Virus record (IMG/VR): IMGVR_UViG_3300042447_001246
From: an uncultured virus (IMG/VR IMGVR_UViG_3300042447_001246)
Taxonomy: Duplodnaviria; Heunggongvirae; Uroviricota; Caudoviricetes
Reading direction: 5' to 3' (one strand)
Length of the DNA stretch: 64,000 nucleotides
The notes under the pieces are model-generated. The model was not told where the DNA came from and searched no databases. It saw only the letters and a program-made list of their open reading frames with translations. The translations under genes and the position numbers were made by a program. Below are positions 1 through 64,000 of the stretch, in pieces. Numbering within the stretch: position 1 is the first letter of the stretch; every line of letters begins with the position of its first letter.

Positions 1-2
1 CA

Positions 3-299
3 GCCGAGAATGCTGCAAAGACACTGGAAAAGGGAATTGGTGTAATCGTAACAGGACGCCTTGAACAGCGTTCATGGGACGACAAAGAGACAGGTCAAAA
101 GCGTTCAACAGTCGAAGTTATTGCAGACGAAATTGCAATTAACACTCGCAGTGTTGAAACTGTTGTCCGTCGCACCAAGCAGGACGGTGGTCAAGCGCAG
201 GGCGGTTCATCCGCTCCGGCACAGCGCCGCTCAAAGCCAGCAGCATCAAACCGCCAGCCAGTAGGCGTCGGCGTAGATGGTGAATCAGAACCATTCTGA
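3..299 (+). CDS. ssb: single-stranded DNA-binding protein, C-terminal part (5' truncated by window edge)
   Basis: Frame from nt 3 reads AENAAKTLEKGIGVIVTGRLEQRSWDDKETGQKRSTVEVIADEI...DGESEPF*, an OB-fold SSB signature with acidic ...PF tail; not in ORF track because the start is outside the window. Confidence 0.93.
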   Translation, partial: AENAAKTLEKGIGVIVTGRLEQRSWDDKETGQKRSTVEVIADEIAINTRSVETVVRRTKQDGGQAQGGSSAPAQRRSKPAASNRQPVGVGVDGESEPF

Positions 300-319
300 T
301 TCCTGCTATTTAAATAAAC

Positions 320-367
320 AAAACCCTCGTTAATTTCGTGCAGAGACGCGAAGACGAGGGTTTTTTT
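320..367. terminator. intrinsic terminator, probably bidirectional
   Basis: aaaaccctcgt...acgagggttttttt stem with inner ttcgtg/cgcgaa stem, lying between convergent ssb and ORF 366..551. Confidence 0.75.
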
Positions 368-551
368 ATGCTCTTTTTAAGCCATGCAATATTTTCGTAA
401 GTTCATCGCCGTCAAACGGAATGGCATAAGCATCGACATAGTTCTTAGCATCCAAAAGCATGTCTATGACCTCCGCCACTGGGACTGAAGACCTAGGGTC
501 TTTGACTAATTGCTTTGAAAGCCGCTGTAAGTGAGTATCTATGGAATCCAT
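366..551 (-). CDS. hypothetical protein (61 aa)
   Basis: ATG preceded by TATACT 6 nt upstream (leaderless layout); ends at the terminator. Confidence 0.6.
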   Translation of the reverse strand: MDSIDTHLQRLSKQLVKDPRSSVPVAEVIDMLLDAKNYVDAYAIPFDGDELTKILHGLKRA

Positions 552-661
552 GGGTTAAGTATAAACATAAAAAATATCTGCTTTGGGGTTGCCAATGTAT
601 TTTTTAGTTATTAATATCTAAGTCAACCTACAAATAGACGGACATAAAGGAGTTATTACTA

Positions 662-871
662 ATGTCTGAATACAATAAACTAAAGAACAGCGGACTTGGT
701 CGCGGTCGACCGAAACTCAAAGAGGAAGAGCGTGTTCTGCGCAAGCAGATGAATTCTGTTCGCCAGGAAGCCCGCAGGCGTGCTCATCTCGTTCTTCAGC
801 ATCGCCATCAAGTTGAGTATGACGAGATTTTCCAAGAAGAACTTAAATCCCTTTTCAAAAAGGGACGCTAG
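662..871 (+). CDS. small basic DNA-binding protein with AT-hook-like motif
   Basis: Strong RBS AAGGAG; GRGRPK motif followed by a basic helix. Confidence 0.65.
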   Translation: MSEYNKLKNSGLGRGRPKLKEEERVLRKQMNSVRQEARRRAHLVLQHRHQVEYDEIFQEELKSLFKKGR

Positions 872-883
872 TCAGATTCTTGT

Positions 884-916
884 TCCCTGGTGGCTTCATA
901 TGCCTCCAGGGACTTT
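884..916 (+). terminator. putative terminator hairpin
   Basis: tccctgg-t-ggc / gcc-t-ccaggga stem directly after the stop of 662..871; only a short U tract. Confidence 0.4.
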
Positions 917-970
917 GCATCATGAACTAATTCTCCAGTTTTAAATCTAAGAACAAGGGGCGGAGGTTCT

Positions 971-1171
971 TCAGGGGTAGTCAATGTTCCCACTTTTCAT
1001 TGAGCCTCTACCCTTTTTTGAGGGCTTCATGACTTTTGACTTTGATTTTCCATACTGAGATTCTAGCCATTCGTCGAAGTCTTCTACTTCTCCGGGCTTA
1101 GAAATAACGTATTTTTCGTATTGCTTTATTAAGCCAATAAGCTCATCGTCTTCTTCATCAAATCGTGGCAT
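971..1171 (-). CDS. hypothetical protein (66 aa, MPRFDEEDD...)
   Basis: ATG at 1171 lies right after the stop of 1174..1683; the longer track ORF to 1309 overlaps the neighbour. Confidence 0.6.
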   Translation of the reverse strand: MPRFDEEDDELIGLIKQYEKYVISKPGEVEDFDEWLESQYGKSKSKVMKPSKKGRGSMKSGNIDYP

Positions 1172-1173
1172 TT

Positions 1174-1683
1174 CTATCTGGACCTTCGCGCTCTTCTTCC
1201 AGCTTTTGCCGCTCTCATCGTATTTGGAACGAATTGTTTTCCTTTTTTGCTTCCGGCAATCTTTTTCCTGTTTGTTGCATTTTTTTGTGCTGGTGTTAGT
1301 TTTTCCCATGCCGCTGCAGGAAGATATCTACGCATTCCGTCTGGTCGGTTTGCTGGCTTACCATCGCTGGTAGTCCATTTTTCTTTCGTCCACTTCTTTA
1401 GAGACCTCTGAGTCTTGCTTAATCCGCCGCGATAACCGCCACCAGCTTTTCTGTACTGCACAGCAAGCAATTGAGCTTTTCTGGCAGACCACTGGCCAGG
1501 TTTGCCGCCATCAGAGCCGGCAAGAATGCGAGATTTAATTCTTTCTCGTAGCTCCGGTTTTGTGTATGAGTTTTTTGCTGATTTTTCCATTAACTCGGAA
1601 TCAACACCAGCTAAAAATTCGCCAACAGCCTGCTCAACCCACTCCGGGCCGTAATCTTCTGATTTATCTTGTCTGCTGGCCAT
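1174..1683 (-). CDS. conserved basic phage protein (DUF5872-like)
   Basis: YTKPELRERIK...GGKPGQWSARKAQL...GGGY...WTKEKW...RYLP motifs typical of this phage family (recalled, not searched); RBS GGAG. Confidence 0.75.
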   Translation of the reverse strand: MASRQDKSEDYGPEWVEQAVGEFLAGVDSELMEKSAKNSYTKPELRERIKSRILAGSDGGKPGQWSARKAQLLAVQYRKAGGGYRGGLSKTQRSLKKWTKEKWTTSDGKPANRPDGMRRYLPAAAWEKLTPAQKNATNRKKIAGSKKGKQFVPNTMRAAKAGRRARRSR

Positions 1684-1737
1684 TTGTTTCTCCGCTTAAA
1701 ATAATACGCGATATAGAAGCGGATTCGTGTTAAGTGT

Positions 1738-2037
1738 TTATTGCAGTCTTTGACCGCATTTTAAGCAGGTAACAGACCATGGGTAGCGCCTGACCGAAGG
1801 GTGCTCACATTCAAGTAGCGTCTTTGCCTTCGCATTTAGCACGTCTCGTATCCACGCCGACATGGTTTTACCATCGACGGCCGCAGCCTGCCTCCAGCGC
1901 TCCCTGACCTCGTCCGTGGTTCTGATTAGGACCGATGTGTTGGTTGGTCCTTCGTCTTCTTTTTCTAGTGGTCTTACCGACAAATCTGTCGAATCAGCGA
2001 CGGCCTTCATTGCAGCTTCAAGGTTGCTGTCACTCAT
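1738..2037 (-). CDS. putative ribbon-helix-helix DNA-binding protein with C-terminal Zn ribbon
   Basis: VLIRTTDEVRERWRQAAAVDGKTMSAWIRDVL (RHH-like) followed by CEH...CLKC. Confidence 0.6.
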   Translation of the reverse strand: MSDSNLEAAMKAVADSTDLSVRPLEKEDEGPTNTSVLIRTTDEVRERWRQAAAVDGKTMSAWIRDVLNAKAKTLLECEHPSVRRYPWSVTCLKCGQRLQ

Positions 2038-2671
2038 CTGTTTCCTCTTCGTTTGGTTCTTCTTCTACGGATACTATCTCAGCATCAACGATGTCTGCTT
2101 CACCCAACATTTGTCTCACAGCGCTTTCTGGGAGAACTCCAGACATCCCCATTAGTTGAAGAAGTTGCCTTGCTTCTGATTCTGGGTCAAATGTATTTCC
2201 AATTTGCTTGAGCTGTTCAGAGCCAGCAAGTGTTGCCTTTATCGTTTCGCTCGTCTTATTCCCAACATCCATCTGAACGCTGATGTTGGTTTGGTCCATG
2301 CCTAGAAGTTTTGTGCGCCTATCCATGATGGAAAGAACCTGCTGTATCGCCTTCAAGTCCGGCTCAACGGCAACTTCTGTTCCATCATCCATCACCTGTC
2401 TTCTGTGTTGGGTTAATGGCCAAATTGCCTGCTGAAGACTGTCCAGTCTTTCAAGTTCAAGCCGAAGAACTTCCGGGTAAGCCATCAAGGTCTCGCGGTT
2501 CATTTTCTCTAACTGACGAGAAATTGCTTTAGACACAGCGCTCGTTGTCATTCCAAAACGTCTTGCTATTTCGGATGTCGAAGTGCCAGCTTGGCGAAGC
2601 TTAAATATTCGCATGTCTCTTTCACCAAGAAACTCACGCGTAGCAATTTTATTGCTTTTGTCTTCGCTCAT
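2030..2671 (-). CDS. HTH protein, candidate terminase small subunit
   Basis: N-terminal HTH (LRQAGTSTSEIARRFGMTTSAVSKAI) then LELERLD...AIQQVLSIMDRRTKLLGMD, a pattern typical of actinophage TerS-like proteins. Confidence 0.55.
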   Translation of the reverse strand: MSEDKSNKIATREFLGERDMRIFKLRQAGTSTSEIARRFGMTTSAVSKAISRQLEKMNRETLMAYPEVLRLELERLDSLQQAIWPLTQHRRQVMDDGTEVAVEPDLKAIQQVLSIMDRRTKLLGMDQTNISVQMDVGNKTSETIKATLAGSEQLKQIGNTFDPESEARQLLQLMGMSGVLPESAVRQMLGEADIVDAEIVSVEEEPNEEETDE

Positions 2672-2688
2672 TACCCTATCTTAGTGAC

Positions 2689-4515
2689 TTATTTGTCAAC
2701 TTTCATGAACTCAATCACTTCGAACGGGAATACCTTGCCTCGTTTGATTTTCAAAGGCCACTGACGTTGGTCGCGAGCTCCTCTGAAGTGCCGAACGTCG
2801 TAAACGTATGGCTCGTTGGCTGTCGGGTCCGGTTGAAGAGAAATACCAAACTCCGGCCAGCGCGACCAAACAGCAGAACCAAAAGGACGCAATTCTCTTG
2901 TATTAAGAGTTGTTCCAAGTGGTGCGTGGTGCTCGAGCCAAAGAGCGCATCCATAAACTGTTCTAATTGTGTCTAGGTACTTGGCAACCTCAACAGCAAT
3001 GGCCTCTGAGGTTCGTCCGCCTGGGTCGACGAATGCCTTATACAAAGGACCCATCACCAAAATGTCTGGCTTGACTCGCTCAATCGCTTCTTCAAGAATC
3101 AATCTGTCTTCTGGCTTCAATAGGTCCATTCCAGACGGTTTGGTTAAAACCTCTCCATAAACCCTGGCGACATGTCCGCGACGCATTGCTTGCGTAAGGA
3201 TTGCAGAAGATGCTCTTCGAATAATTCGCTCAGGGTTTTCAAGGTCAACGGTCAAAGTTACGACGGGCTTCATCTGCCCGTACGTGAAAGGGTGAATACC
3301 AGCAGCAGCACAAAGCGCAACTTGCCGCGCGAGCATAGTCTTGCCAACGCCTTCGGCAGCAACAACGATTACTCTTTCGCCACGTTCAAGAAGACCAGGA
3401 ATAACCCAGTCGTAAGATTCATCAACCTGCTCCGCAATAAAGTCGTTCCATTGAACCAGTCTGCCTGGGTCCGTGATTTGCTTCGATGTAGTTGCAGAAA
3501 GAATCATCGACATTTTTGAAACCATTTGACCAGGACTTAAGTCCTCCCTACCAAATAGTTCTTGAATCTTTACGAGCGCCGAATCAAAAACAGATTCTTT
3601 CTTTTCTTCGATTGGCTCGCTATCTTCTTGAAATTCATTTTCGACATTTTCAACATGCTCTGATTCATTTTCTTCAGATGGCGAAAATGCGACAAGTGTC
3701 TCAAATGTCCCACCTGAAGATAGGTGGTCAGTAATGTCTTTTACATCTGGGCAAACCCATGCCTGCGCATCGCACCCTGCATCTGTTAAGACTTTCAGCA
3801 GTTTTGAAGCATGCTCTCTTCCAGGGGCATCGTTATCTGCGACGATGTCTACAACTGCGCCTTTAAGCGCTTCTGTGTGGATGTCGAGCCAGTGTCCAGC
3901 TCCACCGGGCATTGTTGTTGCAACATACCCCAACGCAATAAGTGTGTCTGCGTCTTTCTCTCCCTCAACTACCCAAATTGGCGTTCCAGAATCTTTTGCA
4001 GCAAGAACAGCTGGAAGATTGTAGAGAATTTTTGGAACTTCTGAAAGCGAATATGACCATCCGCCATTCTCAACCGGTTTTCTCTGTCGAAAAGTCTTAA
4101 CACCATCCTGATTTGTATATCGAACTTTTTGAAACAGCAATTCACCAGATTCGTCGATGTAGTCATAAGAGCAAACAAATTTAAGCTCCTCTTTAATGAT
4201 GGGCTTTGGCGCCTGCGTTGACGTTTGTTGTTTTTCTTTTTTAACAATTGGCTTTTCGTAAATTGTGCTCGTGCCGTTTTGGGGCATTATGTCGGAAATC
4301 GCTAAACCAACCGAAGCACATATCTCTGCGACATCGCACCCATTGCCTCTATGGCAATGAACCAAAACGCGACCATCTGTTCCCTCACTTACAGAAAGAG
4401 ATGGGTTGTTATCGTCATTCCTGCAAGGGCAGCGTGCCATAAAGTTCCCGCCACTTTGCCTGACCCCATCAAGTCTGTCAAGGAAGTTCTGGACGATTGG
4501 TCCGGGCGTTGTCAC
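2689..4515 (-). CDS. DNA primase-helicase (Zn finger, TOPRIM, RepA/AAA_25-like helicase)
   Basis: CPC...HCH..C zinc finger; VVEGEKDAD and DND TOPRIM motifs; Walker A AAEGVGKT. Confidence 0.9.
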   Translation of the reverse strand: MTTPGPIVQNFLDRLDGVRQSGGNFMARCPCRNDDNNPSLSVSEGTDGRVLVHCHRGNGCDVAEICASVGLAISDIMPQNGTSTIYEKPIVKKEKQQTSTQAPKPIIKEELKFVCSYDYIDESGELLFQKVRYTNQDGVKTFRQRKPVENGGWSYSLSEVPKILYNLPAVLAAKDSGTPIWVVEGEKDADTLIALGYVATTMPGGAGHWLDIHTEALKGAVVDIVADNDAPGREHASKLLKVLTDAGCDAQAWVCPDVKDITDHLSSGGTFETLVAFSPSEENESEHVENVENEFQEDSEPIEEKKESVFDSALVKIQELFGREDLSPGQMVSKMSMILSATTSKQITDPGRLVQWNDFIAEQVDESYDWVIPGLLERGERVIVVAAEGVGKTMLARQVALCAAAGIHPFTYGQMKPVVTLTVDLENPERIIRRASSAILTQAMRRGHVARVYGEVLTKPSGMDLLKPEDRLILEEAIERVKPDILVMGPLYKAFVDPGGRTSEAIAVEVAKYLDTIRTVYGCALWLEHHAPLGTTLNTRELRPFGSAVWSRWPEFGISLQPDPTANEPYVYDVRHFRGARDQRQWPLKIKRGKVFPFEVIEFMKVDK

Positions 4516-4904
4516 TGTGCTTCCCGCAGGGCTTTCTTTATTGCCGCATCCTTAAGGCGATAGTTGCCCTTATATGCAAACCCATTGGCGTTTCGCCTTC
4601 CGATTCCAGGAAGGAAAATTCTTGCTTCTCGAGATAGGAGAATCCCTTTGTCACTTCTCATCATTGCGCGTTCAGCTTCTGTTTTCCCTCCCCAAATACC
4701 AATTGGTTCATGACGAAGTGAATACTCAAGACAGTGCTCCATTGATGGGCATGAGTTGCAAAGCTCAATTGCTTCTTTTGTATCTGCCCTAAATTTAAGC
4801 CACTGTTCCCTTGGCAAACCTTTTTCGATTACTGGGAACCACTTGTCAACATCGTGTCCTTTGCAGTTTCCCTCTGCTGGCGGCGCATCGTAGTTTGGCA
4901 ACAA
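4512..4904 (-). CDS. whiB: WhiB family Fe-S transcription regulator
   Basis: C...WFP...CNSC....C and GIWGG turn motif. Confidence 0.92.
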   Translation of the reverse strand: MLPNYDAPPAEGNCKGHDVDKWFPVIEKGLPREQWLKFRADTKEAIELCNSCPSMEHCLEYSLRHEPIGIWGGKTEAERAMMRSDKGILLSREARIFLPGIGRRNANGFAYKGNYRLKDAAIKKALREAQ

Positions 4905-4913
4905 TTCAACTCC

Positions 4914-5336
4914 TTACGTCGGATTAGGTTTGGTTATCCTAGCGACGTCGGATGAAGAAAGAAATACCAGAGCGTGTTTTACTACAAGATTTCCGGAGAT
5001 GTCTGTTGCGACAATATCTATTGCTTCTAATGGTATTTTAAACTTTGAAGCAATTGCAGCTTTCATTTTGCTTATATCAATTTCTTCTTCAACAAATTTT
5101 ACATTGTCATCAATGTCTGTTGGAATGGCTCCGGCGGTAAGAGCTTTCATTTCGCCATCTTTTTCCACAGCACGAAGACACCATGCACAAGCTAATTTTG
5201 GCGTCGAAGCAGCGCGCGCACGTGTTTCAGTGTGCCCACAAGAAAGCAAGTGTCGGTATTCGACTTTTCCCCAAGCACCCTCACGGGTAATTTGAACCAC
5301 ATCTTGGCGTGGCGCTTTGCGATGTTCAGTTGTCAC
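4914..5336 (-). CDS. hypothetical protein with Zn-ribbon-like Cys motif
   Basis: LSCGH...CAWC; GTG start 8 nt after CATAAT. Confidence 0.65.
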   Translation of the reverse strand: MTTEHRKAPRQDVVQITREGAWGKVEYRHLLSCGHTETRARAASTPKLACAWCLRAVEKDGEMKALTAGAIPTDIDDNVKFVEEEIDISKMKAAIASKFKIPLEAIDIVATDISGNLVVKHALVFLSSSDVARITKPNPT

Positions 5337-5363
5337 AGCCCACCATTATGGTGGAAGAGGAAG

Positions 5364-5627
5364 TTATTTTGCGATACCCTTAAACAACTTTCGCAACCAC
5401 TTCTTCAAGCCGCGAGCATCAACTGATACTTGCGCTGGAATGCTGTCGATAAGTTGTTCAATTTTGTCTGCATGCTCAGCCACTTGCTTTGCTGCTACTG
5501 CTTCTACGAAGTCTTCTGCTTTTGCAAAAGTGCTTTTTGGAGCAGCCTTCTTTGCAGGAGCCTTCTTTGCGGCAGCCTTCTTTGCAGGGGCCTTTTTTGC
5601 TGTTGTCTTTTTCTTTGATGTTGCCAT
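5364..5627 (-). CDS. small histone H1-like (AKKA repeat) basic protein
   Basis: MATSKKKTTAKKAPAKKAAAKKAPAKKAAPK; likely start is ATG 5627, 7 nt after TAAAGT. Confidence 0.7.
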   Translation of the reverse strand: MATSKKKTTAKKAPAKKAAAKKAPAKKAAPKSTFAKAEDFVEAVAAKQVAEHADKIEQLIDSIPAQVSVDARGLKKWLRKLFKGIAK

Positions 5628-5708
5628 GACCTTGACTTTATCAAACCATTTACCACCGTGGCGGAACCACCTCCCCTGTAGAAGCGCGGTCCGACCTAGG
5701 CTGTTGCC

Positions 5709-6356
5709 GTGGAAGGCTCTTATGACAATGATTATAGTAAAATAGCTCTTGCTATAACTGCCGCCCAACTAGCAAAGTCGACCAGCGTAAAAGAATTCGG
5801 AATCGGCGAAGACCTGGCTATCAATTTTTTTGGCTGGGATGAAGAGCGACTAGCCATTGTCTGCCAGATAAGGCAGGATTTGATGAAGATTGACCCAGAA
5901 GAGCGTTTAGCACGCTGTACGGAGCTCTGTGCGGTTCTCAGGCGATACTGGGGGGTGTCTTCGATAACAATGGTGGCCGAGGGTTACTGTTCTGCAGATA
6001 TGGCCGAGACAGAGGGTTTATCGCTAGCAGATGCATTTCTGGACGCATCAAAACCAGTGAAAGAGTGCATTACGGTAACAAACGTCACTTTAGACCAGAA
6101 GGCCGTAGAGGATGGCGGTTTTGTGACTACAATTCTTGCCGTTCCTTATGCATACGAGCTGGGACGGACACTGAAGTGGTTTGACACCCTCATCTACACC
6201 AATGGTGGAGGCAAGAATTTTAGGAATTCAAAGTATCCACAGTCAATGAGGCGAGCCTTGAAAAACAAGGTTGTTGACGACCTCCCGGACGAGGCATACG
6301 AGGAGCTGGTAAGCCTGATTAATTCAAATGGATTTCATATACAAGAATTTTATTAA
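5709..6356 (+). CDS. hypothetical protein (215 aa)
   Basis: Long ORF with protein-like composition; GTG 6 nt after TAGGCT. Confidence 0.75.
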   Translation: MEGSYDNDYSKIALAITAAQLAKSTSVKEFGIGEDLAINFFGWDEERLAIVCQIRQDLMKIDPEERLARCTELCAVLRRYWGVSSITMVAEGYCSADMAETEGLSLADAFLDASKPVKECITVTNVTLDQKAVEDGGFVTTILAVPYAYELGRTLKWFDTLIYTNGGGKNFRNSKYPQSMRRALKNKVVDDLPDEAYEELVSLINSNGFHIQEFY

Positions 6357-6371
6357 AGTATAATAATTCAA

Positions 6372-6710
6372 ATGCCATTTTATGACAACTCATACGACGA
6401 CTTGTATGGTCGTTCGCGCAATCTATTCGACAACGTCACAATTCTGCCAGCTGATAGGACTCCGTGCCTCGTGTGTGGGCATCCAACTGGGGACTGTGCT
6501 GGGGATAACTCATCCCATACGAGGATAGCTGGGTTCGGAATGATTGAATCACTTAAAGTTGTTCAAACTTTTTTGGTAGAAGAAGACATACACGAAGAGA
6601 GACAAATAACACCTTCGATAAAAACAAAAGTTCTGTTGCACAAGAAGGGTAAACAGATACCATATGCCGAAGCCGAGCGACTTGGGTTAATAAAAAAATG
6701 GACAAACTAA
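6372..6710 (+). CDS. hypothetical protein with CxxCGHxxGxC motif
   Basis: CLVCGHPTGDC; ATG 7 nt after TATAAT. Confidence 0.7.
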   Translation: MPFYDNSYDDLYGRSRNLFDNVTILPADRTPCLVCGHPTGDCAGDNSSHTRIAGFGMIESLKVVQTFLVEEDIHEERQITPSIKTKVLLHKKGKQIPYAEAERLGLIKKWTN

Positions 6711-6802
6711 GAGCAAAGTTACTACGACTTTAGACCCTTTCAGTATTCTCGGCTAAGTTAAAATCGATACCTACTCAAATCACTATCACAACAGGACAAA
6801 TC

Positions 6803-8728
6803 ATGACTTCGCTTGACCAATCATTCGTGGATTCGTATTCTCTAAAACAAGCTCCTTGGGGCTTCAACGGTATGGGGGAAATTGTATTTCTTCGTACTTA
6901 CAGCCGCAAGAAAGAAGATGGAAACAACGAAACTTGGCCAGAAACCCTTCAGCGCGTAATCAATGGAGCAATGGAAGTTGGAGTTGAGTACACAAAAGAA
7001 GAAGCAGAGGCACTGTTTGACCACTGCTTTAATCTTCGTTGCTCATTCTCTGGTCGTTCGCTTTGGCAGCTTGGAACGCCTCTTGTTCAGAAGTTCAATG
7101 CAACATCACTTAACAACTGCTACTTCACCAACATCGAAAAGATTGAAGACTTTGAATTGTTGTTCGAATACTTGATGCTTGGTGGTGGCGTTGGCTTCTC
7201 CGTTGAGCGCTCAAAGATTCACGACTTGCCAAAGGTTAAAGCAGGAGTCACAATCACGCACGAACGTTCCAACGATGCAGACATCATTGTCCCTGACTCA
7301 CGTCAAGGTTGGAAGCGTCTCTTGCATGCAGTGTTGAAGTCATATTTCGACACGGGTAAGTCTTTCTCATACTCAACAGTTCTTATCCGTGAATACGGTG
7401 CGCCATTGAAGACATTTGGTGGCACTGCATCTGGCCCAGGAGCACTGATTGATGGTATTGCCGACATTTGCAAAGTGATGCAGAATCGTGAGGGCAAGAA
7501 GCTCCGTTCAATTGATGTCCTAGACATCTGTAACATCATTGGCCGCATTGTGGTTTCAGGCTCATCACGTCGTTCAGCACAGATTGCGATGGGTGACCCG
7601 GACGACGTTCTTTTCCTCCGTGCAAAAAATTGGGCATCTGGGAATATTCCTGCGTGGAGAGCGAACTCCAACAACTCCATATACGCCGACCACTACGACG
7701 AAATCATGTCGGAACTGTGGAAGGGGTACGACGGAACCGGCGAGCCTTACGGCTTGTTGAATCGTCGACTTGCTCGTAAGTTCGGAAGACTTGGTGAAGC
7801 AAAGCCTGACAACTCAATTGAGGGCTTTAACCCTTGTGCTGAAATCGCACTTGCTGATGGAGAGTCGTGCAACTTGGCAACAATATTCCTGCCAAACGTT
7901 GAGTCCCTTGAGCAATTTAAAGAAATCTCAAGCTTGCTCTACAAGACACAAAAGCAAATCACTCGCATGGCTTATCCATACGAAAAGACAACAAACATCG
8001 TGAGCAAGAATGCACGACTTGGTCAGTCTGTTACTGGAATCCTCCAGTGTTCAGAGGAACAAGTTTCGTGGTTGTCCCCTGCTTACGAGTATTTGCAGGA
8101 ATTTGATAAGCAATACTCCGCAGAGCGTGGATGGCCAGCATCAGTTCGTTTGACGACCGTTCAGCCATCAGGAACGCTTTCATTACTTCCTGGAGTGACT
8201 CCTGGAATTCACCCTGCATTTGCTCCTTTCTATGTGAGACGTGTTCGCTTTGGTTCTTCAGACCCACTCGTTGAGGCTTGTCGCAAGCGTGGATACAAGA
8301 TTCAGTGGGATATTGGAATCGACGGCAGAGAAGACCACACTCGCTATGTTGTGGACTTCCCATGCATGTCACCAGAGGGTTCGACACTTGCTGCGGCAAT
8401 GACTGCTGTGCAACAGCTTGAATGGGTAAAGAAGATGCAAACTGAATGGGCAGATAACGCCGTGTCGGTTACTGTCTACTACCGCAAGGAAGAGCTTGGA
8501 GAAATCCAGGAATGGCTTTCAAAGAACTACGACAAGAGCGTTAAGTCAGTTTCGTTCCTGCTCCACGTAGACCACAACTTCTCTCTTCCTCCATATGAAG
8601 AAATCACCAAGGAGGAGTACAACAAGATGCTCGCCAAGGTTGACTTCTCTGCGCCATTGCAAGATGTAACTTTTATGGGTGATTTGGACCTCGACAATTG
8701 CGCAACAGGTGCTTGCCCGATAAAGTAG
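6803..8728 (+). CDS. nrdJ: class II (adenosylcobalamin-dependent) ribonucleotide reductase
   Basis: RTYSR, NNC, GGGVG, RRSA, NPCAEI, ESCNL and TTVQPSGT motifs; C-terminal redox pair CATGACPIK; no NrdB nearby. Confidence 0.95.
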   Translation: MTSLDQSFVDSYSLKQAPWGFNGMGEIVFLRTYSRKKEDGNNETWPETLQRVINGAMEVGVEYTKEEAEALFDHCFNLRCSFSGRSLWQLGTPLVQKFNATSLNNCYFTNIEKIEDFELLFEYLMLGGGVGFSVERSKIHDLPKVKAGVTITHERSNDADIIVPDSRQGWKRLLHAVLKSYFDTGKSFSYSTVLIREYGAPLKTFGGTASGPGALIDGIADICKVMQNREGKKLRSIDVLDICNIIGRIVVSGSSRRSAQIAMGDPDDVLFLRAKNWASGNIPAWRANSNNSIYADHYDEIMSELWKGYDGTGEPYGLLNRRLARKFGRLGEAKPDNSIEGFNPCAEIALADGESCNLATIFLPNVESLEQFKEISSLLYKTQKQITRMAYPYEKTTNIVSKNARLGQSVTGILQCSEEQVSWLSPAYEYLQEFDKQYSAERGWPASVRLTTVQPSGTLSLLPGVTPGIHPAFAPFYVRRVRFGSSDPLVEACRKRGYKIQWDIGIDGREDHTRYVVDFPCMSPEGSTLAAAMTAVQQLEWVKKMQTEWADNAVSVTVYYRKEELGEIQEWLSKNYDKSVKSVSFLLHVDHNFSLPPYEEITKEEYNKMLAKVDFSAPLQDVTFMGDLDLDNCATGACPIK

Positions 8729-8732
8729 AGGC

Positions 8733-9365
8733 ATGGCAGGAAGAAAACCAATACCAGAAGAAGAACGTTTTTGGGAAAAAGTGGACAAGTCTGGACCAAA
8801 TCCAAATTATCCAGATTGCTGGGAATGGACTGCGCATAAGGTAAAAAAATACGGTCATTTTGTATGCAAGCAAGATGGAGTCAATAAAAAACTTGGCGCC
8901 CACGTATACAGCTGGCAAAAAGCAAATGGTAAGCGGGTGCCGAAAGGGCTTGAAGTCTGCCATACCTGCAATAACCCACCATGCGTTCGCCCTGACCACC
9001 TAGAGGCCGAGACTCGTTCCCATAATCAGCGTTATTCTGTTACGAACGGCAACAACACGCAGAGAAAAAAAACACACTGCCCATATGGACATCCATACGA
9101 TGAAGCGAACACAATCAAAAAAATAAGCAAACATACCGGTCTTGATACACGAGATTGCAGGACTTGTCAAAAGAGATGGAAGAAAGAACGCGTTGCACGC
9201 AGACAGAAGGAAAAGGGAATAGAACCCAAAAAACCAAATCACTGCAGAAAGGGTCACGACTTCAGCGTTTACGGGGAGAAGTGGTACGTAAAAAAAAGCG
9301 GACGCCCATACCGAACGTGCGTAGAGTGTATGCGGATTAGAGAGAGAAAGAGGAGAAATGGCTAA
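8733..9365 (+). CDS. HNH endonuclease with two C-terminal Cys/His Zn modules
   Basis: RFWEKVDK..CWEW..YG..AH..VCHTCNNPPCVRPDHL; THCPYGH...CRTC and NHCRKGH...CVEC. Confidence 0.9.
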   Translation: MAGRKPIPEEERFWEKVDKSGPNPNYPDCWEWTAHKVKKYGHFVCKQDGVNKKLGAHVYSWQKANGKRVPKGLEVCHTCNNPPCVRPDHLEAETRSHNQRYSVTNGNNTQRKKTHCPYGHPYDEANTIKKISKHTGLDTRDCRTCQKRWKKERVARRQKEKGIEPKKPNHCRKGHDFSVYGEKWYVKKSGRPYRTCVECMRIRERKRRNG

Positions 9366-9816
9366 GCACATGCCACATATTGAAAGATTTTTCCAGAAAG
9401 TTGATAAGTCTGGTAATGAAAAGTTTCCGGATTGTTGGATTTGGACTGGTGCGCCAACAAGCAGGAATTATGGTTCTTTTTCCTTCTACACCAAGAAGCC
9501 CGCGATTGGGGCGCATGTATCAAGCTATCTTTTCCACAAGGGCGATGTCCCAAAAGGAATGCTTGTGTGTCATCATTGCGACAACCCACCGTGTGTTAAT
9601 CCAGAGCATTTATTCCTTGATACAAACTCCGGGAACATGAGAGACATGATGAAAAAAGGTAGACATGGCTGGACGAACAGGGAGAGAACCCACTGTAGGC
9701 GTGGTCATGAATTCGAAGTTTTTGGAGTGATAAAGCGCACAAAAAAAGATGGGACAAGCTACCGTACATGCAAAGAATGCATAAAAATAAATAGAAAGAA
9801 CAACAAGAATAAGTAA
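9358..9816 (+). CDS. HNH endonuclease with one C-terminal Zn module
   Basis: CWIW..YG..AH..VCHHCDNPPCVNPEHL...N; THCRRGH...CKEC. Confidence 0.9.
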   Translation: MAKHMPHIERFFQKVDKSGNEKFPDCWIWTGAPTSRNYGSFSFYTKKPAIGAHVSSYLFHKGDVPKGMLVCHHCDNPPCVNPEHLFLDTNSGNMRDMMKKGRHGWTNRERTHCRRGHEFEVFGVIKRTKKDGTSYRTCKECIKINRKNNKNK

Positions 9817-9820
9817 ATAT

Positions 9821-9893
9821 GCGTCGGTGGCCAAATGGATAAGGCAACAGACTTCTAATCTGTAGACTGTAGGTTCGAGTCCTACCCGACGCG
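9821..9893 (+). tRNA. tRNA-Arg(UCU)
   Basis: Acceptor gcgtcgg/ccgacgc, anticodon arm acaga-ct-TCT-aa-tctgt, T loop ttcgagt; no encoded CCA. Confidence 0.95.
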
Positions 9894-9898
9894 CACAG

Positions 9899-9974
9899 TG
9901 GCAAGTAGCTCAGTTGGCAGAGCAAGGGACTGTTAATCCCTGGGTCGTAGGTTCGAGCCCTACCTTGCCAGCCA
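9899..9974 (+). tRNA. tRNA-Asn(GUU)
   Basis: Acceptor tggcaag/cttgcca, anticodon aggga-ct-GTT-aa-tccct, CCA encoded. Confidence 0.95.
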
Positions 9975-10057
9975 CTATACTGACGATGGCCTCTTGCTAG
10001 AGGGCGTCATTAATATTTCTGTCGGTGCGCAGTTAGAGCGTCTAGCAAGCACTATTT

Positions 10058-10147
10058 GGAGCGATGGCAGAGAGGCTTATTGCACCTGTCTTGAAAACAG
10101 GAGTCCGTTTGCGCGGACCGGGGGTTCAAATCCCTCTCGCTCCTCCA
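10058..10147 (+). tRNA. tRNA-Ser(UGA)
   Basis: Acceptor ggagcga/tcgctcc, anticodon cctgt-ct-TGA-aa-acagg, long variable arm gtccg/cggac, CCA encoded. Confidence 0.92.
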
Positions 10148-10166
10148 CTTATGTTACGCTTTTACG

Positions 10167-10242
10167 CACGCAGTAGCATCAGGGGTAGAGCACCCGTGGA
10201 ATCTAACGGGAGGTCTCTGGGTTCAATTCCCAGACTGCGTGT
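10167..10242 (+). ncRNA. non-canonical tRNA-like element (pseudo-tRNA or atypical tRNA)
   Basis: Cloverleaf with cacgcag(t)/(a)ctgcgtg acceptor, D arm, cccgt/acggg stem with 8-nt loop ggaatcta, T arm ctggg-ttcaatt-cccag. Confidence 0.7.
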
Positions 10243-10246
10243 CTAA

Positions 10247-10318
10247 GCCCGTTTAGCTCAGTGGTAGAGCTCTTCACTTGTAATGAAGCGGTCCTCGGTT
10301 CAATCCCGAGAGCGGGCT
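10247..10318 (+). tRNA. tRNA-Thr(UGU)
   Basis: Acceptor gcccgtt/agcgggc, anticodon cttca-ct-TGT-aa-tgaag, T loop ttcaatc. Confidence 0.95.
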
Positions 10319-10343
10319 CTAACTGGGGTAGAATTTAGCCCCT

Positions 10344-11144
10344 ATGGGCATAACGATTTACAGAAACCAGAGAATTGGCGTAATACCGCCAACCCCAGCT
10401 ACCTCTGTTATTGAAGACTCGGTCACCCCTGAGAGCGTAAAGGCACTAATTGAGTACGGCTCCATGCTGGGTCATCCTGTTTCGTACGCCCAGGAACAAA
10501 ATGGAAGATTAATCCAAAATCTTGTTCCAGTTCATAAGACTGAATACCAGCAGATATCAACATCATCGAAAGTTGAGCTGGAGATGCATACCGAGTCATC
10601 ATTCCATCCATACAGGCCTTCATACGTCCTTCTTCTTTGCTTGCGCGGTGATGATGCGGTGGCAACCACTTACGCTGATGATTTCGACATCGTTCCAAGA
10701 TTAAGTCAAGAGGCAATTTCTGTGCTTCAAAAAGAATGGTTTACAACTCAGATTGACCAGAGTTTTAGGTCAGATGGACAGCCAGATATCGATGTTAGGA
10801 CGGCGATACTTGAAGAAACAAATAGGGACGCTAATCCAGGATGGAAGATAACTTACGACTCTTGGTTCATGAAAGCCGTTGGAGATGGGACTGAAGAATC
10901 TCGCATGCAGGCTCAAAGAGCACTCAAGGAAATGCGTGATGCGGTTAATGATTCAACAAAAGAGGTTGTCTTGAAGACCGGTGACTTACTTGTTATAAAT
11001 AACGATTGCACCGTCCATGGACGAAAGCCATTTCAACCACGATATGACGGAACGGATAGATGGGTTCAGAGGATGCTTGTGGTGCGTGAAATGCCACCGC
11101 CAGAGCACGTTAATGGCCATATGATTACCACCGAGTTCAACTAA
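10344..11144 (+). CDS. Fe(II)/2-oxoglutarate dioxygenase, TauD/clavaminate synthase (AsnO-like) family
   Basis: LEMHTE (HxE), LLLCLR, GDLLVINN...VHGR...YDGTDRW motifs. Confidence 0.88.
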   Translation: MGITIYRNQRIGVIPPTPATSVIEDSVTPESVKALIEYGSMLGHPVSYAQEQNGRLIQNLVPVHKTEYQQISTSSKVELEMHTESSFHPYRPSYVLLLCLRGDDAVATTYADDFDIVPRLSQEAISVLQKEWFTTQIDQSFRSDGQPDIDVRTAILEETNRDANPGWKITYDSWFMKAVGDGTEESRMQAQRALKEMRDAVNDSTKEVVLKTGDLLVINNDCTVHGRKPFQPRYDGTDRWVQRMLVVREMPPPEHVNGHMITTEFN

Positions 11145-11443
11145 TGATGGATTTTGACGTGATGTTCGAACCAAGATACGACCTTTATCAGGTCGCAATT
11201 TTTCAATCCAGATATAGCGGGATATATGAAGGTGGGGAATGGTTCGCAATTGCTAATTTTAAGAGTTTTGACGAAACTGGAATTTCGGAATATGTATTCG
11301 GCGATGATTGTGATGCCGTAGATTTTTGGATGTCTGAAAAATCAGAAATGATTGGAGTTGGGAGTACGCCAGATGCTGCTGTAGCGAATCTCTATGAGCG
11401 GTACGAGAAAAAGGGTGGACCTACTCAAACATCTCAGAGTTGA
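11144..11443 (+). CDS. hypothetical protein (99 aa); on the + strand, ORF track strand label is wrong
   Basis: The + strand at 11144 reads atg atg gat ttt gac gtg (MMDFDV) and ends TGA at 11441-11443; TAATG overlap with the upstream stop. Confidence 0.75.
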   Translation: MMDFDVMFEPRYDLYQVAIFQSRYSGIYEGGEWFAIANFKSFDETGISEYVFGDDCDAVDFWMSEKSEMIGVGSTPDAAVANLYERYEKKGGPTQTSQS

Positions 11444-11567
11444 TAAAGCTCATTTTATTCCATAGTTTTTTTACCAATGGAATTGAAGTTACAGCAACAA
11501 ATAGAGCAATAGCAACAGTAAGTATCAATGAGTTCTTTTTACCAATTTTTAGCTTATTTACATTCAT
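11421..11567 (-). CDS. small single-TM membrane peptide (48 aa)
   Basis: MNVNKLKIGKKNSLILTVAIALFVAVTSIPLVKKLWNKMSFINSEMFE*; below track length cutoff. Confidence 0.4.
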   Translation of the reverse strand: MNVNKLKIGKKNSLILTVAIALFVAVTSIPLVKKLWNKMSFINSEMFE

Positions 11568-11642
11568 GATTGGTCCCATCTATTCTAGAGATACTATCTA
11601 TAGGTTCATCTTATAACAAGATTGCACGCCATAATGTACGTT

Positions 11643-11789
11643 ATGTTCTACATCGTCTTAATTTTAACAGCAACAGCAGTAGTGTCCATTCATAGATTCG
11701 TTATGAACTCGGTTGAGTCATACGATGGCTACGGTGCAGGTTCGTTCCGTGAATGGAAAGAATTCGAGAGGCAGAAGCTAGGCTTCTAG
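11643..11789 (+). CDS. small peptide with N-terminal hydrophobic segment (48 aa)
   Basis: MFYIVLILTATAVVSIHRFVMNSVESYDGYGAGSFREWKEFERQKLGF*; CATAAT 7 nt upstream. Confidence 0.45.
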   Translation: MFYIVLILTATAVVSIHRFVMNSVESYDGYGAGSFREWKEFERQKLGF

Positions 11790-11790
11790 G

Positions 11791-12399
11791 CTACTTAACG
11801 TATATTCCTATACGTTCTAACTCGGTCCCCTCGTCGCTGATAAACCTATAACCCTCTGGCTTTGGGTCTGGCTCGTCTTTCCATACTGGAATCATCGAAT
11901 CATTGCCATAGGCAAAGTCCGAATTTTCTCTTAGGTGAATTTCGATTAGTTTGCCACCAATAAACTCGCAGTTGATTGTCCTGTACTGAAGCGGGATTAA
12001 CCCTATGAACTGTGGCAGAGGGTGCCATTTATCTGTTTTTTCCCATTTAGTGAATCTTTGATAGGGGCGCTCTAAATGCTTTGTCCCAACTGTTTTAAGG
12101 ATTGGCTGATACCCCTTGTAGTCAATGCTTAGGTGTTCTCCCTCGAAAACCTCACACCAGAACTCGCCTGGGTGCAGAAGTTCTGTTGTGTCTTCTTCTA
12201 TGTATATTTTTCTTGCTTTTTCTCCCATGCCCTCGATATTCATTACTGGTTTCACGAAGTACTCACCCGGCTTCGGAACGGGGGTTCCACGTGGTCCACA
12301 GATATGTCCGGAGAGCCTGGAAACAATTAACTTGTCAAATAACCAGAGGTGTTTTGGGTCGCAGTTAAGCCATGCTTTTGCTTCTAGTGATTGCTCCAC
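11791..12399 (-). CDS. phage ATP-grasp-like protein
   Basis: YFVKPVMNIEGMGEKA...FWCEVFEGEHLSIDY...INCEFIGGKLIEIHLR resembles ATP-grasp motifs (VKP, E..G..SxD, E.N/H.R). Confidence 0.6.
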   Translation of the reverse strand: MEQSLEAKAWLNCDPKHLWLFDKLIVSRLSGHICGPRGTPVPKPGEYFVKPVMNIEGMGEKARKIYIEEDTTELLHPGEFWCEVFEGEHLSIDYKGYQPILKTVGTKHLERPYQRFTKWEKTDKWHPLPQFIGLIPLQYRTINCEFIGGKLIEIHLRENSDFAYGNDSMIPVWKDEPDPKPEGYRFISDEGTELERIGIYVK

Positions 12400-12401
12400 A
12401 T

Positions 12402-12647
12402 TTACGGCTCAATGAAGATGCACTCGCCAGGGCACTCTTCGGCGGCTTCTACTACGTCAGATAGTCTTTCGTCTGCGAAAGATGCCATTCCTTGTGCGCC
12501 CTCTGGATTCCCCACAGCGGCCGCATAAATCTTGTCCCCTTCGCGCACATACGCAAGACCGTCTGGCATCATGTGAAAAACATCTGGGGCTATCTCTGCA
12601 CATAGTCCGTCTCCAGTGCATAAGTCTTGGTCAATCCACACTCTCAT
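12402..12647 (-). CDS. ferredoxin (single-cluster 3Fe-4S/4Fe-4S, actinobacterial type)
   Basis: DQDLCTGDGLCAEIAPDVF...AAEECPGECI. Confidence 0.92.
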   Translation of the reverse strand: MRVWIDQDLCTGDGLCAEIAPDVFHMMPDGLAYVREGDKIYAAAVGNPEGAQGMASFADERLSDVVEAAEECPGECIFIEP

Positions 12648-13042
12648 TACTTAAATTCGGTCCAGGTTTTATCGCCGACGCCGAAATATTCTCTTGCGTA
12701 ACCAGACTGAATGATGTCCTTGTTGAGACATGCTGTCGTTGGGTCGTCTATCTTGTCTGAGCTGTAGATTCGTGCAAGAACACGCCCATATTTGTCATTC
12801 TTGTCTGGAATGGTGTTAACAAATACCCATTTATGGCTTGTCAACCAGTCCTTGGTGAACGACTTAGCCTTAAGACCCATCTCTTTTTCTGCAAGGTCTT
12901 TGGTTCTTGATTCAGGAGTATTTACTCCATACAAGCGAACACGAATTTTGTGATGGATGCTAAAACCAAGGTCTATCATCAAATCAATCGTGTCACCATC
13001 AACGACGTTGAGGACTGTAGCCCCATACCAAAATCGCTGCAT
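12647..13042 (-). CDS. thermonuclease (SNase-like)
   Basis: VVDGDTID, RVRLYGVNTPE, DKYGRVLA. Confidence 0.92.
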   Translation of the reverse strand: MQRFWYGATVLNVVDGDTIDLMIDLGFSIHHKIRVRLYGVNTPESRTKDLAEKEMGLKAKSFTKDWLTSHKWVFVNTIPDKNDKYGRVLARIYSSDKIDDPTTACLNKDIIQSGYAREYFGVGDKTWTEFK

Positions 13043-14997
13043 CAGAAATTTCTTATGTTGCGATTTTGGCCAGATGTTCTTTTGTACTGATTGCCCGGCA
13101 ATCGAGGACGGTCTATTGTTGGTCCTTGGCTGCCGCGTGATTCACCAATTCTTGGACGGTCTATGGTTGGTTTGCCAACAGGGCGAATATCGTCCCGTCT
13201 ACGGTTACCCGGTTTAATCTTGTTTGGATTGGAGCGGTCGATGTTGTCAGGACGACGTTTATCATTTGCTCCTGTTCTTTTGTCAGGACCATACAGCTGG
13301 AGTGTTCCATCACGCTGTTCTTTGATGTATTCCCTGTCTTTTGGGTCCTTTCCGTCGTATTGCTGCAACTGTCCATCAGCGTCTTCCAGAATGTATCCCG
13401 GCTTATACTCGGACCGACTGGCTCTATCAGCCGAATCTGGTTTTCTATTTGGGGCTGAACGGTCTGTTCTGTCGGCGCCTCTGCGGTCATCTGCGCTCGT
13501 TGGTCTGCGCGAATCCGTCTGACCACGACGTGTTGCAGCATCTCTTGTTCCTTGAGCTTCTTGACGGCCGACACGAACTGGTTGGTCTCCTGCTACTCGG
13601 TTTCCAGTTCCTCTGTCAACGCTGTCTGGGCGTCTCCTATCGTCGGCGCTTGTAGGGCGGCGTGAGTCTGTTTGACCGCGGCGAGTTGCGGCGTCTCTTG
13701 TTCCCTGTGCTTCTTGACGACCCACACGAACCGGCTGGTCACCAGCAACTCTGTTGCCAGTTCCCTTGTCAATCGAGTCAGGACGACGTCTATCATCGGC
13801 GCTTGTTGGTCTACGTGAGTCGGTTTGACCGCGACGTGTAGCAGCGTCAGAAACTCCAGTTGTTTTTCCACGATTCGCCTGAACTCGCTCTGCCGAATCG
13901 ATTCGACGAGCTGGCGGAGAATTATCGATTCTGTCCGCTGGTTTTCTATCTGCAGCAGATGAGCGCTGTGCCTGACCGGTAAGTCTGTCACTTTGCGCTT
14001 GATTTCTTCTATCTCTTGCTGCATCCGTGTTTGCTCTACCGATTTGTGCTTGCGCTTCAGCCCCAGCTCGCACCGTCTGCTTGTCAAAAGCAGCTCTTGC
14101 TCTAGCTCTTGCGTCTCTTTCTTTCTTTGAACGGTCTGCTACGTCCCTGTTCGGCTTGATGCCTTGAGATGCAAGCTGTCCACGTACAAATTTTCTACGT
14201 CGCTTTTCATAGTCAGTGTTGCTTTGACGCTTGTACGGAACTCGCTGTTCATCTGGCGTGCCATCAAAAATCATTCCGTCGCCGTCAGCATCAACCATGT
14301 CGAGCGAACCCTGGGCTGTTGCGCCAATTGTTCCACCGCGCTGCTGACCTATGGTCTGTCCTTGAAGTTGCTTTTCTTCTACTGATTCAGAATCATCTTT
14401 TTTCTTTGTGTTCTGGTATCTCTCAAGAAGTCTCTTGCCCTTAGCGGCGAGCTTCGCTGCATCTTCTGCATTCTTTGGAACTCTTTCACCCCAAGCTGCA
14501 GCAGAAAGAGCCAAACGTGTTGCTCTACCTTTTTCATCGACCATTGGGCCTGATGGATTCGTAAAAAATCTTGTTAGGAATGAACCCTTGCGACGCATCT
14601 TCTCTGGCGTATCAGCAGCACCCTTCACTCCAGGCTTTAGGTTTGAGCCTTCTGTTCTGTTGAAGTGCGCTCTCCCAGCTGCTGTCAAACCACCCTTTGG
14701 GTCTTTTAGTTTTTGCTTTGCTGATTTCTCATCTACCGGAACGCAGTTTGGAACCATCTTTCCGGCCTTGCTTCTCTTCATCCCGATTTGCTTATAACCG
14801 TCCCAGCACGGACTGTCTGATGCTTTTGTTTCGTTGTCCTCGAAAGAGTCAAAATCATCCGAGTAATTATCAAACACTTTTGACGAGAAGTACTCGTCGT
14901 ATATAGGCATTAATTCTTCGTCATCTACTTCTGATACCACTTCAACCTTGAGATTGAGCAATTCTTCGAAAAGTTGGTCGTCATCTATTTCGTTCAT
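13042..14997 (-). CDS. multi-motif putative virion internal protein (DUF6321-like domain plus Arg-rich tandem repeats)
   Basis: CWDGYKQIGMK..VPNCVP motif, KGGLTAAGR...RRKGSFLTRF domain, DADGDG..DGTPDE motif, Arg-rich repeats; likely ATG 14997 with GGAG RBS. Confidence 0.75.
   Translation of the reverse strand: MNEIDDDQLFEELLNLKVEVVSEVDDEELMPIYDEYFSSKVFDNYSDDFDSFEDNETKASDSPCWDGYKQIGMKRSKAGKMVPNCVPVDEKSAKQKLKDPKGGLTAAGRAHFNRTEGSNLKPGVKGAADTPEKMRRKGSFLTRFFTNPSGPMVDEKGRATRLALSAAAWGERVPKNAEDAAKLAAKGKRLLERYQNTKKKDDSESVEEKQLQGQTIGQQRGGTIGATAQGSLDMVDADGDGMIFDGTPDEQRVPYKRQSNTDYEKRRRKFVRGQLASQGIKPNRDVADRSKKERDARARARAAFDKQTVRAGAEAQAQIGRANTDAARDRRNQAQSDRLTGQAQRSSAADRKPADRIDNSPPARRIDSAERVQANRGKTTGVSDAATRRGQTDSRRPTSADDRRRPDSIDKGTGNRVAGDQPVRVGRQEAQGTRDAATRRGQTDSRRPTSADDRRRPDSVDRGTGNRVAGDQPVRVGRQEAQGTRDAATRRGQTDSRRPTSADDRRGADRTDRSAPNRKPDSADRASRSEYKPGYILEDADGQLQQYDGKDPKDREYIKEQRDGTLQLYGPDKRTGANDKRRPDNIDRSNPNKIKPGNRRRDDIRPVGKPTIDRPRIGESRGSQGPTIDRPRLPGNQYKRTSGQNRNIRNF
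13481..13850 (-). repeat. intragenic tandem repeat, 153 nt / 51 aa, about 2.4 copies
   Basis: Unit DAATRRGQTDSRRPTSADDRRRPDS(I/V)D(K/R)GTGNRVAGDQPVRVGRQEAQGTR; DNA copies offset by 153 nt (13521 vs 13674). Confidence 0.9.
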
Positions 14998-15048
14998 TTC
15001 ACAATTCTCCCATATTTTTATTGGTTTGAAGGACAATAAATGATAACA

Positions 15049-15582
15049 CTAGCCAGCGTCAACAATCATGTGAATCCTATGAGTGGAGCCATTGTTGTCG
15101 ACTCTGTGAACCCTGTTGGTGTTGTCTATCACCCAAATCTCCCCTGGTTTTAAATTCTTAGAAATACCACCAACCGTGAATGTGCAGGAGCTATTTGTGA
15201 CAATAGGTATGTGTATTCTGTGAGTGTTTCTGGTGACCACCCCCTGGTCTTTATGCGGCTTAATAATCCCTCCAGGGTTCATCCTTGTCAACATCGAGGA
15301 CGTTTCTGAAACTTGACCAATGGATTCTCCTGCAATTTTGCATATTTCCATTATGTCCGAACTGAATTGTTCGTAATGTTGGTGCTTTTCTGGACTGTAC
15401 TCATTGGACTTTGGAGAATACTTCAACGGGATTGTCTCGGTGTGATAACTGGCTATCCCCCCTGTGTTTTTTCTACCCTTATATTCACTCCAATCTAGGT
15501 CATTGAAGGATAAAACCTTATTCAGTAGATTCTGAAAGTCTGGGAAAATTCCCACATATCTAAATGCTTCATTTTCTTTCAT
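15049..15582 (-). CDS. aspartyl/asparaginyl beta-hydroxylase family Fe/2OG oxygenase
   Basis: PGGIIKPHKD, THRIHIPIVTN, GEIWVIDN..VHRVDN...RIHMIVD. Confidence 0.88.
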   Translation of the reverse strand: MKENEAFRYVGIFPDFQNLLNKVLSFNDLDWSEYKGRKNTGGIASYHTETIPLKYSPKSNEYSPEKHQHYEQFSSDIMEICKIAGESIGQVSETSSMLTRMNPGGIIKPHKDQGVVTRNTHRIHIPIVTNSSCTFTVGGISKNLKPGEIWVIDNTNRVHRVDNNGSTHRIHMIVDAG

Positions 15583-15602
15583 GAAATCATCCTATATAAA
15601 GC

Positions 15603-15640
15603 AAAAACCTCACGCCCCCATTGCTGGAAACGTGAGGTTT
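15603..15640 (-). terminator. intrinsic terminator of the major capsid gene
   Basis: Minus strand aaacctcacgtttcca-GCAA-tgggggcgtgaggttttt, with GNRA loop and G-U pairs. Confidence 0.8.
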
Positions 15641-15658
15641 GCTTTTACTTGGTTTGAA

Positions 15659-17035
15659 TTACGCTTCTGGAGCTCCGTCGAAGTCAATCGAAACGAACGC
15701 TTCTGGACGCTTAACAGCGAGAGCAAGTCTCTGTTCTGCAAGAATCACGATTGCGTTGCGCACGAAGAAGTCTGAGTGCTGTTCCGAAATTCGGATTGAA
15801 GCCTGCTCGCGGTCGTACAGCTGTGCAGCAGTACCGAAGGCGCCGACGAGGCCGGTTCCTTCTGTCATTGCTGGAGTGTCGATAACTGGCATTCTCCAAA
15901 CGCGTGGCTCGCCACCCATTGCAACCGAAACTGCGATGAGGTATTGACCCTGCTCGTCCTTCGTCAACTCGATGTCTTCCCAGTCGTTCGGGTGCAATAC
16001 AACGCCCGATGGCTCGTAGTAAGCCAAGAACGAGAGTGTTGCGGCACGACGGATTGCATCAGCCTTGGTGTCTGCTACTGGAAGTGTTGCACCATCTGAC
16101 CAGGCGTATGTCTGGATGTTTGGTGTGTTCAAAACGCCCAAGAGGTTCTCGCCAGCGCCGTCGCCATTGAGGATTTGGTTGTCTTCCAACAAACGAAGGC
16201 CGTACATCAATTCGTTGTCGATGATTGAACGCAGCTGTGGCTCATCGGCAAGGACGTTGCGGTGTGCAGCTTCCCAGTGTGCCAATGTGCGAACAGGAGC
16301 CTGCTCACCAACGAATGAGAATGATGACTGTGGCTTCAACGCGAATGCGTTGTTTCCACCGTTACGCTCTGCGATTGTTGATGCCGAGTTAACACCAGCA
16401 GCGTAGCCGTAACCCTCCTGGATAGGAGTGGTGAAACCGAGCTGACGGAAGTACTCAATAACAGCAGCAGTTGTTGTGCGAACTGGGAACAAGTCACGAA
16501 CACGCTTTGTGCGCATTGGCTGTGTAATCATCGCATCGCGCTGTACTGAACCAAACGAGCCAAGACGGCTGTTTGTTACGTCAGTGCCAGGAAGTGCTGA
16601 GTAAACGTCCTTCACATTGTATGAACCAGATGTGAACGAAGCCTTTACCTGCCATGGTGCAACCATGTTTGCGCCGTTACGGCCGTTTGCGAGTGTCTTG
16701 AATTCAGCTGAGTCCAAGAACATTTCGCCGATTGACTTGATTTCACGGCTTGAAAGCTGTGCAACTTCTGCACTTGCTGCAGCGAATGAACCTGCAACAC
16801 TTTCTGCTGGCTGTGAAGCCCAAGAATCAACGCTGTTCATTGTCTGCATACCGTCAATGAGGCTCTTGATTTCCTTGATGTCTGACATGTTCTTGTCGAA
16901 CGCTGTCTTCTGCTCAGGGGTGACGACAACTGTGCCGTCTTCTACACGGAATGAATCCGCAATGGCCTTATTATCGGCCATCTTTCCACGAAGTGCACCT
17001 TGCAGTTCGTTTAATCTTGCATTGTCTTGCGACAT
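15659..17035 (-). CDS. major capsid protein, HK97 fold, with N-terminal delta/scaffold segment
   Basis: VRDLFP..T, AHW, LADEPQLRSIID..L.YG..LLEDNQILNGDG, LHPNDW, FVRNAIVILAEQRLALAVKRPEAF; RBS AGGAG. Confidence 0.95.
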   Translation of the reverse strand: MSQDNARLNELQGALRGKMADNKAIADSFRVEDGTVVVTPEQKTAFDKNMSDIKEIKSLIDGMQTMNSVDSWASQPAESVAGSFAAASAEVAQLSSREIKSIGEMFLDSAEFKTLANGRNGANMVAPWQVKASFTSGSYNVKDVYSALPGTDVTNSRLGSFGSVQRDAMITQPMRTKRVRDLFPVRTTTAAVIEYFRQLGFTTPIQEGYGYAAGVNSASTIAERNGGNNAFALKPQSSFSFVGEQAPVRTLAHWEAAHRNVLADEPQLRSIIDNELMYGLRLLEDNQILNGDGAGENLLGVLNTPNIQTYAWSDGATLPVADTKADAIRRAATLSFLAYYEPSGVVLHPNDWEDIELTKDEQGQYLIAVSVAMGGEPRVWRMPVIDTPAMTEGTGLVGAFGTAAQLYDREQASIRISEQHSDFFVRNAIVILAEQRLALAVKRPEAFVSIDFDGAPEA

Positions 17036-17187
17036 GTTTTGCTCCTATTGGAATTGATTGAGGGTTGGGTTGTTAACTTTTATTGTGGCTTAGGTAAGCA
17101 CCCAGCCCTAGTTATATAAAGTAACAGAGATTTACACCTTTTAGTGGAACTACTTTATTTGCAAACAAAAGTGTGTAAATGATTAAA

Positions 17188-17907
17188 TTAATCTTCTGTT
17201 AGTTCTTCTTGGATTGATTTTTTTCTTTTTAGTTTTCCTAGCTCTTCTCGTAAAACTGTTCTGATTACATTTCTTTCTTGCGCAGCTCTTCCTCTTCGCC
17301 CAAGCGAAGTTGTGCCGGCTAAACGGGCGTAATCACTCATGTTTGTGCATGGCATCCAAACTGCCCTGCCAGTTTTGGATATTCTTCTGCTTATCCCAAT
17401 ACACCCCATTTGACGCGAACGAGCACGAGCTGATTCTGGGTCAGTAAAAACATCTGGGTCGTTGTCTCTAACGTATTGAGGTCCAGTCATTGCCGCTTTT
17501 GCCATGCTCGCACCAAACATGTTCATTGTTGGGCCGCCAGAAACAGTTGAGCCGCTTGATACGGATGAGCCAACGGCTTGGGGTGGGGCGAACTGATTTG
17601 GGCCAGAAGTTATTCCTGGAGCAGAGCCGTTAATCCCCTGTATTGGCCGTTCATTAAGTTTTTCCCAACCATCTCTTTTTTTCTTGCGTTTCTTACGACC
17701 TACTTCTTCTCTTTCTAAACGCCCTTCGAACGATGACTTCTCTTTCCATTTAGAAGTTTCGGCTCTATTGGAAATTCGCTCCAAGGAATCCATTGAAGCA
17801 CAAGGCATCCAATTCCCGTCTTCGTCTTTGTGTGCTCCTCTGCATCCAATCATTTCTGCAACACGAAGAGCTTCCATCTTCTTGACTAATTCTTTTTGCT
17901 TAGCCAT
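17188..17907 (-). CDS. head-module protein with two GCxG...WMPC modules (DUF3721-like)
   Basis: EALRVAEMIGCRGAHKDEDGNWMPC and ARARSRQMGCIGISRR..VWMPC. Confidence 0.7.
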   Translation of the reverse strand: MAKQKELVKKMEALRVAEMIGCRGAHKDEDGNWMPCASMDSLERISNRAETSKWKEKSSFEGRLEREEVGRKKRKKKRDGWEKLNERPIQGINGSAPGITSGPNQFAPPQAVGSSVSSGSTVSGGPTMNMFGASMAKAAMTGPQYVRDNDPDVFTDPESARARSRQMGCIGISRRISKTGRAVWMPCTNMSDYARLAGTTSLGRRGRAAQERNVIRTVLREELGKLKRKKSIQEELTED

Positions 17908-17908
17908 C

Positions 17909-18634
17909 TTAGAATCGCTTCAGTCTTTGCTCTATAGCTTTGCTTATTCTTGTGCCATGGCTTAATTCTTGGTTTTCAGATATTGATTTAACTCTTCTCA
18001 GCGAGCGGTTGCTCGTGCAGCCAATTTCTGACTTCTCGTCAATAAATCGAGATATCTTTCTTGACATGCCAAATCCTGCTGTTTCTTGAATTTTCATAGA
18101 TTCAAAGGATTGTTTGTATTCTGAGCGTTGGTCGATAAATTTTCCAGATTTAGTATCGATTGAGACTTTTTTACTTTTTGCCTCTTTTATCAAAGAAATC
18201 TTTTTAATTTTATTTTTGAAAGATTTTGCTCTGTAGTCGAACTTTGAGAATTCTGATGAATTTTTATCCACTTTCTCTGATTTAGTCTCAATTTCTGAAT
18301 TCTTGTTAATTATGGTTCTACCAACAAAAATAGTTTTTGAAGCAAAAGTCTTCTTAATTACCTTTTCGGCAAATTCATTCAATTCTATTTTCTTTGACAA
18401 TGTTTTATCAATAATTGATTTTGCTGCATTATCGCTAACAGACTTGAATGTAGTTGATTCAGTCCATTCTGGAGCTTTTATATCAGCTTCTGAAGAAACT
18501 GTCTTTTGGGCGTGCTCAGCCCAATCCGAACCCATTTCATGGAAACCATAAAAAGACAAAGAATCATCACTTTTCACAACTAGTGCAAATGGAGTATCTC
18601 TGACTACATCTTTAATTACGAGTATTTCAGGCAT
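17909..18634 (-). CDS. hypothetical Lys/Ser-rich protein
   Basis: Tightly packed between neighbours; likely start MPEILVIK at 18634 (RBS AAGGTGG). Confidence 0.7.
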   Translation of the reverse strand: MPEILVIKDVVRDTPFALVVKSDDSLSFYGFHEMGSDWAEHAQKTVSSEADIKAPEWTESTTFKSVSDNAAKSIIDKTLSKKIELNEFAEKVIKKTFASKTIFVGRTIINKNSEIETKSEKVDKNSSEFSKFDYRAKSFKNKIKKISLIKEAKSKKVSIDTKSGKFIDQRSEYKQSFESMKIQETAGFGMSRKISRFIDEKSEIGCTSNRSLRRVKSISENQELSHGTRISKAIEQRLKRF

Positions 18635-20657
18635 TTGTTCCACCTTTGAGTACTTCAACAATGCTTCTCTTGCTGTTAGAAAGTGTTTCTAGTCGGTTTT
18701 TGTATAAAGTTTCTACTATCGACAAGTGTGTCTTTTCTCCGGCCGAGAGACCATCTTTTTCGAATCTTCTACGTAGCTCATTCATCTTAAAAGAGCGTGC
18801 CCTCTTGAGTAGGGCTTCAATGTGTTTTCTATACGCAACCTGCTGGTCCTGTTTCAAGTTGTTGTAGTACTCGGAGTACCTGGCACCGTTTGAACCCTGG
18901 TAAAAACCAGCGATGGTCATTTTTGTTCTCTTGGATATTTGAATCTTGTCAAGGTCAACCAACCCAGAGGTCACGTTCTGTGCAAGCATCGGCACTGCGC
19001 CTTCAGGGGTTGTTAATGGGTAAATTGAAGAACTTGGTCTGTCTCTTTGGTCTGTCAAGAAATCAGAAATCATTATCGTAGCAACATCTTCTGGCTTGAG
19101 GTCCGAGAACTTTACGTCAGGGCTAAATTTTGCGCCCTTTAGCGCTGTTTCGACATCTTCTCGGATATATCTTCTCTTATCAGACGGCTTGTCAGCAAAG
19201 ATTACGTCAGGGGATTGTAGGCCAAGATGTTGCTGAACATCTGACGCAAATCTTTCAGCCAAGTGCTGATACTTGTCTGGAGATGAGTAAAGAAAGTATT
19301 TATCTGCGCCAATCGTTAGAAGAGACTGGTTGTTTGCAAGTTTTCTTTCCTGTATAAGCTTGCTGTTCGACAATAGTTTTGGCATGATTTCCGCTGAAAC
19401 CATAGATATCGAGCCACCAGCAGAGATGTGTTCAATTGCAGCTTCAAGTGAGGTTATTTTCTTCCCAGTTTGAGCATTTGATGACGACTGTCTCGCAACG
19501 GCTGCACTTTCTCCTGCAGGAGCTTTTGGCCTTCTTTTTCCGGAGAAAGCCTCTGTGGCCCAACGAAATTTACCTTTTACTATCTCGTTTGGATTCTTTA
19601 GTCCTATAAAGTTTTCCGAGTATCTAATTCCATCACCCGTTTCGTCTGCAACCATCTTCAGCTTCGATGCAGGGTCGGATGTTGACTGCGACTCAATTGC
19701 CGTATTGACAGTGCGACCAAGTTTCCTTCTCTCACCAACTGAAAGCTTTCTTGCCTTCTCTAGCGTGATTGTGGAGCCACCAGGCAAAACATAGACAAGA
19801 GACTTAACGCCAGTATTCGAAAGAAGTCCAAGCTCGTCGTTGCCTATGTCATCTGGAGAAAGAGCTGAAAGGATGTATGTTGCGCCTTCCATGTCTCTGT
19901 TATCCGGGATTGCTCTCAAAACCTTTGCAGGGACTACTGGCTCTAAAACAAAACCGTCTCTTCTAACCATTCTTGTAGCCTTGCCGTTATATCCACCAAT
20001 TTCTGAAACCATTCCTTTTACTTGTTCAGCAGCAGAACGTGGATTATCAAGAGATACTTTTGGAATCTGTGGCTTGCGTGATTCAATCAGATTTCCAGGC
20101 AGGTCGCCACCGGTAAGAGGTTTTCCTGTTACGGGCTCTGGTTTTGCTGGTCCGCGTCCTGCGCGTCGAAGAGCAGCAACGAGCATCCTTAGTGGTGACG
20201 GAATATCAAAAAGTTTTGCTCCGCAAGTTGATAGACGAGAGTCAGTAAATCTTCCACCGTACTGGTAGCCCTCTGGACATCTGTAGCCACGATTTTGTCC
20301 TGGCTTTGAACCACCGACACCACCAGGCTTTCCAGGGGTAAGTGTTCTGTATATAGCAGAACGAACTGGAGAACGAATTGGGTCTGAGTCTCCGGGTATA
20401 GCAAGGCTTCTCAATGTTGAACCAATGCGTGATGCTTTTGTCTGTATCTCTACAGAGTCAAATGCACTCTTTCTGAGTATTCTGTCCGTGCCATTACGCT
20501 TGGATAAAGCCTTGAATGACACTACATTTTCAGAAAGCTTCATTCTTGAGCGCGCAATATTATGCAGATTCTTTGCATCAATATCTGCAATTACGATACG
20601 CGCGACAACTACGGCACGCTCAGGGCAGCATGGCAATGAGCCATCAATTTCACTCAT
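18627..20657 (-). CDS. head-module protein with C-terminal HipA/PI3K-like kinase-fold remnant
   Basis: RCPEGYQYGGRFTD motif; C-terminal AERFASDVQQHLGLQSPDV...DFLTDQRDR; likely start MSEIDG at 20657. Confidence 0.65.
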   Translation of the reverse strand: MSEIDGSLPCCPERAVVVARIVIADIDAKNLHNIARSRMKLSENVVSFKALSKRNGTDRILRKSAFDSVEIQTKASRIGSTLRSLAIPGDSDPIRSPVRSAIYRTLTPGKPGGVGGSKPGQNRGYRCPEGYQYGGRFTDSRLSTCGAKLFDIPSPLRMLVAALRRAGRGPAKPEPVTGKPLTGGDLPGNLIESRKPQIPKVSLDNPRSAAEQVKGMVSEIGGYNGKATRMVRRDGFVLEPVVPAKVLRAIPDNRDMEGATYILSALSPDDIGNDELGLLSNTGVKSLVYVLPGGSTITLEKARKLSVGERRKLGRTVNTAIESQSTSDPASKLKMVADETGDGIRYSENFIGLKNPNEIVKGKFRWATEAFSGKRRPKAPAGESAAVARQSSSNAQTGKKITSLEAAIEHISAGGSISMVSAEIMPKLLSNSKLIQERKLANNQSLLTIGADKYFLYSSPDKYQHLAERFASDVQQHLGLQSPDVIFADKPSDKRRYIREDVETALKGAKFSPDVKFSDLKPEDVATIMISDFLTDQRDRPSSSIYPLTTPEGAVPMLAQNVTSGLVDLDKIQISKRTKMTIAGFYQGSNGARYSEYYNNLKQDQQVAYRKHIEALLKRARSFKMNELRRRFEKDGLSAGEKTHLSIVETLYKNRLETLSNSKRSIVEVLKGGTNA

Positions 20658-21309
20658 AATCCCCACCGCAGCATTCTGCAGACTTGCGACCAGAAGGGAT
20701 TTCAAACTTTACGGTTTCGCCTTTTTCGTCTTCACCCTCCATTTCCCAGTTATTGTCATCCCTGAGCAATTCTGCAAACTTTGGTTCCATCTCAATGAAG
20801 TCACGCAAAACGCTAAAAGCGTGAAGAATGTCTGATTCGGTTACTACGTCATTTGGCTTTTTGTCATTAGCGCCTTTGAATTCATGGAAGAAAACATCAT
20901 CTTCGTAGTACGAGTCATTTAATGACTTCTTTGCAGTTCTCTTTGCGGCGCTGCGGAGATGGCTGGCAAACTCAGTGTTCGTCCAATTTCTCTTCTTGAG
21001 CTTTCCGCGGCAATTCTTCATGCCCGGATGATGGCATCCCTCGTTTGGCCAAAGACCAGTTGTTTCATGATGTAACCATGCGCAAATATTGTTCAATGGG
21101 TATAGCTCTGGGTGGTTTGCAAGAATCACTCGGCAACGACGGAATCCGCCTGGTTTGCGCATGATTGGTCGCCAGTAGCGTAAAAGTCTTTCTAGGTTTC
21201 CACGACGAGGGCCGTATCCACGGAGCAGGTCGCCAGTAACCAGCTCTTGAGGGATTATTCCGCCAAGAGGGTCGAGTTTCACTTCGTTATTTTCGAATTC
21301 AGAACTCAT
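20650..21309 (-). CDS. conserved phage head-region hypothetical protein
   Basis: LLRYWR..KPGGFRRC...CAWLHHETTGLWP motif, seen by recall in actinophage head proteins; RBS GAGGA. Confidence 0.7.
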   Translation of the reverse strand: MSSEFENNEVKLDPLGGIIPQELVTGDLLRGYGPRRGNLERLLRYWRPIMRKPGGFRRCRVILANHPELYPLNNICAWLHHETTGLWPNEGCHHPGMKNCRGKLKKRNWTNTEFASHLRSAAKRTAKKSLNDSYYEDDVFFHEFKGANDKKPNDVVTESDILHAFSVLRDFIEMEPKFAELLRDDNNWEMEGEDEKGETVKFEIPSGRKSAECCGGDYE

Positions 21310-21733
21310 TGCCATCCTCGTGTTTATTTGCGGAATTGTCTACCTTATAATCTACCATTTTAATGAGACTCTTATTATTTATAAAGTCAATTGCTCGTGC
21401 ATTCTTCTTTTCGAGCTTCACTTTTGTTTCACCAACTGTTGACAGTGTTGTTATGCCCTCAAGAACTTCTTTTTCTATTTCGACATCTTTCTTGATGAAC
21501 GTCTCATACCACTTGCCCTTTGTTGGATTCTTGGGAGCATCCCATAGAGAACGATGAAACTTGGTGTTTCTAATCTTGTTTAATCCTTGCGCTTTTGAAG
21601 CCCATGAAAAGAAGTGAATCTTTACAGAAGAGCCATCTGGCCTAACGATTGCTCCGTCCTTTTCTCCAGCCTTTGCGTCCACGTCGTAGTAAACCTTATT
21701 GCCGTCGTATGTTCCAACAAGTACAGCTTTCAT
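21299..21733 (-). CDS. hypothetical protein (144 aa)
   Basis: Tightly packed in the minus-strand operon. Confidence 0.7.
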   Translation of the reverse strand: MKAVLVGTYDGNKVYYDVDAKAGEKDGAIVRPDGSSVKIHFFSWASKAQGLNKIRNTKFHRSLWDAPKNPTKGKWYETFIKKDVEIEKEVLEGITTLSTVGETKVKLEKKNARAIDFINNKSLIKMVDYKVDNSANKHEDGNEF

Positions 21734-21735
21734 GA

Positions 21736-24700
21736 TTAGTCGACCATCAAATCTAATTGTCCGCTTTTTCTGATGCTGTCAAGTGTTTTCTTTAGTTCTG
21801 CTTCAACTTCTGCATCGATGTTTCTTTTAATTATCTCATCAACCCTGGTTGTTGGACTGGCTGTTTTGTCGTAAGAGCGAGGGTTCTCGATGTTTATTCC
21901 CTGTGGGTGAGCGAACTTAACATAACCAACTCCCATGCCTTCATACTTCTCTTTAATCTTCTTGGCGGCGCGGTACTCCTTGAGCTTGACCATGCTTGCC
22001 GTATTCAGTGGTTTGCCCCCAGATATTGAATAGAAGTAGGCAACCTCTTCTGGCGTGAATCCAAGTTTCTCAAGTTTTGATGCAAGCGACCTGTCGTTCA
22101 CCACATCTGAGATATCTTCTGATTCAGCAATCTTGGCCACCTTTGAATACGGGTAGTGAATTCCCTCAACTTCATTCTTCTTGAATCCACCAAGAATCTG
22201 AGCCTCAAATGGCTCATGGGAACGAGCCGATGAGTCAACTGACCCAACTGGTGCCATCTTTCCATTTTCATCCATTGACGCATTGACGGAAGAAAAGTTC
22301 TTATCCATCTTTGCTCCGAGTAGATGAAGCATTGCTTCAGTGTTCTGTTTCTTTGAAGAAATTCCGTCAGCATTCATGATTGCGTCGGCAATGTCGTCAG
22401 GGTCGTTGGAGTTCATCGCTACTGGTCTGTGCGCCGACTGTAGAGCCTCTCCACGCCCATAGGCGGTGCGATTAGACACTTCAGGCTTAAGGATTACCTC
22501 TATTTCTCCGAGTGCAGTAAGACCGTCGCCAACCACGTCATTATCGCCAATCTCAAAGATTGCATCACTTCCGATGTTCCCCTTGCCAGATGCGGCTATC
22601 TGCCTCTTCTTCTCTTCGTTGTGTGAACGATGCACAACATATCCGCTTACTGGTTTTGCAGAGTTTGGGGTTGATTTGCTAATACCAATTCTGCTGTTGT
22701 ACTCATCTCTAAATGCATCAGATGAGCGGCCAGCTCTTTTCCCAGAACTGAAAGCAGAATCCCCAAATGGGTCGTATTCTGTTTTTGCTGGTGTGTAATC
22801 GTTCTCATTGTAACCATCAAATGGGTCATCATATTCACTTGATGCTGGTAGTGACTCGGAGCCAAAACGACTACGCAGCTCAGCGAGGTCTGGTCCATCA
22901 CTAATACCATCTTCGCCAATACCATCTTCGGTGTTTTTTTTCTTTTTTAGTTTTTTGAATTTCTTTCCAACTTTGTCTCTGGCTGAACCGACTATCTCGC
23001 CAGCATTTTCCAAAAGTTCAGCCCCCTCACCGCGTATGATGTCACCAAATTCATCAAGCCTCTGCTTGTTCTCATCTGTAACGACTCGCTCATCAATAAA
23101 ATCTGAAGCAATAGTCCAAGCGTCTGCAAGCTTGTCCACCACTGGGTCCGGAAGGCCATTTGGTGCGACTCTGTCCACGGCGGACATTGCAACATCCATT
23201 TGGTTTTGAGTTATCTTCCCTCTTTGAACTGCTTCTTCTAGACCACGCTCGGCAACTTCTCTTCCAGCTCTTCTGGCAACGTCAACTGCAAGCGCGGTTG
23301 CAAAACCAACAGGACCACCAGCCGCAAGAGCGCCAGCCATATTCACGCCGTACTTAACGCGTTCACGAGTGTCTTCGTCTGCTCCAGAACGCTTCAGAAC
23401 TGCGTCCAACACTCTTCCTGTTGCGCGACTGCCAGCAATTCCGGCAACTCTCTGTGTTTTACTTGGCTTGTTCGTGGTTCGACGGCCAGACGAAAATCTA
23501 TCGCCTACCATGACCCCTGTTGTCCCAGTAAATTTGTCTGATATGCCAACGCTCTTTTGAGCATTTTTGCTCATTCGCGCTAGTTCTTGTGGCCACAGTT
23601 CAAGTGTTGACGGTCTGCCTAACTGCTCTTCTGTTCCGGAAGCATTCATTTCAATATATGCATGTGGCATATTTGAATGCATTTGATAATTAAATCCCTC
23701 GCCTTTTGCAATTCTTCTCACGGCCGATTCCGCTCCAGTAGATGAGCTGTATTCTCCGGGTTTAAAGAAATGTTTTGCACCAAGTTCTTTTAGTGCTGTT
23801 CTGACCATTTCATTTGAATCACCGTCTTCTGTTGTTTTTACAACCTGAAAACTACCCTTTGGCATCTTTATTCCGCCACCTGGTTTAGGTGTTAAGACGG
23901 TGTCAACTGGGAAAAGAGAATCTACGCTGTCTGGATTATTTTCCAATACATCTCTAAGTCGAACAACTATCACATTCGAACCTGGTTTTTGTTGGCGAGC
24001 AATATGACCACCAGCCATATGGTTGAGCGCAAAGTGTATAGTGTGTCTTTGGACGGTTACCTTTTCTCCTGAATCAGAGGTCAATTCATAGGCGCTAAGT
24101 GGTTTAAGTATTATGTTCCCGTCAGCGTCCAGTGGTGGGTCGTACTGAGTTTCGTGAACCAAGTACAAATCATCCACACCAATCTTGTCCAGACCCTCTT
24201 TCCGTTCTTGCAAAAGGTCGTCCTCAGAGAAAGATATTCCTTCAATAGATTTTTCTCTTTCTTCAGCAATAAGCTTCAAACCAATTTCAGAAAGCCTGTC
24301 GAACTCTTTTGCTGCGTCATCATCACCACGAACAGACGCATAAAGCAATGCGTCAACATTTGTTGACCTTCCAGGACTTCCTCCTTCACTGAGGTGCGCG
24401 GCGCGGGCAGCTACCCACTTCTCAGCAAGTTCCTGTCCTTTATCACTTGTTCTATCCAGACCGGTTATGGCGTAAGGATTTATCGGCACATTTTTTATCT
24501 CAGTGTCTGACTCCATTTCAAAATCATTAGTCGGACCACCGAATACGACAGACTCCCCTCCAATGTCGTATACATCAAATGCCTTCCTTTCTTCTCCGAA
24601 TCGTCCTTCCTTTTTTGCAAATCCTTGAGTTGGAGATTTTTTAAGGTCTCCAGGTTTTAGCGTTCTCTCTATTGCCCCAGATGAAAGTTTTTCTGGTTTT

Positions 24701-27700
24701 TCAGAAATTTCTTTTCCTCTTTTTACTCCAAGCTCATCCTCGTCTTGAAAAGTTTCGGCTCGTTCAATTTTTCTGTATATATTTGCTCCAGACGACAGTT
24801 TTGGAGCTGTGCGCCTTGTTCTTGGGTTTAATCTTCTCTCAAGTCTGCGACCAATTGGGCCACTTTCAAGAACGATATCGTCTGTCTCAGTTGGCAAGAA
24901 TTCGCCATCGTCAGCAAATTTTGTAAGTTGATTCTCTGTCATTCTTACGCGTGGACGCTTGTCTATCCCTGCGTGAAATTCGACCGCTGCATCTTCGATA
25001 TCTTTAAGAATTGCTTCTACTGATTTTCTGGCAACAACATCAGCTACTGCCGGGTCTAATGATTCCCTCGACATGTCGTTCATTACTTCTTTTGGACTCT
25101 CGCCAGCCATGACGCGCTTGATATCTTCAAACGTCATATTTGCCCTAGTGGCTCTTACGACTTTTCTTTCTTCGCGCGTCTGTGGGATGCCAAGAACCTC
25201 ACTTCCCGTAGTTGGGTCTAATGCTGCACCTGCTGAAGTCTTGTATGGTGCGCGCTTTTTAGTTCCAGGTACATGGTCAGGGTCGAATTCAGGTGGCTGT
25301 GGAAGATTTGCAATTATTTCTCCACGCTTTGCAAGTTCGTCGTCAATAGACTTGAGGGTTGCCCTATCTGTTCCCTGCCAACCTTTTCTATCATTTGCAT
25401 AGTCTGGGTTAAGGAGCCGTCTGTAAACATCTGCTCTTCGATTAACCAGCTCATCAACGTCCATGCGGAATACTGTTGTCAGCCGCGGTCTTCCGGTTAT
25501 TGGGTCGACCGGGTCTGGTTTGATGTCGGCTTCTGCTGGTTGGACGAGTGGGACCCTCGCGATAGACGTCTCGTATGGGGACCTTTCTAAAGTTCCAGGA
25601 ATGTAGGGATAGTCTCGCGGTGGTGTCTTTGGAAGATTTGCGACTATCTCACCACGATAGGCTAATGTTTTATCCACTTCGGCAATTAGGCCATCATAGT
25701 CATATGGGTTGTCATCTCTATTTCTAAAGTCCGGGTCAAGCATTGCTTTGTACAGCCGAGCTCTATAATTAAGCAGTTCTTCTACGTTCAAAAGATATAT
25801 TGAACTTAAATCAAACTCTTTGCCAGTTCTAGCTTTATACATGTCTCTGGCATCTTTAATATCAGCTTCTGCTGGTTGAACCAGTGGGGTCTTACCAATT
25901 TCGGCTATGTAGTCTTCGGACGGTGGCTCACCGAAAGAACCACCAGCGCTTATTACTTGACGTTTAACTTCTACGTTCTTATCTTCAATTTCAACTTCAC
26001 GTTTTGGTCGTGATGGTGTAGAAGAAAGACCATTCTCTCTTCTTTGCGCAACGTACTTATTAGCAACTCTGTCAATTTTCTTTTTTGTCCCCTTTGCGTG
26101 CTGTCCAGCACCAGGACCCTCTTCGCCAATCGAGGAAGAGACTCTGTCCAAGACGTCGACGACATTGTCCTGTTCTTGGACACGCAGAACGATTGTCCCA
26201 TCAGGCCTTACGTCGACAACTTTCATTTTTCCTGGAGGAAGAACAAGGGCTCCTTCTTCTCCAAGTTCAGTCTCGTTTGTCCTGAACAGTCCTTTATCAC
26301 CTTTTGAAACCTGGACTATTACGCGAGTCTTTTCCTTGCCAGCACGAGTAATTACATCTCCATCAGCATCACGTGCCTCACCTGGTTTGTGTGGTGATTC
26401 ATCTGTAATGATTCGTCCGCTTACAAAACTCTGATTATCAAAGTATTCGCTTACATCCTTGAATCCGCTATCTGTTACACCAAAATAAATCTCTGCTTCA
26501 ATTTCTAGGTCATCAGGGATTGAAGACTCGTCCATTGCCTCCATTGCTGGAATAAGAACTTTCTCGATTTGGTCTTCGAGTGATGCTGTTTCGCTTTCTG
26601 GAGATAGGTCGCCAGCGCTTCTTTGTGCTCTTCTGTAACGTCGATTTATATTCTTTACCGCAGAAACATTCCCGTCAGGGTCAACAAGGTTTCCGATGTC
26701 AGTGAGTTCTGGGTCGCCTAGTCGCTCTACTGCAATAGCCTGTTCTTCAGTCATTGCTAAAGATTCGTCTCTTTGAATCTTCTTCGCGTAACTAGCGCCA
26801 GCTTTATCTGTCTTGACTTTCTTGGTTTTCTTTAGCGCCTGTTGCCTTGGTGGGTTTACGATTTCATCTATTCTTGTATCAAGTTCACGTCTTTGCTTTG
26901 CCCAAACTTTTGCGTCATCAGAGCCTTCAAGTTTTGACTTAAATATTGCTCTCAACATCTTCTTGTCTTCAAGCAGGACTGATTTATCGTCGGCGGAGAG
27001 TCCTGGCTCCTTCAGGGATATTTCGATATCAGCAAGCTTCTGTACAAACTCATCTTCCGTCATATCTTCGGCTTGCTGTTGCAGATTCTTTATCTCTTGC
27101 TGGCGAGAACGCGCAGCCATTTCTTTTGGTCTAAGGTTCCCTTCTGAGAACATCTTTTCGCGAACTGATTCGCGCATCTTTTTAACGTCGCTGCGCCGTC
27201 TGTCTTTGTCTTCGCTGCTAAATCTTTCAGCCCATTTCTTTTCTATCAAAGCAATCTTTGCGTTGTTTTCTTTGATTTTTCTATTTAAATTCTTGAACGC
27301 AGGAGAATCCTTGCTTTCGCCAGTTGCCTCGAGATTGTCAAATGCATCGTTGTAGGCTTCCCTGTTATATTCGAGACCGGCAAGGGCGTCGATAAAATCG
27401 CCATTTGTTGTAGAAGAATCCTGTGACCATTCTTCAATTAGCGACAGCTCTTTCTTGTGTGCTACTTCAAGTCGCTCTCGCACTTCTGCAATACTGTTTC
27501 CAGATAGTTCTGGGTCTGGACCAAGGTTCTCGTAGTAACGAGCCTCAATTTCTCGAAGACCATCTGCATCAGACCTTCTTCTAATGTCAATGTACCTGCC
27601 GTCAGATACGTCATCCATCCACTCAAGCGCAGCGTCAATGTCGTCACCGTAGATGAGACCAAGGTCCCTGAGAGCCCAAAGTTCTGCAGCAGCCTCTAGA

Positions 27701-29634
27701 GCCCAATGCTCTGCTCCGTACTCATCATTGAAATACATTTTTGGATACTCTCCAGCGAGAAATCCGACTACATCCGTTCTGGATAACGCATTTTTAAGCG
27801 ACTCAAGGTCAATCCCATCGCCAGCCTTTGCCATAAGACTCATCACCATTCCGCTAGTGAGGTCTCTAATATTCTCCACCCTTACAGGCTCGCCCTTGTC
27901 GTTGAGGACAGTAATGAAACCGTTGGTTCTAATCTGTCGTTCTGCTTCTCGGTTGAAAGCCTGCATTTGAATAGTGTGGGCAATCTCGTGCTTCATAATA
28001 TGTCGCGCAAATGCTCGTTCTTCAACCATTGCCGCAAGCTGCTTTGAATGCCCGTCAACGGTAACCAAGAAGTCAGTTAAAGCAGTTGCTCTTTCTGAAT
28101 CGGTTTTACCACCAACAAAATCAATCCTCATTCTTTCGCCTGGAGCAAGACTTGGTATTAATGCTTCCTGATTATTCATTATCTCGGGAATATCAACATA
28201 TATAACGCTCATCACGCGTTTGCTGTCTGGCGATGTGTACCCACCAGTAGATGCTTCGTCCATGCGTGGGTCGTCAGGACTTTTAACTTGAAAATCTATA
28301 CGTGCAATAGTTCTCATATGTTCTGGGTCAGCAATGAATGAGTCAAGAGCCGATTCAAGTAGAGCTCTTTCGGTTGTGTACCAGCGCTCTGTGTCTGCTG
28401 CAATCAAGCTCTTTTGACGCTCTGGAGTTAGGCCTGAAAAGCCCGGAACGTGCGCAAGTCTTGCTTTTACTATCTTGTCAATGTCCTCTGCGGATAGTCT
28501 TGTGCTTGTATCTATCGTCCATGCACCGCTGTCTCTCAGCTTCTGGAAAACCTCAAATACGTCGTCGTTTGTTTTTATCTTTTCATCTGTTCTGATTACC
28601 CCAAGCGAGTCCATCAGGCTTGCGATGTTTATGTCCTGCTGAGCAAGCTTGTCTTGAGCGCGAATCATTCCATCAACAAATACCCTGCTATTTCTGTCGC
28701 TGAGGCTCGCTTCACGCCACTTTTTGATGTTCTTGATTCTTTTGCCGTTTTCATCACGCCATACGGTTCTACCGATTCCCGGTATTGCTCCGTTATCAAG
28801 CCATGATAGAAACTCAAAAAGTTTTTTTGTTGTGTGTTTTACACCAGTTTCTTTGCTGACATCAATCCCACTTGCCATCCTTTTAGCAAAGTCGAATATC
28901 TCTGATGCTGAAATTCCGAAACAGTTTGTTCCTGCATTGTCGGTGAACTGGTTTGCCGCAGGTGTACCTGGTGGGCATCTAAACTTTCCATTTTCATCAA
29001 CAATGATTCCAAATGCGCTGGCAGCCCTAGCAATTAGAGACCTTCCTCTTTGCCCAATCGTTCTGCCTGGAAGCCTTTTTTCACTGTAGCCAGAAGGGTT
29101 GACAGTCTTTTCTCCGTTAAGACTAAATGGGTCAAGAGTTTGTTCTGATTCTTCGATTATCTCATCAGTTTTTTGGTTGACCTTATATTTTCTTATTCGT
29201 AGTTTTGGTTTTGCTGCGAGGATTTTTGCATACTCGTCAGCTGAAACAGAACGTGGCTCATCGACCCATCCAAAGTTTGGTTTCTTTACTGCAGTATTCC
29301 GCAATTTAACTGATGGGAAAAGATTGAGGATTTTGCCTTCTTCCCACTTTTGACCTGGAAGATAGTTGTACCCGTTTAGACGTTCAACCATTCCAGGCGT
29401 TCCGCCTTTATTGGTCCTCTTTTTCCCGTCGGTGTCTTTGTATGTCTCGTTACCTGTTGCGCCATCAAGCGCCTTTACAGACAGCCCGGCGTTTAGCGTT
29501 GGCCTTGTTATTGATTCAGTTACAGCCTTCTTGAACGCAATTGCTGCGTCGTTGAGGTCTCGTCTGCCAGCGAGCGGTGATACAAGCCTCTCGGATGTGA
29601 TTGTACGTGTTTTATAGAACGGCTTACCCGTCAT
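21736..29634 (-). CDS. giant (~2630 aa) multidomain virion-associated protein: zincin metallopeptidase plus ART-like modules
   Basis: Uninterrupted ORF; KHEIAH...EAAAE zincin motif; ART-like segments; internal duplication; four [LF]SSG motifs; likely start MTGKPF at 29634. Confidence 0.8.
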   Translation of the reverse strand: MTGKPFYKTRTITSERLVSPLAGRRDLNDAAIAFKKAVTESITRPTLNAGLSVKALDGATGNETYKDTDGKKRTNKGGTPGMVERLNGYNYLPGQKWEEGKILNLFPSVKLRNTAVKKPNFGWVDEPRSVSADEYAKILAAKPKLRIRKYKVNQKTDEIIEESEQTLDPFSLNGEKTVNPSGYSEKRLPGRTIGQRGRSLIARAASAFGIIVDENGKFRCPPGTPAANQFTDNAGTNCFGISASEIFDFAKRMASGIDVSKETGVKHTTKKLFEFLSWLDNGAIPGIGRTVWRDENGKRIKNIKKWREASLSDRNSRVFVDGMIRAQDKLAQQDINIASLMDSLGVIRTDEKIKTNDDVFEVFQKLRDSGAWTIDTSTRLSAEDIDKIVKARLAHVPGFSGLTPERQKSLIAADTERWYTTERALLESALDSFIADPEHMRTIARIDFQVKSPDDPRMDEASTGGYTSPDSKRVMSVIYVDIPEIMNNQEALIPSLAPGERMRIDFVGGKTDSERATALTDFLVTVDGHSKQLAAMVEERAFARHIMKHEIAHTIQMQAFNREAERQIRTNGFITVLNDKGEPVRVENIRDLTSGMVMSLMAKAGDGIDLESLKNALSRTDVVGFLAGEYPKMYFNDEYGAEHWALEAAAELWALRDLGLIYGDDIDAALEWMDDVSDGRYIDIRRRSDADGLREIEARYYENLGPDPELSGNSIAEVRERLEVAHKKELSLIEEWSQDSSTTNGDFIDALAGLEYNREAYNDAFDNLEATGESKDSPAFKNLNRKIKENNAKIALIEKKWAERFSSEDKDRRRSDVKKMRESVREKMFSEGNLRPKEMAARSRQQEIKNLQQQAEDMTEDEFVQKLADIEISLKEPGLSADDKSVLLEDKKMLRAIFKSKLEGSDDAKVWAKQRRELDTRIDEIVNPPRQQALKKTKKVKTDKAGASYAKKIQRDESLAMTEEQAIAVERLGDPELTDIGNLVDPDGNVSAVKNINRRYRRAQRSAGDLSPESETASLEDQIEKVLIPAMEAMDESSIPDDLEIEAEIYFGVTDSGFKDVSEYFDNQSFVSGRIITDESPHKPGEARDADGDVITRAGKEKTRVIVQVSKGDKGLFRTNETELGEEGALVLPPGKMKVVDVRPDGTIVLRVQEQDNVVDVLDRVSSSIGEEGPGAGQHAKGTKKKIDRVANKYVAQRRENGLSSTPSRPKREVEIEDKNVEVKRQVISAGGSFGEPPSEDYIAEIGKTPLVQPAEADIKDARDMYKARTGKEFDLSSIYLLNVEELLNYRARLYKAMLDPDFRNRDDNPYDYDGLIAEVDKTLAYRGEIVANLPKTPPRDYPYIPGTLERSPYETSIARVPLVQPAEADIKPDPVDPITGRPRLTTVFRMDVDELVNRRADVYRRLLNPDYANDRKGWQGTDRATLKSIDDELAKRGEIIANLPQPPEFDPDHVPGTKKRAPYKTSAGAALDPTTGSEVLGIPQTREERKVVRATRANMTFEDIKRVMAGESPKEVMNDMSRESLDPAVADVVARKSVEAILKDIEDAAVEFHAGIDKRPRVRMTENQLTKFADDGEFLPTETDDIVLESGPIGRRLERRLNPRTRRTAPKLSSGANIYRKIERAETFQDEDELGVKRGKEISEKPEKLSSGAIERTLKPGDLKKSPTQGFAKKEGRFGEERKAFDVYDIGGESVVFGGPTNDFEMESDTEIKNVPINPYAITGLDRTSDKGQELAEKWVAARAAHLSEGGSPGRSTNVDALLYASVRGDDDAAKEFDRLSEIGLKLIAEEREKSIEGISFSEDDLLQERKEGLDKIGVDDLYLVHETQYDPPLDADGNIILKPLSAYELTSDSGEKVTVQRHTIHFALNHMAGGHIARQQKPGSNVIVVRLRDVLENNPDSVDSLFPVDTVLTPKPGGGIKMPKGSFQVVKTTEDGDSNEMVRTALKELGAKHFFKPGEYSSSTGAESAVRRIAKGEGFNYQMHSNMPHAYIEMNASGTEEQLGRPSTLELWPQELARMSKNAQKSVGISDKFTGTTGVMVGDRFSSGRRTTNKPSKTQRVAGIAGSRATGRVLDAVLKRSGADEDTRERVKYGVNMAGALAAGGPVGFATALAVDVARRAGREVAERGLEEAVQRGKITQNQMDVAMSAVDRVAPNGLPDPVVDKLADAWTIASDFIDERVVTDENKQRLDEFGDIIRGEGAELLENAGEIVGSARDKVGKKFKKLKKKKNTEDGIGEDGISDGPDLAELRSRFGSESLPASSEYDDPFDGYNENDYTPAKTEYDPFGDSAFSSGKRAGRSSDAFRDEYNSRIGISKSTPNSAKPVSGYVVHRSHNEEKKRQIAASGKGNIGSDAIFEIGDNDVVGDGLTALGEIEVILKPEVSNRTAYGRGEALQSAHRPVAMNSNDPDDIADAIMNADGISSKKQNTEAMLHLLGAKMDKNFSSVNASMDENGKMAPVGSVDSSARSHEPFEAQILGGFKKNEVEGIHYPYSKVAKIAESEDISDVVNDRSLASKLEKLGFTPEEVAYFYSISGGKPLNTASMVKLKEYRAAKKIKEKYEGMGVGYVKFAHPQGINIENPRSYDKTASPTTRVDEIIKRNIDAEVEAELKKTLDSIRKSGQLDLMVD

Positions 29635-29650
29635 GGCGGGCCGCCCTTTC

Positions 29651-31099
29651 TTAGATTGTGTCAGTTTCTGCTTCGAGCAGCTGGAATTCAACAAGGGACT
29701 TCATGAAATCTCCATCAAGAGTTTCATCTTCCTTCTTGCTCATTCCTTCGCCACCGGCAACCCAGCCTGCTGGGATTAAGTTTTCTTTGCCGAGTTCGCG
29801 AGCGCGCTTGAGAATGTGTCGCTTTGCAGCTTCTTTATCCTTTGCGCGACCAAATGCTTGGATTGCATTTCTGAGGTCAGACTCGTTCGAAATTGGGTAT
29901 GAACCATCTGGAAGCGCGTTTCCTTCTTTGGCCATCGAATCACGCTGTTCTTCTGTGAATGCGCGCTTCAACGCAATTTCTGCTGCTTCAGCTTCAATCT
30001 CTTCTGCTTCTTCTGGTTCGTACTTGTCGTAACCAAGAACTTCGCCATCAAGAGCAACGAATACATCGTATGACTTTCCGTCAAATCCTTCGATTTCAAC
30101 AGCGTATGAGTCGATGCCTTCGAAGTTGTCTGGCTCAACAGCAACTACATGACCGTCAATTGACTTGACTGCGATTTCAGCTGCATCGGTGAAGCTAATC
30201 AAATTGAGTTCATCAATTGCTGTCTTCTGTTCAAACACGCTTTCATCGAGCTTGTGCCAGCCCATAACTTCTGCAGAAGTTCCGTCGATGAATACTTCGA
30301 CTGCCTTGCCATCCTTGCCCTGAACATCAATGACGAACATGTCAGCATCTGGTGAGTAACCTGAATCGATTACTTTTCCGTCGAACATTTCTTCAGCCAT
30401 CCCCTCAACACTCAAGAGGCCTGGCATTCCTTTTTCTGCGATACATCCGCCTGGGCAGTTGTCGCAAACAGAAGTTACAGCAGAGTAAGACTTACGCTCA
30501 ATTGCGCAGATGTAATCATGTTCGCCAAGCTCATCTGACTTCATTCCCATTGTCGCCATGCGGCGCTTGCGGAATTTTTCCATCATGATATTTTGCTTCT
30601 CGGCTTCCGCCATGTCCTCTTCATCCTCGGAGTCCATGTCGTCCTCCATCGAGCCTTTTTCTTCTTCGGACATTTCTTCTTCGTCGTCCTCTTCGGACTC
30701 CATGTCCTCTTCTTCTTCGTCCACCATCTCTTCTTCATCGCCTTTTTTCTTAAACTTCTGCATGGCGGTATTGACTTTTTCCCCGCCATCCATCATGTCT
30801 TCTTCTTCCATGTCATCCTCTTCGGACTCCATGTCTTCTTCCATGCCCATACCCTTCATTGGCTTCTTCTTTGGCATCATGCCGTACATCTTTTGCATGT
30901 CCTCTTCGGTCATGTCTTCATCAGCGATGTCAAGGTCTGTTGCCGGTACCATCTTCATCTCTACTGGCATAGCGCCACATTTGCCGCACACCTTTGCTCC
31001 TGGAGTGAAACCGCACGCAGATGCATCAGCTCCTTTGGCGCACTTGAGCACAGCCCCTTCGCTGTCAATACTCACTGTTGCCTTGTCGTCGTAAGCCAT
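29651..31099 (-). CDS. acidic scaffold-like protein (Cys clusters, E/D/M-rich linker, PepSY-like repeats, C-terminal DUF6582-like domain)
   Basis: CGKCG, long EEDM repeats, two PepSY-like units (AVKSIDGHVVAVE..YAVEI..YDVFVALDGEVL), ALPDGSYPI..DLRNAIQAFGRA. Confidence 0.7.
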   Translation of the reverse strand: MAYDDKATVSIDSEGAVLKCAKGADASACGFTPGAKVCGKCGAMPVEMKMVPATDLDIADEDMTEEDMQKMYGMMPKKKPMKGMGMEEDMESEEDDMEEEDMMDGGEKVNTAMQKFKKKGDEEEMVDEEEEDMESEEDDEEEMSEEEKGSMEDDMDSEDEEDMAEAEKQNIMMEKFRKRRMATMGMKSDELGEHDYICAIERKSYSAVTSVCDNCPGGCIAEKGMPGLLSVEGMAEEMFDGKVIDSGYSPDADMFVIDVQGKDGKAVEVFIDGTSAEVMGWHKLDESVFEQKTAIDELNLISFTDAAEIAVKSIDGHVVAVEPDNFEGIDSYAVEIEGFDGKSYDVFVALDGEVLGYDKYEPEEAEEIEAEAAEIALKRAFTEEQRDSMAKEGNALPDGSYPISNESDLRNAIQAFGRAKDKEAAKRHILKRARELGKENLIPAGWVAGGEGMSKKEDETLDGDFMKSLVEFQLLEAETDTI

Positions 31100-31236
31100 A
31101 AAATAGAGCTCCTTGCGCCTAATGGTATGCAGAAGGCTAAATAGCCAACTGTTTATTAAATTATTTGTTTGTAAAAGTATAACCTACCATAGCGCCGCTA
31201 TGGGAAGTATTAATAAAACGCTTTTCTAATTATCTA

Positions 31237-34200
31237 TTAACGTCTTCTTTGTGAGTTGTCGTGAAGCTGAAGAAGTTTTGTCCATTGAGTTGGAGACAAG
31301 AATCCTTTGGCTTTGAATTGAGAAACAAGGCTTTGAGCAAATCCACTCCATTTGGCATTTTCTGCCCAGCCCATTATTTCTTTTTGCATTCTTGGGGTTA
31401 TGTTTTCTGGGGCTCCGTTGTTTTCTCGCCCGGAAGAGAGTTTTGTAACTGCTTCCTGACCAGAATTGGTTATTCTGCGAGCGGCTCTTCTTCCACTGCT
31501 CATAGAACCTCCACCCTTGACTGAGTCAACGGTTTCGCTTAAGTCGTACTTCTTGTTGAGTCTGTCAACTATTTCCTGAACTTCTTCATCAGAGTAACGA
31601 AGCGCTTTTCCAACACGAGGGCTGAATTTTGGCTGCTTGCCTTGTTCAAAGGTCTTTAGACGGCTGATTATCTTTGCCGCACCAAGCACCTCATCGATAT
31701 CGTCCCACTTAACCTTTTTGCCACTTCTTTCAACGGCGTCAACAACGTTTCTCCAGAGCGAGAATTGGGGAATTGAGTTGTCAAACTTGGTGCCGTCTTC
31801 ACCGAATACTTCGCCAGCGCTTGGGATTATGCCTTGATTAACAAGTTGTTCAACTATTCCTGTTGGGACGCCTTCTTGTTTCCATTTTTTGAGCTGTATT
31901 GGTGTCGGCGTGAACGTCACTCCGTCAACTTCAAACGTCAGGGCTTCAGATAGTTCTGCATCTGACTCGACGCCAAGTGAATCTGAAAGCGCGGAAACAG
32001 AGAATCCGCCCTTGGAAATTTCTTGTGCAACGGTTTGCTCAGTCTCAACCATGTCTGCAGGGGACATGAGTCCAGCCATGTAGATTCCCTCGTCAAGGAA
32101 GTCATCATATTGCTCACGAGTGAGCTGGTTTCCGTCCTTGTCGTACCAGTACGGCTTAGCACCAAAGCCCCAAATTCCATCAATTATGTCGCTTGTCTGG
32201 AAAGGGTTTGAACTGTCAGAGAATGCTCTGTCAATCAAGGCGTAAGCATCAGCTTCGGAAATGCCTGCTCCTTCTTTGAACATCTTCTCTGCTTCTATCT
32301 CGCTTATACCGAGGTAATCTGCAATTTGTTCTTTGCTCAATGGCTTGCCGTTTTCGTCTTTCAGAATTTGCTGCAGCTTCCTGGCGTCAAGCATCCACTT
32401 ACCATCTGGAGACCTGTCGTTATTTTCTGAAGTTTTTCCAAACTTTATTTTGACATCAGCTGCCAACTCTCGGCCAACCTTGTTTCTTTGCAATTCACCA
32501 GGCATCCTGAGTCTTCCGGAACTGAATTTTTCAGTGCCGAATTCGTCTTTGCTTGGTCCAGGTCGCTTCTTGCCCGGAATTGTTGCTGCTCTCTGTCTTA
32601 CGCCATCAGCAAACGCCTGTCTGTCGGCATCTGACATTGGTCGTCGTTTTGAACCCTGTGTTCTTCTGTTTCTTCCAGAGCTAAGTCCTGGAGCATCTCC
32701 TGGCTCCAGGAAGTCGGCTACATCGCCTTCAACCATGTCGAAGTTAGAGAGGTTGCTAGGTGAGAAAATGTCTTCAGGAAGACCGCCCTTGCTCTCTCTG
32801 TTTAGTGATACTCCGCTTTCCTCGAAAGACTCACCTATCCCAAAGAGGTCGCTTAGCTCTCTCTCTAGCCTGTTGATTGCACCGTAGTACATGTCGCTGA
32901 GTTTTGCAGCAAAATCTTCCGGCTTTGTTGTGTTGTTGATTGAGTCAACCAAGTCTTCAATTTCATTTATTTGACTCTGCAGTGAGGAGCGAATGAACGA
33001 ATCGTCGATTGCCTCGATATCTTCAAGTACTCCTTGGATTTCCTGAGCATCAAATCTCATCGAATCAACGGCATCAGCGGCATCCCCGTCAGCATCGTCT
33101 ATATGCTTTTGCATTGCTGACTCGAAGTCAACCTTGCCGCCATCTCTCCAGCTGTTTCTGTACGAATTTTCTAGAAGGCCTATCTTTTCGCGCAAATCAT
33201 CGGTTTGCTGATTCAGGAGTGCAAGATTCTCTACATGGTCTTCCAGCTGTGATTCGATGTCATATATTGCTGAATCAAGTCTGTCAATAAATTCCATATC
33301 ATCATCTGAAATTTGTCCAGTCAAATCATCGATGCTTGGTGTACTTTGCTTTGTGATTTTCTTACCATCAAGAGCTGCGCGGATGTATTCATCCCTCGTA
33401 GCAACTAAGTCATCGATTGCGTCAATAGCTTTTTTATGGTCTTCTAGAGCAATCCTTCCACGTCCACCATTTGGAAGGAAGCCAATTTTCCCATCAAGAG
33501 CATCCTGTGTTACTGGATTGTTGAACTGCCCGCTCTTTTCAAACTCGGACTTGATGTCTTCTGGTGACCTTCCAGAACTCAGGCGTCCACCGCCAGGAAT
33601 CCTGCTAGAAACCAAACTTCTCGTTCTTCTTCCAGAAGAGAAAGACGTTCCTTGAGGGACTCCAGGTTGTGTTGGATTGATTGGGGCAACTGCGCCGTCA
33701 ATCAAGCCCTCAATCTTGTGGAGACTGAAACTTCTATACTGACCCGATTCCTCATCAAGTCCTATGAAGTATATTCCTCCGCCCTTCTTGGTCATCATTC
33801 CGGTTGGATAAACCATTCGTGGCTTGCCGTTGTAAGTAAATGAGATGACCTCACCGTTTCTGCGTATGGAATCAAAGTCATACTTTTCAACAGGAACCGC
33901 AGGCAAGTTTGCCGCGATGTGCCTTGAGTTTGAGCCAGCCTCATCCGTTCTCTTGAGAGCGTCTGTGACTAAGCCAATTTCCTCAGCAGGAGTTTCGTCG
34001 TATCTAGAGCGAACCCCGGATGAAAGTCTGCTGTTTTCTTTCATCAATTCAGCCTGGATATCGCTAGCTTCGTCTGCCCAGTCTTCTGCGCTCCAGTCAA
34101 GGCGTGATTCATCTATCTGCGCCATCATCCGGACATATTCCTGTCTGTCTGCGCGCTCTCTTGAAGCTCTCTTGTAATTTTCGTACTCTGCGTCTCGGCG

Positions 34201-37200
34201 TGCTTCCTCTTCTTTGAGCATTTCGGCAATTTTTTCAATGTCGGTTTCTGCTTTAAACTTGCGTTGCCATTCTATGCGGCTGTTTTCATAAGAGTCAGCC
34301 CATCGTGCTGCATCTTCTGGGGACTTAAAACCCTCCGAGCCAACTCCGGCAATGTCCCAGTCGATTTCGTCGTCTTCACCGACACCGTCCATGACCATCA
34401 ATTCAGCAAACCACTCACCGGATTCATCCTGGCTTACATTCCACTGACTCGGGCGCGAGCGTCCACCTAGGAAGGCGCTTGCCTCAAACCAACTTCTGTC
34501 GCCATCGCGATAGCCTCTGCGCATATCGAATTCAGTGAGAACCTCATCACCAAATGCGCCCATTTCATCAGCAAGAGTTCTTACTGTCCCCTCAGGATTT
34601 AGCACATACTTGCTACGTCTTCCAGACGAGAGAGCAGCAGGTGCTCCGTCATACGTAGCATCCCTGTTTCCAGGTATGACTCCAGCCTCAGCAACCTTTC
34701 TACCAAGCTTTTTGCTCATCGATGGAGAGAGGGATATTGCGTAGTCGTGCGCTTTCTGCGCTTGCTCAAAAGCATTCTTAAGTGCATCTGGGTCAGACTT
34801 GAGTTTCTTGAGCCATGATGCAAGGTATTGAGCATGGTCTTCTCTTGGCTCAGGGGTCAAGCCGTGAGCAGTCATAAAGAATGCTGATGCTATTTCCGCA
34901 ATAAGCTCTTCTTGTGCATATTCAGGGCTTCCAAAGTCTCCCATGTGGTCTCTGTTCAGACGGCTCTTGCCACCCGTCCAGTGCATCAACTCATGAGCAA
35001 AGACTGCATAATAAGCTTCCTTGCTCTTAAATGACGAAAAAGGAGGAAGTGTTATTTCGTCTGTTGATGGTCTATAGAACGCTCTATCTCCACCGTGATT
35101 GACTACTGCACCGATTTCTGAAAGTGCTTGTTCAAGTTCTGCAGCACGCTCTTCTTCTGAGAGTTGAGGCATCTTGAATTGTTCTTTATCAATTCCGTCA
35201 ATCTGGTCGAGGTTGAAAACATATCCTGTTTTAAAGAAAATTGAACCAGGCTTTATTTCATTGCCATCAGCATCTTTCTTTGCAGGAATGATTGTTGGGA
35301 TGATTATCATCGTCCCCTTTTCACCCTTACGAACAGTTCCGCCTTTTTCTTTCCACTGATTAAATCCAGCCCAAAGCCCTGTCTCGTAATTCATTGCATC
35401 CTTCTGGAACATCAACATCAACGAGTTGATTCCAGAGTATGGGCGATTGTTGTTCATAGCATTACGTGGAAGAGAAGCATCTCTGTGCCAAGGGAACTCC
35501 CACTTGCCACCTTCTGTCTCTGCTTTTTGTATTTGCTCGATTAGCTTTTCTTGAACGCTTCTATAAACCTCGTCCAACTTCCCTGAAGACAAACGCTGTC
35601 CAGGTTCCATGCCCTCAAGCGGACTTACGTACTTTTTGCTACCCGAACCAAGCGTGTCTCCGCGTTGTTTTTCAACCCAGGACTTTGCTTCCTTGTCTCT
35701 ATCACGCAAAAGTTTCATGTGCTTTTGCTCGCGTCTTCTCACAGTTTCACGGCTGAGGCCAAGAGCCTTGGCAGTCTGGTCAAGCGATTCTCCACCCATA
35801 CGACGGTCGTAAATTGACTCGTTCAATGCAAGCTCTGATGCTTCCTCTGCTGCCATACGTGCTTGGTCTTCGCGGTAAGACTCAACCTCGTCAAAGTCTG
35901 GTCGTTGCAGTGTTCCACGTTCGCGAGCCATGTGGCGCATTTCTGCCTGTCGCACATCTTCGCGTGTCATTCCAAGAGCCGAAGCAGTGTCCATGAGCGA
36001 TTCCCCACCCATGCGGCGCTCAAATATCTCCCTATCAGAGACACCCAGCTCCTCTTGGTTCTTTCTCTTTCCAGAGGACAGATTTCTTGCTTGACGATTG
36101 TCGTACTGTGTTTCTAGATAATCCTGATACATCTGTGACGCAGCGTACGCAACGTCTTGAGCAAATCTTTCTCCACCGGCACCATACTCGTTAATGTATT
36201 CATCCCGTGTTTCGCCGTCGGTATCCATCCAGTGGTCAAGGATTCTCTCTGCCTCCATGCCGGTGTGGCCAATCTCTCCCAATTCCCAAAGCTGGTCTTT
36301 TCTCACTGCTTCCTCTGGGTCTTCGTATCTCTCGAACCCAGTTCTAGTACGTCTGCCGGAGCTGAGACCCTGACGATTTTTGTCTGCGAATTGTCTTTGT
36401 CGGATTTGACCTAGTTCTCGGCGTAGTTTTGACTTGTAGTTGTCGCTAAGACCAAGTTCAAGGCTGCGTAAGATTTTTTCTGCTCTGGCGGCATCTCGGA
36501 TTGGCTGAAATGCTTTAAACTTTTCATCGGCCAAATCATAAACGACATCTTCGTCGACCTTGTTGTCGTCAATCTGTATAAGAGTAAATCCTTCATTTTC
36601 TTTGTTGTTAGGCTTGCTCCAGATGTCTTCGTCTGCGATTAAGAAACCAGTTCCATTATCGGTATCAAAATCTATCCCATAACCGTCGTTGATGTATTCT
36701 GGCGTGTCTAGCTGCTTACCATTTTCGTCATGCGTAATCACGATGTCGATTGAGCCGGCGTATGGCCGTGGAGTGTCTCTTCTTGAGCTGTATTCTCCCT
36801 CGACTAGTTCGATTTCGAAATCGGAACCATTAACGATTACACCCCTTCGCCCGTCATTGAGGGTGACTGTGTTCCCAATAAAATCCCTTCCGTTTGCTGA
36901 AGAAATAGTGTCAAGGTCAACTACGAACTCATCCGCATACGGACCACTGTCGTCCCATCTACCGGTAGGGAAAGAAGCGTCCATATCCCCGCCGTATTCA
37001 TCAAATAACGCAGGCTTTGAATCTCTGGACATTGCTTCGTCAAGAACTTCTTTTCTCCTAGAAGAAAGACGAGAACCATCAGTGTCTTGATTTTTTTCTC
37101 CTGCAATGAATTTCTTTATGTCGTCAATCGAGATGTTCCCAGTCATGTCTTCGTAGTACTGGTCGATAACATCTTGCTCTGATGGCACGACGTCTGGCTC

Positions 37201-40200
37201 TGAGCCATACGGTCCAACTGGTTCAAGTCCCCAATCGGTTCCAAGTCTTACATCTTCCAGGTCGTCAGAAGTTGGCGCTCCATATATGGCGTCAACCACT
37301 TCTTCCTTGCCATAATCGTTGTATACATCAATTATTTCGTTGTGAGTTACGCCTGTATCAGGGTCAACATAGTCTGGGTGTATTTCAGGATTTTTCTCTA
37401 GTAAGTCGCTAAAAAACTCGTCGTTATCATTGAGTGTTAATTGGTTGTTTCTGTCTCTTTTTGCTTTTCCAGTATTCCAGTCGCTATCCCAGCCACGATT
37501 CCTCCACGCATAGGTGGCTTGAAGGATGCCCTTCTTTTCGTCATTGTCAAGATTTTCCCATGACCGCAATTCTGGAGTTTTATCGGAACGACCAGAAGAA
37601 AGGCGTGAAGAATCAGGCATATACTCATCAGCACCACTCATGCTCTCAATTATCTTGTCGTAATCTTTTTCTGCCCATCTCTTCGCAGCTGAAGGACTGC
37701 TGAATGTTCTATCGACATCTTCATCAAGTGCGTTTTGTCCACCATTTCTGTAGATATCAGAGAAACGGGTTATTGAGTACTTACCCTTGCCCTCGCTATT
37801 GATTCGGTACATGCCGTCAATATCTGGCGCGTCCATCTCAAAACCGTCTTCTGTTTCTGTCCAGTTATTTGTTGGGGTTTTCCCATAAAACACGTAGTCG
37901 TCTATGACGTCTCTGGCACTCTTTGGCTTCTTTTTGCCAGAAGAAAAACCAGGTTTTTCTTTTAGAGTTCCATCAGCATTAGCGAGAAATGTTTCTTTAC
38001 CTTTATTTCTCTTGACTCGGTCGAGACGCCTCTTCTCAATTCCCTCAGGCGAGAAAAGTCTTTCTCGTGCTGCTCTCGCTCTCTCGGTTCGTGCAGCCAT
38101 TTCCTCATTGGAAACCCCTTGAATATCAGCTAATGCTCTTTGACGAGCCCGCTCTTCGGCTCTTTCGGCAGGAGTCAGACCTTCGTCTTCATCATCTTCT
38201 GCATCCTCGTCAATTACGTCATCTTCAATAACGGGTCTTGGTTTATAGTTCCCGTTTTCATCCCACATTAGGAGGGATTCTTTTCCGTCACCCTTCGCTT
38301 TTGCTCTCTCGTAATTGGCAGCGCGACGCAGACGGCGCTCTTCTTCCCTCTCCTCCGGGGTTGGCTTCTTTTTGTCACCAGAAGAAAGCTTGCCTTCTGA
38401 ATTGAGTTTGCGAAGTTCCTGAAGGTCTGGTCCTTTTTCTGTCCCTGAACCACCCTTCTTTTTTTTCTTCTTCAGCTTGTCAACATCCAAAAGACCAATG
38501 TCATTTAGGTACTCGTTGAGGGTGGCGATGTCTTCTTTTGCCCAGTCCTGCGTGTCTGGGTACTTGGACTTAACATCTGCTCTCAGGGCTGATTCAATTC
38601 CGTCCCAGTTATCTGAGTCATCTCTGCTGTGTGCATCAAGATAGGCACTAACTGATTTTGCATAGCTCGAATACCAGTTACTGTATTCATTGGAAGCTTT
38701 TTGCTTCTCGTTAAACTTTTCAGGACGCTTTCTTACAGAGTCGCCATTCCACATAACACGTGCTTGGTTGACTCCGATTTCGCGACCACGGAGATAGTCA
38801 GAACTTAAATTGTTATCTGCGTTGTAGCGTGGAACTTCTTCCCAGCCAAGACCCTGCTCATCCCATGCTTTAGCGATTGCTTCGTGGTCTACGCGCTTCT
38901 GATTTTCTTCAGCATTTGGGAATTGCTTTTCCATGTCGGCAGAACGGTCTGCATGGCGACGCTCATTACGCTTGCCAGAAGAGAGTTTTTCTGTATCAGC
39001 AAGTTCGGCTCGCTGACTCATCTGCCTCTTTGATGGCTTCGGTGAATTGATGGAGCCAGGACCAGAAGGCGTTGGGTCGGGTTGTTCCCATGGCGTGCCG
39101 TCGCCGACCATGCTGTTTAGGTTTGCGTCTTCGACTGTTCTTGGGTCCCAGCCTGGAGGCGGATTTATACCGGAACCACGAGAGCGCCGACCCCTTTTAC
39201 CGCCAAGATTTGGTCGGTCAATTCCTCGGCTTGCAATCGCACGACCGATACGGCGGCCAAGTGCTTTTTCTTCTATTTGCTCAGAAGCTATTTTTTTTTT
39301 TAGAAATTCATAAGCAGAAGATGCAGCTCTAGTTATAGCGTCCTTCGACTCTTCGCTGAGCGGTGAGTTAATCACGATTCCGTACTCGTTGACGGTTGTG
39401 TCAATTCTGTGGTAATCAAGAACTGGGTCAATTACCGACTTGAACTCAAATGCGTCTTCAAGATTTACTGGGATGACGTATGACGAGTCTTGAGCCAAGA
39501 ATGGGTCGAGACCCTTTTCCTCAAGCTCTTGCTCCTCTACGCCCCACTCCTCAAGAGTCTTATAAGAGCGACGCTTTCTACGGCGCTTCTTCACCGTGTT
39601 ACGCAAAACCCCAAGAATGAATTCTCCAGGGTACTTCGCTTCGATGTCCTCAACCATCTTGATTTCTTCGTCATCAAGAATGTCGTTGTATTCCTTCTTG
39701 CCAAATCCGACTACAACACCATCTGGGATGATTGCGAATCTGCACTTGGCTTCATCTTCAACCTTGAAGTCAAGAATCTTGCACTTGCCTTCACCTTGGT
39801 AAAGAACACAGTTTGAGCACTTAACGCCAATGTCTTTTACTTTGTTTTCTGCCGGAGGATAGTATCCAGCCCAAATTCCGTCGCCGTCTTCGTCAAACTT
39901 TCCGTACTTGCGAGCGATACGAACAAGCGATTCGGCAAGCTCGCTCTCTTCTGCACCAAGCTCTGGCTTTTTGTTCTTGTCAGAACCTTCGTACTCAACA
40001 GGCGCCAATGGAACCATGACCATTCCGCCATTAACTGGCTTCATTGCTACAGGCATTGCCATTGCAGGGTTATTTGTCGACGGCTTATTCGGTTTGCCCA
40101 TAATCCCAGGCATTGGCGAAGGGCCAGACTGGACTGGCGGTTTTGCCTGTTCTGCGTGAATTAATTCTGGCTTACCAAACATGTACTCGCTTCCAGTGAA

Positions 40201-40956
40201 GTGGTAACCAATTCTGAATTTTCCTTTTCCTGGCTTCACAAAGACCACAGAGTTCTCAGTCGCTTCAACAACCATGACTGGTCCTGCGGCGCGGCGTGAA
40301 AGTTCGGCAACCACTCCTGCAAGCTGTGGTCCACTTATTCTTTGTGAAACACCTTCGTCAAACAGTCCGTCTCGTCGTGGCTCTGATGATGGAGCGCTTA
40401 TTGACATAGGCATCATCCCGTGCGTCTTCTCTTCATCGCTCTTAACCGAAATTGTTCCGGTTAGCTGATTGGCTCCATGGAGAACGGGTGAAACTTCGTA
40501 GAGTTCAACTTCGTAAAGAACGTTTGCCTGAAGGTTTTCATCGTATTGAGCTCTGAGAGTTTTGTAGCCGATTGACCACTCTTGTTCTTCACCAAAGAAG
40601 GCGACGTTTGCGAATGCTTCTCTGCCTTTTTCTGACTGAAGATTGAATTGAACTTTCGCGTAAAGACCGCCGATTCCAGCCATTTTCATCTTCATTGGAA
40701 GTCTTGGGTCTGATGCTGGAACTTCGTAAATTTCCAGAACTTTACCAATTGGGTCATTCCAGTTGTGGCCCCATACAACACGCGGCTTGCGACGCTGAAG
40801 GCTCTTAGCAAATGCACCAGTAGCGCAGATATCTCCTACAGAGTCCTTGTTTCCAATCCCCGAAACGAAACATTCAACAATGCCCTCTAGTTCATCGAGC
40901 TTGATGAGACCATTGGAGGCCTTGTATTGAATATTTCCGAAGTTAGAGTTTGGCAT
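31237..40956 (-). CDS. prohead (capsid maturation) protease, HK97 family, fused to a ~3000-aa modular cargo polyprotein including ArdC
   Basis: N-terminal GIVECFVS.GNKDSVGD...GAF...VVWGHNW.DPIG...WSIGY...LYEVSPV.GAN protease motifs; ArdC (PW, N..RPYSGIN, VRKGEKG, VFNLDQ, AFY.PSTD, HELMHWTG, YAQEELIAE); RBS AAGGAG. Confidence 0.9.
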   Translation of the reverse strand: MPNSNFGNIQYKASNGLIKLDELEGIVECFVSGIGNKDSVGDICATGAFAKSLQRRKPRVVWGHNWNDPIGKVLEIYEVPASDPRLPMKMKMAGIGGLYAKVQFNLQSEKGREAFANVAFFGEEQEWSIGYKTLRAQYDENLQANVLYEVELYEVSPVLHGANQLTGTISVKSDEEKTHGMMPMSISAPSSEPRRDGLFDEGVSQRISGPQLAGVVAELSRRAAGPVMVVEATENSVVFVKPGKGKFRIGYHFTGSEYMFGKPELIHAEQAKPPVQSGPSPMPGIMGKPNKPSTNNPAMAMPVAMKPVNGGMVMVPLAPVEYEGSDKNKKPELGAEESELAESLVRIARKYGKFDEDGDGIWAGYYPPAENKVKDIGVKCSNCVLYQGEGKCKILDFKVEDEAKCRFAIIPDGVVVGFGKKEYNDILDDEEIKMVEDIEAKYPGEFILGVLRNTVKKRRRKRRSYKTLEEWGVEEQELEEKGLDPFLAQDSSYVIPVNLEDAFEFKSVIDPVLDYHRIDTTVNEYGIVINSPLSEESKDAITRAASSAYEFLKKKIASEQIEEKALGRRIGRAIASRGIDRPNLGGKRGRRSRGSGINPPPGWDPRTVEDANLNSMVGDGTPWEQPDPTPSGPGSINSPKPSKRQMSQRAELADTEKLSSGKRNERRHADRSADMEKQFPNAEENQKRVDHEAIAKAWDEQGLGWEEVPRYNADNNLSSDYLRGREIGVNQARVMWNGDSVRKRPEKFNEKQKASNEYSNWYSSYAKSVSAYLDAHSRDDSDNWDGIESALRADVKSKYPDTQDWAKEDIATLNEYLNDIGLLDVDKLKKKKKKGGSGTEKGPDLQELRKLNSEGKLSSGDKKKPTPEEREEERRLRRAANYERAKAKGDGKESLLMWDENGNYKPRPVIEDDVIDEDAEDDEDEGLTPAERAEERARQRALADIQGVSNEEMAARTERARAARERLFSPEGIEKRRLDRVKRNKGKETFLANADGTLKEKPGFSSGKKKPKSARDVIDDYVFYGKTPTNNWTETEDGFEMDAPDIDGMYRINSEGKGKYSITRFSDIYRNGGQNALDEDVDRTFSSPSAAKRWAEKDYDKIIESMSGADEYMPDSSRLSSGRSDKTPELRSWENLDNDEKKGILQATYAWRNRGWDSDWNTGKAKRDRNNQLTLNDNDEFFSDLLEKNPEIHPDYVDPDTGVTHNEIIDVYNDYGKEEVVDAIYGAPTSDDLEDVRLGTDWGLEPVGPYGSEPDVVPSEQDVIDQYYEDMTGNISIDDIKKFIAGEKNQDTDGSRLSSRRKEVLDEAMSRDSKPALFDEYGGDMDASFPTGRWDDSGPYADEFVVDLDTISSANGRDFIGNTVTLNDGRRGVIVNGSDFEIELVEGEYSSRRDTPRPYAGSIDIVITHDENGKQLDTPEYINDGYGIDFDTDNGTGFLIADEDIWSKPNNKENEGFTLIQIDDNKVDEDVVYDLADEKFKAFQPIRDAARAEKILRSLELGLSDNYKSKLRRELGQIRQRQFADKNRQGLSSGRRTRTGFERYEDPEEAVRKDQLWELGEIGHTGMEAERILDHWMDTDGETRDEYINEYGAGGERFAQDVAYAASQMYQDYLETQYDNRQARNLSSGKRKNQEELGVSDREIFERRMGGESLMDTASALGMTREDVRQAEMRHMARERGTLQRPDFDEVESYREDQARMAAEEASELALNESIYDRRMGGESLDQTAKALGLSRETVRRREQKHMKLLRDRDKEAKSWVEKQRGDTLGSGSKKYVSPLEGMEPGQRLSSGKLDEVYRSVQEKLIEQIQKAETEGGKWEFPWHRDASLPRNAMNNNRPYSGINSLMLMFQKDAMNYETGLWAGFNQWKEKGGTVRKGEKGTMIIIPTIIPAKKDADGNEIKPGSIFFKTGYVFNLDQIDGIDKEQFKMPQLSEEERAAELEQALSEIGAVVNHGGDRAFYRPSTDEITLPPFSSFKSKEAYYAVFAHELMHWTGGKSRLNRDHMGDFGSPEYAQEELIAEIASAFFMTAHGLTPEPREDHAQYLASWLKKLKSDPDALKNAFEQAQKAHDYAISLSPSMSKKLGRKVAEAGVIPGNRDATYDGAPAALSSGRRSKYVLNPEGTVRTLADEMGAFGDEVLTEFDMRRGYRDGDRSWFEASAFLGGRSRPSQWNVSQDESGEWFAELMVMDGVGEDDEIDWDIAGVGSEGFKSPEDAARWADSYENSRIEWQRKFKAETDIEKIAEMLKEEEARRDAEYENYKRASRERADRQEYVRMMAQIDESRLDWSAEDWADEASDIQAELMKENSRLSSGVRSRYDETPAEEIGLVTDALKRTDEAGSNSRHIAANLPAVPVEKYDFDSIRRNGEVISFTYNGKPRMVYPTGMMTKKGGGIYFIGLDEESGQYRSFSLHKIEGLIDGAVAPINPTQPGVPQGTSFSSGRRTRSLVSSRIPGGGRLSSGRSPEDIKSEFEKSGQFNNPVTQDALDGKIGFLPNGGRGRIALEDHKKAIDAIDDLVATRDEYIRAALDGKKITKQSTPSIDDLTGQISDDDMEFIDRLDSAIYDIESQLEDHVENLALLNQQTDDLREKIGLLENSYRNSWRDGGKVDFESAMQKHIDDADGDAADAVDSMRFDAQEIQGVLEDIEAIDDSFIRSSLQSQINEIEDLVDSINNTTKPEDFAAKLSDMYYGAINRLERELSDLFGIGESFEESGVSLNRESKGGLPEDIFSPSNLSNFDMVEGDVADFLEPGDAPGLSSGRNRRTQGSKRRPMSDADRQAFADGVRQRAATIPGKKRPGPSKDEFGTEKFSSGRLRMPGELQRNKVGRELAADVKIKFGKTSENNDRSPDGKWMLDARKLQQILKDENGKPLSKEQIADYLGISEIEAEKMFKEGAGISEADAYALIDRAFSDSSNPFQTSDIIDGIWGFGAKPYWYDKDGNQLTREQYDDFLDEGIYMAGLMSPADMVETEQTVAQEISKGGFSVSALSDSLGVESDAELSEALTFEVDGVTFTPTPIQLKKWKQEGVPTGIVEQLVNQGIIPSAGEVFGEDGTKFDNSIPQFSLWRNVVDAVERSGKKVKWDDIDEVLGAAKIISRLKTFEQGKQPKFSPRVGKALRYSDEEVQEIVDRLNKKYDLSETVDSVKGGGSMSSGRRAARRITNSGQEAVTKLSSGRENNGAPENITPRMQKEIMGWAENAKWSGFAQSLVSQFKAKGFLSPTQWTKLLQLHDNSQRRR

Positions 40957-41075
40957 AGCGCTCCTTGGTTCTAAACGATATTAGAGGAACAATGAGCGCG
41001 CTCACAGCAAGTATTGATACAAAATCAAATAGTTTCAGTAAATGAATTGTAAATCTGTTGTTTTACTGAAAGTCC

Positions 41076-43148
41076 CTAAATGAACTGCCCGAACTTCCAT
41101 GCTCTTCGCGATTCGTCCTCGGCAATTTCAAATCTTTGCTTAGCCATGAGATTTGCGTACATGCTTACAACAGCACCACGGAAGGAAGCAGCTCTTTCTT
41201 CCTCGCCCATCACGGATAGCGAGTTGAACATCATCGAAGATATTTGATTGAAGTTGTCAAGATTCATACTCTTGATGCGTGACATCTGTGAATCAATCTG
41301 GGCATTGAGGTCCGACTGATTTATGCTCTTTTCAGACTTCTGACCGTATCCATCATTGTACGTATTAAACGCATCCTGAATGATTGCCGATATAACAGGC
41401 CTTATGTCCTCGTCCATTTGCTTGTCCCAAACCTCGGGGGAGAGTATTGAGTCAATTTCTAGAGTTCCAGCAAACAGCGACTTCTTTGCCTTCGAACCGC
41501 TTGCCTTCTCAAGCACAACTCTTTGCTGTCTCTCGATAACTCGCTCAATGCTTCTGTTGAGAATCTCGTTCCATCTCGTTAGCGATTCTGCGCTTTTTGC
41601 CTGCAACTCGCTCTCGATTGACTTGTACATCATTCCGCCTGTTGGAACAGATGCGGCTCCGCCTGGAACAGGCTCTGCGGTTGTCGCAACAGCAGCAAGT
41701 GCCTCTGGCGGAATCGTGCTTTGGGCTAGCTGGTCTGGAGCCGGAGCGACTGGTGCTTCAACTTGAGCCAATGCACCTTGCATTGTATTTGGGTCAAGTG
41801 GTGGCTGTCCTTCTGCGCCAGGGATTGGGGCTTCTGGCATTGGTGCTCCAGGGACTGGCGCGCCAGGGACGCCAGGTGCGCCACCCATCTCTGCTGACGG
41901 AGCGGTTTCCATCTTCTTTTTTGTGTTCGCGATTGGAATCAAGTTTGGATTCATCAATAACGAGTCGGCAAGGTCGGCTTCAACTTCTTTTCTTCCTGAG
42001 CCTGTTCTGTACTCATTGTTGCTGATGAGGCCAGTTTGGAACTCCTGCATCAGATATCTTTCACGCTCTTGCTTGTAGAGCTGAAGGATTGGGACTTCAC
42101 TTGTATCGAAGTCAACGTAGTACTCGTCATCAAGTTCATCCAATGAGCGAGCAAGTGGCTCAAGGTGCGGGAGCATTGTTTCCATCCAGAACACACGAAT
42201 TTCTTCGCTTGCATTGCTGAAGGTTCTTCCCGCAGCGTTTCCGATTACTGACTCTGGAACACCAAATGATGCAAGGATTTCTTCCTTTGTAATCTGTCGC
42301 ATCTGAGCGTACGCAACGTCTCTTGGCGACGCAGAAGTGTCCACATAGTCAACGCCATCGTCGGCAGAGATAACCGTCGTATGACCCGCTCTTCCGATGT
42401 TCCCACGGAATCTGCTCTTTAATTCTTCCTTGTCATCGTCTTCGATTTCTCCACGCAAAACGAGCAGACCACCAGGTCTACCGTCGTTGAGCAGATAGTT
42501 TCTGTTGTACAGCTTTGCAAGATTTTCAATTTCAATTGCAACACCAGCCGACTCAAGAGGCGTAAGTGACAAATATGGGTCAAGAGGGTGAGGTCTTCTA
42601 ATCCAGCAAACATCCTCTGGTTTCATTGTGATTTTTTGACCGTAAGGCATTTGTACTTCGTACCCAGAAACAAACTTCTTTGCATCTGGAATTGGCGCTG
42701 TTGATTGAGGAGGCAAAAGGTTAAGACCAATTATTCTTCCGTCTCTACCACGAACTTTTTCAATGAAAACACCGCGTGTACCCAGCAAGAGTTGAGCGGA
42801 CATTCTGTATCGGAAAATAAATGAGTTTTCACCAACGTTTGATTTAGTGTTTAGGACTTCAAGCAAAGAGTTGTTTTTTGCTCTGTTTCCAATAAGCACC
42901 TCTCCGTCTGGAGAATTGTCTTTACGAAGAATGATTGGGAGTCGTGCTTGGTTCCCAGCGATTGCATCGATGCATCTTGCAACCCAGGTAACCTTCTGCA
43001 TGCCTTCGCGGTATGCGCGCTCAACATCCCATGAGTCTCTATAAGGTCGTCCTGCATAACTTGGGTTCTGCGCTATGGGCGCACCAGGTCCAAGCTCCTT
43101 GGATTGTGCGTTTGCGAGCGATTTATTGCTCGATTGATTCCATGCCAT
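41076..43148 (-). CDS. portal protein, HK97 family, with Pro-rich linker and MuF-like C-terminal extension
   Basis: VARCIDAIA..ARLP, LSPL-like LTPLE, NDGRPGGLL, EILASFGVP..G, TFSNASE, NEYR. Confidence 0.92.
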   Translation of the reverse strand: MAWNQSSNKSLANAQSKELGPGAPIAQNPSYAGRPYRDSWDVERAYREGMQKVTWVARCIDAIAGNQARLPIILRKDNSPDGEVLIGNRAKNNSLLEVLNTKSNVGENSFIFRYRMSAQLLLGTRGVFIEKVRGRDGRIIGLNLLPPQSTAPIPDAKKFVSGYEVQMPYGQKITMKPEDVCWIRRPHPLDPYLSLTPLESAGVAIEIENLAKLYNRNYLLNDGRPGGLLVLRGEIEDDDKEELKSRFRGNIGRAGHTTVISADDGVDYVDTSASPRDVAYAQMRQITKEEILASFGVPESVIGNAAGRTFSNASEEIRVFWMETMLPHLEPLARSLDELDDEYYVDFDTSEVPILQLYKQERERYLMQEFQTGLISNNEYRTGSGRKEVEADLADSLLMNPNLIPIANTKKKMETAPSAEMGGAPGVPGAPVPGAPMPEAPIPGAEGQPPLDPNTMQGALAQVEAPVAPAPDQLAQSTIPPEALAAVATTAEPVPGGAASVPTGGMMYKSIESELQAKSAESLTRWNEILNRSIERVIERQQRVVLEKASGSKAKKSLFAGTLEIDSILSPEVWDKQMDEDIRPVISAIIQDAFNTYNDGYGQKSEKSINQSDLNAQIDSQMSRIKSMNLDNFNQISSMMFNSLSVMGEEERAASFRGAVVSMYANLMAKQRFEIAEDESRRAWKFGQFI

Positions 43149-43150
43149 AT

Positions 43151-43351
43151 TTACTCAAGACCTAATAGGAAGCCGAAAAAACCACACGTTATGCCTGCCA
43201 CTATCAGCCCGGCAGGTAGAAAAATCATTGCCGCACCAATACTGGTAAACAGTATAAATGAAATCATGAGCAAGTTGGCGAAGGTAGCCCGTTTAAATAA
43301 AGATTTGACGCGCGATGGCAAGGATTTAATCCTGAGCAGTAATTTTGACAT
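43151..43351 (-). CDS. small membrane protein upstream of portal (66 aa)
   Basis: Two hydrophobic helices ending ...GLIVAGITCGFFGFLLGLE; ATG 43351, 7 nt after TACTGT. Confidence 0.7.
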   Translation of the reverse strand: MSKLLLRIKSLPSRVKSLFKRATFANLLMISFILFTSIGAAMIFLPAGLIVAGITCGFFGFLLGLE

Positions 43352-43404
43352 ATCACCTACAGTAGCGCATTCCGTGCTTAACTGTATCAAGAGGCAAATT
43401 AAAT

Positions 43405-44712
43405 ATGACAACAAATTGGAATCAGGTTCTGGAGTATCTTCAACCAAAGATGCCACCCTTCTGCCCTGAAGAGCCGTCAATAAATCAGAAAGTTTTTTTG
43501 CGAACAAACTCTATTGAGGCATTGTTTGGGGGAGCGGCAGGCGGTGGAAAGTCTTCTGCGCTACTCATGTCTGCCTTGCAGTACGTGGATGTTCCCAACT
43601 ATTCCGCAATTCTCTTTCGTCGAACTTTTGCCGACTTGTCACTTCCTGGAGCGTTGATGGACCGCTTTAAGTCGTGGGTTGCTCTTTACGATGACATCCA
43701 CTGGAACAACAACAGTTTCCAAGCGACATTCCCGTCTGGGGCGAGAGTCTCATTCGGTTATCTGAATAACACCGGCGACTACCTTCGCTATAAAGGTTCG
43801 GAATTCCAATTTATTGGCATGGACGAAGTAACAGAAATCCGTGAAAGTGACTACAGATATATGTTCTCCCGTCTACGCCGTCCAGCATCTGGACCCCTTT
43901 CCTCGGTTCCCCTTCGGATGCGTTCAGCCTCAAACCCTGCACCCAATTGGGTTAGGCAGCGTTTTATCGTTGAAGGTAAAAGCGAGGGCAGAATCTTCGT
44001 TCCGTCAAAACTAACGGATAACCCAGGAATTGACGCTGTTTCATACCGCCAAGCCCTTCAGGCTCTTGACCCAATTGAAAGACGCAGACTGGAAGAAGGA
44101 GACTGGTGGAGCACGACTCTGGGCACCCTATTTGACAGGACCTCAATAGTCATTATTGACGATAGCGAAATCCCTCAAATAACCTCATCGGCCAGAGTGG
44201 TCAGATTTTGGGACCTTGCGGCCACCGAGCCAAACCACTCCAACCCCAACCCGGACTGGACGGTAGGAACGCTCATGCTTTTCGACCAAGGAATTGCCTA
44301 TGTTTTGGATGTGAAAAAGGCTCGGGTAAGAGGGGAAAAGGTCGAAGAGCTAATAGCCAGAACGGCCTACGAAGACGGAAAGGCTGTCCCGATTCGGATG
44401 GAACAAGAACCAGGCTCATCTGGAAAGGCCCTTATGGACCAGTACGCTAGATACGTCGTTCCTGGGTATGATTTTGCGGCAATCCGCTCAACTGGCGACA
44501 AGGTCACAAGGGCTAGACCTTTTGCTGCAGCATCCGCTAACGGGAACGTTCGGGTGGTCCGCGGAACATGGCTGTCAGACTGGCTTGACGAATTCTCCTC
44601 ATTCCCGGAAGCCTGCGACCATGACGACCAGGTTGACTCTGCGGTTGGGGCATTTACACATTTAACAGGGCTCGGGTTGCCACAGCGAGGAAGAATCGCT
44701 ATAGTCGTGTGA
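43405..44712 (+). CDS. terL: terminase large subunit
   Basis: Walker A GGAAGGGKS, Walker B IGMDEV, ASNP coupling motif, nuclease RFWDLAAT...HDDQVDS. Confidence 0.95.
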   Translation: MTTNWNQVLEYLQPKMPPFCPEEPSINQKVFLRTNSIEALFGGAAGGGKSSALLMSALQYVDVPNYSAILFRRTFADLSLPGALMDRFKSWVALYDDIHWNNNSFQATFPSGARVSFGYLNNTGDYLRYKGSEFQFIGMDEVTEIRESDYRYMFSRLRRPASGPLSSVPLRMRSASNPAPNWVRQRFIVEGKSEGRIFVPSKLTDNPGIDAVSYRQALQALDPIERRRLEEGDWWSTTLGTLFDRTSIVIIDDSEIPQITSSARVVRFWDLAATEPNHSNPNPDWTVGTLMLFDQGIAYVLDVKKARVRGEKVEELIARTAYEDGKAVPIRMEQEPGSSGKALMDQYARYVVPGYDFAAIRSTGDKVTRARPFAAASANGNVRVVRGTWLSDWLDEFSSFPEACDHDDQVDSAVGAFTHLTGLGLPQRGRIAIVV

Positions 44713-44747
44713 GTTAACTATCCAAACCTAATAAGGACACTACTAAC

Positions 44748-45254
44748 ATGACACCAGAAAGAATACTTGAAGTTCGTCGATATCTGCTTGCCCTCGGTCA
44801 AGAGCTTGATGAATACATCAACTCAAACCCAGAGACGCAAGACGCTTGCGACATTCTCTACGAAATGAACATGGTCAAACGGGATATCTCAACAGTTTAC
44901 GACTCGTTTTCAGTATCCGTGGGGCAACTAATCGCTGACGGGAAAAACATCCAGCTAAATAACGGCGGTGTGATTGAAAAGAAAAGCTCTTATGAGCGCC
45001 GTGCATGGCAACACAAAGACCTTGCAAGTGTTGTTGCTCAGAAACTTGTAAGAATGTCTGTCGACATTGATACTGGGGAAATAATCAAATCCCCTGAAGA
45101 GATTGCAATGCAGGTTCTTGACTACGTTCAACCTTCATACTGGAGAGTAAAAGAACTTTCCAGCCTCGGAATCAACGTAGATAACTACTGTGAAACAGGT
45201 GTACTAAAAACAAGCATTATCGTCAGAAAGGGCGACGCAAATGACAAGCAATAA
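44748..45254 (+). CDS. hypothetical protein (168 aa)
   Basis: RBS AAGGA; coupled to the downstream recombination gene. Confidence 0.75.
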   Translation: MTPERILEVRRYLLALGQELDEYINSNPETQDACDILYEMNMVKRDISTVYDSFSVSVGQLIADGKNIQLNNGGVIEKKSSYERRAWQHKDLASVVAQKLVRMSVDIDTGEIIKSPEEIAMQVLDYVQPSYWRVKELSSLGINVDNYCETGVLKTSIIVRKGDANDKQ

Positions 45255-45903
45255 CATCTATCAAACTCTGTCAGAACCATTTCCAGCGGAGATGGAGAAG
45301 AGACTCAACAAGGGTGGGGCGAACCTCATCTACATCCCTGTAAGCGAAGTAATCAACCGAATGAACAAGGTTCTTGGGGTTGAGAACTGGTCGTTCACTG
45401 TTCATAGCTGGCAACAACTTGGAACATCGATTGTTGCTCACATTCAACTTCAGGCAAAAATTAATGGAGAAACCGTTCACCGCGACGGTGTTGGTGGGCA
45501 GAAAATCAAACTGAACAAACAAGGCGAACCAGTCGACATTGGCGACGAGGTTAAAGGTGCAGTATCTGACGCTTTAAAGAAGGCAGTCCAAACACTCGGT
45601 GTTGGGCTTTACCTTGCGCGAAGCGAAGACGCAATTGAAATTGAACAAGTTATGGACAGCGAGATGGAAGCAGAGGCACGAGTGACACCTGAGGTTTCAA
45701 CAAAGTGGGACAATTTCATGGGCATCGCAAAGGGGCTTTCTCCAGAGAATAGAGAAAAGCTCAATGAATATTGGAGCACATACAGCAATGGACAGCCAAA
45801 GCCAAAGCGTGAAACAGTAACCGAAGATGCTCTTGACAAGTTGATTGCAGAAGCGATTCGTCTTTCATTCGGCGGAGACTATGTGGTTGTAGATGACAAG
45901 TGA
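45241..45903 (+). CDS. Rad52/Rad22-family single-strand annealing protein (Sak-like)
   Basis: LIYIP..EVINRMNKVLGVENWSF...KGAVSDALKKA...LGVGLYL. Confidence 0.88.
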   Translation: MTSNNIYQTLSEPFPAEMEKRLNKGGANLIYIPVSEVINRMNKVLGVENWSFTVHSWQQLGTSIVAHIQLQAKINGETVHRDGVGGQKIKLNKQGEPVDIGDEVKGAVSDALKKAVQTLGVGLYLARSEDAIEIEQVMDSEMEAEARVTPEVSTKWDNFMGIAKGLSPENREKLNEYWSTYSNGQPKPKRETVTEDALDKLIAEAIRLSFGGDYVVVDDK

Positions 45904-46696
45904 GCTAAAGGCTCCTGACTACTTGTCAGCATCTTCCATTGGGACATTTAAACAGTGCCCACAGAAGTTTAAGTTCAACAAAATTGACCTAATCCCAGAC
46001 CCATCTAACCACTGGGCGGTATTAGGTAATTTTGTCCACGACATTCTTGAAGAGATGTATAAGCTCCCAGCTGAATTGCGGACACTTGCAAACTGTCGCC
46101 CATTAGCGAAACAGATATGGGATGAGAAGTGGGCAGAAGAAGCAATGAAAGTTGTTGACGGCTTTAAGGTCACTTACAAAATAGTCTCTCTTAGCGATGC
46201 TGAGGCGTTGAATAAATTTCGTTGGGCTGCATGGTTTTGTGTTGAGAATCTTTGGAACCTAGAGGACCCACAGAAACTTGAACCAACTGGCCTTGAATAT
46301 GAACTAAATGGAGAGATAGCCGGAGTAAGGCTTCGTGGATTCATAGACAGATATAGCCAGACAGAAGGCAAAATGTCACTGACCGTAAGCGACTACAAAA
46401 CAGGCAAGACACCAAAGTATGACCTAGACGAAAAGTTTTCTCAGCTTTTAATTTATGCAAAACTTCTAATCAACCTTGGCGTTGGCGATGTCGACAAAGT
46501 TGAACTTTTGTACCTCAAGGACGGAGTGAAACTCACGCGAGAAGTAACTCACTCTGAAATAGTAAAACTTGAAGAGATGATTCAAGAGACAAAGTCGCAA
46601 ATAGATGAAAAATGCAGGACTGGTGAGTTTGAAGCAAAGACTTCGTTTCTGTGTAATTTTTGCAGTTACAAACGCATATGTCCGGCGTGGAGATAA
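45893..46696 (+). CDS. PD-(D/E)XK RecB/Cas4-like exonuclease with Fe-S Cys motif
   Basis: LSASSI..F.QCP, GNFVH, RGFIDR, DYKTGK, QL.IY, CNFC....C. Confidence 0.9.
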   Translation: MTSELKAPDYLSASSIGTFKQCPQKFKFNKIDLIPDPSNHWAVLGNFVHDILEEMYKLPAELRTLANCRPLAKQIWDEKWAEEAMKVVDGFKVTYKIVSLSDAEALNKFRWAAWFCVENLWNLEDPQKLEPTGLEYELNGEIAGVRLRGFIDRYSQTEGKMSLTVSDYKTGKTPKYDLDEKFSQLLIYAKLLINLGVGDVDKVELLYLKDGVKLTREVTHSEIVKLEEMIQETKSQIDEKCRTGEFEAKTSFLCNFCSYKRICPAWR

Positions 46697-46698
46697 AG

Positions 46699-47208
46699 AT
46701 GATGCTCAACGATGACGCATTTGCAAGAATGGTTGCAGAGGAAGTAAAGAACAAACTTTCTCCGCTTCATAAAAAACAATTGATGGAAAAGGAAAACTGG
46801 AACAGGTGGAGAGACGCGCTCCTATTTCTTTCCGAAAATCTAAAAGAACAGATTGACGAGATTGAGTACGACGCTCAAGCCGATGATGCCAGGTATACGG
46901 CACTCGGCAGGGATGGCAGAAGGCTTGCTATTGAAGCAAAAGCGGCATACGACTCAAAGCTAAAGAAGGTCAGTAGGTTTAAGTTCCACGTTGACAAGCG
47001 ACTTGATGAAGTTGCTGCAATGATTGAAACTGGCGATGAAATATCTTCAGATGGATGGGAGCAAGTTGATTTCTACAAGAGAGCGATTGCCACCCATCGT
47101 GCAATGTTGAGAGACTACGACCTTGAAGAAACATCAATCGATAGGGCTCTCTGGGCGACCCTTGAAAGCAAGTGGGAGTTTGACCAGATTGACGTTGAGA
47201 ATCTCTAA
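46699..47208 (+). CDS. hypothetical helical protein
   Basis: ATG at 46699 follows the upstream stop; GGAG upstream. Confidence 0.7.
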   Translation: MMLNDDAFARMVAEEVKNKLSPLHKKQLMEKENWNRWRDALLFLSENLKEQIDEIEYDAQADDARYTALGRDGRRLAIEAKAAYDSKLKKVSRFKFHVDKRLDEVAAMIETGDEISSDGWEQVDFYKRAIATHRAMLRDYDLEETSIDRALWATLESKWEFDQIDVENL

Positions 47209-47213
47209 CTAAG

Positions 47214-47588
47214 GTGAAACCTAGAAAGCCGCTCAAGAGAGGCAAACCGCCAAAAAGAGGCGCTCCCCCAAAGCGAACTGGTTCAATAAAGAAAAGAAGC
47301 AAAAAGCAATCTGAGCTTTATGAACTGCGGCGTCCATTTGTAGAAAAGATTCTTAGCGAACGACCTTTTTGTCAGGCTTGCAAAGTTTTTGCACAGCATG
47401 ATGAAAAAGTAACTTTTACCCAAAAGAACAGTACGGACGTTCACGAAATAATTCGTCGCTCACAGGGCGGCTCGATACTTGATGAAGATAACGTTCTTGC
47501 GGTTTGCAGACCATGTCACACAAGAATTGGAAACCATCCACAGCTTGCTTTTGATTTAGGGTTAGCAAAAAGAAGTTGGGAAAAATAA
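47214..47588 (+). CDS. HNH-family endonuclease (small, basic N-terminus)
   Basis: CQAC...VHEII.RSQGG....N...CRPCH..I..H. Confidence 0.85.
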   Translation: MKPRKPLKRGKPPKRGAPPKRTGSIKKRSKKQSELYELRRPFVEKILSERPFCQACKVFAQHDEKVTFTQKNSTDVHEIIRRSQGGSILDEDNVLAVCRPCHTRIGNHPQLAFDLGLAKRSWEK

Positions 47589-47640
47589 TTTATTATGTCT
47601 TTTTATTTGACACTTTCAGTATTTAAACTCAGTATAAACT

Positions 47641-47701
47641 GGAATTCCTTAGGACCGTTATAGGTGCGAAAGTCGGGTGGGGAGACTCACTCGGCTTTTG
47701 C
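47641..47701 (+). ncRNA. candidate small structured RNA or strong terminator hairpin
   Basis: 16-bp stem gcgaaagtcgggtggg-GAGA-ctcactcggcttttgc with several G-U pairs, embedded in AT-rich intergenic DNA. Confidence 0.45.
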
Positions 47702-47779
47702 ATGTTCGGTGTCTTTTACTAGATTTTTAATTATAAATGCTTTACTATTTAGCTTTAATAAATAGTGTTACTCTTTTTT

Positions 47780-47927
47780 CATCTAGCCAATATCTACTCC
47801 GAGTGGAAGAAGGGCAGGTGGTCAAAAGGTCTAGTAGCGAAAGCTATGGCAAATCGAAGACTCGACTGCACGCCACCTGTGTCACTCGACAAACCCGCTG
47901 AACCGGCTAGGTGTTCGGCGGGTTTTT
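47780..47927 (+). ncRNA. candidate multi-stem structured ncRNA ending in an intrinsic terminator
   Basis: Nested stems cgagtg/cactcg and gcaggtgg/ccacctgt, tagc-GAAA-gcta, tcga-agac-tcga; terminator aaacccgctgaac/gttcggcgggttttt; TACTCT -10 about 5 nt upstream. Confidence 0.6.
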
Positions 47928-47951
47928 GCTTTTATGGATTAGTATCTGTCC

Positions 47952-48482
47952 GTGAATATCAATCTACTTGGGCTTGACCTCTCCTTAACGTCCACTGGGT
48001 ATTCTCATAACGGCGATACGGGTGTCATCTCAACCAGCGAAAAGGGCGTCCAAAGGCTAAGGACAATTTCTGAAACAATTAAAAAAATAGTTTTAGAAAA
48101 TGATATTGATGTTGTCATTGTTGAGGGTTATTCCTTCGCATCTCGCAGTGGGCAAGCATTTTCCATTGGAGAACTTGGTGGAGTCGTGCGGCTTTGCCTG
48201 TTTGAACTAGGCGTTCCATTCGTGGAAATACCGCCAACATGTAGGGCTAAGTTTGCCACCGGAAAAGGCAACGCTTCAAAGAACGAAGTAATTTCTGCTG
48301 TTTCTGCCAAGACCGGAATCGTATGGGGGAACCCTGGGGCAGACGACAAATGTGACGCTTGGATTCTCGAAGAGATGGCTCTTGCCTTTATAGAAAAACC
48401 GAGGTTTTCTTGGCCAGCAACGAATATGTCAGCCTTAGACAAAGTAGATTGGAGCCCACTACAAGTGAAAGGCAGTACATGA
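47952..48482 (+). CDS. ruvC: RuvC-like Holliday junction resolvase
   Basis: LGLDLSLTSTG, VIVEG, GELGGV, KFATGKGNASK, DDKCDA. Confidence 0.88.
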   Translation: MNINLLGLDLSLTSTGYSHNGDTGVISTSEKGVQRLRTISETIKKIVLENDIDVVIVEGYSFASRSGQAFSIGELGGVVRLCLFELGVPFVEIPPTCRAKFATGKGNASKNEVISAVSAKTGIVWGNPGADDKCDAWILEEMALAFIEKPRFSWPATNMSALDKVDWSPLQVKGST

Positions 48483-48814
48483 GAAGCGCACCTATTAGTC
48501 AAGTTGAAATTGAACAAGAGATGCTCAGGCTCGTTGGGGAACTAGAAAAAGAAACTGAAGCATTTGAGGTTTTAGCCGTTGAGGCGGCCAAGAAAGAAGC
48601 AAGGTACAAGTCGAACTGGGCAAAGGAATATCTCGCTCGTTCTGGCTCAATCAAGGAACGTGAAGCTTGGGCCGACTATAAGCTTGATGACGTTAACTAT
48701 GAATACAAGATTGCAGAGGCTCTTGTTAAAACAAAACGAGAAGCACTATTATCTTTGCGAACATCAATAGATGCAATGCGAACACTTAATGCAAACGTGA
48801 GAGTACAGGTATGA
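48479..48814 (+). CDS. hypothetical coiled-coil protein
   Basis: ATGA overlaps at both ends; start MRSAPIS at 48479. Confidence 0.7.
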   Translation: MRSAPISQVEIEQEMLRLVGELEKETEAFEVLAVEAAKKEARYKSNWAKEYLARSGSIKEREAWADYKLDDVNYEYKIAEALVKTKREALLSLRTSIDAMRTLNANVRVQV

Positions 48815-49605
48815 GCGGAATACATCCTTCTTTAAAATCACTCGCCGTAGACATCGACACTCTTGACTATCTTGAGGGGAATCCGCGAATAGGAAATGTT
48901 GAAGCAATCATGGCTTCATACTCAGAGTTCGGTCAGGTTAAGCCAATTGTCGCCAAGAAAAACGACGATGGAACTGCAACTGTTATCGCAGGTAATCACC
49001 AACTTGAAGCAGCAGTCAATCTCGGATGGGAACAGATTGCGGTTATTTTCCTAGACGCCGACGACAAAAAAGCAATTGCTTTTGCTCTTGCCGATAACAG
49101 GACAATGGAGCTTGGTTATACAGAACCAGAGCTCTTAACCGACATGCTTCTAGAAATTAGCGAGTACTACCCAGACCTTCTTGATGGATTGGGCTGGGAC
49201 GAATTCGAACTTGCATCAATGGAAAGCGACATGATAATTGAGCAAGCAAGAATGGATAACTCCGAAGAAGAGATTCCACAGACTAGAGAACAAATAGCAG
49301 AGCAAAAAGTTTACGACGATGCTGTTGACTCAATAAAGGGAATGGTTCAAAAAGATGATTCTGGAGAAAACAGAATCGTTGCCAATTCGAATCTAGACCA
49401 TTCTGATATTGCTACTCGTGGCTCCACTATTGCTGTACCGGGCTCAGCTCCACAGGCAGCAGTTCAATACACAATTGTTTTTGATAATGCAGACCAGCAG
49501 GCTCTGTGGTACAAATTTATCAAGTGGCTGCGTTCTGACCCAGCTGTTGACGGAGACACCACGGCAGAGAAATTGATTAACTTCATAGACCCACACATGC
49601 CATGA
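48811..49605 (+). CDS. ParB/Srx-like N-terminal domain protein
   Basis: NPR...EFGQVKPIV...VIAGNHQLEAA..LGW...ALADNR. Confidence 0.85.
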   Translation: MSGIHPSLKSLAVDIDTLDYLEGNPRIGNVEAIMASYSEFGQVKPIVAKKNDDGTATVIAGNHQLEAAVNLGWEQIAVIFLDADDKKAIAFALADNRTMELGYTEPELLTDMLLEISEYYPDLLDGLGWDEFELASMESDMIIEQARMDNSEEEIPQTREQIAEQKVYDDAVDSIKGMVQKDDSGENRIVANSNLDHSDIATRGSTIAVPGSAPQAAVQYTIVFDNADQQALWYKFIKWLRSDPAVDGDTTAEKLINFIDPHMP

Positions 49606-50747
49606 CCAGACAAAGAATGTTCTTGAACATTTCTTGCGTGGAAGCTGCGCGCCAAAGAATCAGGCATGTCTACGACCAGTTCGACACTGTGTGCGTGCAG
49701 TTCTCTGGTGGCAAAGACTCAACGGCTGCTCTGCTATTGGCAAAGGAAGTTCACGAGGAACGTGGGCTTGGACCAGTCAAAGTTATCTTCAGAGATGAAG
49801 AGATGGTTAGCCCAAAGACAATTGAATATGTTGAAAGAGTAAGGAACTACGACTGGGTAGATATGGAATGGTATTGCCTTCCATTCATTGCTGAAGTTTG
49901 GGTTCTTGGAAAGCGTGAACGAATCCTTCTATGGGGCGCTCTTCGCGGAAGCGAGGGCAGGTGGGTTAGAGATATGCCACCATGGGCAATCAATGCTCAA
50001 ACACTTGGATTGAATCCAGCCATGTCTCTTCCAGAGCAAACCGACTATTACACAATGCAGGGAAAGGTCGGCAACGTTGCCTTCATCACTGGTGTTCGTG
50101 CAAGTGAGTCAATGGTTCGTTATCGCTCAATTGTTCAGAAGCTTCATGAAAATTACATCGTTACTCCATACAAGCTAAAAAGAGGAATACCTCTTAAGTT
50201 CGCAAAGGTCATTTACGACTGGAATACGGATGATGTTTTCAAGTTCATAGTCGAAGAGCACGGTTCTGATTATTGCGAGTACTACGACCTTGCAGCTTTG
50301 ACTGGCAGCAATACGCGAGTCGGTATCCCACTCCACTCCATTGCTATCAGAAGAATCGGAGATGTGGTTGCCACCGAACCGGAATTCTACGACAAGCTTG
50401 TTGAGTGTTTTCCGCACATTGACGCTCAAAGAAGAATATGGAAAGACTTCGATGTTGAGAAGTTGATTTCTAAGTATGCCAAGGATGGTTTTACTGGTGC
50501 ATCCAACTTCATCAATGATTTTATTATTGGCGAAGAAGCAGCTCGGTCTGCAAGAACTTTCGTTGCGAAGTTTAGGCAGAAGCACGCTATAGACCCAGGC
50601 GGGTATCCACTCAATTATCTAATTAGAACTCTTCTCCTAAACCAGTTTGACTCAAACTCACCGACACCAGTTGGCCCCAAAACAAAAGCTCATGCCGTAA
50701 GAACCATTGAATCGACGGAGGAACAAAGTGAAACATTTGAATATTAA
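49602..50747 (+). CDS. PAPS-reductase-like PP-loop protein (IbrA/YbdN-like)
   Basis: EAARQRIR, FSGGKDS, FRDEE, WYCLP, GVRASES..R, IYDW...DV. Confidence 0.82.
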   Translation: MTRQRMFLNISCVEAARQRIRHVYDQFDTVCVQFSGGKDSTAALLLAKEVHEERGLGPVKVIFRDEEMVSPKTIEYVERVRNYDWVDMEWYCLPFIAEVWVLGKRERILLWGALRGSEGRWVRDMPPWAINAQTLGLNPAMSLPEQTDYYTMQGKVGNVAFITGVRASESMVRYRSIVQKLHENYIVTPYKLKRGIPLKFAKVIYDWNTDDVFKFIVEEHGSDYCEYYDLAALTGSNTRVGIPLHSIAIRRIGDVVATEPEFYDKLVECFPHIDAQRRIWKDFDVEKLISKYAKDGFTGASNFINDFIIGEEAARSARTFVAKFRQKHAIDPGGYPLNYLIRTLLLNQFDSNSPTPVGPKTKAHAVRTIESTEEQSETFEY

Positions 50748-51285
50748 TTACGTAAAGGCAAGCGACTTAAAGATTCCGGAATGGAAGGCAACGCACATAC
50801 TCCGTCCAGACTTGCTTGTCTTGTCTGCATCGCTAATGGAATTTGGTTTTATTGAGCCAATCCACATCCGGGCATCAACCAAGGAAGTTATAGACGGAAG
50901 CGAAAGACTCAGACTGGCCATGAATGTTTCAAGAATTGCCGATGCTCATGGGGACATGATTCCAGTCATCGAGCACGATTGCGATGGTCTGACCGCAATG
51001 ATGATGCATCTACGCCTAAACAGGGGGCGCGGAAACCTGGTTTCAAAGAAGATTTCCAACATAGTACGGAAGCTAAAGCAGTCTGGAAAATACAATCGCC
51101 ATGATTTTGATTTGCTTTTGTGCATGAAGACTGACGAGCTTGAGGTAATGTTAGAGGCGTCAATCATCAAGACGAGAAACATAGCTGAACACACGTACTC
51201 CCGTGCTTGGGTCCCAATTGAGGCTCCTGCAGGAACAGTGGACAGCGAGCCAGTTGTAGAAAGACCACCGAATCCGGATAGGTGA
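50728..51285 (+). CDS. ParB-like protein (IbrB-like)
   Basis: SLMEFGFIEPI...VIDGSER...HLRLNRGRG; GTG at 50728 with GGAGG RBS. Confidence 0.8.
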   Translation: MKHLNINYVKASDLKIPEWKATHILRPDLLVLSASLMEFGFIEPIHIRASTKEVIDGSERLRLAMNVSRIADAHGDMIPVIEHDCDGLTAMMMHLRLNRGRGNLVSKKISNIVRKLKQSGKYNRHDFDLLLCMKTDELEVMLEASIIKTRNIAEHTYSRAWVPIEAPAGTVDSEPVVERPPNPDR

Positions 51286-51335
51286 CGGTGATATAATTAT
51301 TTTATTAGTCCGTCCAAAAACAAGGAACAATTAAT

Positions 51336-51788
51336 ATGCCACAGCCAATTCAAGGACCAACGCTTGCTGAAGTAGCTTTGAATCGAAGAGAAAATGAAAA
51401 ACTTGTTAAAGCGAGGGGTGTTCTTTCCAAAGACGGCAGGGACAGACTGAAGAAGGCGCTGAAAGCTCCAGACATGACTGGTGCCACTCAGAGAGAAAAA
51501 GCCAGACAAAGACAGATAGCCAGGGAACTCAAGAAGTACAGAACAGGAGCAAAGGGCGCTCCGTCGACACGAAAAGCCAACGCTCTTTTCAACGAGTCTG
51601 GAAGAATTGGCGCAAGAGCAAGAAAACGAGCAGCTGAAAAAACAGCAGCAGCAGCCAAGAAGGCAAAGAAGGCCAAGAAAGCCGCTAAGAAGGCACCCGC
51701 CAAAAAGGCTGCTAAAAAGGCTCCAGCCAAGAAAGCAGCCAAGAAGGCAGCACGACCAGTTAAGAAAGCAGCCAAGAAAAGTCGCTAG
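51336..51788 (+). CDS. highly basic protein with histone H1-like AKKA tail
   Basis: AAKKAKKAKKAAKKAPAKKAAKKAPAKKAAKKAARPVKKAAKKSR; RBS AAGGA. Confidence 0.8.
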   Translation: MPQPIQGPTLAEVALNRRENEKLVKARGVLSKDGRDRLKKALKAPDMTGATQREKARQRQIARELKKYRTGAKGAPSTRKANALFNESGRIGARARKRAAEKTAAAAKKAKKAKKAAKKAPAKKAAKKAPAKKAAKKAARPVKKAAKKSR

Positions 51789-51874
51789 GACTTAATTATT
51801 GAGTTATAAATAATTAGTGCTTTTCTTTAAAGTGCTACAATTGGACTGAAAAGTTGCAACCTCAGAGGTAAGCC

Positions 51875-52519
51875 ATGCTTGTATCAGTTCAAGATTTAGT
51901 CACATATATGGACATCTCTCTGTCTATGCGTCAACAAGATGCTGCCGAGATGGTTCTTGAAGGTCTTCAAAGCGAGCTAGAAGCGTATCTTCGCAGACCT
52001 GTCGAGCCAACAGAGTTCACTGAAGAATATGTTCTTGACTCGGGTCACCTTGGCGTTCCAATGGGCACTTTCCTTTCAGTTAATAGGCCGGTTGGTGACT
52101 CATTTAGCACGACGAGTCCTGTGGAAAATACCGTCTATACGGAGCCTCCACAGACAATATATTTGCGCAACTCCCCTGTCGTCTCTGTAATCGAGGTCAC
52201 CGTCAAGCCGCAATTCGGCGAAGAGCGCGTTTTGGTTCCGGAAAGCGACTATGTGGTTAGACGATACGGAATTGACTACTTCTTTGGATTCTCTAACGAC
52301 ATAGTGACGGTTAACTACACTGCTGGCCTTGATGGTGAAAACATAAAGATGTTTAAATTGATGATTCTTCGCGCGGCAACTCGTGAAATGCAAAACATGC
52401 ACGACGATGTCGTTGGTGTAAAAGACCTCAACACAAGAAACGTTGCGCCACTGGAAACAGGGTTCTCCGACCGCGAGCTTGCCTCTGTCAGAAAGTACAG
52501 AAGAGTTAGAGTTGCGTAA
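51875..52519 (+). CDS. head-tail connector / adaptor protein
   Basis: LVSVQDLVTYM...LEAYLRR...PVVSV...VTVNYTAG pattern; first gene of the neck cluster. Confidence 0.75.
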   Translation: MLVSVQDLVTYMDISLSMRQQDAAEMVLEGLQSELEAYLRRPVEPTEFTEEYVLDSGHLGVPMGTFLSVNRPVGDSFSTTSPVENTVYTEPPQTIYLRNSPVVSVIEVTVKPQFGEERVLVPESDYVVRRYGIDYFFGFSNDIVTVNYTAGLDGENIKMFKLMILRAATREMQNMHDDVVGVKDLNTRNVAPLETGFSDRELASVRKYRRVRVA

Positions 52520-53004
52520 TGGCTAGGACAACTGGCAGGATAACAATTGAGGTTGAAGTCAAGGCGGATGATGTTCTTGAACTCCTAGAAAACATGAAGG
52601 ACAGGGCTAATGATATGCGGCCTGTTTTCAGATGGGCAAAGGGTCAACTTGAATTAGCCAATGCGGCAAACTTCATGGCTAACGGCCTTCCAAGCGGAAA
52701 GCCATGGGCGCCACTTGACAAGGACTACGGCACATGGAAATCAGCACGCTTCCCCGGACGCGGAACGATGGTTCAGACTGGCAACCTTTTTAGAAGCCTT
52801 ATCAACATGAACGACTCGTCGGTTAACGTTATAGAAAAAGATACAGCTACATTTGGGACCAACGTTGAGTACGCAAAGTTTCATCAATATGGAACCACAA
52901 AAATGGCCAAAAGAAAAATAGTTTTCACCCCACGGGAATTCCCACGAGAACTTGGAATTAACATGGTCAAATATATGGTTCTTGGTGAGGATGCGATTAC
53001 ATGA
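52519..53004 (+). CDS. virion morphogenesis / neck protein (Mu gpG-like)
   Basis: G.PWAPL...TGNLFRSL...FGTNVEYAKFHQYGT..M.KR. Confidence 0.82.
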   Translation: MARTTGRITIEVEVKADDVLELLENMKDRANDMRPVFRWAKGQLELANAANFMANGLPSGKPWAPLDKDYGTWKSARFPGRGTMVQTGNLFRSLINMNDSSVNVIEKDTATFGTNVEYAKFHQYGTTKMAKRKIVFTPREFPRELGINMVKYMVLGEDAIT

Positions 53005-53609
53005 GCCTGATGCATGGCCCACAGTTTGCCAAGTCTTATGTCAATGAATATCTTAAATTGGATATTCCAACGAGAATAGTTAGCTATCGAAATGGCTGGA
53101 ACGTTGACGACATTACTCTCCCGACACCAATCGACTTCTTCATCCACGAACCAATTGCAATGGATACCTGGCCGACAATAATCACCGCAGCAATATCTAC
53201 AAGTAAATTTGAAAGAATTGGTTATGACGGGTCAGACCCTCTCTACCGTGTTGACTACTCAATGCGCACATATGTGTGGACTAGGTCAGATGGAGCCGAA
53301 GCTGTAACAACAATGAGAGACCGCTTAACCACGGTTCTCAGAGCAGCCCTTCTCGACTACCCATGCCTCAAGGCGTATGACGATAGGAACTCTTTTCGTG
53401 CAATGATTGACGAATCAACCATTCGTGAAGAGTTCTCCGACCTGACGCTGCTAAAGGGTGACAGGTTCCTTGCTGGTTCATACATCTCGTACACACTGCA
53501 AATAGACGAGATAGTCACAAGGGAGCCAATAGGTACGGTTTCAGAAATTGACCTGGAAGTAATAAATACTCCACTAACCGATAGTCTCCCTACTTTTGAA
53601 CCTTTGTGA
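53001..53609 (+). CDS. putative tail completion/terminator protein
   Basis: Position between neck and sheath; ~200 aa; ATGA overlap. Confidence 0.55.
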   Translation: MSLMHGPQFAKSYVNEYLKLDIPTRIVSYRNGWNVDDITLPTPIDFFIHEPIAMDTWPTIITAAISTSKFERIGYDGSDPLYRVDYSMRTYVWTRSDGAEAVTTMRDRLTTVLRAALLDYPCLKAYDDRNSFRAMIDESTIREEFSDLTLLKGDRFLAGSYISYTLQIDEIVTREPIGTVSEIDLEVINTPLTDSLPTFEPL

Positions 53610-53749
53610 AGTACAATAAAAAAGGTTTAAAACATAAAACCGTTTACATCAAATCTTTTTAACAGTTGCATTAGAAAAACGTTTTGCATCTGTACAATTG
53701 AAACTAATAAGCGGGATTCCAATCCTAAAACGAGCAACAGGAGTGTCCA

Positions 53750-55210
53750 ATGCCCGGTGTAGTCATTTCAACAGCAGTAAGAACAGGTCCATCAGCAACA
53801 ACGGTTCGCGAATCATCGCAGCTCTTTGTCGTTGGCAAAGCACAGCGCGGACCAGCCGACGAAGCAGTACTCATCGAGAGCATTGCTGACTTCGAAGCGA
53901 AGTTCGGTGGTTATCTTTCAAGCTCTTACTTGCACCCAACAGTCGAAACATTCTTTGAAGAGGGTGGCACACAGTGCTACGTTGCTCGTACAGTAGGTGC
54001 TTCTGCAACAGTCGGAACTCTAGACCTTGATGACTCCTCGTCGACAGCTGTTTTGACGATTGACGCAAACGGACCTGGCACATGGAGCGCCGACGTAGAT
54101 GTTGAAGTTGTCGAAGTTGTTGCTGGAACATCATTCAAAATCAACCTCCACTACCAAGATGCTCTTGTTTACTCAACTGGAACTGTCACATCAGCAGCAC
54201 AGGCAGCTGGAAGAATTAACCTCAGCGCAGTAGCAACTCAGTATGTTTCTGCATCAGCAACAGAAGGAGCAACAACTCTTCCCGATGCGCTTGCAAAAAC
54301 TGCACTTTCAACAGGAGCTGCTGGTTCAACTGTTGTTGTTGGTGACTATGTCTCATCGCTCGATTTGTTCAACGGAGCTCTTGGTTCAGGAGCTGTTACT
54401 TGCCCTGAAATTTCAAACTCAACAATGCACGATGCATTGATTGCTCATGCAAACACAAACAGCAGAATTGCAATCTTGCATGATGTTGAAAACGCAAGCA
54501 TTGCAGCTGTCAAGGTGACTGCAGTAGCTCTCCAAGGCGGAGACAATGCAGAACATGCAGCACTTTACTTCCCATGGATTGAAGTTCCAACAACAATCAA
54601 TGGCGTAACACGCTTTATCCCACCAGTTGGATATGTTGCTGCCAAGCGAGCAACCGCACATAATCAGACTGGTTCACACGTTCCAGCTGCAGGCTTGCTC
54701 TCAGCATCACGTTTTGTTACTGGCGTAAAGACAGACATCGACAAGACAAACGGAGACTCACTCGATGATGCTGGTGTTAATGCAATCAGAATCATTCAGA
54801 ACTCCGTAAGAATCTACGGCGCACGTTCACTCTCGACAGATGATGAGAACTTTAGATACATCACAGCTCAAGACACCGTGAACCATGTTGTTATCGAAGC
54901 TGGTAGAAGCCTCGAAGACCTCGTCTTCAGCACGATTGACGGAAGAAACACAATCTTCAGCGCAATCGAATCACGCCTCATTGCAATTCTTTCCCCGCTT
55001 CGCGACATTGGAGCCTTGTTTGAGGCTTACGATGCAAACGGAAGAAAGATTGACTCAGGTTTCACCGTCAGATGTGATGCAAAGCTCAACCCAGTTTCAC
55101 AGCTTGCCGGTGGCACTGTGAAGGCAAAAGTTGGTCTTCGCGTGAGCAGCGTCGGCGACAAAATCGAAGTCGACATTATCAAGTCAAACCTTACGGCGTC
55201 AGTCGTCTAA
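53750..55210 (+). CDS. contractile tail sheath protein
   Basis: MPGVVI, GKAQRGP, FFEEGG..CYVAR, ALYFPW, PPVG, GVNAIR, IYGARSL. Confidence 0.93.
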   Translation: MPGVVISTAVRTGPSATTVRESSQLFVVGKAQRGPADEAVLIESIADFEAKFGGYLSSSYLHPTVETFFEEGGTQCYVARTVGASATVGTLDLDDSSSTAVLTIDANGPGTWSADVDVEVVEVVAGTSFKINLHYQDALVYSTGTVTSAAQAAGRINLSAVATQYVSASATEGATTLPDALAKTALSTGAAGSTVVVGDYVSSLDLFNGALGSGAVTCPEISNSTMHDALIAHANTNSRIAILHDVENASIAAVKVTAVALQGGDNAEHAALYFPWIEVPTTINGVTRFIPPVGYVAAKRATAHNQTGSHVPAAGLLSASRFVTGVKTDIDKTNGDSLDDAGVNAIRIIQNSVRIYGARSLSTDDENFRYITAQDTVNHVVIEAGRSLEDLVFSTIDGRNTIFSAIESRLIAILSPLRDIGALFEAYDANGRKIDSGFTVRCDAKLNPVSQLAGGTVKAKVGLRVSSVGDKIEVDIIKSNLTASVV

Positions 55211-55224
55211 CGGAGGAATAAAGC

Positions 55225-55698
55225 ATGCCAAATACCAAAGTTTCGCAAAGGCAAGTACTTGGAAGTATTGTGCCAATTAACCAGACTCACCCTAAGTGGA
55301 CAAACTTTAAGTTCGCTCAGGTGTCTGGTGGTGAAATAACAGCCTCCGTTGAGAAGATTTACGAAGGCGGAAAACTTCGCCCGACAGTTCTTTGTGCTCC
55401 ATCAGAAATTGGTGACATCACATTGACGGCTCACTACGACTCAGATAGAGTCGCTTCAGAGCTCGGAACTGGAATTGCAGAAAAGATTGCCCGTCTCCGC
55501 CCACTTGTTGGTCGTGCAGAGTACGACGTGACAGTGCAGGTTTACGACTGCGACCTCGCAGTGCCTGGTACTGACCGCGTCTACTACAAGGCCCTTCTTG
55601 TTGGAATCACTGAGCCAGATGGTGACTCATCATCAGGCGCACCAGCAACATTTGCTCTGACATTTGCAATCCAGGACGTTGAATCGCCAACAGCCTAG
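55225..55698 (+). CDS. tail tube protein
   Basis: Directly after sheath, 157 aa; SGGEI...GDITLT...PDGDSSSG pattern; RBS GGAGG. Confidence 0.8.
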   Translation: MPNTKVSQRQVLGSIVPINQTHPKWTNFKFAQVSGGEITASVEKIYEGGKLRPTVLCAPSEIGDITLTAHYDSDRVASELGTGIAEKIARLRPLVGRAEYDVTVQVYDCDLAVPGTDRVYYKALLVGITEPDGDSSSGAPATFALTFAIQDVESPTA

Positions 55699-55764
55699 TT
55701 TCTTTAAAACTAGACAAAAAGTAGTTGCACTAGCTCCCACTATCTATGTGGTAGTTTTTGCAAC

Positions 55765-56310
55765 ATGAGCGACAACAGCCTTTACAGCACAGAAGTAGAA
55801 GTTCCAGTTTCACCAGCAAAAGCAAAGCAGGCTAAAGCAGAAGCCGCCCCAAAGAGCGACACTGCATTAGACCGACTTCGTGAGGTTATTACCAAAAAGG
55901 TAGAACGCACGGTGGTTTTGCTTGAAGTACCAGAGCGCCCTGGTGTTCATGTTCGCATTAGTCCGAACATCACCCAGAATCAAATGCGCAACTGGCGTAA
56001 GGCATCTGGTGAAGATTCGCGAAATGGTCTTGATGCAACAAAGTTTGCATGCATGGTTATTGGACACACAACTGTCGGTATCGAAATTGACGGTGAAGAA
56101 GTTTTTGATGAGAACGGAAACGAAATCACTTTTGCTTCACCACTTCTCCTTGAGATGACAGAAACATCACGTCCGCTTCCAGATTGCGTTCGAGCATTCT
56201 TTGGTGTTGACCCACACGTTGAGGCTGCTGCATTGGCAATTCTTGATGCATCTGGCTACTCGGATACGGTTGATGCCGTGGACCCCTCGAAGGGGTCTTC
56301 GACGAACTAG
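55765..56310 (+). CDS. tail assembly chaperone (G-like)
   Basis: Between tube and tape measure; ends ...VDPSKGSSTN. Confidence 0.7.
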   Translation: MSDNSLYSTEVEVPVSPAKAKQAKAEAAPKSDTALDRLREVITKKVERTVVLLEVPERPGVHVRISPNITQNQMRNWRKASGEDSRNGLDATKFACMVIGHTTVGIEIDGEEVFDENGNEITFASPLLLEMTETSRPLPDCVRAFFGVDPHVEAAALAILDASGYSDTVDAVDPSKGSSTN

Positions 56311-56483
56311 TCGATTCGCCGGAAATTAAAACGGCCGCCAGACTTGGCGAACTATTCGGAACAGACCCCATAAAAATCCTTCAATCGGATGACATTGACT
56401 GGATGATTAGGCTTGCCTGTGCTAAAGTTATATCTAACGACCGCGAAGAGCAAGAGCGAAAGTCGAAGACTCAGCAGGCATAA
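56283..56483 (+). CDS. tail assembly chaperone -1 frame extension (T-like), probably reached by programmed frameshift
   Basis: Open -1 frame PLEGVFDELVDSPEIKTAARLGELFGTDPIKILQSDDIDWMIRLACAKVISNDREEQERKSKTQQA* fills the gap to the tape measure gene and has no evident start of its own. Confidence 0.65.
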   Translation, partial: PLEGVFDELVDSPEIKTAARLGELFGTDPIKILQSDDIDWMIRLACAKVISNDREEQERKSKTQQA

Positions 56484-56546
56484 ACTGCATAGCTCGGCCG
56501 CTTTTACACTCACGTGACTTAAAAACTCACATGGAGCAGTAAAGGT

Positions 56547-59500
56547 ATGGCAGACGAAAAAATCGTCATAAAAATTGATGTAGACGCAAGGACTACAGCT
56601 ATTGAAAAGACGACGCAGGCGGTTAAGCGTCTCAAGCGCGAGGCTGGGAAGTTCTCATCTGGGCGCAGCGACGTAACTTCTTATCTAAACACAATGGATA
56701 AGAGTTTAACAAAAAGCACAAGCAAATTAAAAAGACATTTTGACTTCATAGATAAAGGGGTCAAAGCTTTTGGTGGTGTGTTAAAGAAATTTGTGTCTGT
56801 AGCCTTAAAGGGAATCATCCTGGAAATGGCCGCTCTTGGCGCAGCGATGCTTGGTGTCCACGCTTTATTTGTCGCTGGCAAATTCTTAGCCAAGGCCTAT
56901 TCGGGGGCGATGCAGATATTAGCCGGAGGTGCAGCAGCCGCCACGGTTGCCATTGCCACTGCAGCAGCTGCGATAAGGGAACAGCAAGCTGCTATGTACG
57001 CATACCGCGGGAAAGGCGCTAAAGAACTTGGTTCTGGATTAGACCAGGCACGAGCAGGAATGCGCGCCTTGCAAATGGATGCAGACCTAGCTGGTCTGGG
57101 TGTAGCTGCACTGAACAAATCGTATGCAGTCATGTCGAAAACAATGAGCACACCACAAATCAATGCAAGTACAGGTTTGTTCAAGGGTCTTATGGACTTC
57201 GGTTCTGCTGGTCAAGACCCAGCAGCCGCAGCAGAAAAAGTTGCGGCAGTAATTGAATCTCTTTCAAACTCAAAGAAGAGTCTTTCTGATGTTAAAGCTG
57301 CCGCAAATGCTGTTGGTCCAGAAATGGCAGAAGCACTAAAGAAAGCAAACGTAAAAACAAAAGACCAACTTAAACAATTGATTATGTCTGGAAAGCTTGC
57401 TGAGTTTGGCGGTGTTGCCGGGCAGTTTGATGCTGTTAACAATACTCTTATTGGTAAAGTCAAAACATTTTTTAACTTAGTAAAAGGTCAATTTGCTGAC
57501 TTCGGACAGCAGTTTCTAGAGCCAGCAAAAGTAGCAATGCAGAAGATATTCAATATCATCTCTCGCGACCTAAGAAAGTTGATGGTTTTAACATCCGATT
57601 TTGGCACCGGAACGTTCATGGACTCACTTGTAGCTGGTGTCGACAAGGTCAGTTCATTCATGGTCAATGTCATTGAAAAATGGCTCCCCAGGACCCAGGG
57701 GTTCTTTACCAAAATAAGTAACTGGTGGAATTCATTTACCGGCGGCTGGAAGAGAATGGTCGATTCTATGCGTCCGTTGATTGATGGCGCGCGTGTTCTT
57801 GAAAAAGCATTTTCACCAATTTGGGCAGCGATAAAACAGGGCGGAATCGACAACCTAAACAACTTCAGAGAAGGACTAATTGAAAACGAAACCGAAGTTC
57901 TTGAGTTTGGGAATAGGGTGGGCGAACTTATATCTGGTATTTCAGATTTTGCCCAAGGTCTAAAGAAAGCATTCTTCGATATATTGCCAATCATCAATGA
58001 TGTTGTTGGTGGTCTCACCATGATGTTTAAGCAAGCAGCTGGATTCATGACGATGTTCAGCGGTAAGGGTGCCTTTCTTAGTCTTCTTCCAATCTTGACC
58101 ATGTTCCTTGGTGGCAAGAAAATGGGGGCGACCAAGGGTGGATTCATGACTGCTGGGAGCATGGGTCTTCAGAACATGAACGTCAATGCACAAAACGTGA
58201 CGATAACAGGGACTGGTCCTGGTCCAGGTGGGCCACGTGCTCCGACACCAGGGCCTGGTACGCCAGGTTTTTCTAGCGGCAGAACAGGTGGGGCTCCAGT
58301 CCCACCTGGATACACGACCACATCAACTGGTCTAATAGTTCCTAGCAGTCCAAGAGTTATCCCTGGAGCACCTGGTGTGAGCGGAGCGCTTCCGCATACC
58401 GCTGCAGCATACGGTGGCCCAACTGCAACGGCACAACAAAGCGCGGGTATGCGGCCAGGCGTTCACTCGTATGGTGCAAACTTCGGCGTAGCAAATGCAT
58501 TTGTTCCTGGAAATTTTGCAGAAGGTAAAACTGGTTTTAGAAAAGGTATTGGGCGATATAGGGATTTTGCCATGAAACAAAGATACATGCGCACACAATC
58601 GGCCTATGGTTCAAGCCTCTTTGGGAACGAAGCACTTGGCAAAAAGGGCATCAATAACAGCATGACTGCAAAAATGGGAACCGCAATGGCTCTCAGTACT
58701 ATGAGTCAATTTGCACCAGAAGAAATGCGTGGAGCAATGGCTCTTGGTGGCGCTGTTGGCGCATTTAATCCATTGGCCGGAATTGGTATCGCTGGAATTG
58801 GTGGAGCAATGAAAGCTCAAGGAGCAGGAAAGGGCGCACTAGCAGGAGCTGCTGGCGGTGCTGCAATGGGTGCATTCTTTGGTCCGGCAGGAATCGCGAT
58901 AGGCGCAGGAATTGGTCTTCTTGCTGGCGGAATAATGGGTGGTGTAAACGAAGTTAGACAACGAGCAAAAGAAGCACGCGCTGCAATTAAGAGCTCTGTT
59001 GGAAGTGTTCTTACAGGGATAATGACAGAACGTTCAATTGAATTTCAAGACAACCTCAATGCAGTGAACCGTGGAGGAATAACAACGGGTCGTCGCGGCT
59101 CACTTGAAGGTGTTGGCGCTGATTTCATTTCAAAAATGGCACCACTGTCAGAAAAAGCAAAAGATGCAAATCGTACGCGCAAAGGCGAACGCTACTCGGA
59201 TGTTATGAACTCAAACATCACAACAGCGGCAATGCTCAAGACACCACTTGCTCCATTGGGTGTTCTGAGAGCAAAGGTTCGCGTAATGAGCGCACTAATC
59301 CCAGACATTATGGACGTTGGTTCTCTGATAGGTAAAATACCTGGTGCCGGGAAATTAAACAAATTACCAGGTGTTGGTGCTATAAAAAGCACTATTGGGA
59401 TGGATGTAAAAACAGCACGAACTGGAAGAAACGAAGCTTTCATTCAAGACCTGTTTGATAATCAAGCCAAGTATGGCATGAAGATGACAGAAGATGAACT

Positions 59501-61007
59501 GAAAAAAGCTCTTAAAGACCCACAGAATTCAGTTCAAGAATTTGTAAAGCAAATAGAAGAACGCGGTGAAGCTTTCAAGATGATGGACGATGTCAATAAA
59601 ACTCGCCTTGACACTCTTTCAAAAATGAGCGGAAAAACAAAGCCTGAACTCGAAGCTTTGGCTAAAAGCCTTGGTGTAAACCTGTACGACGCAACATTGA
59701 AATTTGACGACCTGGTAACAAAACTGAAAATAAACATGCTTCGCTCTGCAGAAGAAATGAAGGCTGCACAGACAAATGCGTTGCTTGACTCAACTAGCCT
59801 ATTTGATGATGCAATAAAGCAGATAGACGCATCATATGCAATTGACTCTAAGTCAAGAACCCTTAAAGACCAATTTGATGCAGGAAGCCTAAGCGATAAG
59901 AATCTTCTTGAGTATATGAAGACTCTCCCAGCAGACCTTGCTGCCGCATACGGTGGAGACCCAGTAAAAGCTTTCTACGAACTACGTAGGTCTGTTGGTT
60001 CAGAAAAGGGAACTCAGTTCCAGACCGGCGGCGCGCTGGAGGGCATGGCGGCAACGTTCCTTAATAATCCAGTCTTCCAAAAGTATATGAAGCAGTCAGA
60101 GGACGCGATGCTTGGTGAAGCAGCCACCCAGGTTGGTGGAGTCATTAACCAAGGCGACAAAATGGTCGACCCAGCATTAATCAAGCAAAAACTTGCAAGC
60201 ATGGACCCAGCTAAGCAAGAAGCATTCATGGCAAAGATATCTGCATACGAAACAACCATGAATCTTCCAGGCACCGATGCAGCAACGCGTATGGCAAAAA
60301 CAAAAGGTTCAGAAGCTCTTATGGCTGAACTTGGAATACCACTAAGTGCATTGGAGAAGATTCCAGACAACGTAGACGCTGCTGCGACCTTGGAGGGTGC
60401 AAGCAAAAACTTCAAAGATGCAGTTCAACAGTATGTTGACAATACATCTAAATTTTTCGGTCCCGATGCCGATAAGCCAGATTGGTGGTCAAAAGAAGCC
60501 ATGAAAGACATCATGACTGGTGGAGATACATCTTCTCCAAGAGGCAAAGGCATTGGCGATACAACAGCATCGCGCCTATCACAAACGATGAGCAGACATG
60601 CGGCGATGAATGGGCAGCTGACTGGAACAAGAAATATTACGTCTGCTTTCAGAACATTTGGTCTTGGCTCTCCAAGTTCCGACCATGCAACGGGAAGAGC
60701 TTACGACCTAACCGGACAGAACCTTGGCGCATACTCAAAGCTTGTTCATGCAAATGGTGGCTTTGCTGAGTTCCACGGCAACAACGCGAACAGACATCTC
60801 CATGTTGTTCCTGGTCCTGGAGCAATGGGTGACACATCAGTTCCTTCGTTTGGAAGGATGCCACAATCAATGCCTGGTCAGAGCGGTTCAAGTACTACAA
60901 ACAACATAACCGTGAACGGCGCTCCTGGTCAATCCCCTGAAGCAATCGCTGCTGCAGTAATCCAAAAGATTGAAGCACGTGAAAGAAATATCAGGGAGCG
61001 TAGATAA
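56547..61007 (+). CDS. tape measure protein with C-terminal Zn-peptidase (M15/LAS-like) domain
   Basis: 1486 aa, Ala/Gly-rich and helical, TM-like GAxxG stretches; ITSAFR...SDHATGRAYD...HLHV near the C-terminus. Confidence 0.9.
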   Translation: MADEKIVIKIDVDARTTAIEKTTQAVKRLKREAGKFSSGRSDVTSYLNTMDKSLTKSTSKLKRHFDFIDKGVKAFGGVLKKFVSVALKGIILEMAALGAAMLGVHALFVAGKFLAKAYSGAMQILAGGAAAATVAIATAAAAIREQQAAMYAYRGKGAKELGSGLDQARAGMRALQMDADLAGLGVAALNKSYAVMSKTMSTPQINASTGLFKGLMDFGSAGQDPAAAAEKVAAVIESLSNSKKSLSDVKAAANAVGPEMAEALKKANVKTKDQLKQLIMSGKLAEFGGVAGQFDAVNNTLIGKVKTFFNLVKGQFADFGQQFLEPAKVAMQKIFNIISRDLRKLMVLTSDFGTGTFMDSLVAGVDKVSSFMVNVIEKWLPRTQGFFTKISNWWNSFTGGWKRMVDSMRPLIDGARVLEKAFSPIWAAIKQGGIDNLNNFREGLIENETEVLEFGNRVGELISGISDFAQGLKKAFFDILPIINDVVGGLTMMFKQAAGFMTMFSGKGAFLSLLPILTMFLGGKKMGATKGGFMTAGSMGLQNMNVNAQNVTITGTGPGPGGPRAPTPGPGTPGFSSGRTGGAPVPPGYTTTSTGLIVPSSPRVIPGAPGVSGALPHTAAAYGGPTATAQQSAGMRPGVHSYGANFGVANAFVPGNFAEGKTGFRKGIGRYRDFAMKQRYMRTQSAYGSSLFGNEALGKKGINNSMTAKMGTAMALSTMSQFAPEEMRGAMALGGAVGAFNPLAGIGIAGIGGAMKAQGAGKGALAGAAGGAAMGAFFGPAGIAIGAGIGLLAGGIMGGVNEVRQRAKEARAAIKSSVGSVLTGIMTERSIEFQDNLNAVNRGGITTGRRGSLEGVGADFISKMAPLSEKAKDANRTRKGERYSDVMNSNITTAAMLKTPLAPLGVLRAKVRVMSALIPDIMDVGSLIGKIPGAGKLNKLPGVGAIKSTIGMDVKTARTGRNEAFIQDLFDNQAKYGMKMTEDELKKALKDPQNSVQEFVKQIEERGEAFKMMDDVNKTRLDTLSKMSGKTKPELEALAKSLGVNLYDATLKFDDLVTKLKINMLRSAEEMKAAQTNALLDSTSLFDDAIKQIDASYAIDSKSRTLKDQFDAGSLSDKNLLEYMKTLPADLAAAYGGDPVKAFYELRRSVGSEKGTQFQTGGALEGMAATFLNNPVFQKYMKQSEDAMLGEAATQVGGVINQGDKMVDPALIKQKLASMDPAKQEAFMAKISAYETTMNLPGTDAATRMAKTKGSEALMAELGIPLSALEKIPDNVDAAATLEGASKNFKDAVQQYVDNTSKFFGPDADKPDWWSKEAMKDIMTGGDTSSPRGKGIGDTTASRLSQTMSRHAAMNGQLTGTRNITSAFRTFGLGSPSSDHATGRAYDLTGQNLGAYSKLVHANGGFAEFHGNNANRHLHVVPGPGAMGDTSVPSFGRMPQSMPGQSGSSTTNNITVNGAPGQSPEAIAAAVIQKIEARERNIRERR

Positions 61008-62593
61008 TGACAACCGGAGATACAGTTGGTCCGTACTACACGGGCTCAATACATTACAGAGTTATTAGAAGACTCAGCTATCTAGACGCTCTCAGCAAAT
61101 ACCAGGGATACAGAATTTGGGGCATGTTCAAAGTAACTGATTCTAGGTTGGCAAAGCCCGATGAGCCATTGGGTGCTGGTTGGCTTCGACTAAATAACAA
61201 ACAATATTGGAATCCATTTCCATTTTATGCAACAACGCACGTTCAAGAGTATTTTGCTGGAGACGAATACACAACTCAGGTGTATGGGTCAAGGCCTGTT
61301 GGGCCGAATCTAACTGACCCAAGTGGTGTTGATGTTTCAAAACTTGGAATTGTTAATGCTCAAAGCCAACCAGGTTACAAATTTGTTGACCCTGGGACAT
61401 CAAGACTGTGGGTCTCTTCTATATACAGAGCAACATTTCAATACGTCCAATGGGAATCAATCAAAAACACATCTCAGGCAATAAAATCAAAAGGCATAAA
61501 TCCATACGGAGGAACAACAGTCCAAGTATGGGTCAAGGTGACCGGAACCGGAACAAGTACAGAAACCGGACTGACGTACTGGTATCACCCTACATTCCAG
61601 GCGTTTTATTCAATACCTCCAAGTGTTGATTATTTGATTGGCGCTGTTGGGAATGAAACTACAGACTCTCTTAGAGAGGGAAAAATACTTTCACTAATAG
61701 CTCAAGGAAACACTAGAGCACAGGCAATTGCTCTTATCGATTCGAAGACCGCAGGCCCAGGTTCACCTGGAGCTGGTGGCGGTGCTGGGGCAGGAGGGGC
61801 AGGAGGGGCTGGGAATGGGAATGGTGGGAATCAGAATGGAAGTCAGTCAGAACAGTCTGCTGGACCAAAAGCTGCAATAAAAGCAACAGTCAGAGTGCGC
61901 GGGAATTTCGGATTCGTAGCCCCAGGAGAGCCAGAGGGCGGAGAACCGCAGATGGTTCAGTACTACAAGTCTGGTGACAGTCAGTTACAGACAACTGCTA
62001 GACATTATTTCCTGCCAAAACCAAACCAGGTTAATTATCAGAACCTTGGTTCCGAATGGACAGAGATAGAGCGAGTTGGAAGAATTCCATTGGTCGACTG
62101 GAAAAACTACAGACTAATGAAGGTTTCATTTCAGTTTTTAGTTATTCCAGACAATACATATAGAACCGGTGCATTTGGAGAAACAGCAGACGATGGAATA
62201 ACGTTCTCAATTGATGAAAAGTTGGAAAATCTTAGAAATATGGCGGCAAGGCCGTACCCGGTAATACTTTATGGATTTGATGACCTTTTGATAAATTCGA
62301 ATCCATTTTCTATGTCAACCGGTGCAGGCGTCCAGTTTGTAATAAATGAATTAACAATATCTTCTCTAATCAGAACAACAACAGGCTCGATAAATAGAGC
62401 AACGTGTGACATAACTCTTCAAGAAGTACCAATTGAATACATCAATATCATTTCATTGCCAAAACTCGTTCCTGGACAAATAATCCCTCCTCCGCCAACC
62501 CTTGTCCCACCAGCATTCGGAGAGAGAGACTCCTTCCTAGACAGAGTGCAAAATTATGGGAATCCATTCAAGACAACAACGCAGGAACCATAG
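61007..62593 (+). CDS. baseplate/tail-tube-initiator-like protein with N-terminal extension
   Basis: Follows TMP; C-terminal PNQVNY...WTEIERVGRIPL...VSFQF...RATCDITLQE resembles contractile-tail tube initiator proteins; Gly-rich linker. Confidence 0.55.
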   Translation: MTTGDTVGPYYTGSIHYRVIRRLSYLDALSKYQGYRIWGMFKVTDSRLAKPDEPLGAGWLRLNNKQYWNPFPFYATTHVQEYFAGDEYTTQVYGSRPVGPNLTDPSGVDVSKLGIVNAQSQPGYKFVDPGTSRLWVSSIYRATFQYVQWESIKNTSQAIKSKGINPYGGTTVQVWVKVTGTGTSTETGLTYWYHPTFQAFYSIPPSVDYLIGAVGNETTDSLREGKILSLIAQGNTRAQAIALIDSKTAGPGSPGAGGGAGAGGAGGAGNGNGGNQNGSQSEQSAGPKAAIKATVRVRGNFGFVAPGEPEGGEPQMVQYYKSGDSQLQTTARHYFLPKPNQVNYQNLGSEWTEIERVGRIPLVDWKNYRLMKVSFQFLVIPDNTYRTGAFGETADDGITFSIDEKLENLRNMAARPYPVILYGFDDLLINSNPFSMSTGAGVQFVINELTISSLIRTTTGSINRATCDITLQEVPIEYINIISLPKLVPGQIIPPPPTLVPPAFGERDSFLDRVQNYGNPFKTTTQEP

Positions 62594-64000
62594 ATGGCAA
62601 CTTTTCAATACGTAAGTCCAGACATTGGTGCGTATTCAGGGAATCTACCAAATACTGCTGGAAAGATTTCAATTGGCTCACTATCCGATGGCGTGATGAC
62701 CAACATAGACCACTCCATCATTTCGGTAAGCGTTGATTACTCCATGAATGAGGCATCCCAGCTGAGCTTCGATGTGATTGAAACAATGAATACTGATTTT
62801 TCACAGATTGCAGAAGCTGAGAGAACATATCCAAGAGTTCTTGAATTTGCACAAAATAATTATTTTCAAATCGGCAGAGATGTAATATATGAAACAAATA
62901 CCCTGAATGAGATAAGCAATACAAACAACTCTGGAACAAATTTAATAAAACAAAAACAACTTTTTGAGATTGCAAGCGTAACATTTACCCAGGGTCCTGG
63001 CGGAAGTCCAGTATGGCAGGTTAAGTGTTTTACAAAAGCAATACAACAGATGAAGAGAGACAGAAAACCAGGCACGGTAAAAGGAACTGGAAGTACATTT
63101 GTAAAAAATGCAGCAAGAAAATACGGGCTTAAGTACTTTGGTGAAGAAACATCAAAAAAACAGACCGTAACAAAAGCATCTGGAGATAAACAAGCCGACT
63201 CGCTATGGGACGTTCTAACCAGACTTGCGCAAGATGCAAAATTTGTTATTTATGAAGTCGATGGATTCTTGGTGTTCGCTTCAGAAAAATTCCTTATGCA
63301 TAAATGGGGTATTGACAGTGGTGACACTGTTCGAGTTTGGAGTAAAAAAGAAAAAAAGTTTAAAACAAAAAGCACAAAATACATACCGCTTCAATACCCT
63401 GCTGTCGGCAAAGGGACTCCTGGTTATTTTTTTGCTATGTCCTACCCGACTATAAATGTGTCAACAAATGACCCCAGGTACGGAGATGGCTCGATAGTTG
63501 TTGATAGACAAAACGGAACTCAGATAAGACCAGGAATGACAGCGTATGTTGGTGATGTTCCAAGTCTGAACGGATACTACCTAATTGACTCGGTGGGCTT
63601 CACAGACAGAACACCAGACCCGGTGACTGTTAATTTCAGAAAACCAACACTTGAGAAAAAAGAAGAAAAAGAACTACCAGTAGGAGTTAGGTTTCTTCAA
63701 ACAAATGCTGAAAGACCAATACCTACAAGGGTTGCAGCAGCCGCCGTACCATATCCACCAAACGGCGCATACTTTCCGCTTCCGACAGAATTCACTGAAT
63801 ATGATTTTCCATCTGTCTACCCTCGCATGAAAAGCGGTTTGGTGTCTATCGGCAACATCCCTCTTTACTCGCGTCCAATACTGACGGTAAATGGTGAACC
63901 CAAAACTACATTTTCAATCACGATATTCCAAAAACCAGATTTAACAATTAATCCAAATGGATGGAAACCAGGGAATACTGCGGTTCTAATAACACCAATA
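62594..64000 (+). CDS. baseplate hub-like protein (3' truncated)
   Basis: ATG immediately after the upstream TAG; reads MATFQYVSP...SVDYSMNEASQLSFDV...DSLWDVLTRLAQDAKFVIYEVDGFLVF; appears to run off the window. Confidence 0.6.
   Translation, partial: MATFQYVSPDIGAYSGNLPNTAGKISIGSLSDGVMTNIDHSIISVSVDYSMNEASQLSFDVIETMNTDFSQIAEAERTYPRVLEFAQNNYFQIGRDVIYETNTLNEISNTNNSGTNLIKQKQLFEIASVTFTQGPGGSPVWQVKCFTKAIQQMKRDRKPGTVKGTGSTFVKNAARKYGLKYFGEETSKKQTVTKASGDKQADSLWDVLTRLAQDAKFVIYEVDGFLVFASEKFLMHKWGIDSGDTVRVWSKKEKKFKTKSTKYIPLQYPAVGKGTPGYFFAMSYPTINVSTNDPRYGDGSIVVDRQNGTQIRPGMTAYVGDVPSLNGYYLIDSVGFTDRTPDPVTVNFRKPTLEKKEEKELPVGVRFLQTNAERPIPTRVAAAAVPYPPNGAYFPLPTEFTEYDFPSVYPRMKSGLVSIGNIPLYSRPILTVNGEPKTTFSITIFQKPDLTINPNGWKPGNTAVLITPI

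Follow-up and report, generated by a model that had tools for sequence, protein, structure and literature searches.

A protease-headed giant protein of a probable actinophage bears a short motif at its module borders and may be a processed cargo polyprotein

The window, that is, the whole stretch of 64,000 nucleotides that was analysed, is contained in a longer record (G001; 172,519 bp, 209 crude open reading frames, 53,361 aa) of an uncultured myophage of about 172 kb. Because two WhiB genes are present, the host is probably actinobacterial and the virus an actinophage. Its closest cultured relatives are Gordonia and Brevibacterium myophages (37–43% identity for the protease and 46–54% for the capsid protein). 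The gene under study lies between the portal and capsid genes, with the terminase gene adjacent and the sheath and tube genes downstream. The genes relevant here are the following:

31237..40956, minus strand: gene of the putative polyvalent head polyprotein, 3239 aa, ATG start
41076..43148, minus strand: portal protein gene, directly upstream of the polyprotein gene; no motif
43405..44712, plus strand: large terminase gene, divergent from the head operon
15659..17035, minus strand: major capsid protein gene, with a relaxed LSSR at aa 94 (16745–16756)
21736..29694, minus strand: gene of a second giant head-cluster protein, 2652 aa, without family match
56547..61007, plus strand: gene of a probable tape measure, 1486 aa, named from its position after sheath and tube and from its length; without family match

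The polyprotein consists of 16 segments bounded by a short motif, [LFM]SSG, and the segments discussed individually below are these:

38977..40956, minus strand: module F0, aa 1–660, S78 protease, a pair of small folded domains, and a tail that is long, disordered and Pro-rich
35584..36072, minus strand: HTH module, aa 1629–1791, two sigma-70 region-4-like repeats
34624..35583, minus strand: ArdC module, aa 1792–2111, ArdC-N and zincin MPTase
33634..34017, minus strand: module aa 2314–2441, weak WYL-like match
31495..32517, minus strand: module F1, aa 2814–3154, the commonest cargo module, present in 97 of 121 proteins

The sequence-only reading of this DNA had placed an HK97-type protease at the head of a polyprotein, and this part of it is supported: the S78 protease leads a multi-module protein encoded among the head genes. 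Peptidase_S78 (PF04586) is recognized at aa 26–173 (40438–40881; 37.5 bits against a cut-off of 21), the module matches phrog_80 'head maturation protease' (2.9e-25), and the domain is 37–43% identical to annotated capsid maturation proteases of Gordonia phages. H64 (in VVWGHNW), S128 (in EWSIGY) and H160 are invariant in 30/30 aligned protease sequences; by comparison with S78 motifs, these are the putative catalytic residues. Gordonia phage Chidiebere has no giant and encodes its protease, of 452 aa, in a stand-alone gene beside the capsid gene. The C-terminal 778 aa of the polyprotein gave no tblastn match among 50,697 phage records.

The clearest of the cargo modules is that of ArdC. Its ArdcN (PF08401; aa 1796–1914, 6e-26) and MPTase-PolyVal (PF18818; aa 1940–2062, 2.8e-42) domains both lie inside the segment 1792–2111, and the HExxH of the zincin is intact (HELMH). 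The module matches residues 8–284 of the 297 in PDB 6I89/6SNA (E = 2e-42) and also phrog_7245 'anti-restriction protein' (3.8e-82), and it equals a whole ArdC protein. A Sigma70_r4 match (aa 1715–1751) falls within the segment 1629–1771. The earlier claim that the motifs stand at domain borders is supported; one of its examples, a WYL-like domain, is only a weak match at aa 2366–2417 (20.0 bits, under the 21.8 cut-off). For the function of F1, a language-model atlas search returned no usable match.

The motif and its two relaxed forms are distributed along the polyprotein as follows:

38974..38985, minus strand: LSSG, aa 658, closes the protease module in its predicted disordered tail
38377..38388, minus strand: LSSG, aa 857
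37936..37947, minus strand: FSSG, aa 1004
37591..37602, minus strand: LSSG, aa 1119
37057..37068, minus strand: LSSR, aa 1297, LSSG in the near-identical record G001
36355..36366, minus strand: LSSG, aa 1531
36070..36081, minus strand: LSSG, aa 1626, within a low-confidence linker of the model
35641..35652, minus strand: LGSG (relaxed), aa 1769, within a low-confidence linker of the model
35581..35592, minus strand: LSSG, aa 1789; the ArdC match starts four residues later
34621..34632, minus strand: LSSG, aa 2109, within a low-confidence linker of the model
34015..34026, minus strand: LSSG, aa 2311, in a short loop modelled with a confidence of about 75
33631..33642, minus strand: FSSG, aa 2439
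33571..33582, minus strand: LSSG, aa 2459, bounds a 20-aa basic spacer
32674..32685, minus strand: LSSG, aa 2758
32515..32526, minus strand: FSSG, aa 2811
31492..31503, minus strand: MSSG, aa 3152
31429..31440, minus strand: LSSG, aa 3173, with the 64-aa module F8 after it

A residue scan found the 15 exact motifs, LSSR 1297 and LGSG 1769 where the sequence-only reading had put them. Composition alone predicts 0.21 exact motifs, and in 2000 shuffles of the polyprotein the count averaged 0.19 and never exceeded 3. Every one of the 15 SSG tripeptides follows an L, F or M, and SSG is missing ahead of residue 659, in agreement with the claimed absence of SSG from aa 1–657. Arg or Lys follows the motif Gly immediately at 13 of the 15 sites, so that the description of a basic residue as usual was also accurate. 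The motif Ser residues are encoded by TCT, TCC, TCA, TCG, AGC and AGT, and a direct-repeat search of the gene returned just chance-like matches of 15–31 nt; conservation acts, as had been proposed, on the protein and not on a DNA repeat. In the structural model of aa 1534–2461, all low-confidence stretches of at least 12 residues contain a site (1626, LGSG 1769, 2109 or 2439/2459), apart from the first, which comes directly after site 1531. Sites 1789 and 2311 are located in short loops (model confidence about 75), outside the long linkers, and this counts against the reading as cut sites in linkers.

The comparison of homologues revealed that the modules behave as cassettes. Giant homologues with an N-terminal S78 protease number 281, and relatives of the protease 462. 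Among the 120 homologues listed, 119 contain at least two motifs, 98 at least five and 68 at least ten; in these listed proteins the first motif stands at a median of aa 658, and the residue before SSG is L, F or M in 1244 of 1359 cases. When the homologues were cut at the motif, 1365 segments were obtained, which fell into 318 families defined by at least 70% reciprocal coverage. The ArdC module has motifs at both borders in 94 proteins. Whole modules have been acquired, deleted, duplicated (tandem copies are present) and put in another order, which varies by clade, so that the exchangeability of motif-bounded cassettes, which had been anticipated from this one sequence, is supported. Moreover, a motif is found no more than 20 aa away from 50% of HSP ends but from only 22% of random positions. 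Motif pairs about 20 aa apart recur and resemble spacer peptides, and many homologues have a 20-aa piece with exact motif bounds at the place of LGSG 1769. The 64-aa module F8 is last or next to last in 33/33 proteins that possess it.

Enrichment relative to the rest of the proteome, a check proposed in the sequence-only reading, was likewise found. In a genome-wide scan of G001, multiple motifs were found only in the polyprotein, the 2652-aa protein (four) and the probable tape measure (two); six further proteins have one motif each, none with Arg or Lys after it. The 2652-aa protein, which has no sequence match in Pfam, PHROG or PDB, carries LSSG at aa 1633 (24787–24798) and 1670 (24676–24687) and FSSG at aa 2067 (23485–23496) and 2315 (22741–22752). 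In 64 related loci with a second giant ORF, that ORF accounts for 173 motifs against 6.5 expected, while other ORFs of at least 200 aa in 80 loci contain 26 against 20.3 expected. The probable tape measure has FSSGR at aa 36 (56652–56663) and at aa 575 (58269–58280).

The concerted change of the motif between lineages, each with its own variant (dialect), is considered the strongest evidence that the motif has a function as a recognition site. The phages G006 and G003 have stand-alone proteases, and their giants lack LSSG but carry [ILV]TGAM; further sister lineages use LASG, and others ISGRM or VSG(RM). The aligned end of the protease module reads LSSGKR, ITGRTR, VTGAMG or VSGRMS, depending on the lineage. 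In the tape-measure homologue, the aligned site near the N terminus reads [LF][SA]SG in five of six genomes of the LSSG lineage (the sixth has LGSR) and LTGAM, LTGAM, LTGAI, LAGRM and LNARM in five genomes of other lineages. The C-terminal boundary of the protease, the giant head proteins and two aligned sites of the probable tape measure shift dialect jointly; these counts refer to 12 related genomes, which are not phylogenetically independent. Dialects differ even among phages whose capsid proteins are 74–76% identical. Because the dialect switches together in several proteins, the comparison indicates that the motif is a site read by a co-evolving factor, and this reader is most likely the fused protease. 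The concerted change across several candidate substrates also favours the cleavage sites proposed in the sequence-only reading. Its further proposal, that new basic N-termini bind DNA, finds no support as a general feature, as the basic residues are absent in the [ILV]TGAM dialect.

Two further observations are not used as support. About 10 protease positions (including G33A, A93N/R, R135D and Q137V) set the LSSG/LASG group apart from the other group, but with only 7 non-LSSG sequences this is fully confounded with phylogeny. In the capsid protein, which is the canonical substrate of such a protease, 38 of 47 distinct sequences have the relaxed form L[ST]S[RHS] where the delta-domain boundary is expected, and its N-terminal part of about 97 aa is absent from the aligned Brevibacterium phage capsid protein. 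It was rejected as independent confirmation, since G003 (ITGAM) and G007 (VSGRM) retain QLTSRE, i.e., there is no co-variation with the dialect, which speaks against the reading of the motif as the site of the prohead protease; in more distant capsid relatives nothing similar to L[ST]S[RHS] was seen at the boundary.

Taken together, these observations make it fairly probable that the gene encodes a polyvalent head polyprotein, which is cut at the motif by its own prohead protease and whose modules are packaged and delivered with the DNA. The HK97/S78-type protease module (aa 1–660) would head about 15 independently folding cargo modules, i.e., a complete ArdC, an HTH pair, a WYL-like domain and many modules without assigned function. 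These would be joined by disordered linkers, each bearing [LFM]-S-S-G, usually with Arg or Lys after it, and the motif would be both the recognition and the cleavage site of the phage's prohead protease. The protease may free its own module first, at aa 658, and then part the remaining modules, with the 2652-aa protein and the probable tape measure as putative substrates in trans. The uncut chain would enter the prohead by means of its protease end and be cut inside, and the pieces would be delivered with the DNA. We infer that the S78 protease is the reader of the motif, that it cuts there, and that prohead entry and delivery take place. The S78 domain is the only constant partner of the motif across the family, and a search of 127 further ORFs in the genome showed VanY alone and no additional family of endopeptidases. 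A joint fold of protease aa 1–185, built with an alignment, and 41 residues of the linker that holds site 2109 scored 0.27 against a mark of 0.32 in a run that had no controls, and it weighs on neither side.

Related proteases follow a hydrophobic-x-small pattern, and by this analogy the scissile bond may be the one that links the second Ser to Gly. Herpesvirus assemblin cuts at (V/L/I)-x-A|S, and the adenovirus protease at (M/I/L)-x-G-G|x. Both sites have the same shape as [LFM]-S-S-G, [ILV]-T-G-A and I-S-G-R, although they belong to other viruses and substrates, and the likeness was used solely for guessing the bond.

A docking site that is bound but never cut is an unlikely alternative. It would be held by a chaperone of very long virion proteins, by the inner capsid surface or by the portal, as a multi-point tether. 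The co-variation across proteins fits any such motif-receptor pair equally well, and the occurrence of the motif in both head proteins and a tail protein, together with the lack of the exact motif in the capsid protein, is in keeping with docking. However, a tether does not explain why the motif stands exactly at module borders, including those around a unit that equals a free-standing ArdC, or why pairs about 20 aa apart look like spacer peptides. Moreover, the sole constant partner domain is a protease, and no candidate receptor was identified.

That the sites are cut by another enzyme, either the zincin (MPTase) of the ArdC module or a host protease, is distinctly unlikely. The MPTase here has an intact HExxH, most homologues contain the domain, and the available text of Iyer et al. 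(2017; PMC5512222) suggests that it acts in autoprocessing; the tape-measure sites, too, would be accounted for by an enzyme of the cytoplasm or the host. Nevertheless, 18 of the 120 homologues listed have neither ArdC/MPTase nor HExxH and still keep 5–12 [LFM][SA]SG each, and the giants of G003, searched with Pfam, are without the zincin but have their own dialect. For a host protease, the fact that lineages with 74–76% identical capsid proteins use separate dialects fits a phage-encoded reader better.

The motif in the probable tape measure counts against cutting within the prohead, because a protease confined there should not reach a tail protein. If the protease were also active in the cytoplasm, the step of tethered self-packaging would be weakened. 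A literature search returned no report of a prohead protease that cuts a tape measure. Such a cleavage has reportedly been suggested for phage T5, and no weight is placed on this. A strategy in which the S78 protease cuts in the cytoplasm, as in the expression of RNA viruses, so that the modules are not carried by the protease and some are perhaps not virion cargo at all, is also consistent with sister lineages that manage with an unfused protease and separate giants. It is nonetheless held to be quite improbable. Prohead proteases generally become active upon assembly, and the late co-expression of an anti-restriction protein in the head operon is most sensible if that protein is packaged for the next infection. 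Polyvalent proteins have also been detected in virions, among them one of 2811 aa in phi24B, according to the accessible part of a preprint (10.64898/2026.04.10.717836). It is very improbable that the motif is simply a favoured flexible-linker sequence with no specific reader: it does lie in disordered linkers rich in Gly, Ser and Arg, but a passive linker needs neither the four-residue invariance seen in the homologues nor a switch between TCN and AGY Ser codons under conservation, and the uniform dialects within lineages and their joint switch in three proteins would be left unaccounted for.

Several known systems come close to the reading as a polyprotein cut by its prohead protease. The available text of Iyer, Burroughs, Anand, de Souza and Aravind (2017; PMC5512222) describes 'polyvalent proteins' of phages and conjugative elements, with ArdC-N, MPTase and assemblin-like peptidases, and predicts their packaging, delivery with DNA and release of domains by embedded peptidases, with an analogy to RNA-virus polyproteins. 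The present protein shares with them a giant multidomain architecture, a portal-terminase phage context among late or structural genes, the hallmark ArdC-N and MPTase-PolyVal domains and a prohead-type peptidase. Where polyvalent proteins combine many (2–15 or more) disparate domains, here S78, sigma-70 r4, ArdC-N, MPTase and a weak WYL match are found. In contrast, the peptidase of assemblin type is 'always' C-terminal in the available text of Iyer et al. (PMC5512222), which holds no junction motif, dialects, trans substrates or motif-bounded cassette shuffling, and here it is N-terminal. The earlier statement that no such architecture had been described was therefore too strong, since the packaging and release concept is part of that published work. 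When the literature was searched for a phage polyprotein led by a protease and punctuated by a motif, only the work on polyvalent proteins and on SPN3US/T4 came up; the regular punctuation of junctions and its lineage-specific variants appear to be new, while the general polyvalent idea had already been published.

As far as the available texts on the head proteases of T4 (gp21), phiKZ and SPN3US (gp245) go (PMC10052503, PMC5694885), a single head protease acts on many proteins of the head interior at a short motif that they have in common, cutting some at multiple sites; in SPN3US, these include many internal or ejected proteins (PMC10052503). Each of those substrates has a gene of its own, their propeptides are mostly N-terminal, and the protease is a separately encoded one of S77 type; the capsid protein has the motif, and the same texts report no tail substrate. 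Here, by contrast, the protease is fused in cis, the sites part whole modules, the capsid site is relaxed and a probable tape measure bears the motif. The Dar system of P1 (DarA, DarB, DdrB) places anti-restriction proteins in the head for delivery with DNA, and at least one component is processed before or during packaging, as given in the accessible portion of PMC5512222. These are separate genes with an ordered incorporation pathway, unlike a protease-led polyprotein with a regular junction motif. The ArdC of the pSa/R388 plasmid type (PDB 6I89, 6SNA) shares ArdC-N and a zincin with HExxH, but it is a free protein transferred by conjugation, whereas the module described here is internal to a phage protein and has LSSG on both sides.

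It is also possible, if doubtful, that the protease and the junction dialect co-evolve as a plug-and-play cargo system. In such a system whole anti-defence modules could be put in, doubled, rearranged or swapped as cassettes and still be correctly released, the dialect (LSSG, LASG, ITGAM, ISGRM) would be a compatibility code that limits exchange between lineages, and fusion of protease and cargo would guarantee that all modules are loaded into the prohead in equimolar amounts. The dialect would then mark every junction of one or more giants and of the tape measure.

Polyvalent proteins are thought to be a main route for the delivery, together with phage DNA, of counter-defence proteins in ready-made form. 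To our knowledge, how such giants are loaded and converted into working parts has so far been largely a matter of conjecture. The 281 giant homologues and hundreds of related contigs offer an explicit rule, i.e., one junction signal per module border, changed in concert by lineage, for whose in vitro test the protease domain and a linker reporter would suffice. Since the probable tape measure bears the motif, it may be asked whether a tail protein, too, is matured by a head protease. Cutting at the motif provides a simple means of delimiting cargo modules in metagenomic phage proteins, and the 318 module families, mostly without assigned function, constitute a catalogue of candidate anti-defence proteins. 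The homologues also carry, among others, a UvrD-type helicase and pentapeptide repeats.

The polyprotein is encoded by a single ORF, and the junction motif positions reported by the sequence-only reading were confirmed: [LFM]SSG occurs exactly 15 times, at residues 658, 857, 1004, 1119, 1531, 1626, 1789, 2109, 2311, 2439, 2459, 2758, 2811, 3152 and 3173, together with LSSR at 1297 and LGSG at 1769. Each Pfam domain is confined to one inter-motif segment.

31237-40956, minus strand: polyprotein gene, 3239 aa, single ORF
Polyprotein residues 26-173: S78 prohead protease (Pfam)
Polyprotein residues 1715-1751: sigma-70 region-4 HTH (Pfam)
Polyprotein residues 1796-1914: ArdC-N (Pfam)
Polyprotein residues 1940-2062: "PolyVal" zincin (Pfam)
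Polyprotein residues 2366-2417: WYL match, sub-threshold (Pfam)

Composition predicts 0.2 motifs in this protein, and the maximum in 2000 shuffles was 3. All its SSG tripeptides are preceded by L, F or M, residues 1-658 contain none, and R or K directly follows the motif at 13 of the 15 sites. All six Ser codons are in use across the sites; a DNA repeat underlying the motif was looked for and none was found. The window is part of virus record G001 (172,519 bp, rated complete), and in the proposed comparison with the rest of that proteome multiple motifs occur only in the polyprotein, in the 2652-aa second giant of the head cluster (4) and in the 1486-aa probable tape measure (56547-61007, plus strand), where FSSGR stands at aa 36 and 575. 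Single copies, none followed by R or K, occur in six further G001 proteins. Among 80 related capsid-centred loci, the second giant ORF is present in 64 and contains 173 motifs vs 6.5 expected; all other ORFs of at least 200 aa contain 26 vs 20.3 expected. Site 1297 reads LSSR in the window and LSSG in G001, a P1'-type polymorphism between near-identical genomes. The public G001 record is linearised within the polyprotein gene, with overlapping ends (C1:1-5062 and 166570-172479).

A search with polyprotein residues 1-700, limited to targets of 1781-5669 aa, matched 281 giant homologues. In the best 120 of these 281, at least two motifs were present in 119, at least five in 98 and at least ten in 68 (median 10.5), the first lying at median residue 658. 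Across 121 proteins, x is L, F or M in 1244 of 1359 xSSG, mostly with R, K, G or S before the motif and R, K or A after it. When these proteins were cut after the second Ser of the motif and grouped at ≥70% reciprocal coverage, 1365 segments fell into 318 families, 202 of them singletons. The protease module was found in 120/121 proteins, F1, a module of unknown function, in 97/121, and the ArdC module (median 326 aa) in 94/121, which means that ArdC is bounded by the motif at both ends in those 94. This module covers positions 8-284 of the ArdC crystal structure (297 residues); therefore, one inter-motif unit corresponds to one free-standing protein.

The module gain and loss at motif boundaries that the sequence-only reading proposed to look for among homologues is indeed seen, as architectures vary by entire motif-delimited modules. 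In near relatives of the polyprotein, three or four modules are exchanged while the modules on either side are conserved, ArdC stands before F1, after F1 or last (P0117-P0121) depending on the clade, and tandem duplicates occur (F17 x2, F76 x3, F106 x2, F11 x2). Of 559 BLAST alignment ends against the polyprotein, 50% lie no more than 20 aa from a motif, compared with 22% of random positions. A distance of 10 aa or less is seen for 29%, a value at the extreme of what 2000 trials gave when the cut sites were placed at random. When residues 1534-2461 were modelled with AlphaFold (mean pLDDT 74), all low-confidence stretches of at least 12 residues carried a site (1626, LGSG 1769, 2109, 2439/2459), except the first, which starts straight after site 1531; for sites 1789 and 2311 the model shows short loops. 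The model of residues 1-700 (mean pLDDT 51) is confident only for the protease and two small domains, and site 658 falls within a long disordered tail. Module F8 (64 aa; residues 3176-3239; 31240-31428, minus strand) is last or next-to-last in 33/33 homologues that carry it. F8 could have a position-specific function, for example as a capsid-targeting tail of the kind found at the C-terminal end of HK97 protease.

The junction signal differs between lineages. G003 and G006 are complete sister genomes, with capsid proteins 74-76% identical to that of the window, stand-alone proteases (881 and 830 aa) and separate giants of 2000-3900 aa with DnaJ, Zeta-toxin-like, NUDIX, RNase T and HTH domains.

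L102:1198-12261, minus strand: giant without fused protease (domain matches)
L103:4549-11961, minus strand: giant without fused protease (domain matches)
L095:6675-18422, plus strand: giant without fused protease (domain matches)
L093, L104, L108-L111, L194-L198: homologues of the probable tape measure, motif at two conserved places in the lineage dialect

The sister giants lack LSSG but contain [ILV]TGAM (three G006 proteins hold 4, 4 and 1 copies, respectively). An LASG dialect is found in P0064, P0080 and P0088 (9, 6 and 8 copies), and further lineages use ISGRM (5-6 copies), VSG or GMRS. The aligned protease-module end, preceded by a Pro-rich tail, reads EKLSSGKR in the window, ATITGRTR in G003, GGVTGAMG in G006 and AGVSGRMS in G007. 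Probable tape measures are clearly homologous across the compared genomes, and their aligned N-terminal site in the LSSG lineage is FSSGR (window), FASGR (G002), LSSGR (G012), LASGS (G013), FSSGD (G005) or LGSR (G004), and in other lineages LTGAM (G003/G006), LTGAI (G007), LAGRM (G008) or LNARM (G009); G011 has no counterpart at this site. The second site (residue ~550-630) obeys the dialect in most genomes compared. Because the signal is uniform per genome, lineage-specific and switched together in three different proteins in this sample of 12 mutually related genomes, its sequence pattern indicates recognition of the site by a factor that co-evolves with it. The sister giants also carry an ATLF-like zincin and several HTH domains, a cargo quite unlike that of the window. 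The G006 portal has a C-terminal Mu F-like domain (L103:16483-18735, minus strand), a portal-MuF fusion architecture tied to polyvalent proteins by Iyer et al. (2017; PMC5512222).

The prohead protease is favoured as the putative reader of the motif. S78 is the only constant partner of the motif, it shows no variation at the putative His and Ser, and its module always ends at the first site. The general proposal of Iyer et al. for polyvalent proteins would instead assign the reading to the zincin, which is less favoured, since 18/120 homologues (best 120 of 281) without ArdC/zincin or any HExxH keep 5-12 sites and G003 has no zincin by Pfam. The possibility that the motif is a passive linker is made very unlikely by the concerted lineage switch of a four-residue signal in three proteins.

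Sites of assemblin-type and T4-type proteases follow a hydrophobic-x-small pattern. By analogy, the prohead protease would cut at [LFM]-S-S/G, [ILV]-T-G/A and I-S-G/R (slash, scissile bond), the exact bond being a guess. Where the delta domain of the capsid protein is expected to end, the sequence shows no more than L[ST]S[RHS] (38/47 distinct sequences), which does not track the dialect. A protease confined to proheads would not easily account for the sites in the probable tape measure, and the literature searched yielded no precedent for cleavage of a tail protein by a head protease. If the protease works in the cytoplasm too, the proposed tethered "self-packaging" of the polyprotein is weakened, and the loading of giants unfused to the protease in sister lineages also counts against this model. 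The proposed DNA-binding basic neo-N-termini are not general, because whether basic residues follow the motif depends on the dialect. The motif-punctuated polyprotein stood as an observation, and its interpretation was borne out in part only.

The general concept of a packaged, peptidase-released polyvalent protein is already published. Iyer et al. (2017; PMC5512222) described the class of polyvalent proteins, which carry ArdC-N, MPTase and assemblin-like peptidases, predicted that they are packaged and released by peptidases, and compared them with RNA-virus polyproteins. In T4, phiKZ and SPN3US, the prohead protease processes numerous ejected head proteins at a single motif (PMC10052503, PMC5694885), and a 2811-aa polyvalent protein was detected in phi24B virions (preprint 10.64898/2026.04.10.717836). 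The literature searched yielded no description of a chain headed by an N-terminal protease, of module borders marked by a strict junction motif, of lineage dialects, of putative trans substrates that include the probable tape measure, or of cassette shuffling at the motif. Through this protein family, the conjecture on polyvalent proteins becomes a simple, testable rule.

The polyprotein gene lies within the minus-strand head operon, whose order is as follows.

41076-43148: portal
31237-40956: polyprotein gene
Next: 482-aa gene, second giant (without family match), five smaller genes
15659-17035: HK97-fold capsid gene

The terminase is divergent from this operon, and the sheath, the tube and the probable tape measure then follow on the plus strand. 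Elsewhere in G001, no endopeptidase families beyond those of the polyprotein were found, only VanY being seen. The host of this uncultured phage is probably an actinobacterium, because G001 has two WhiB-family genes (L006:9993-10325 and L007:17595-17978, plus strand) and Gordonia and Brevibacterium myophages are the closest cultured relatives. Among these relatives, Gordonia phage Chidiebere encodes its protease as a stand-alone gene of 452 aa adjoining the capsid gene. G001 also encodes an oxygenase set unusually large for a phage, comprising about a dozen paralogous 2OG-Fe(II) oxygenase genes together with genes for an Asp/Arg hydroxylase, TauD, a fatty-acid desaturase, two DUF6065 proteins and glutathione-peroxidase-like proteins (L003:14553-L004:14189 region outside the window; window 10344-11144 and 15049-15582). 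In the window, DUF6321 is found in a separate 664-aa gene 3' of the capsid gene (13042-15036, minus strand), and in G003/G006 it lies inside the stand-alone protease (aa ~221-300; L094:3691-6336, L103:13891-16383); apparently this domain shifts between being part of the protease and lying in a distinct gene of the head cluster.
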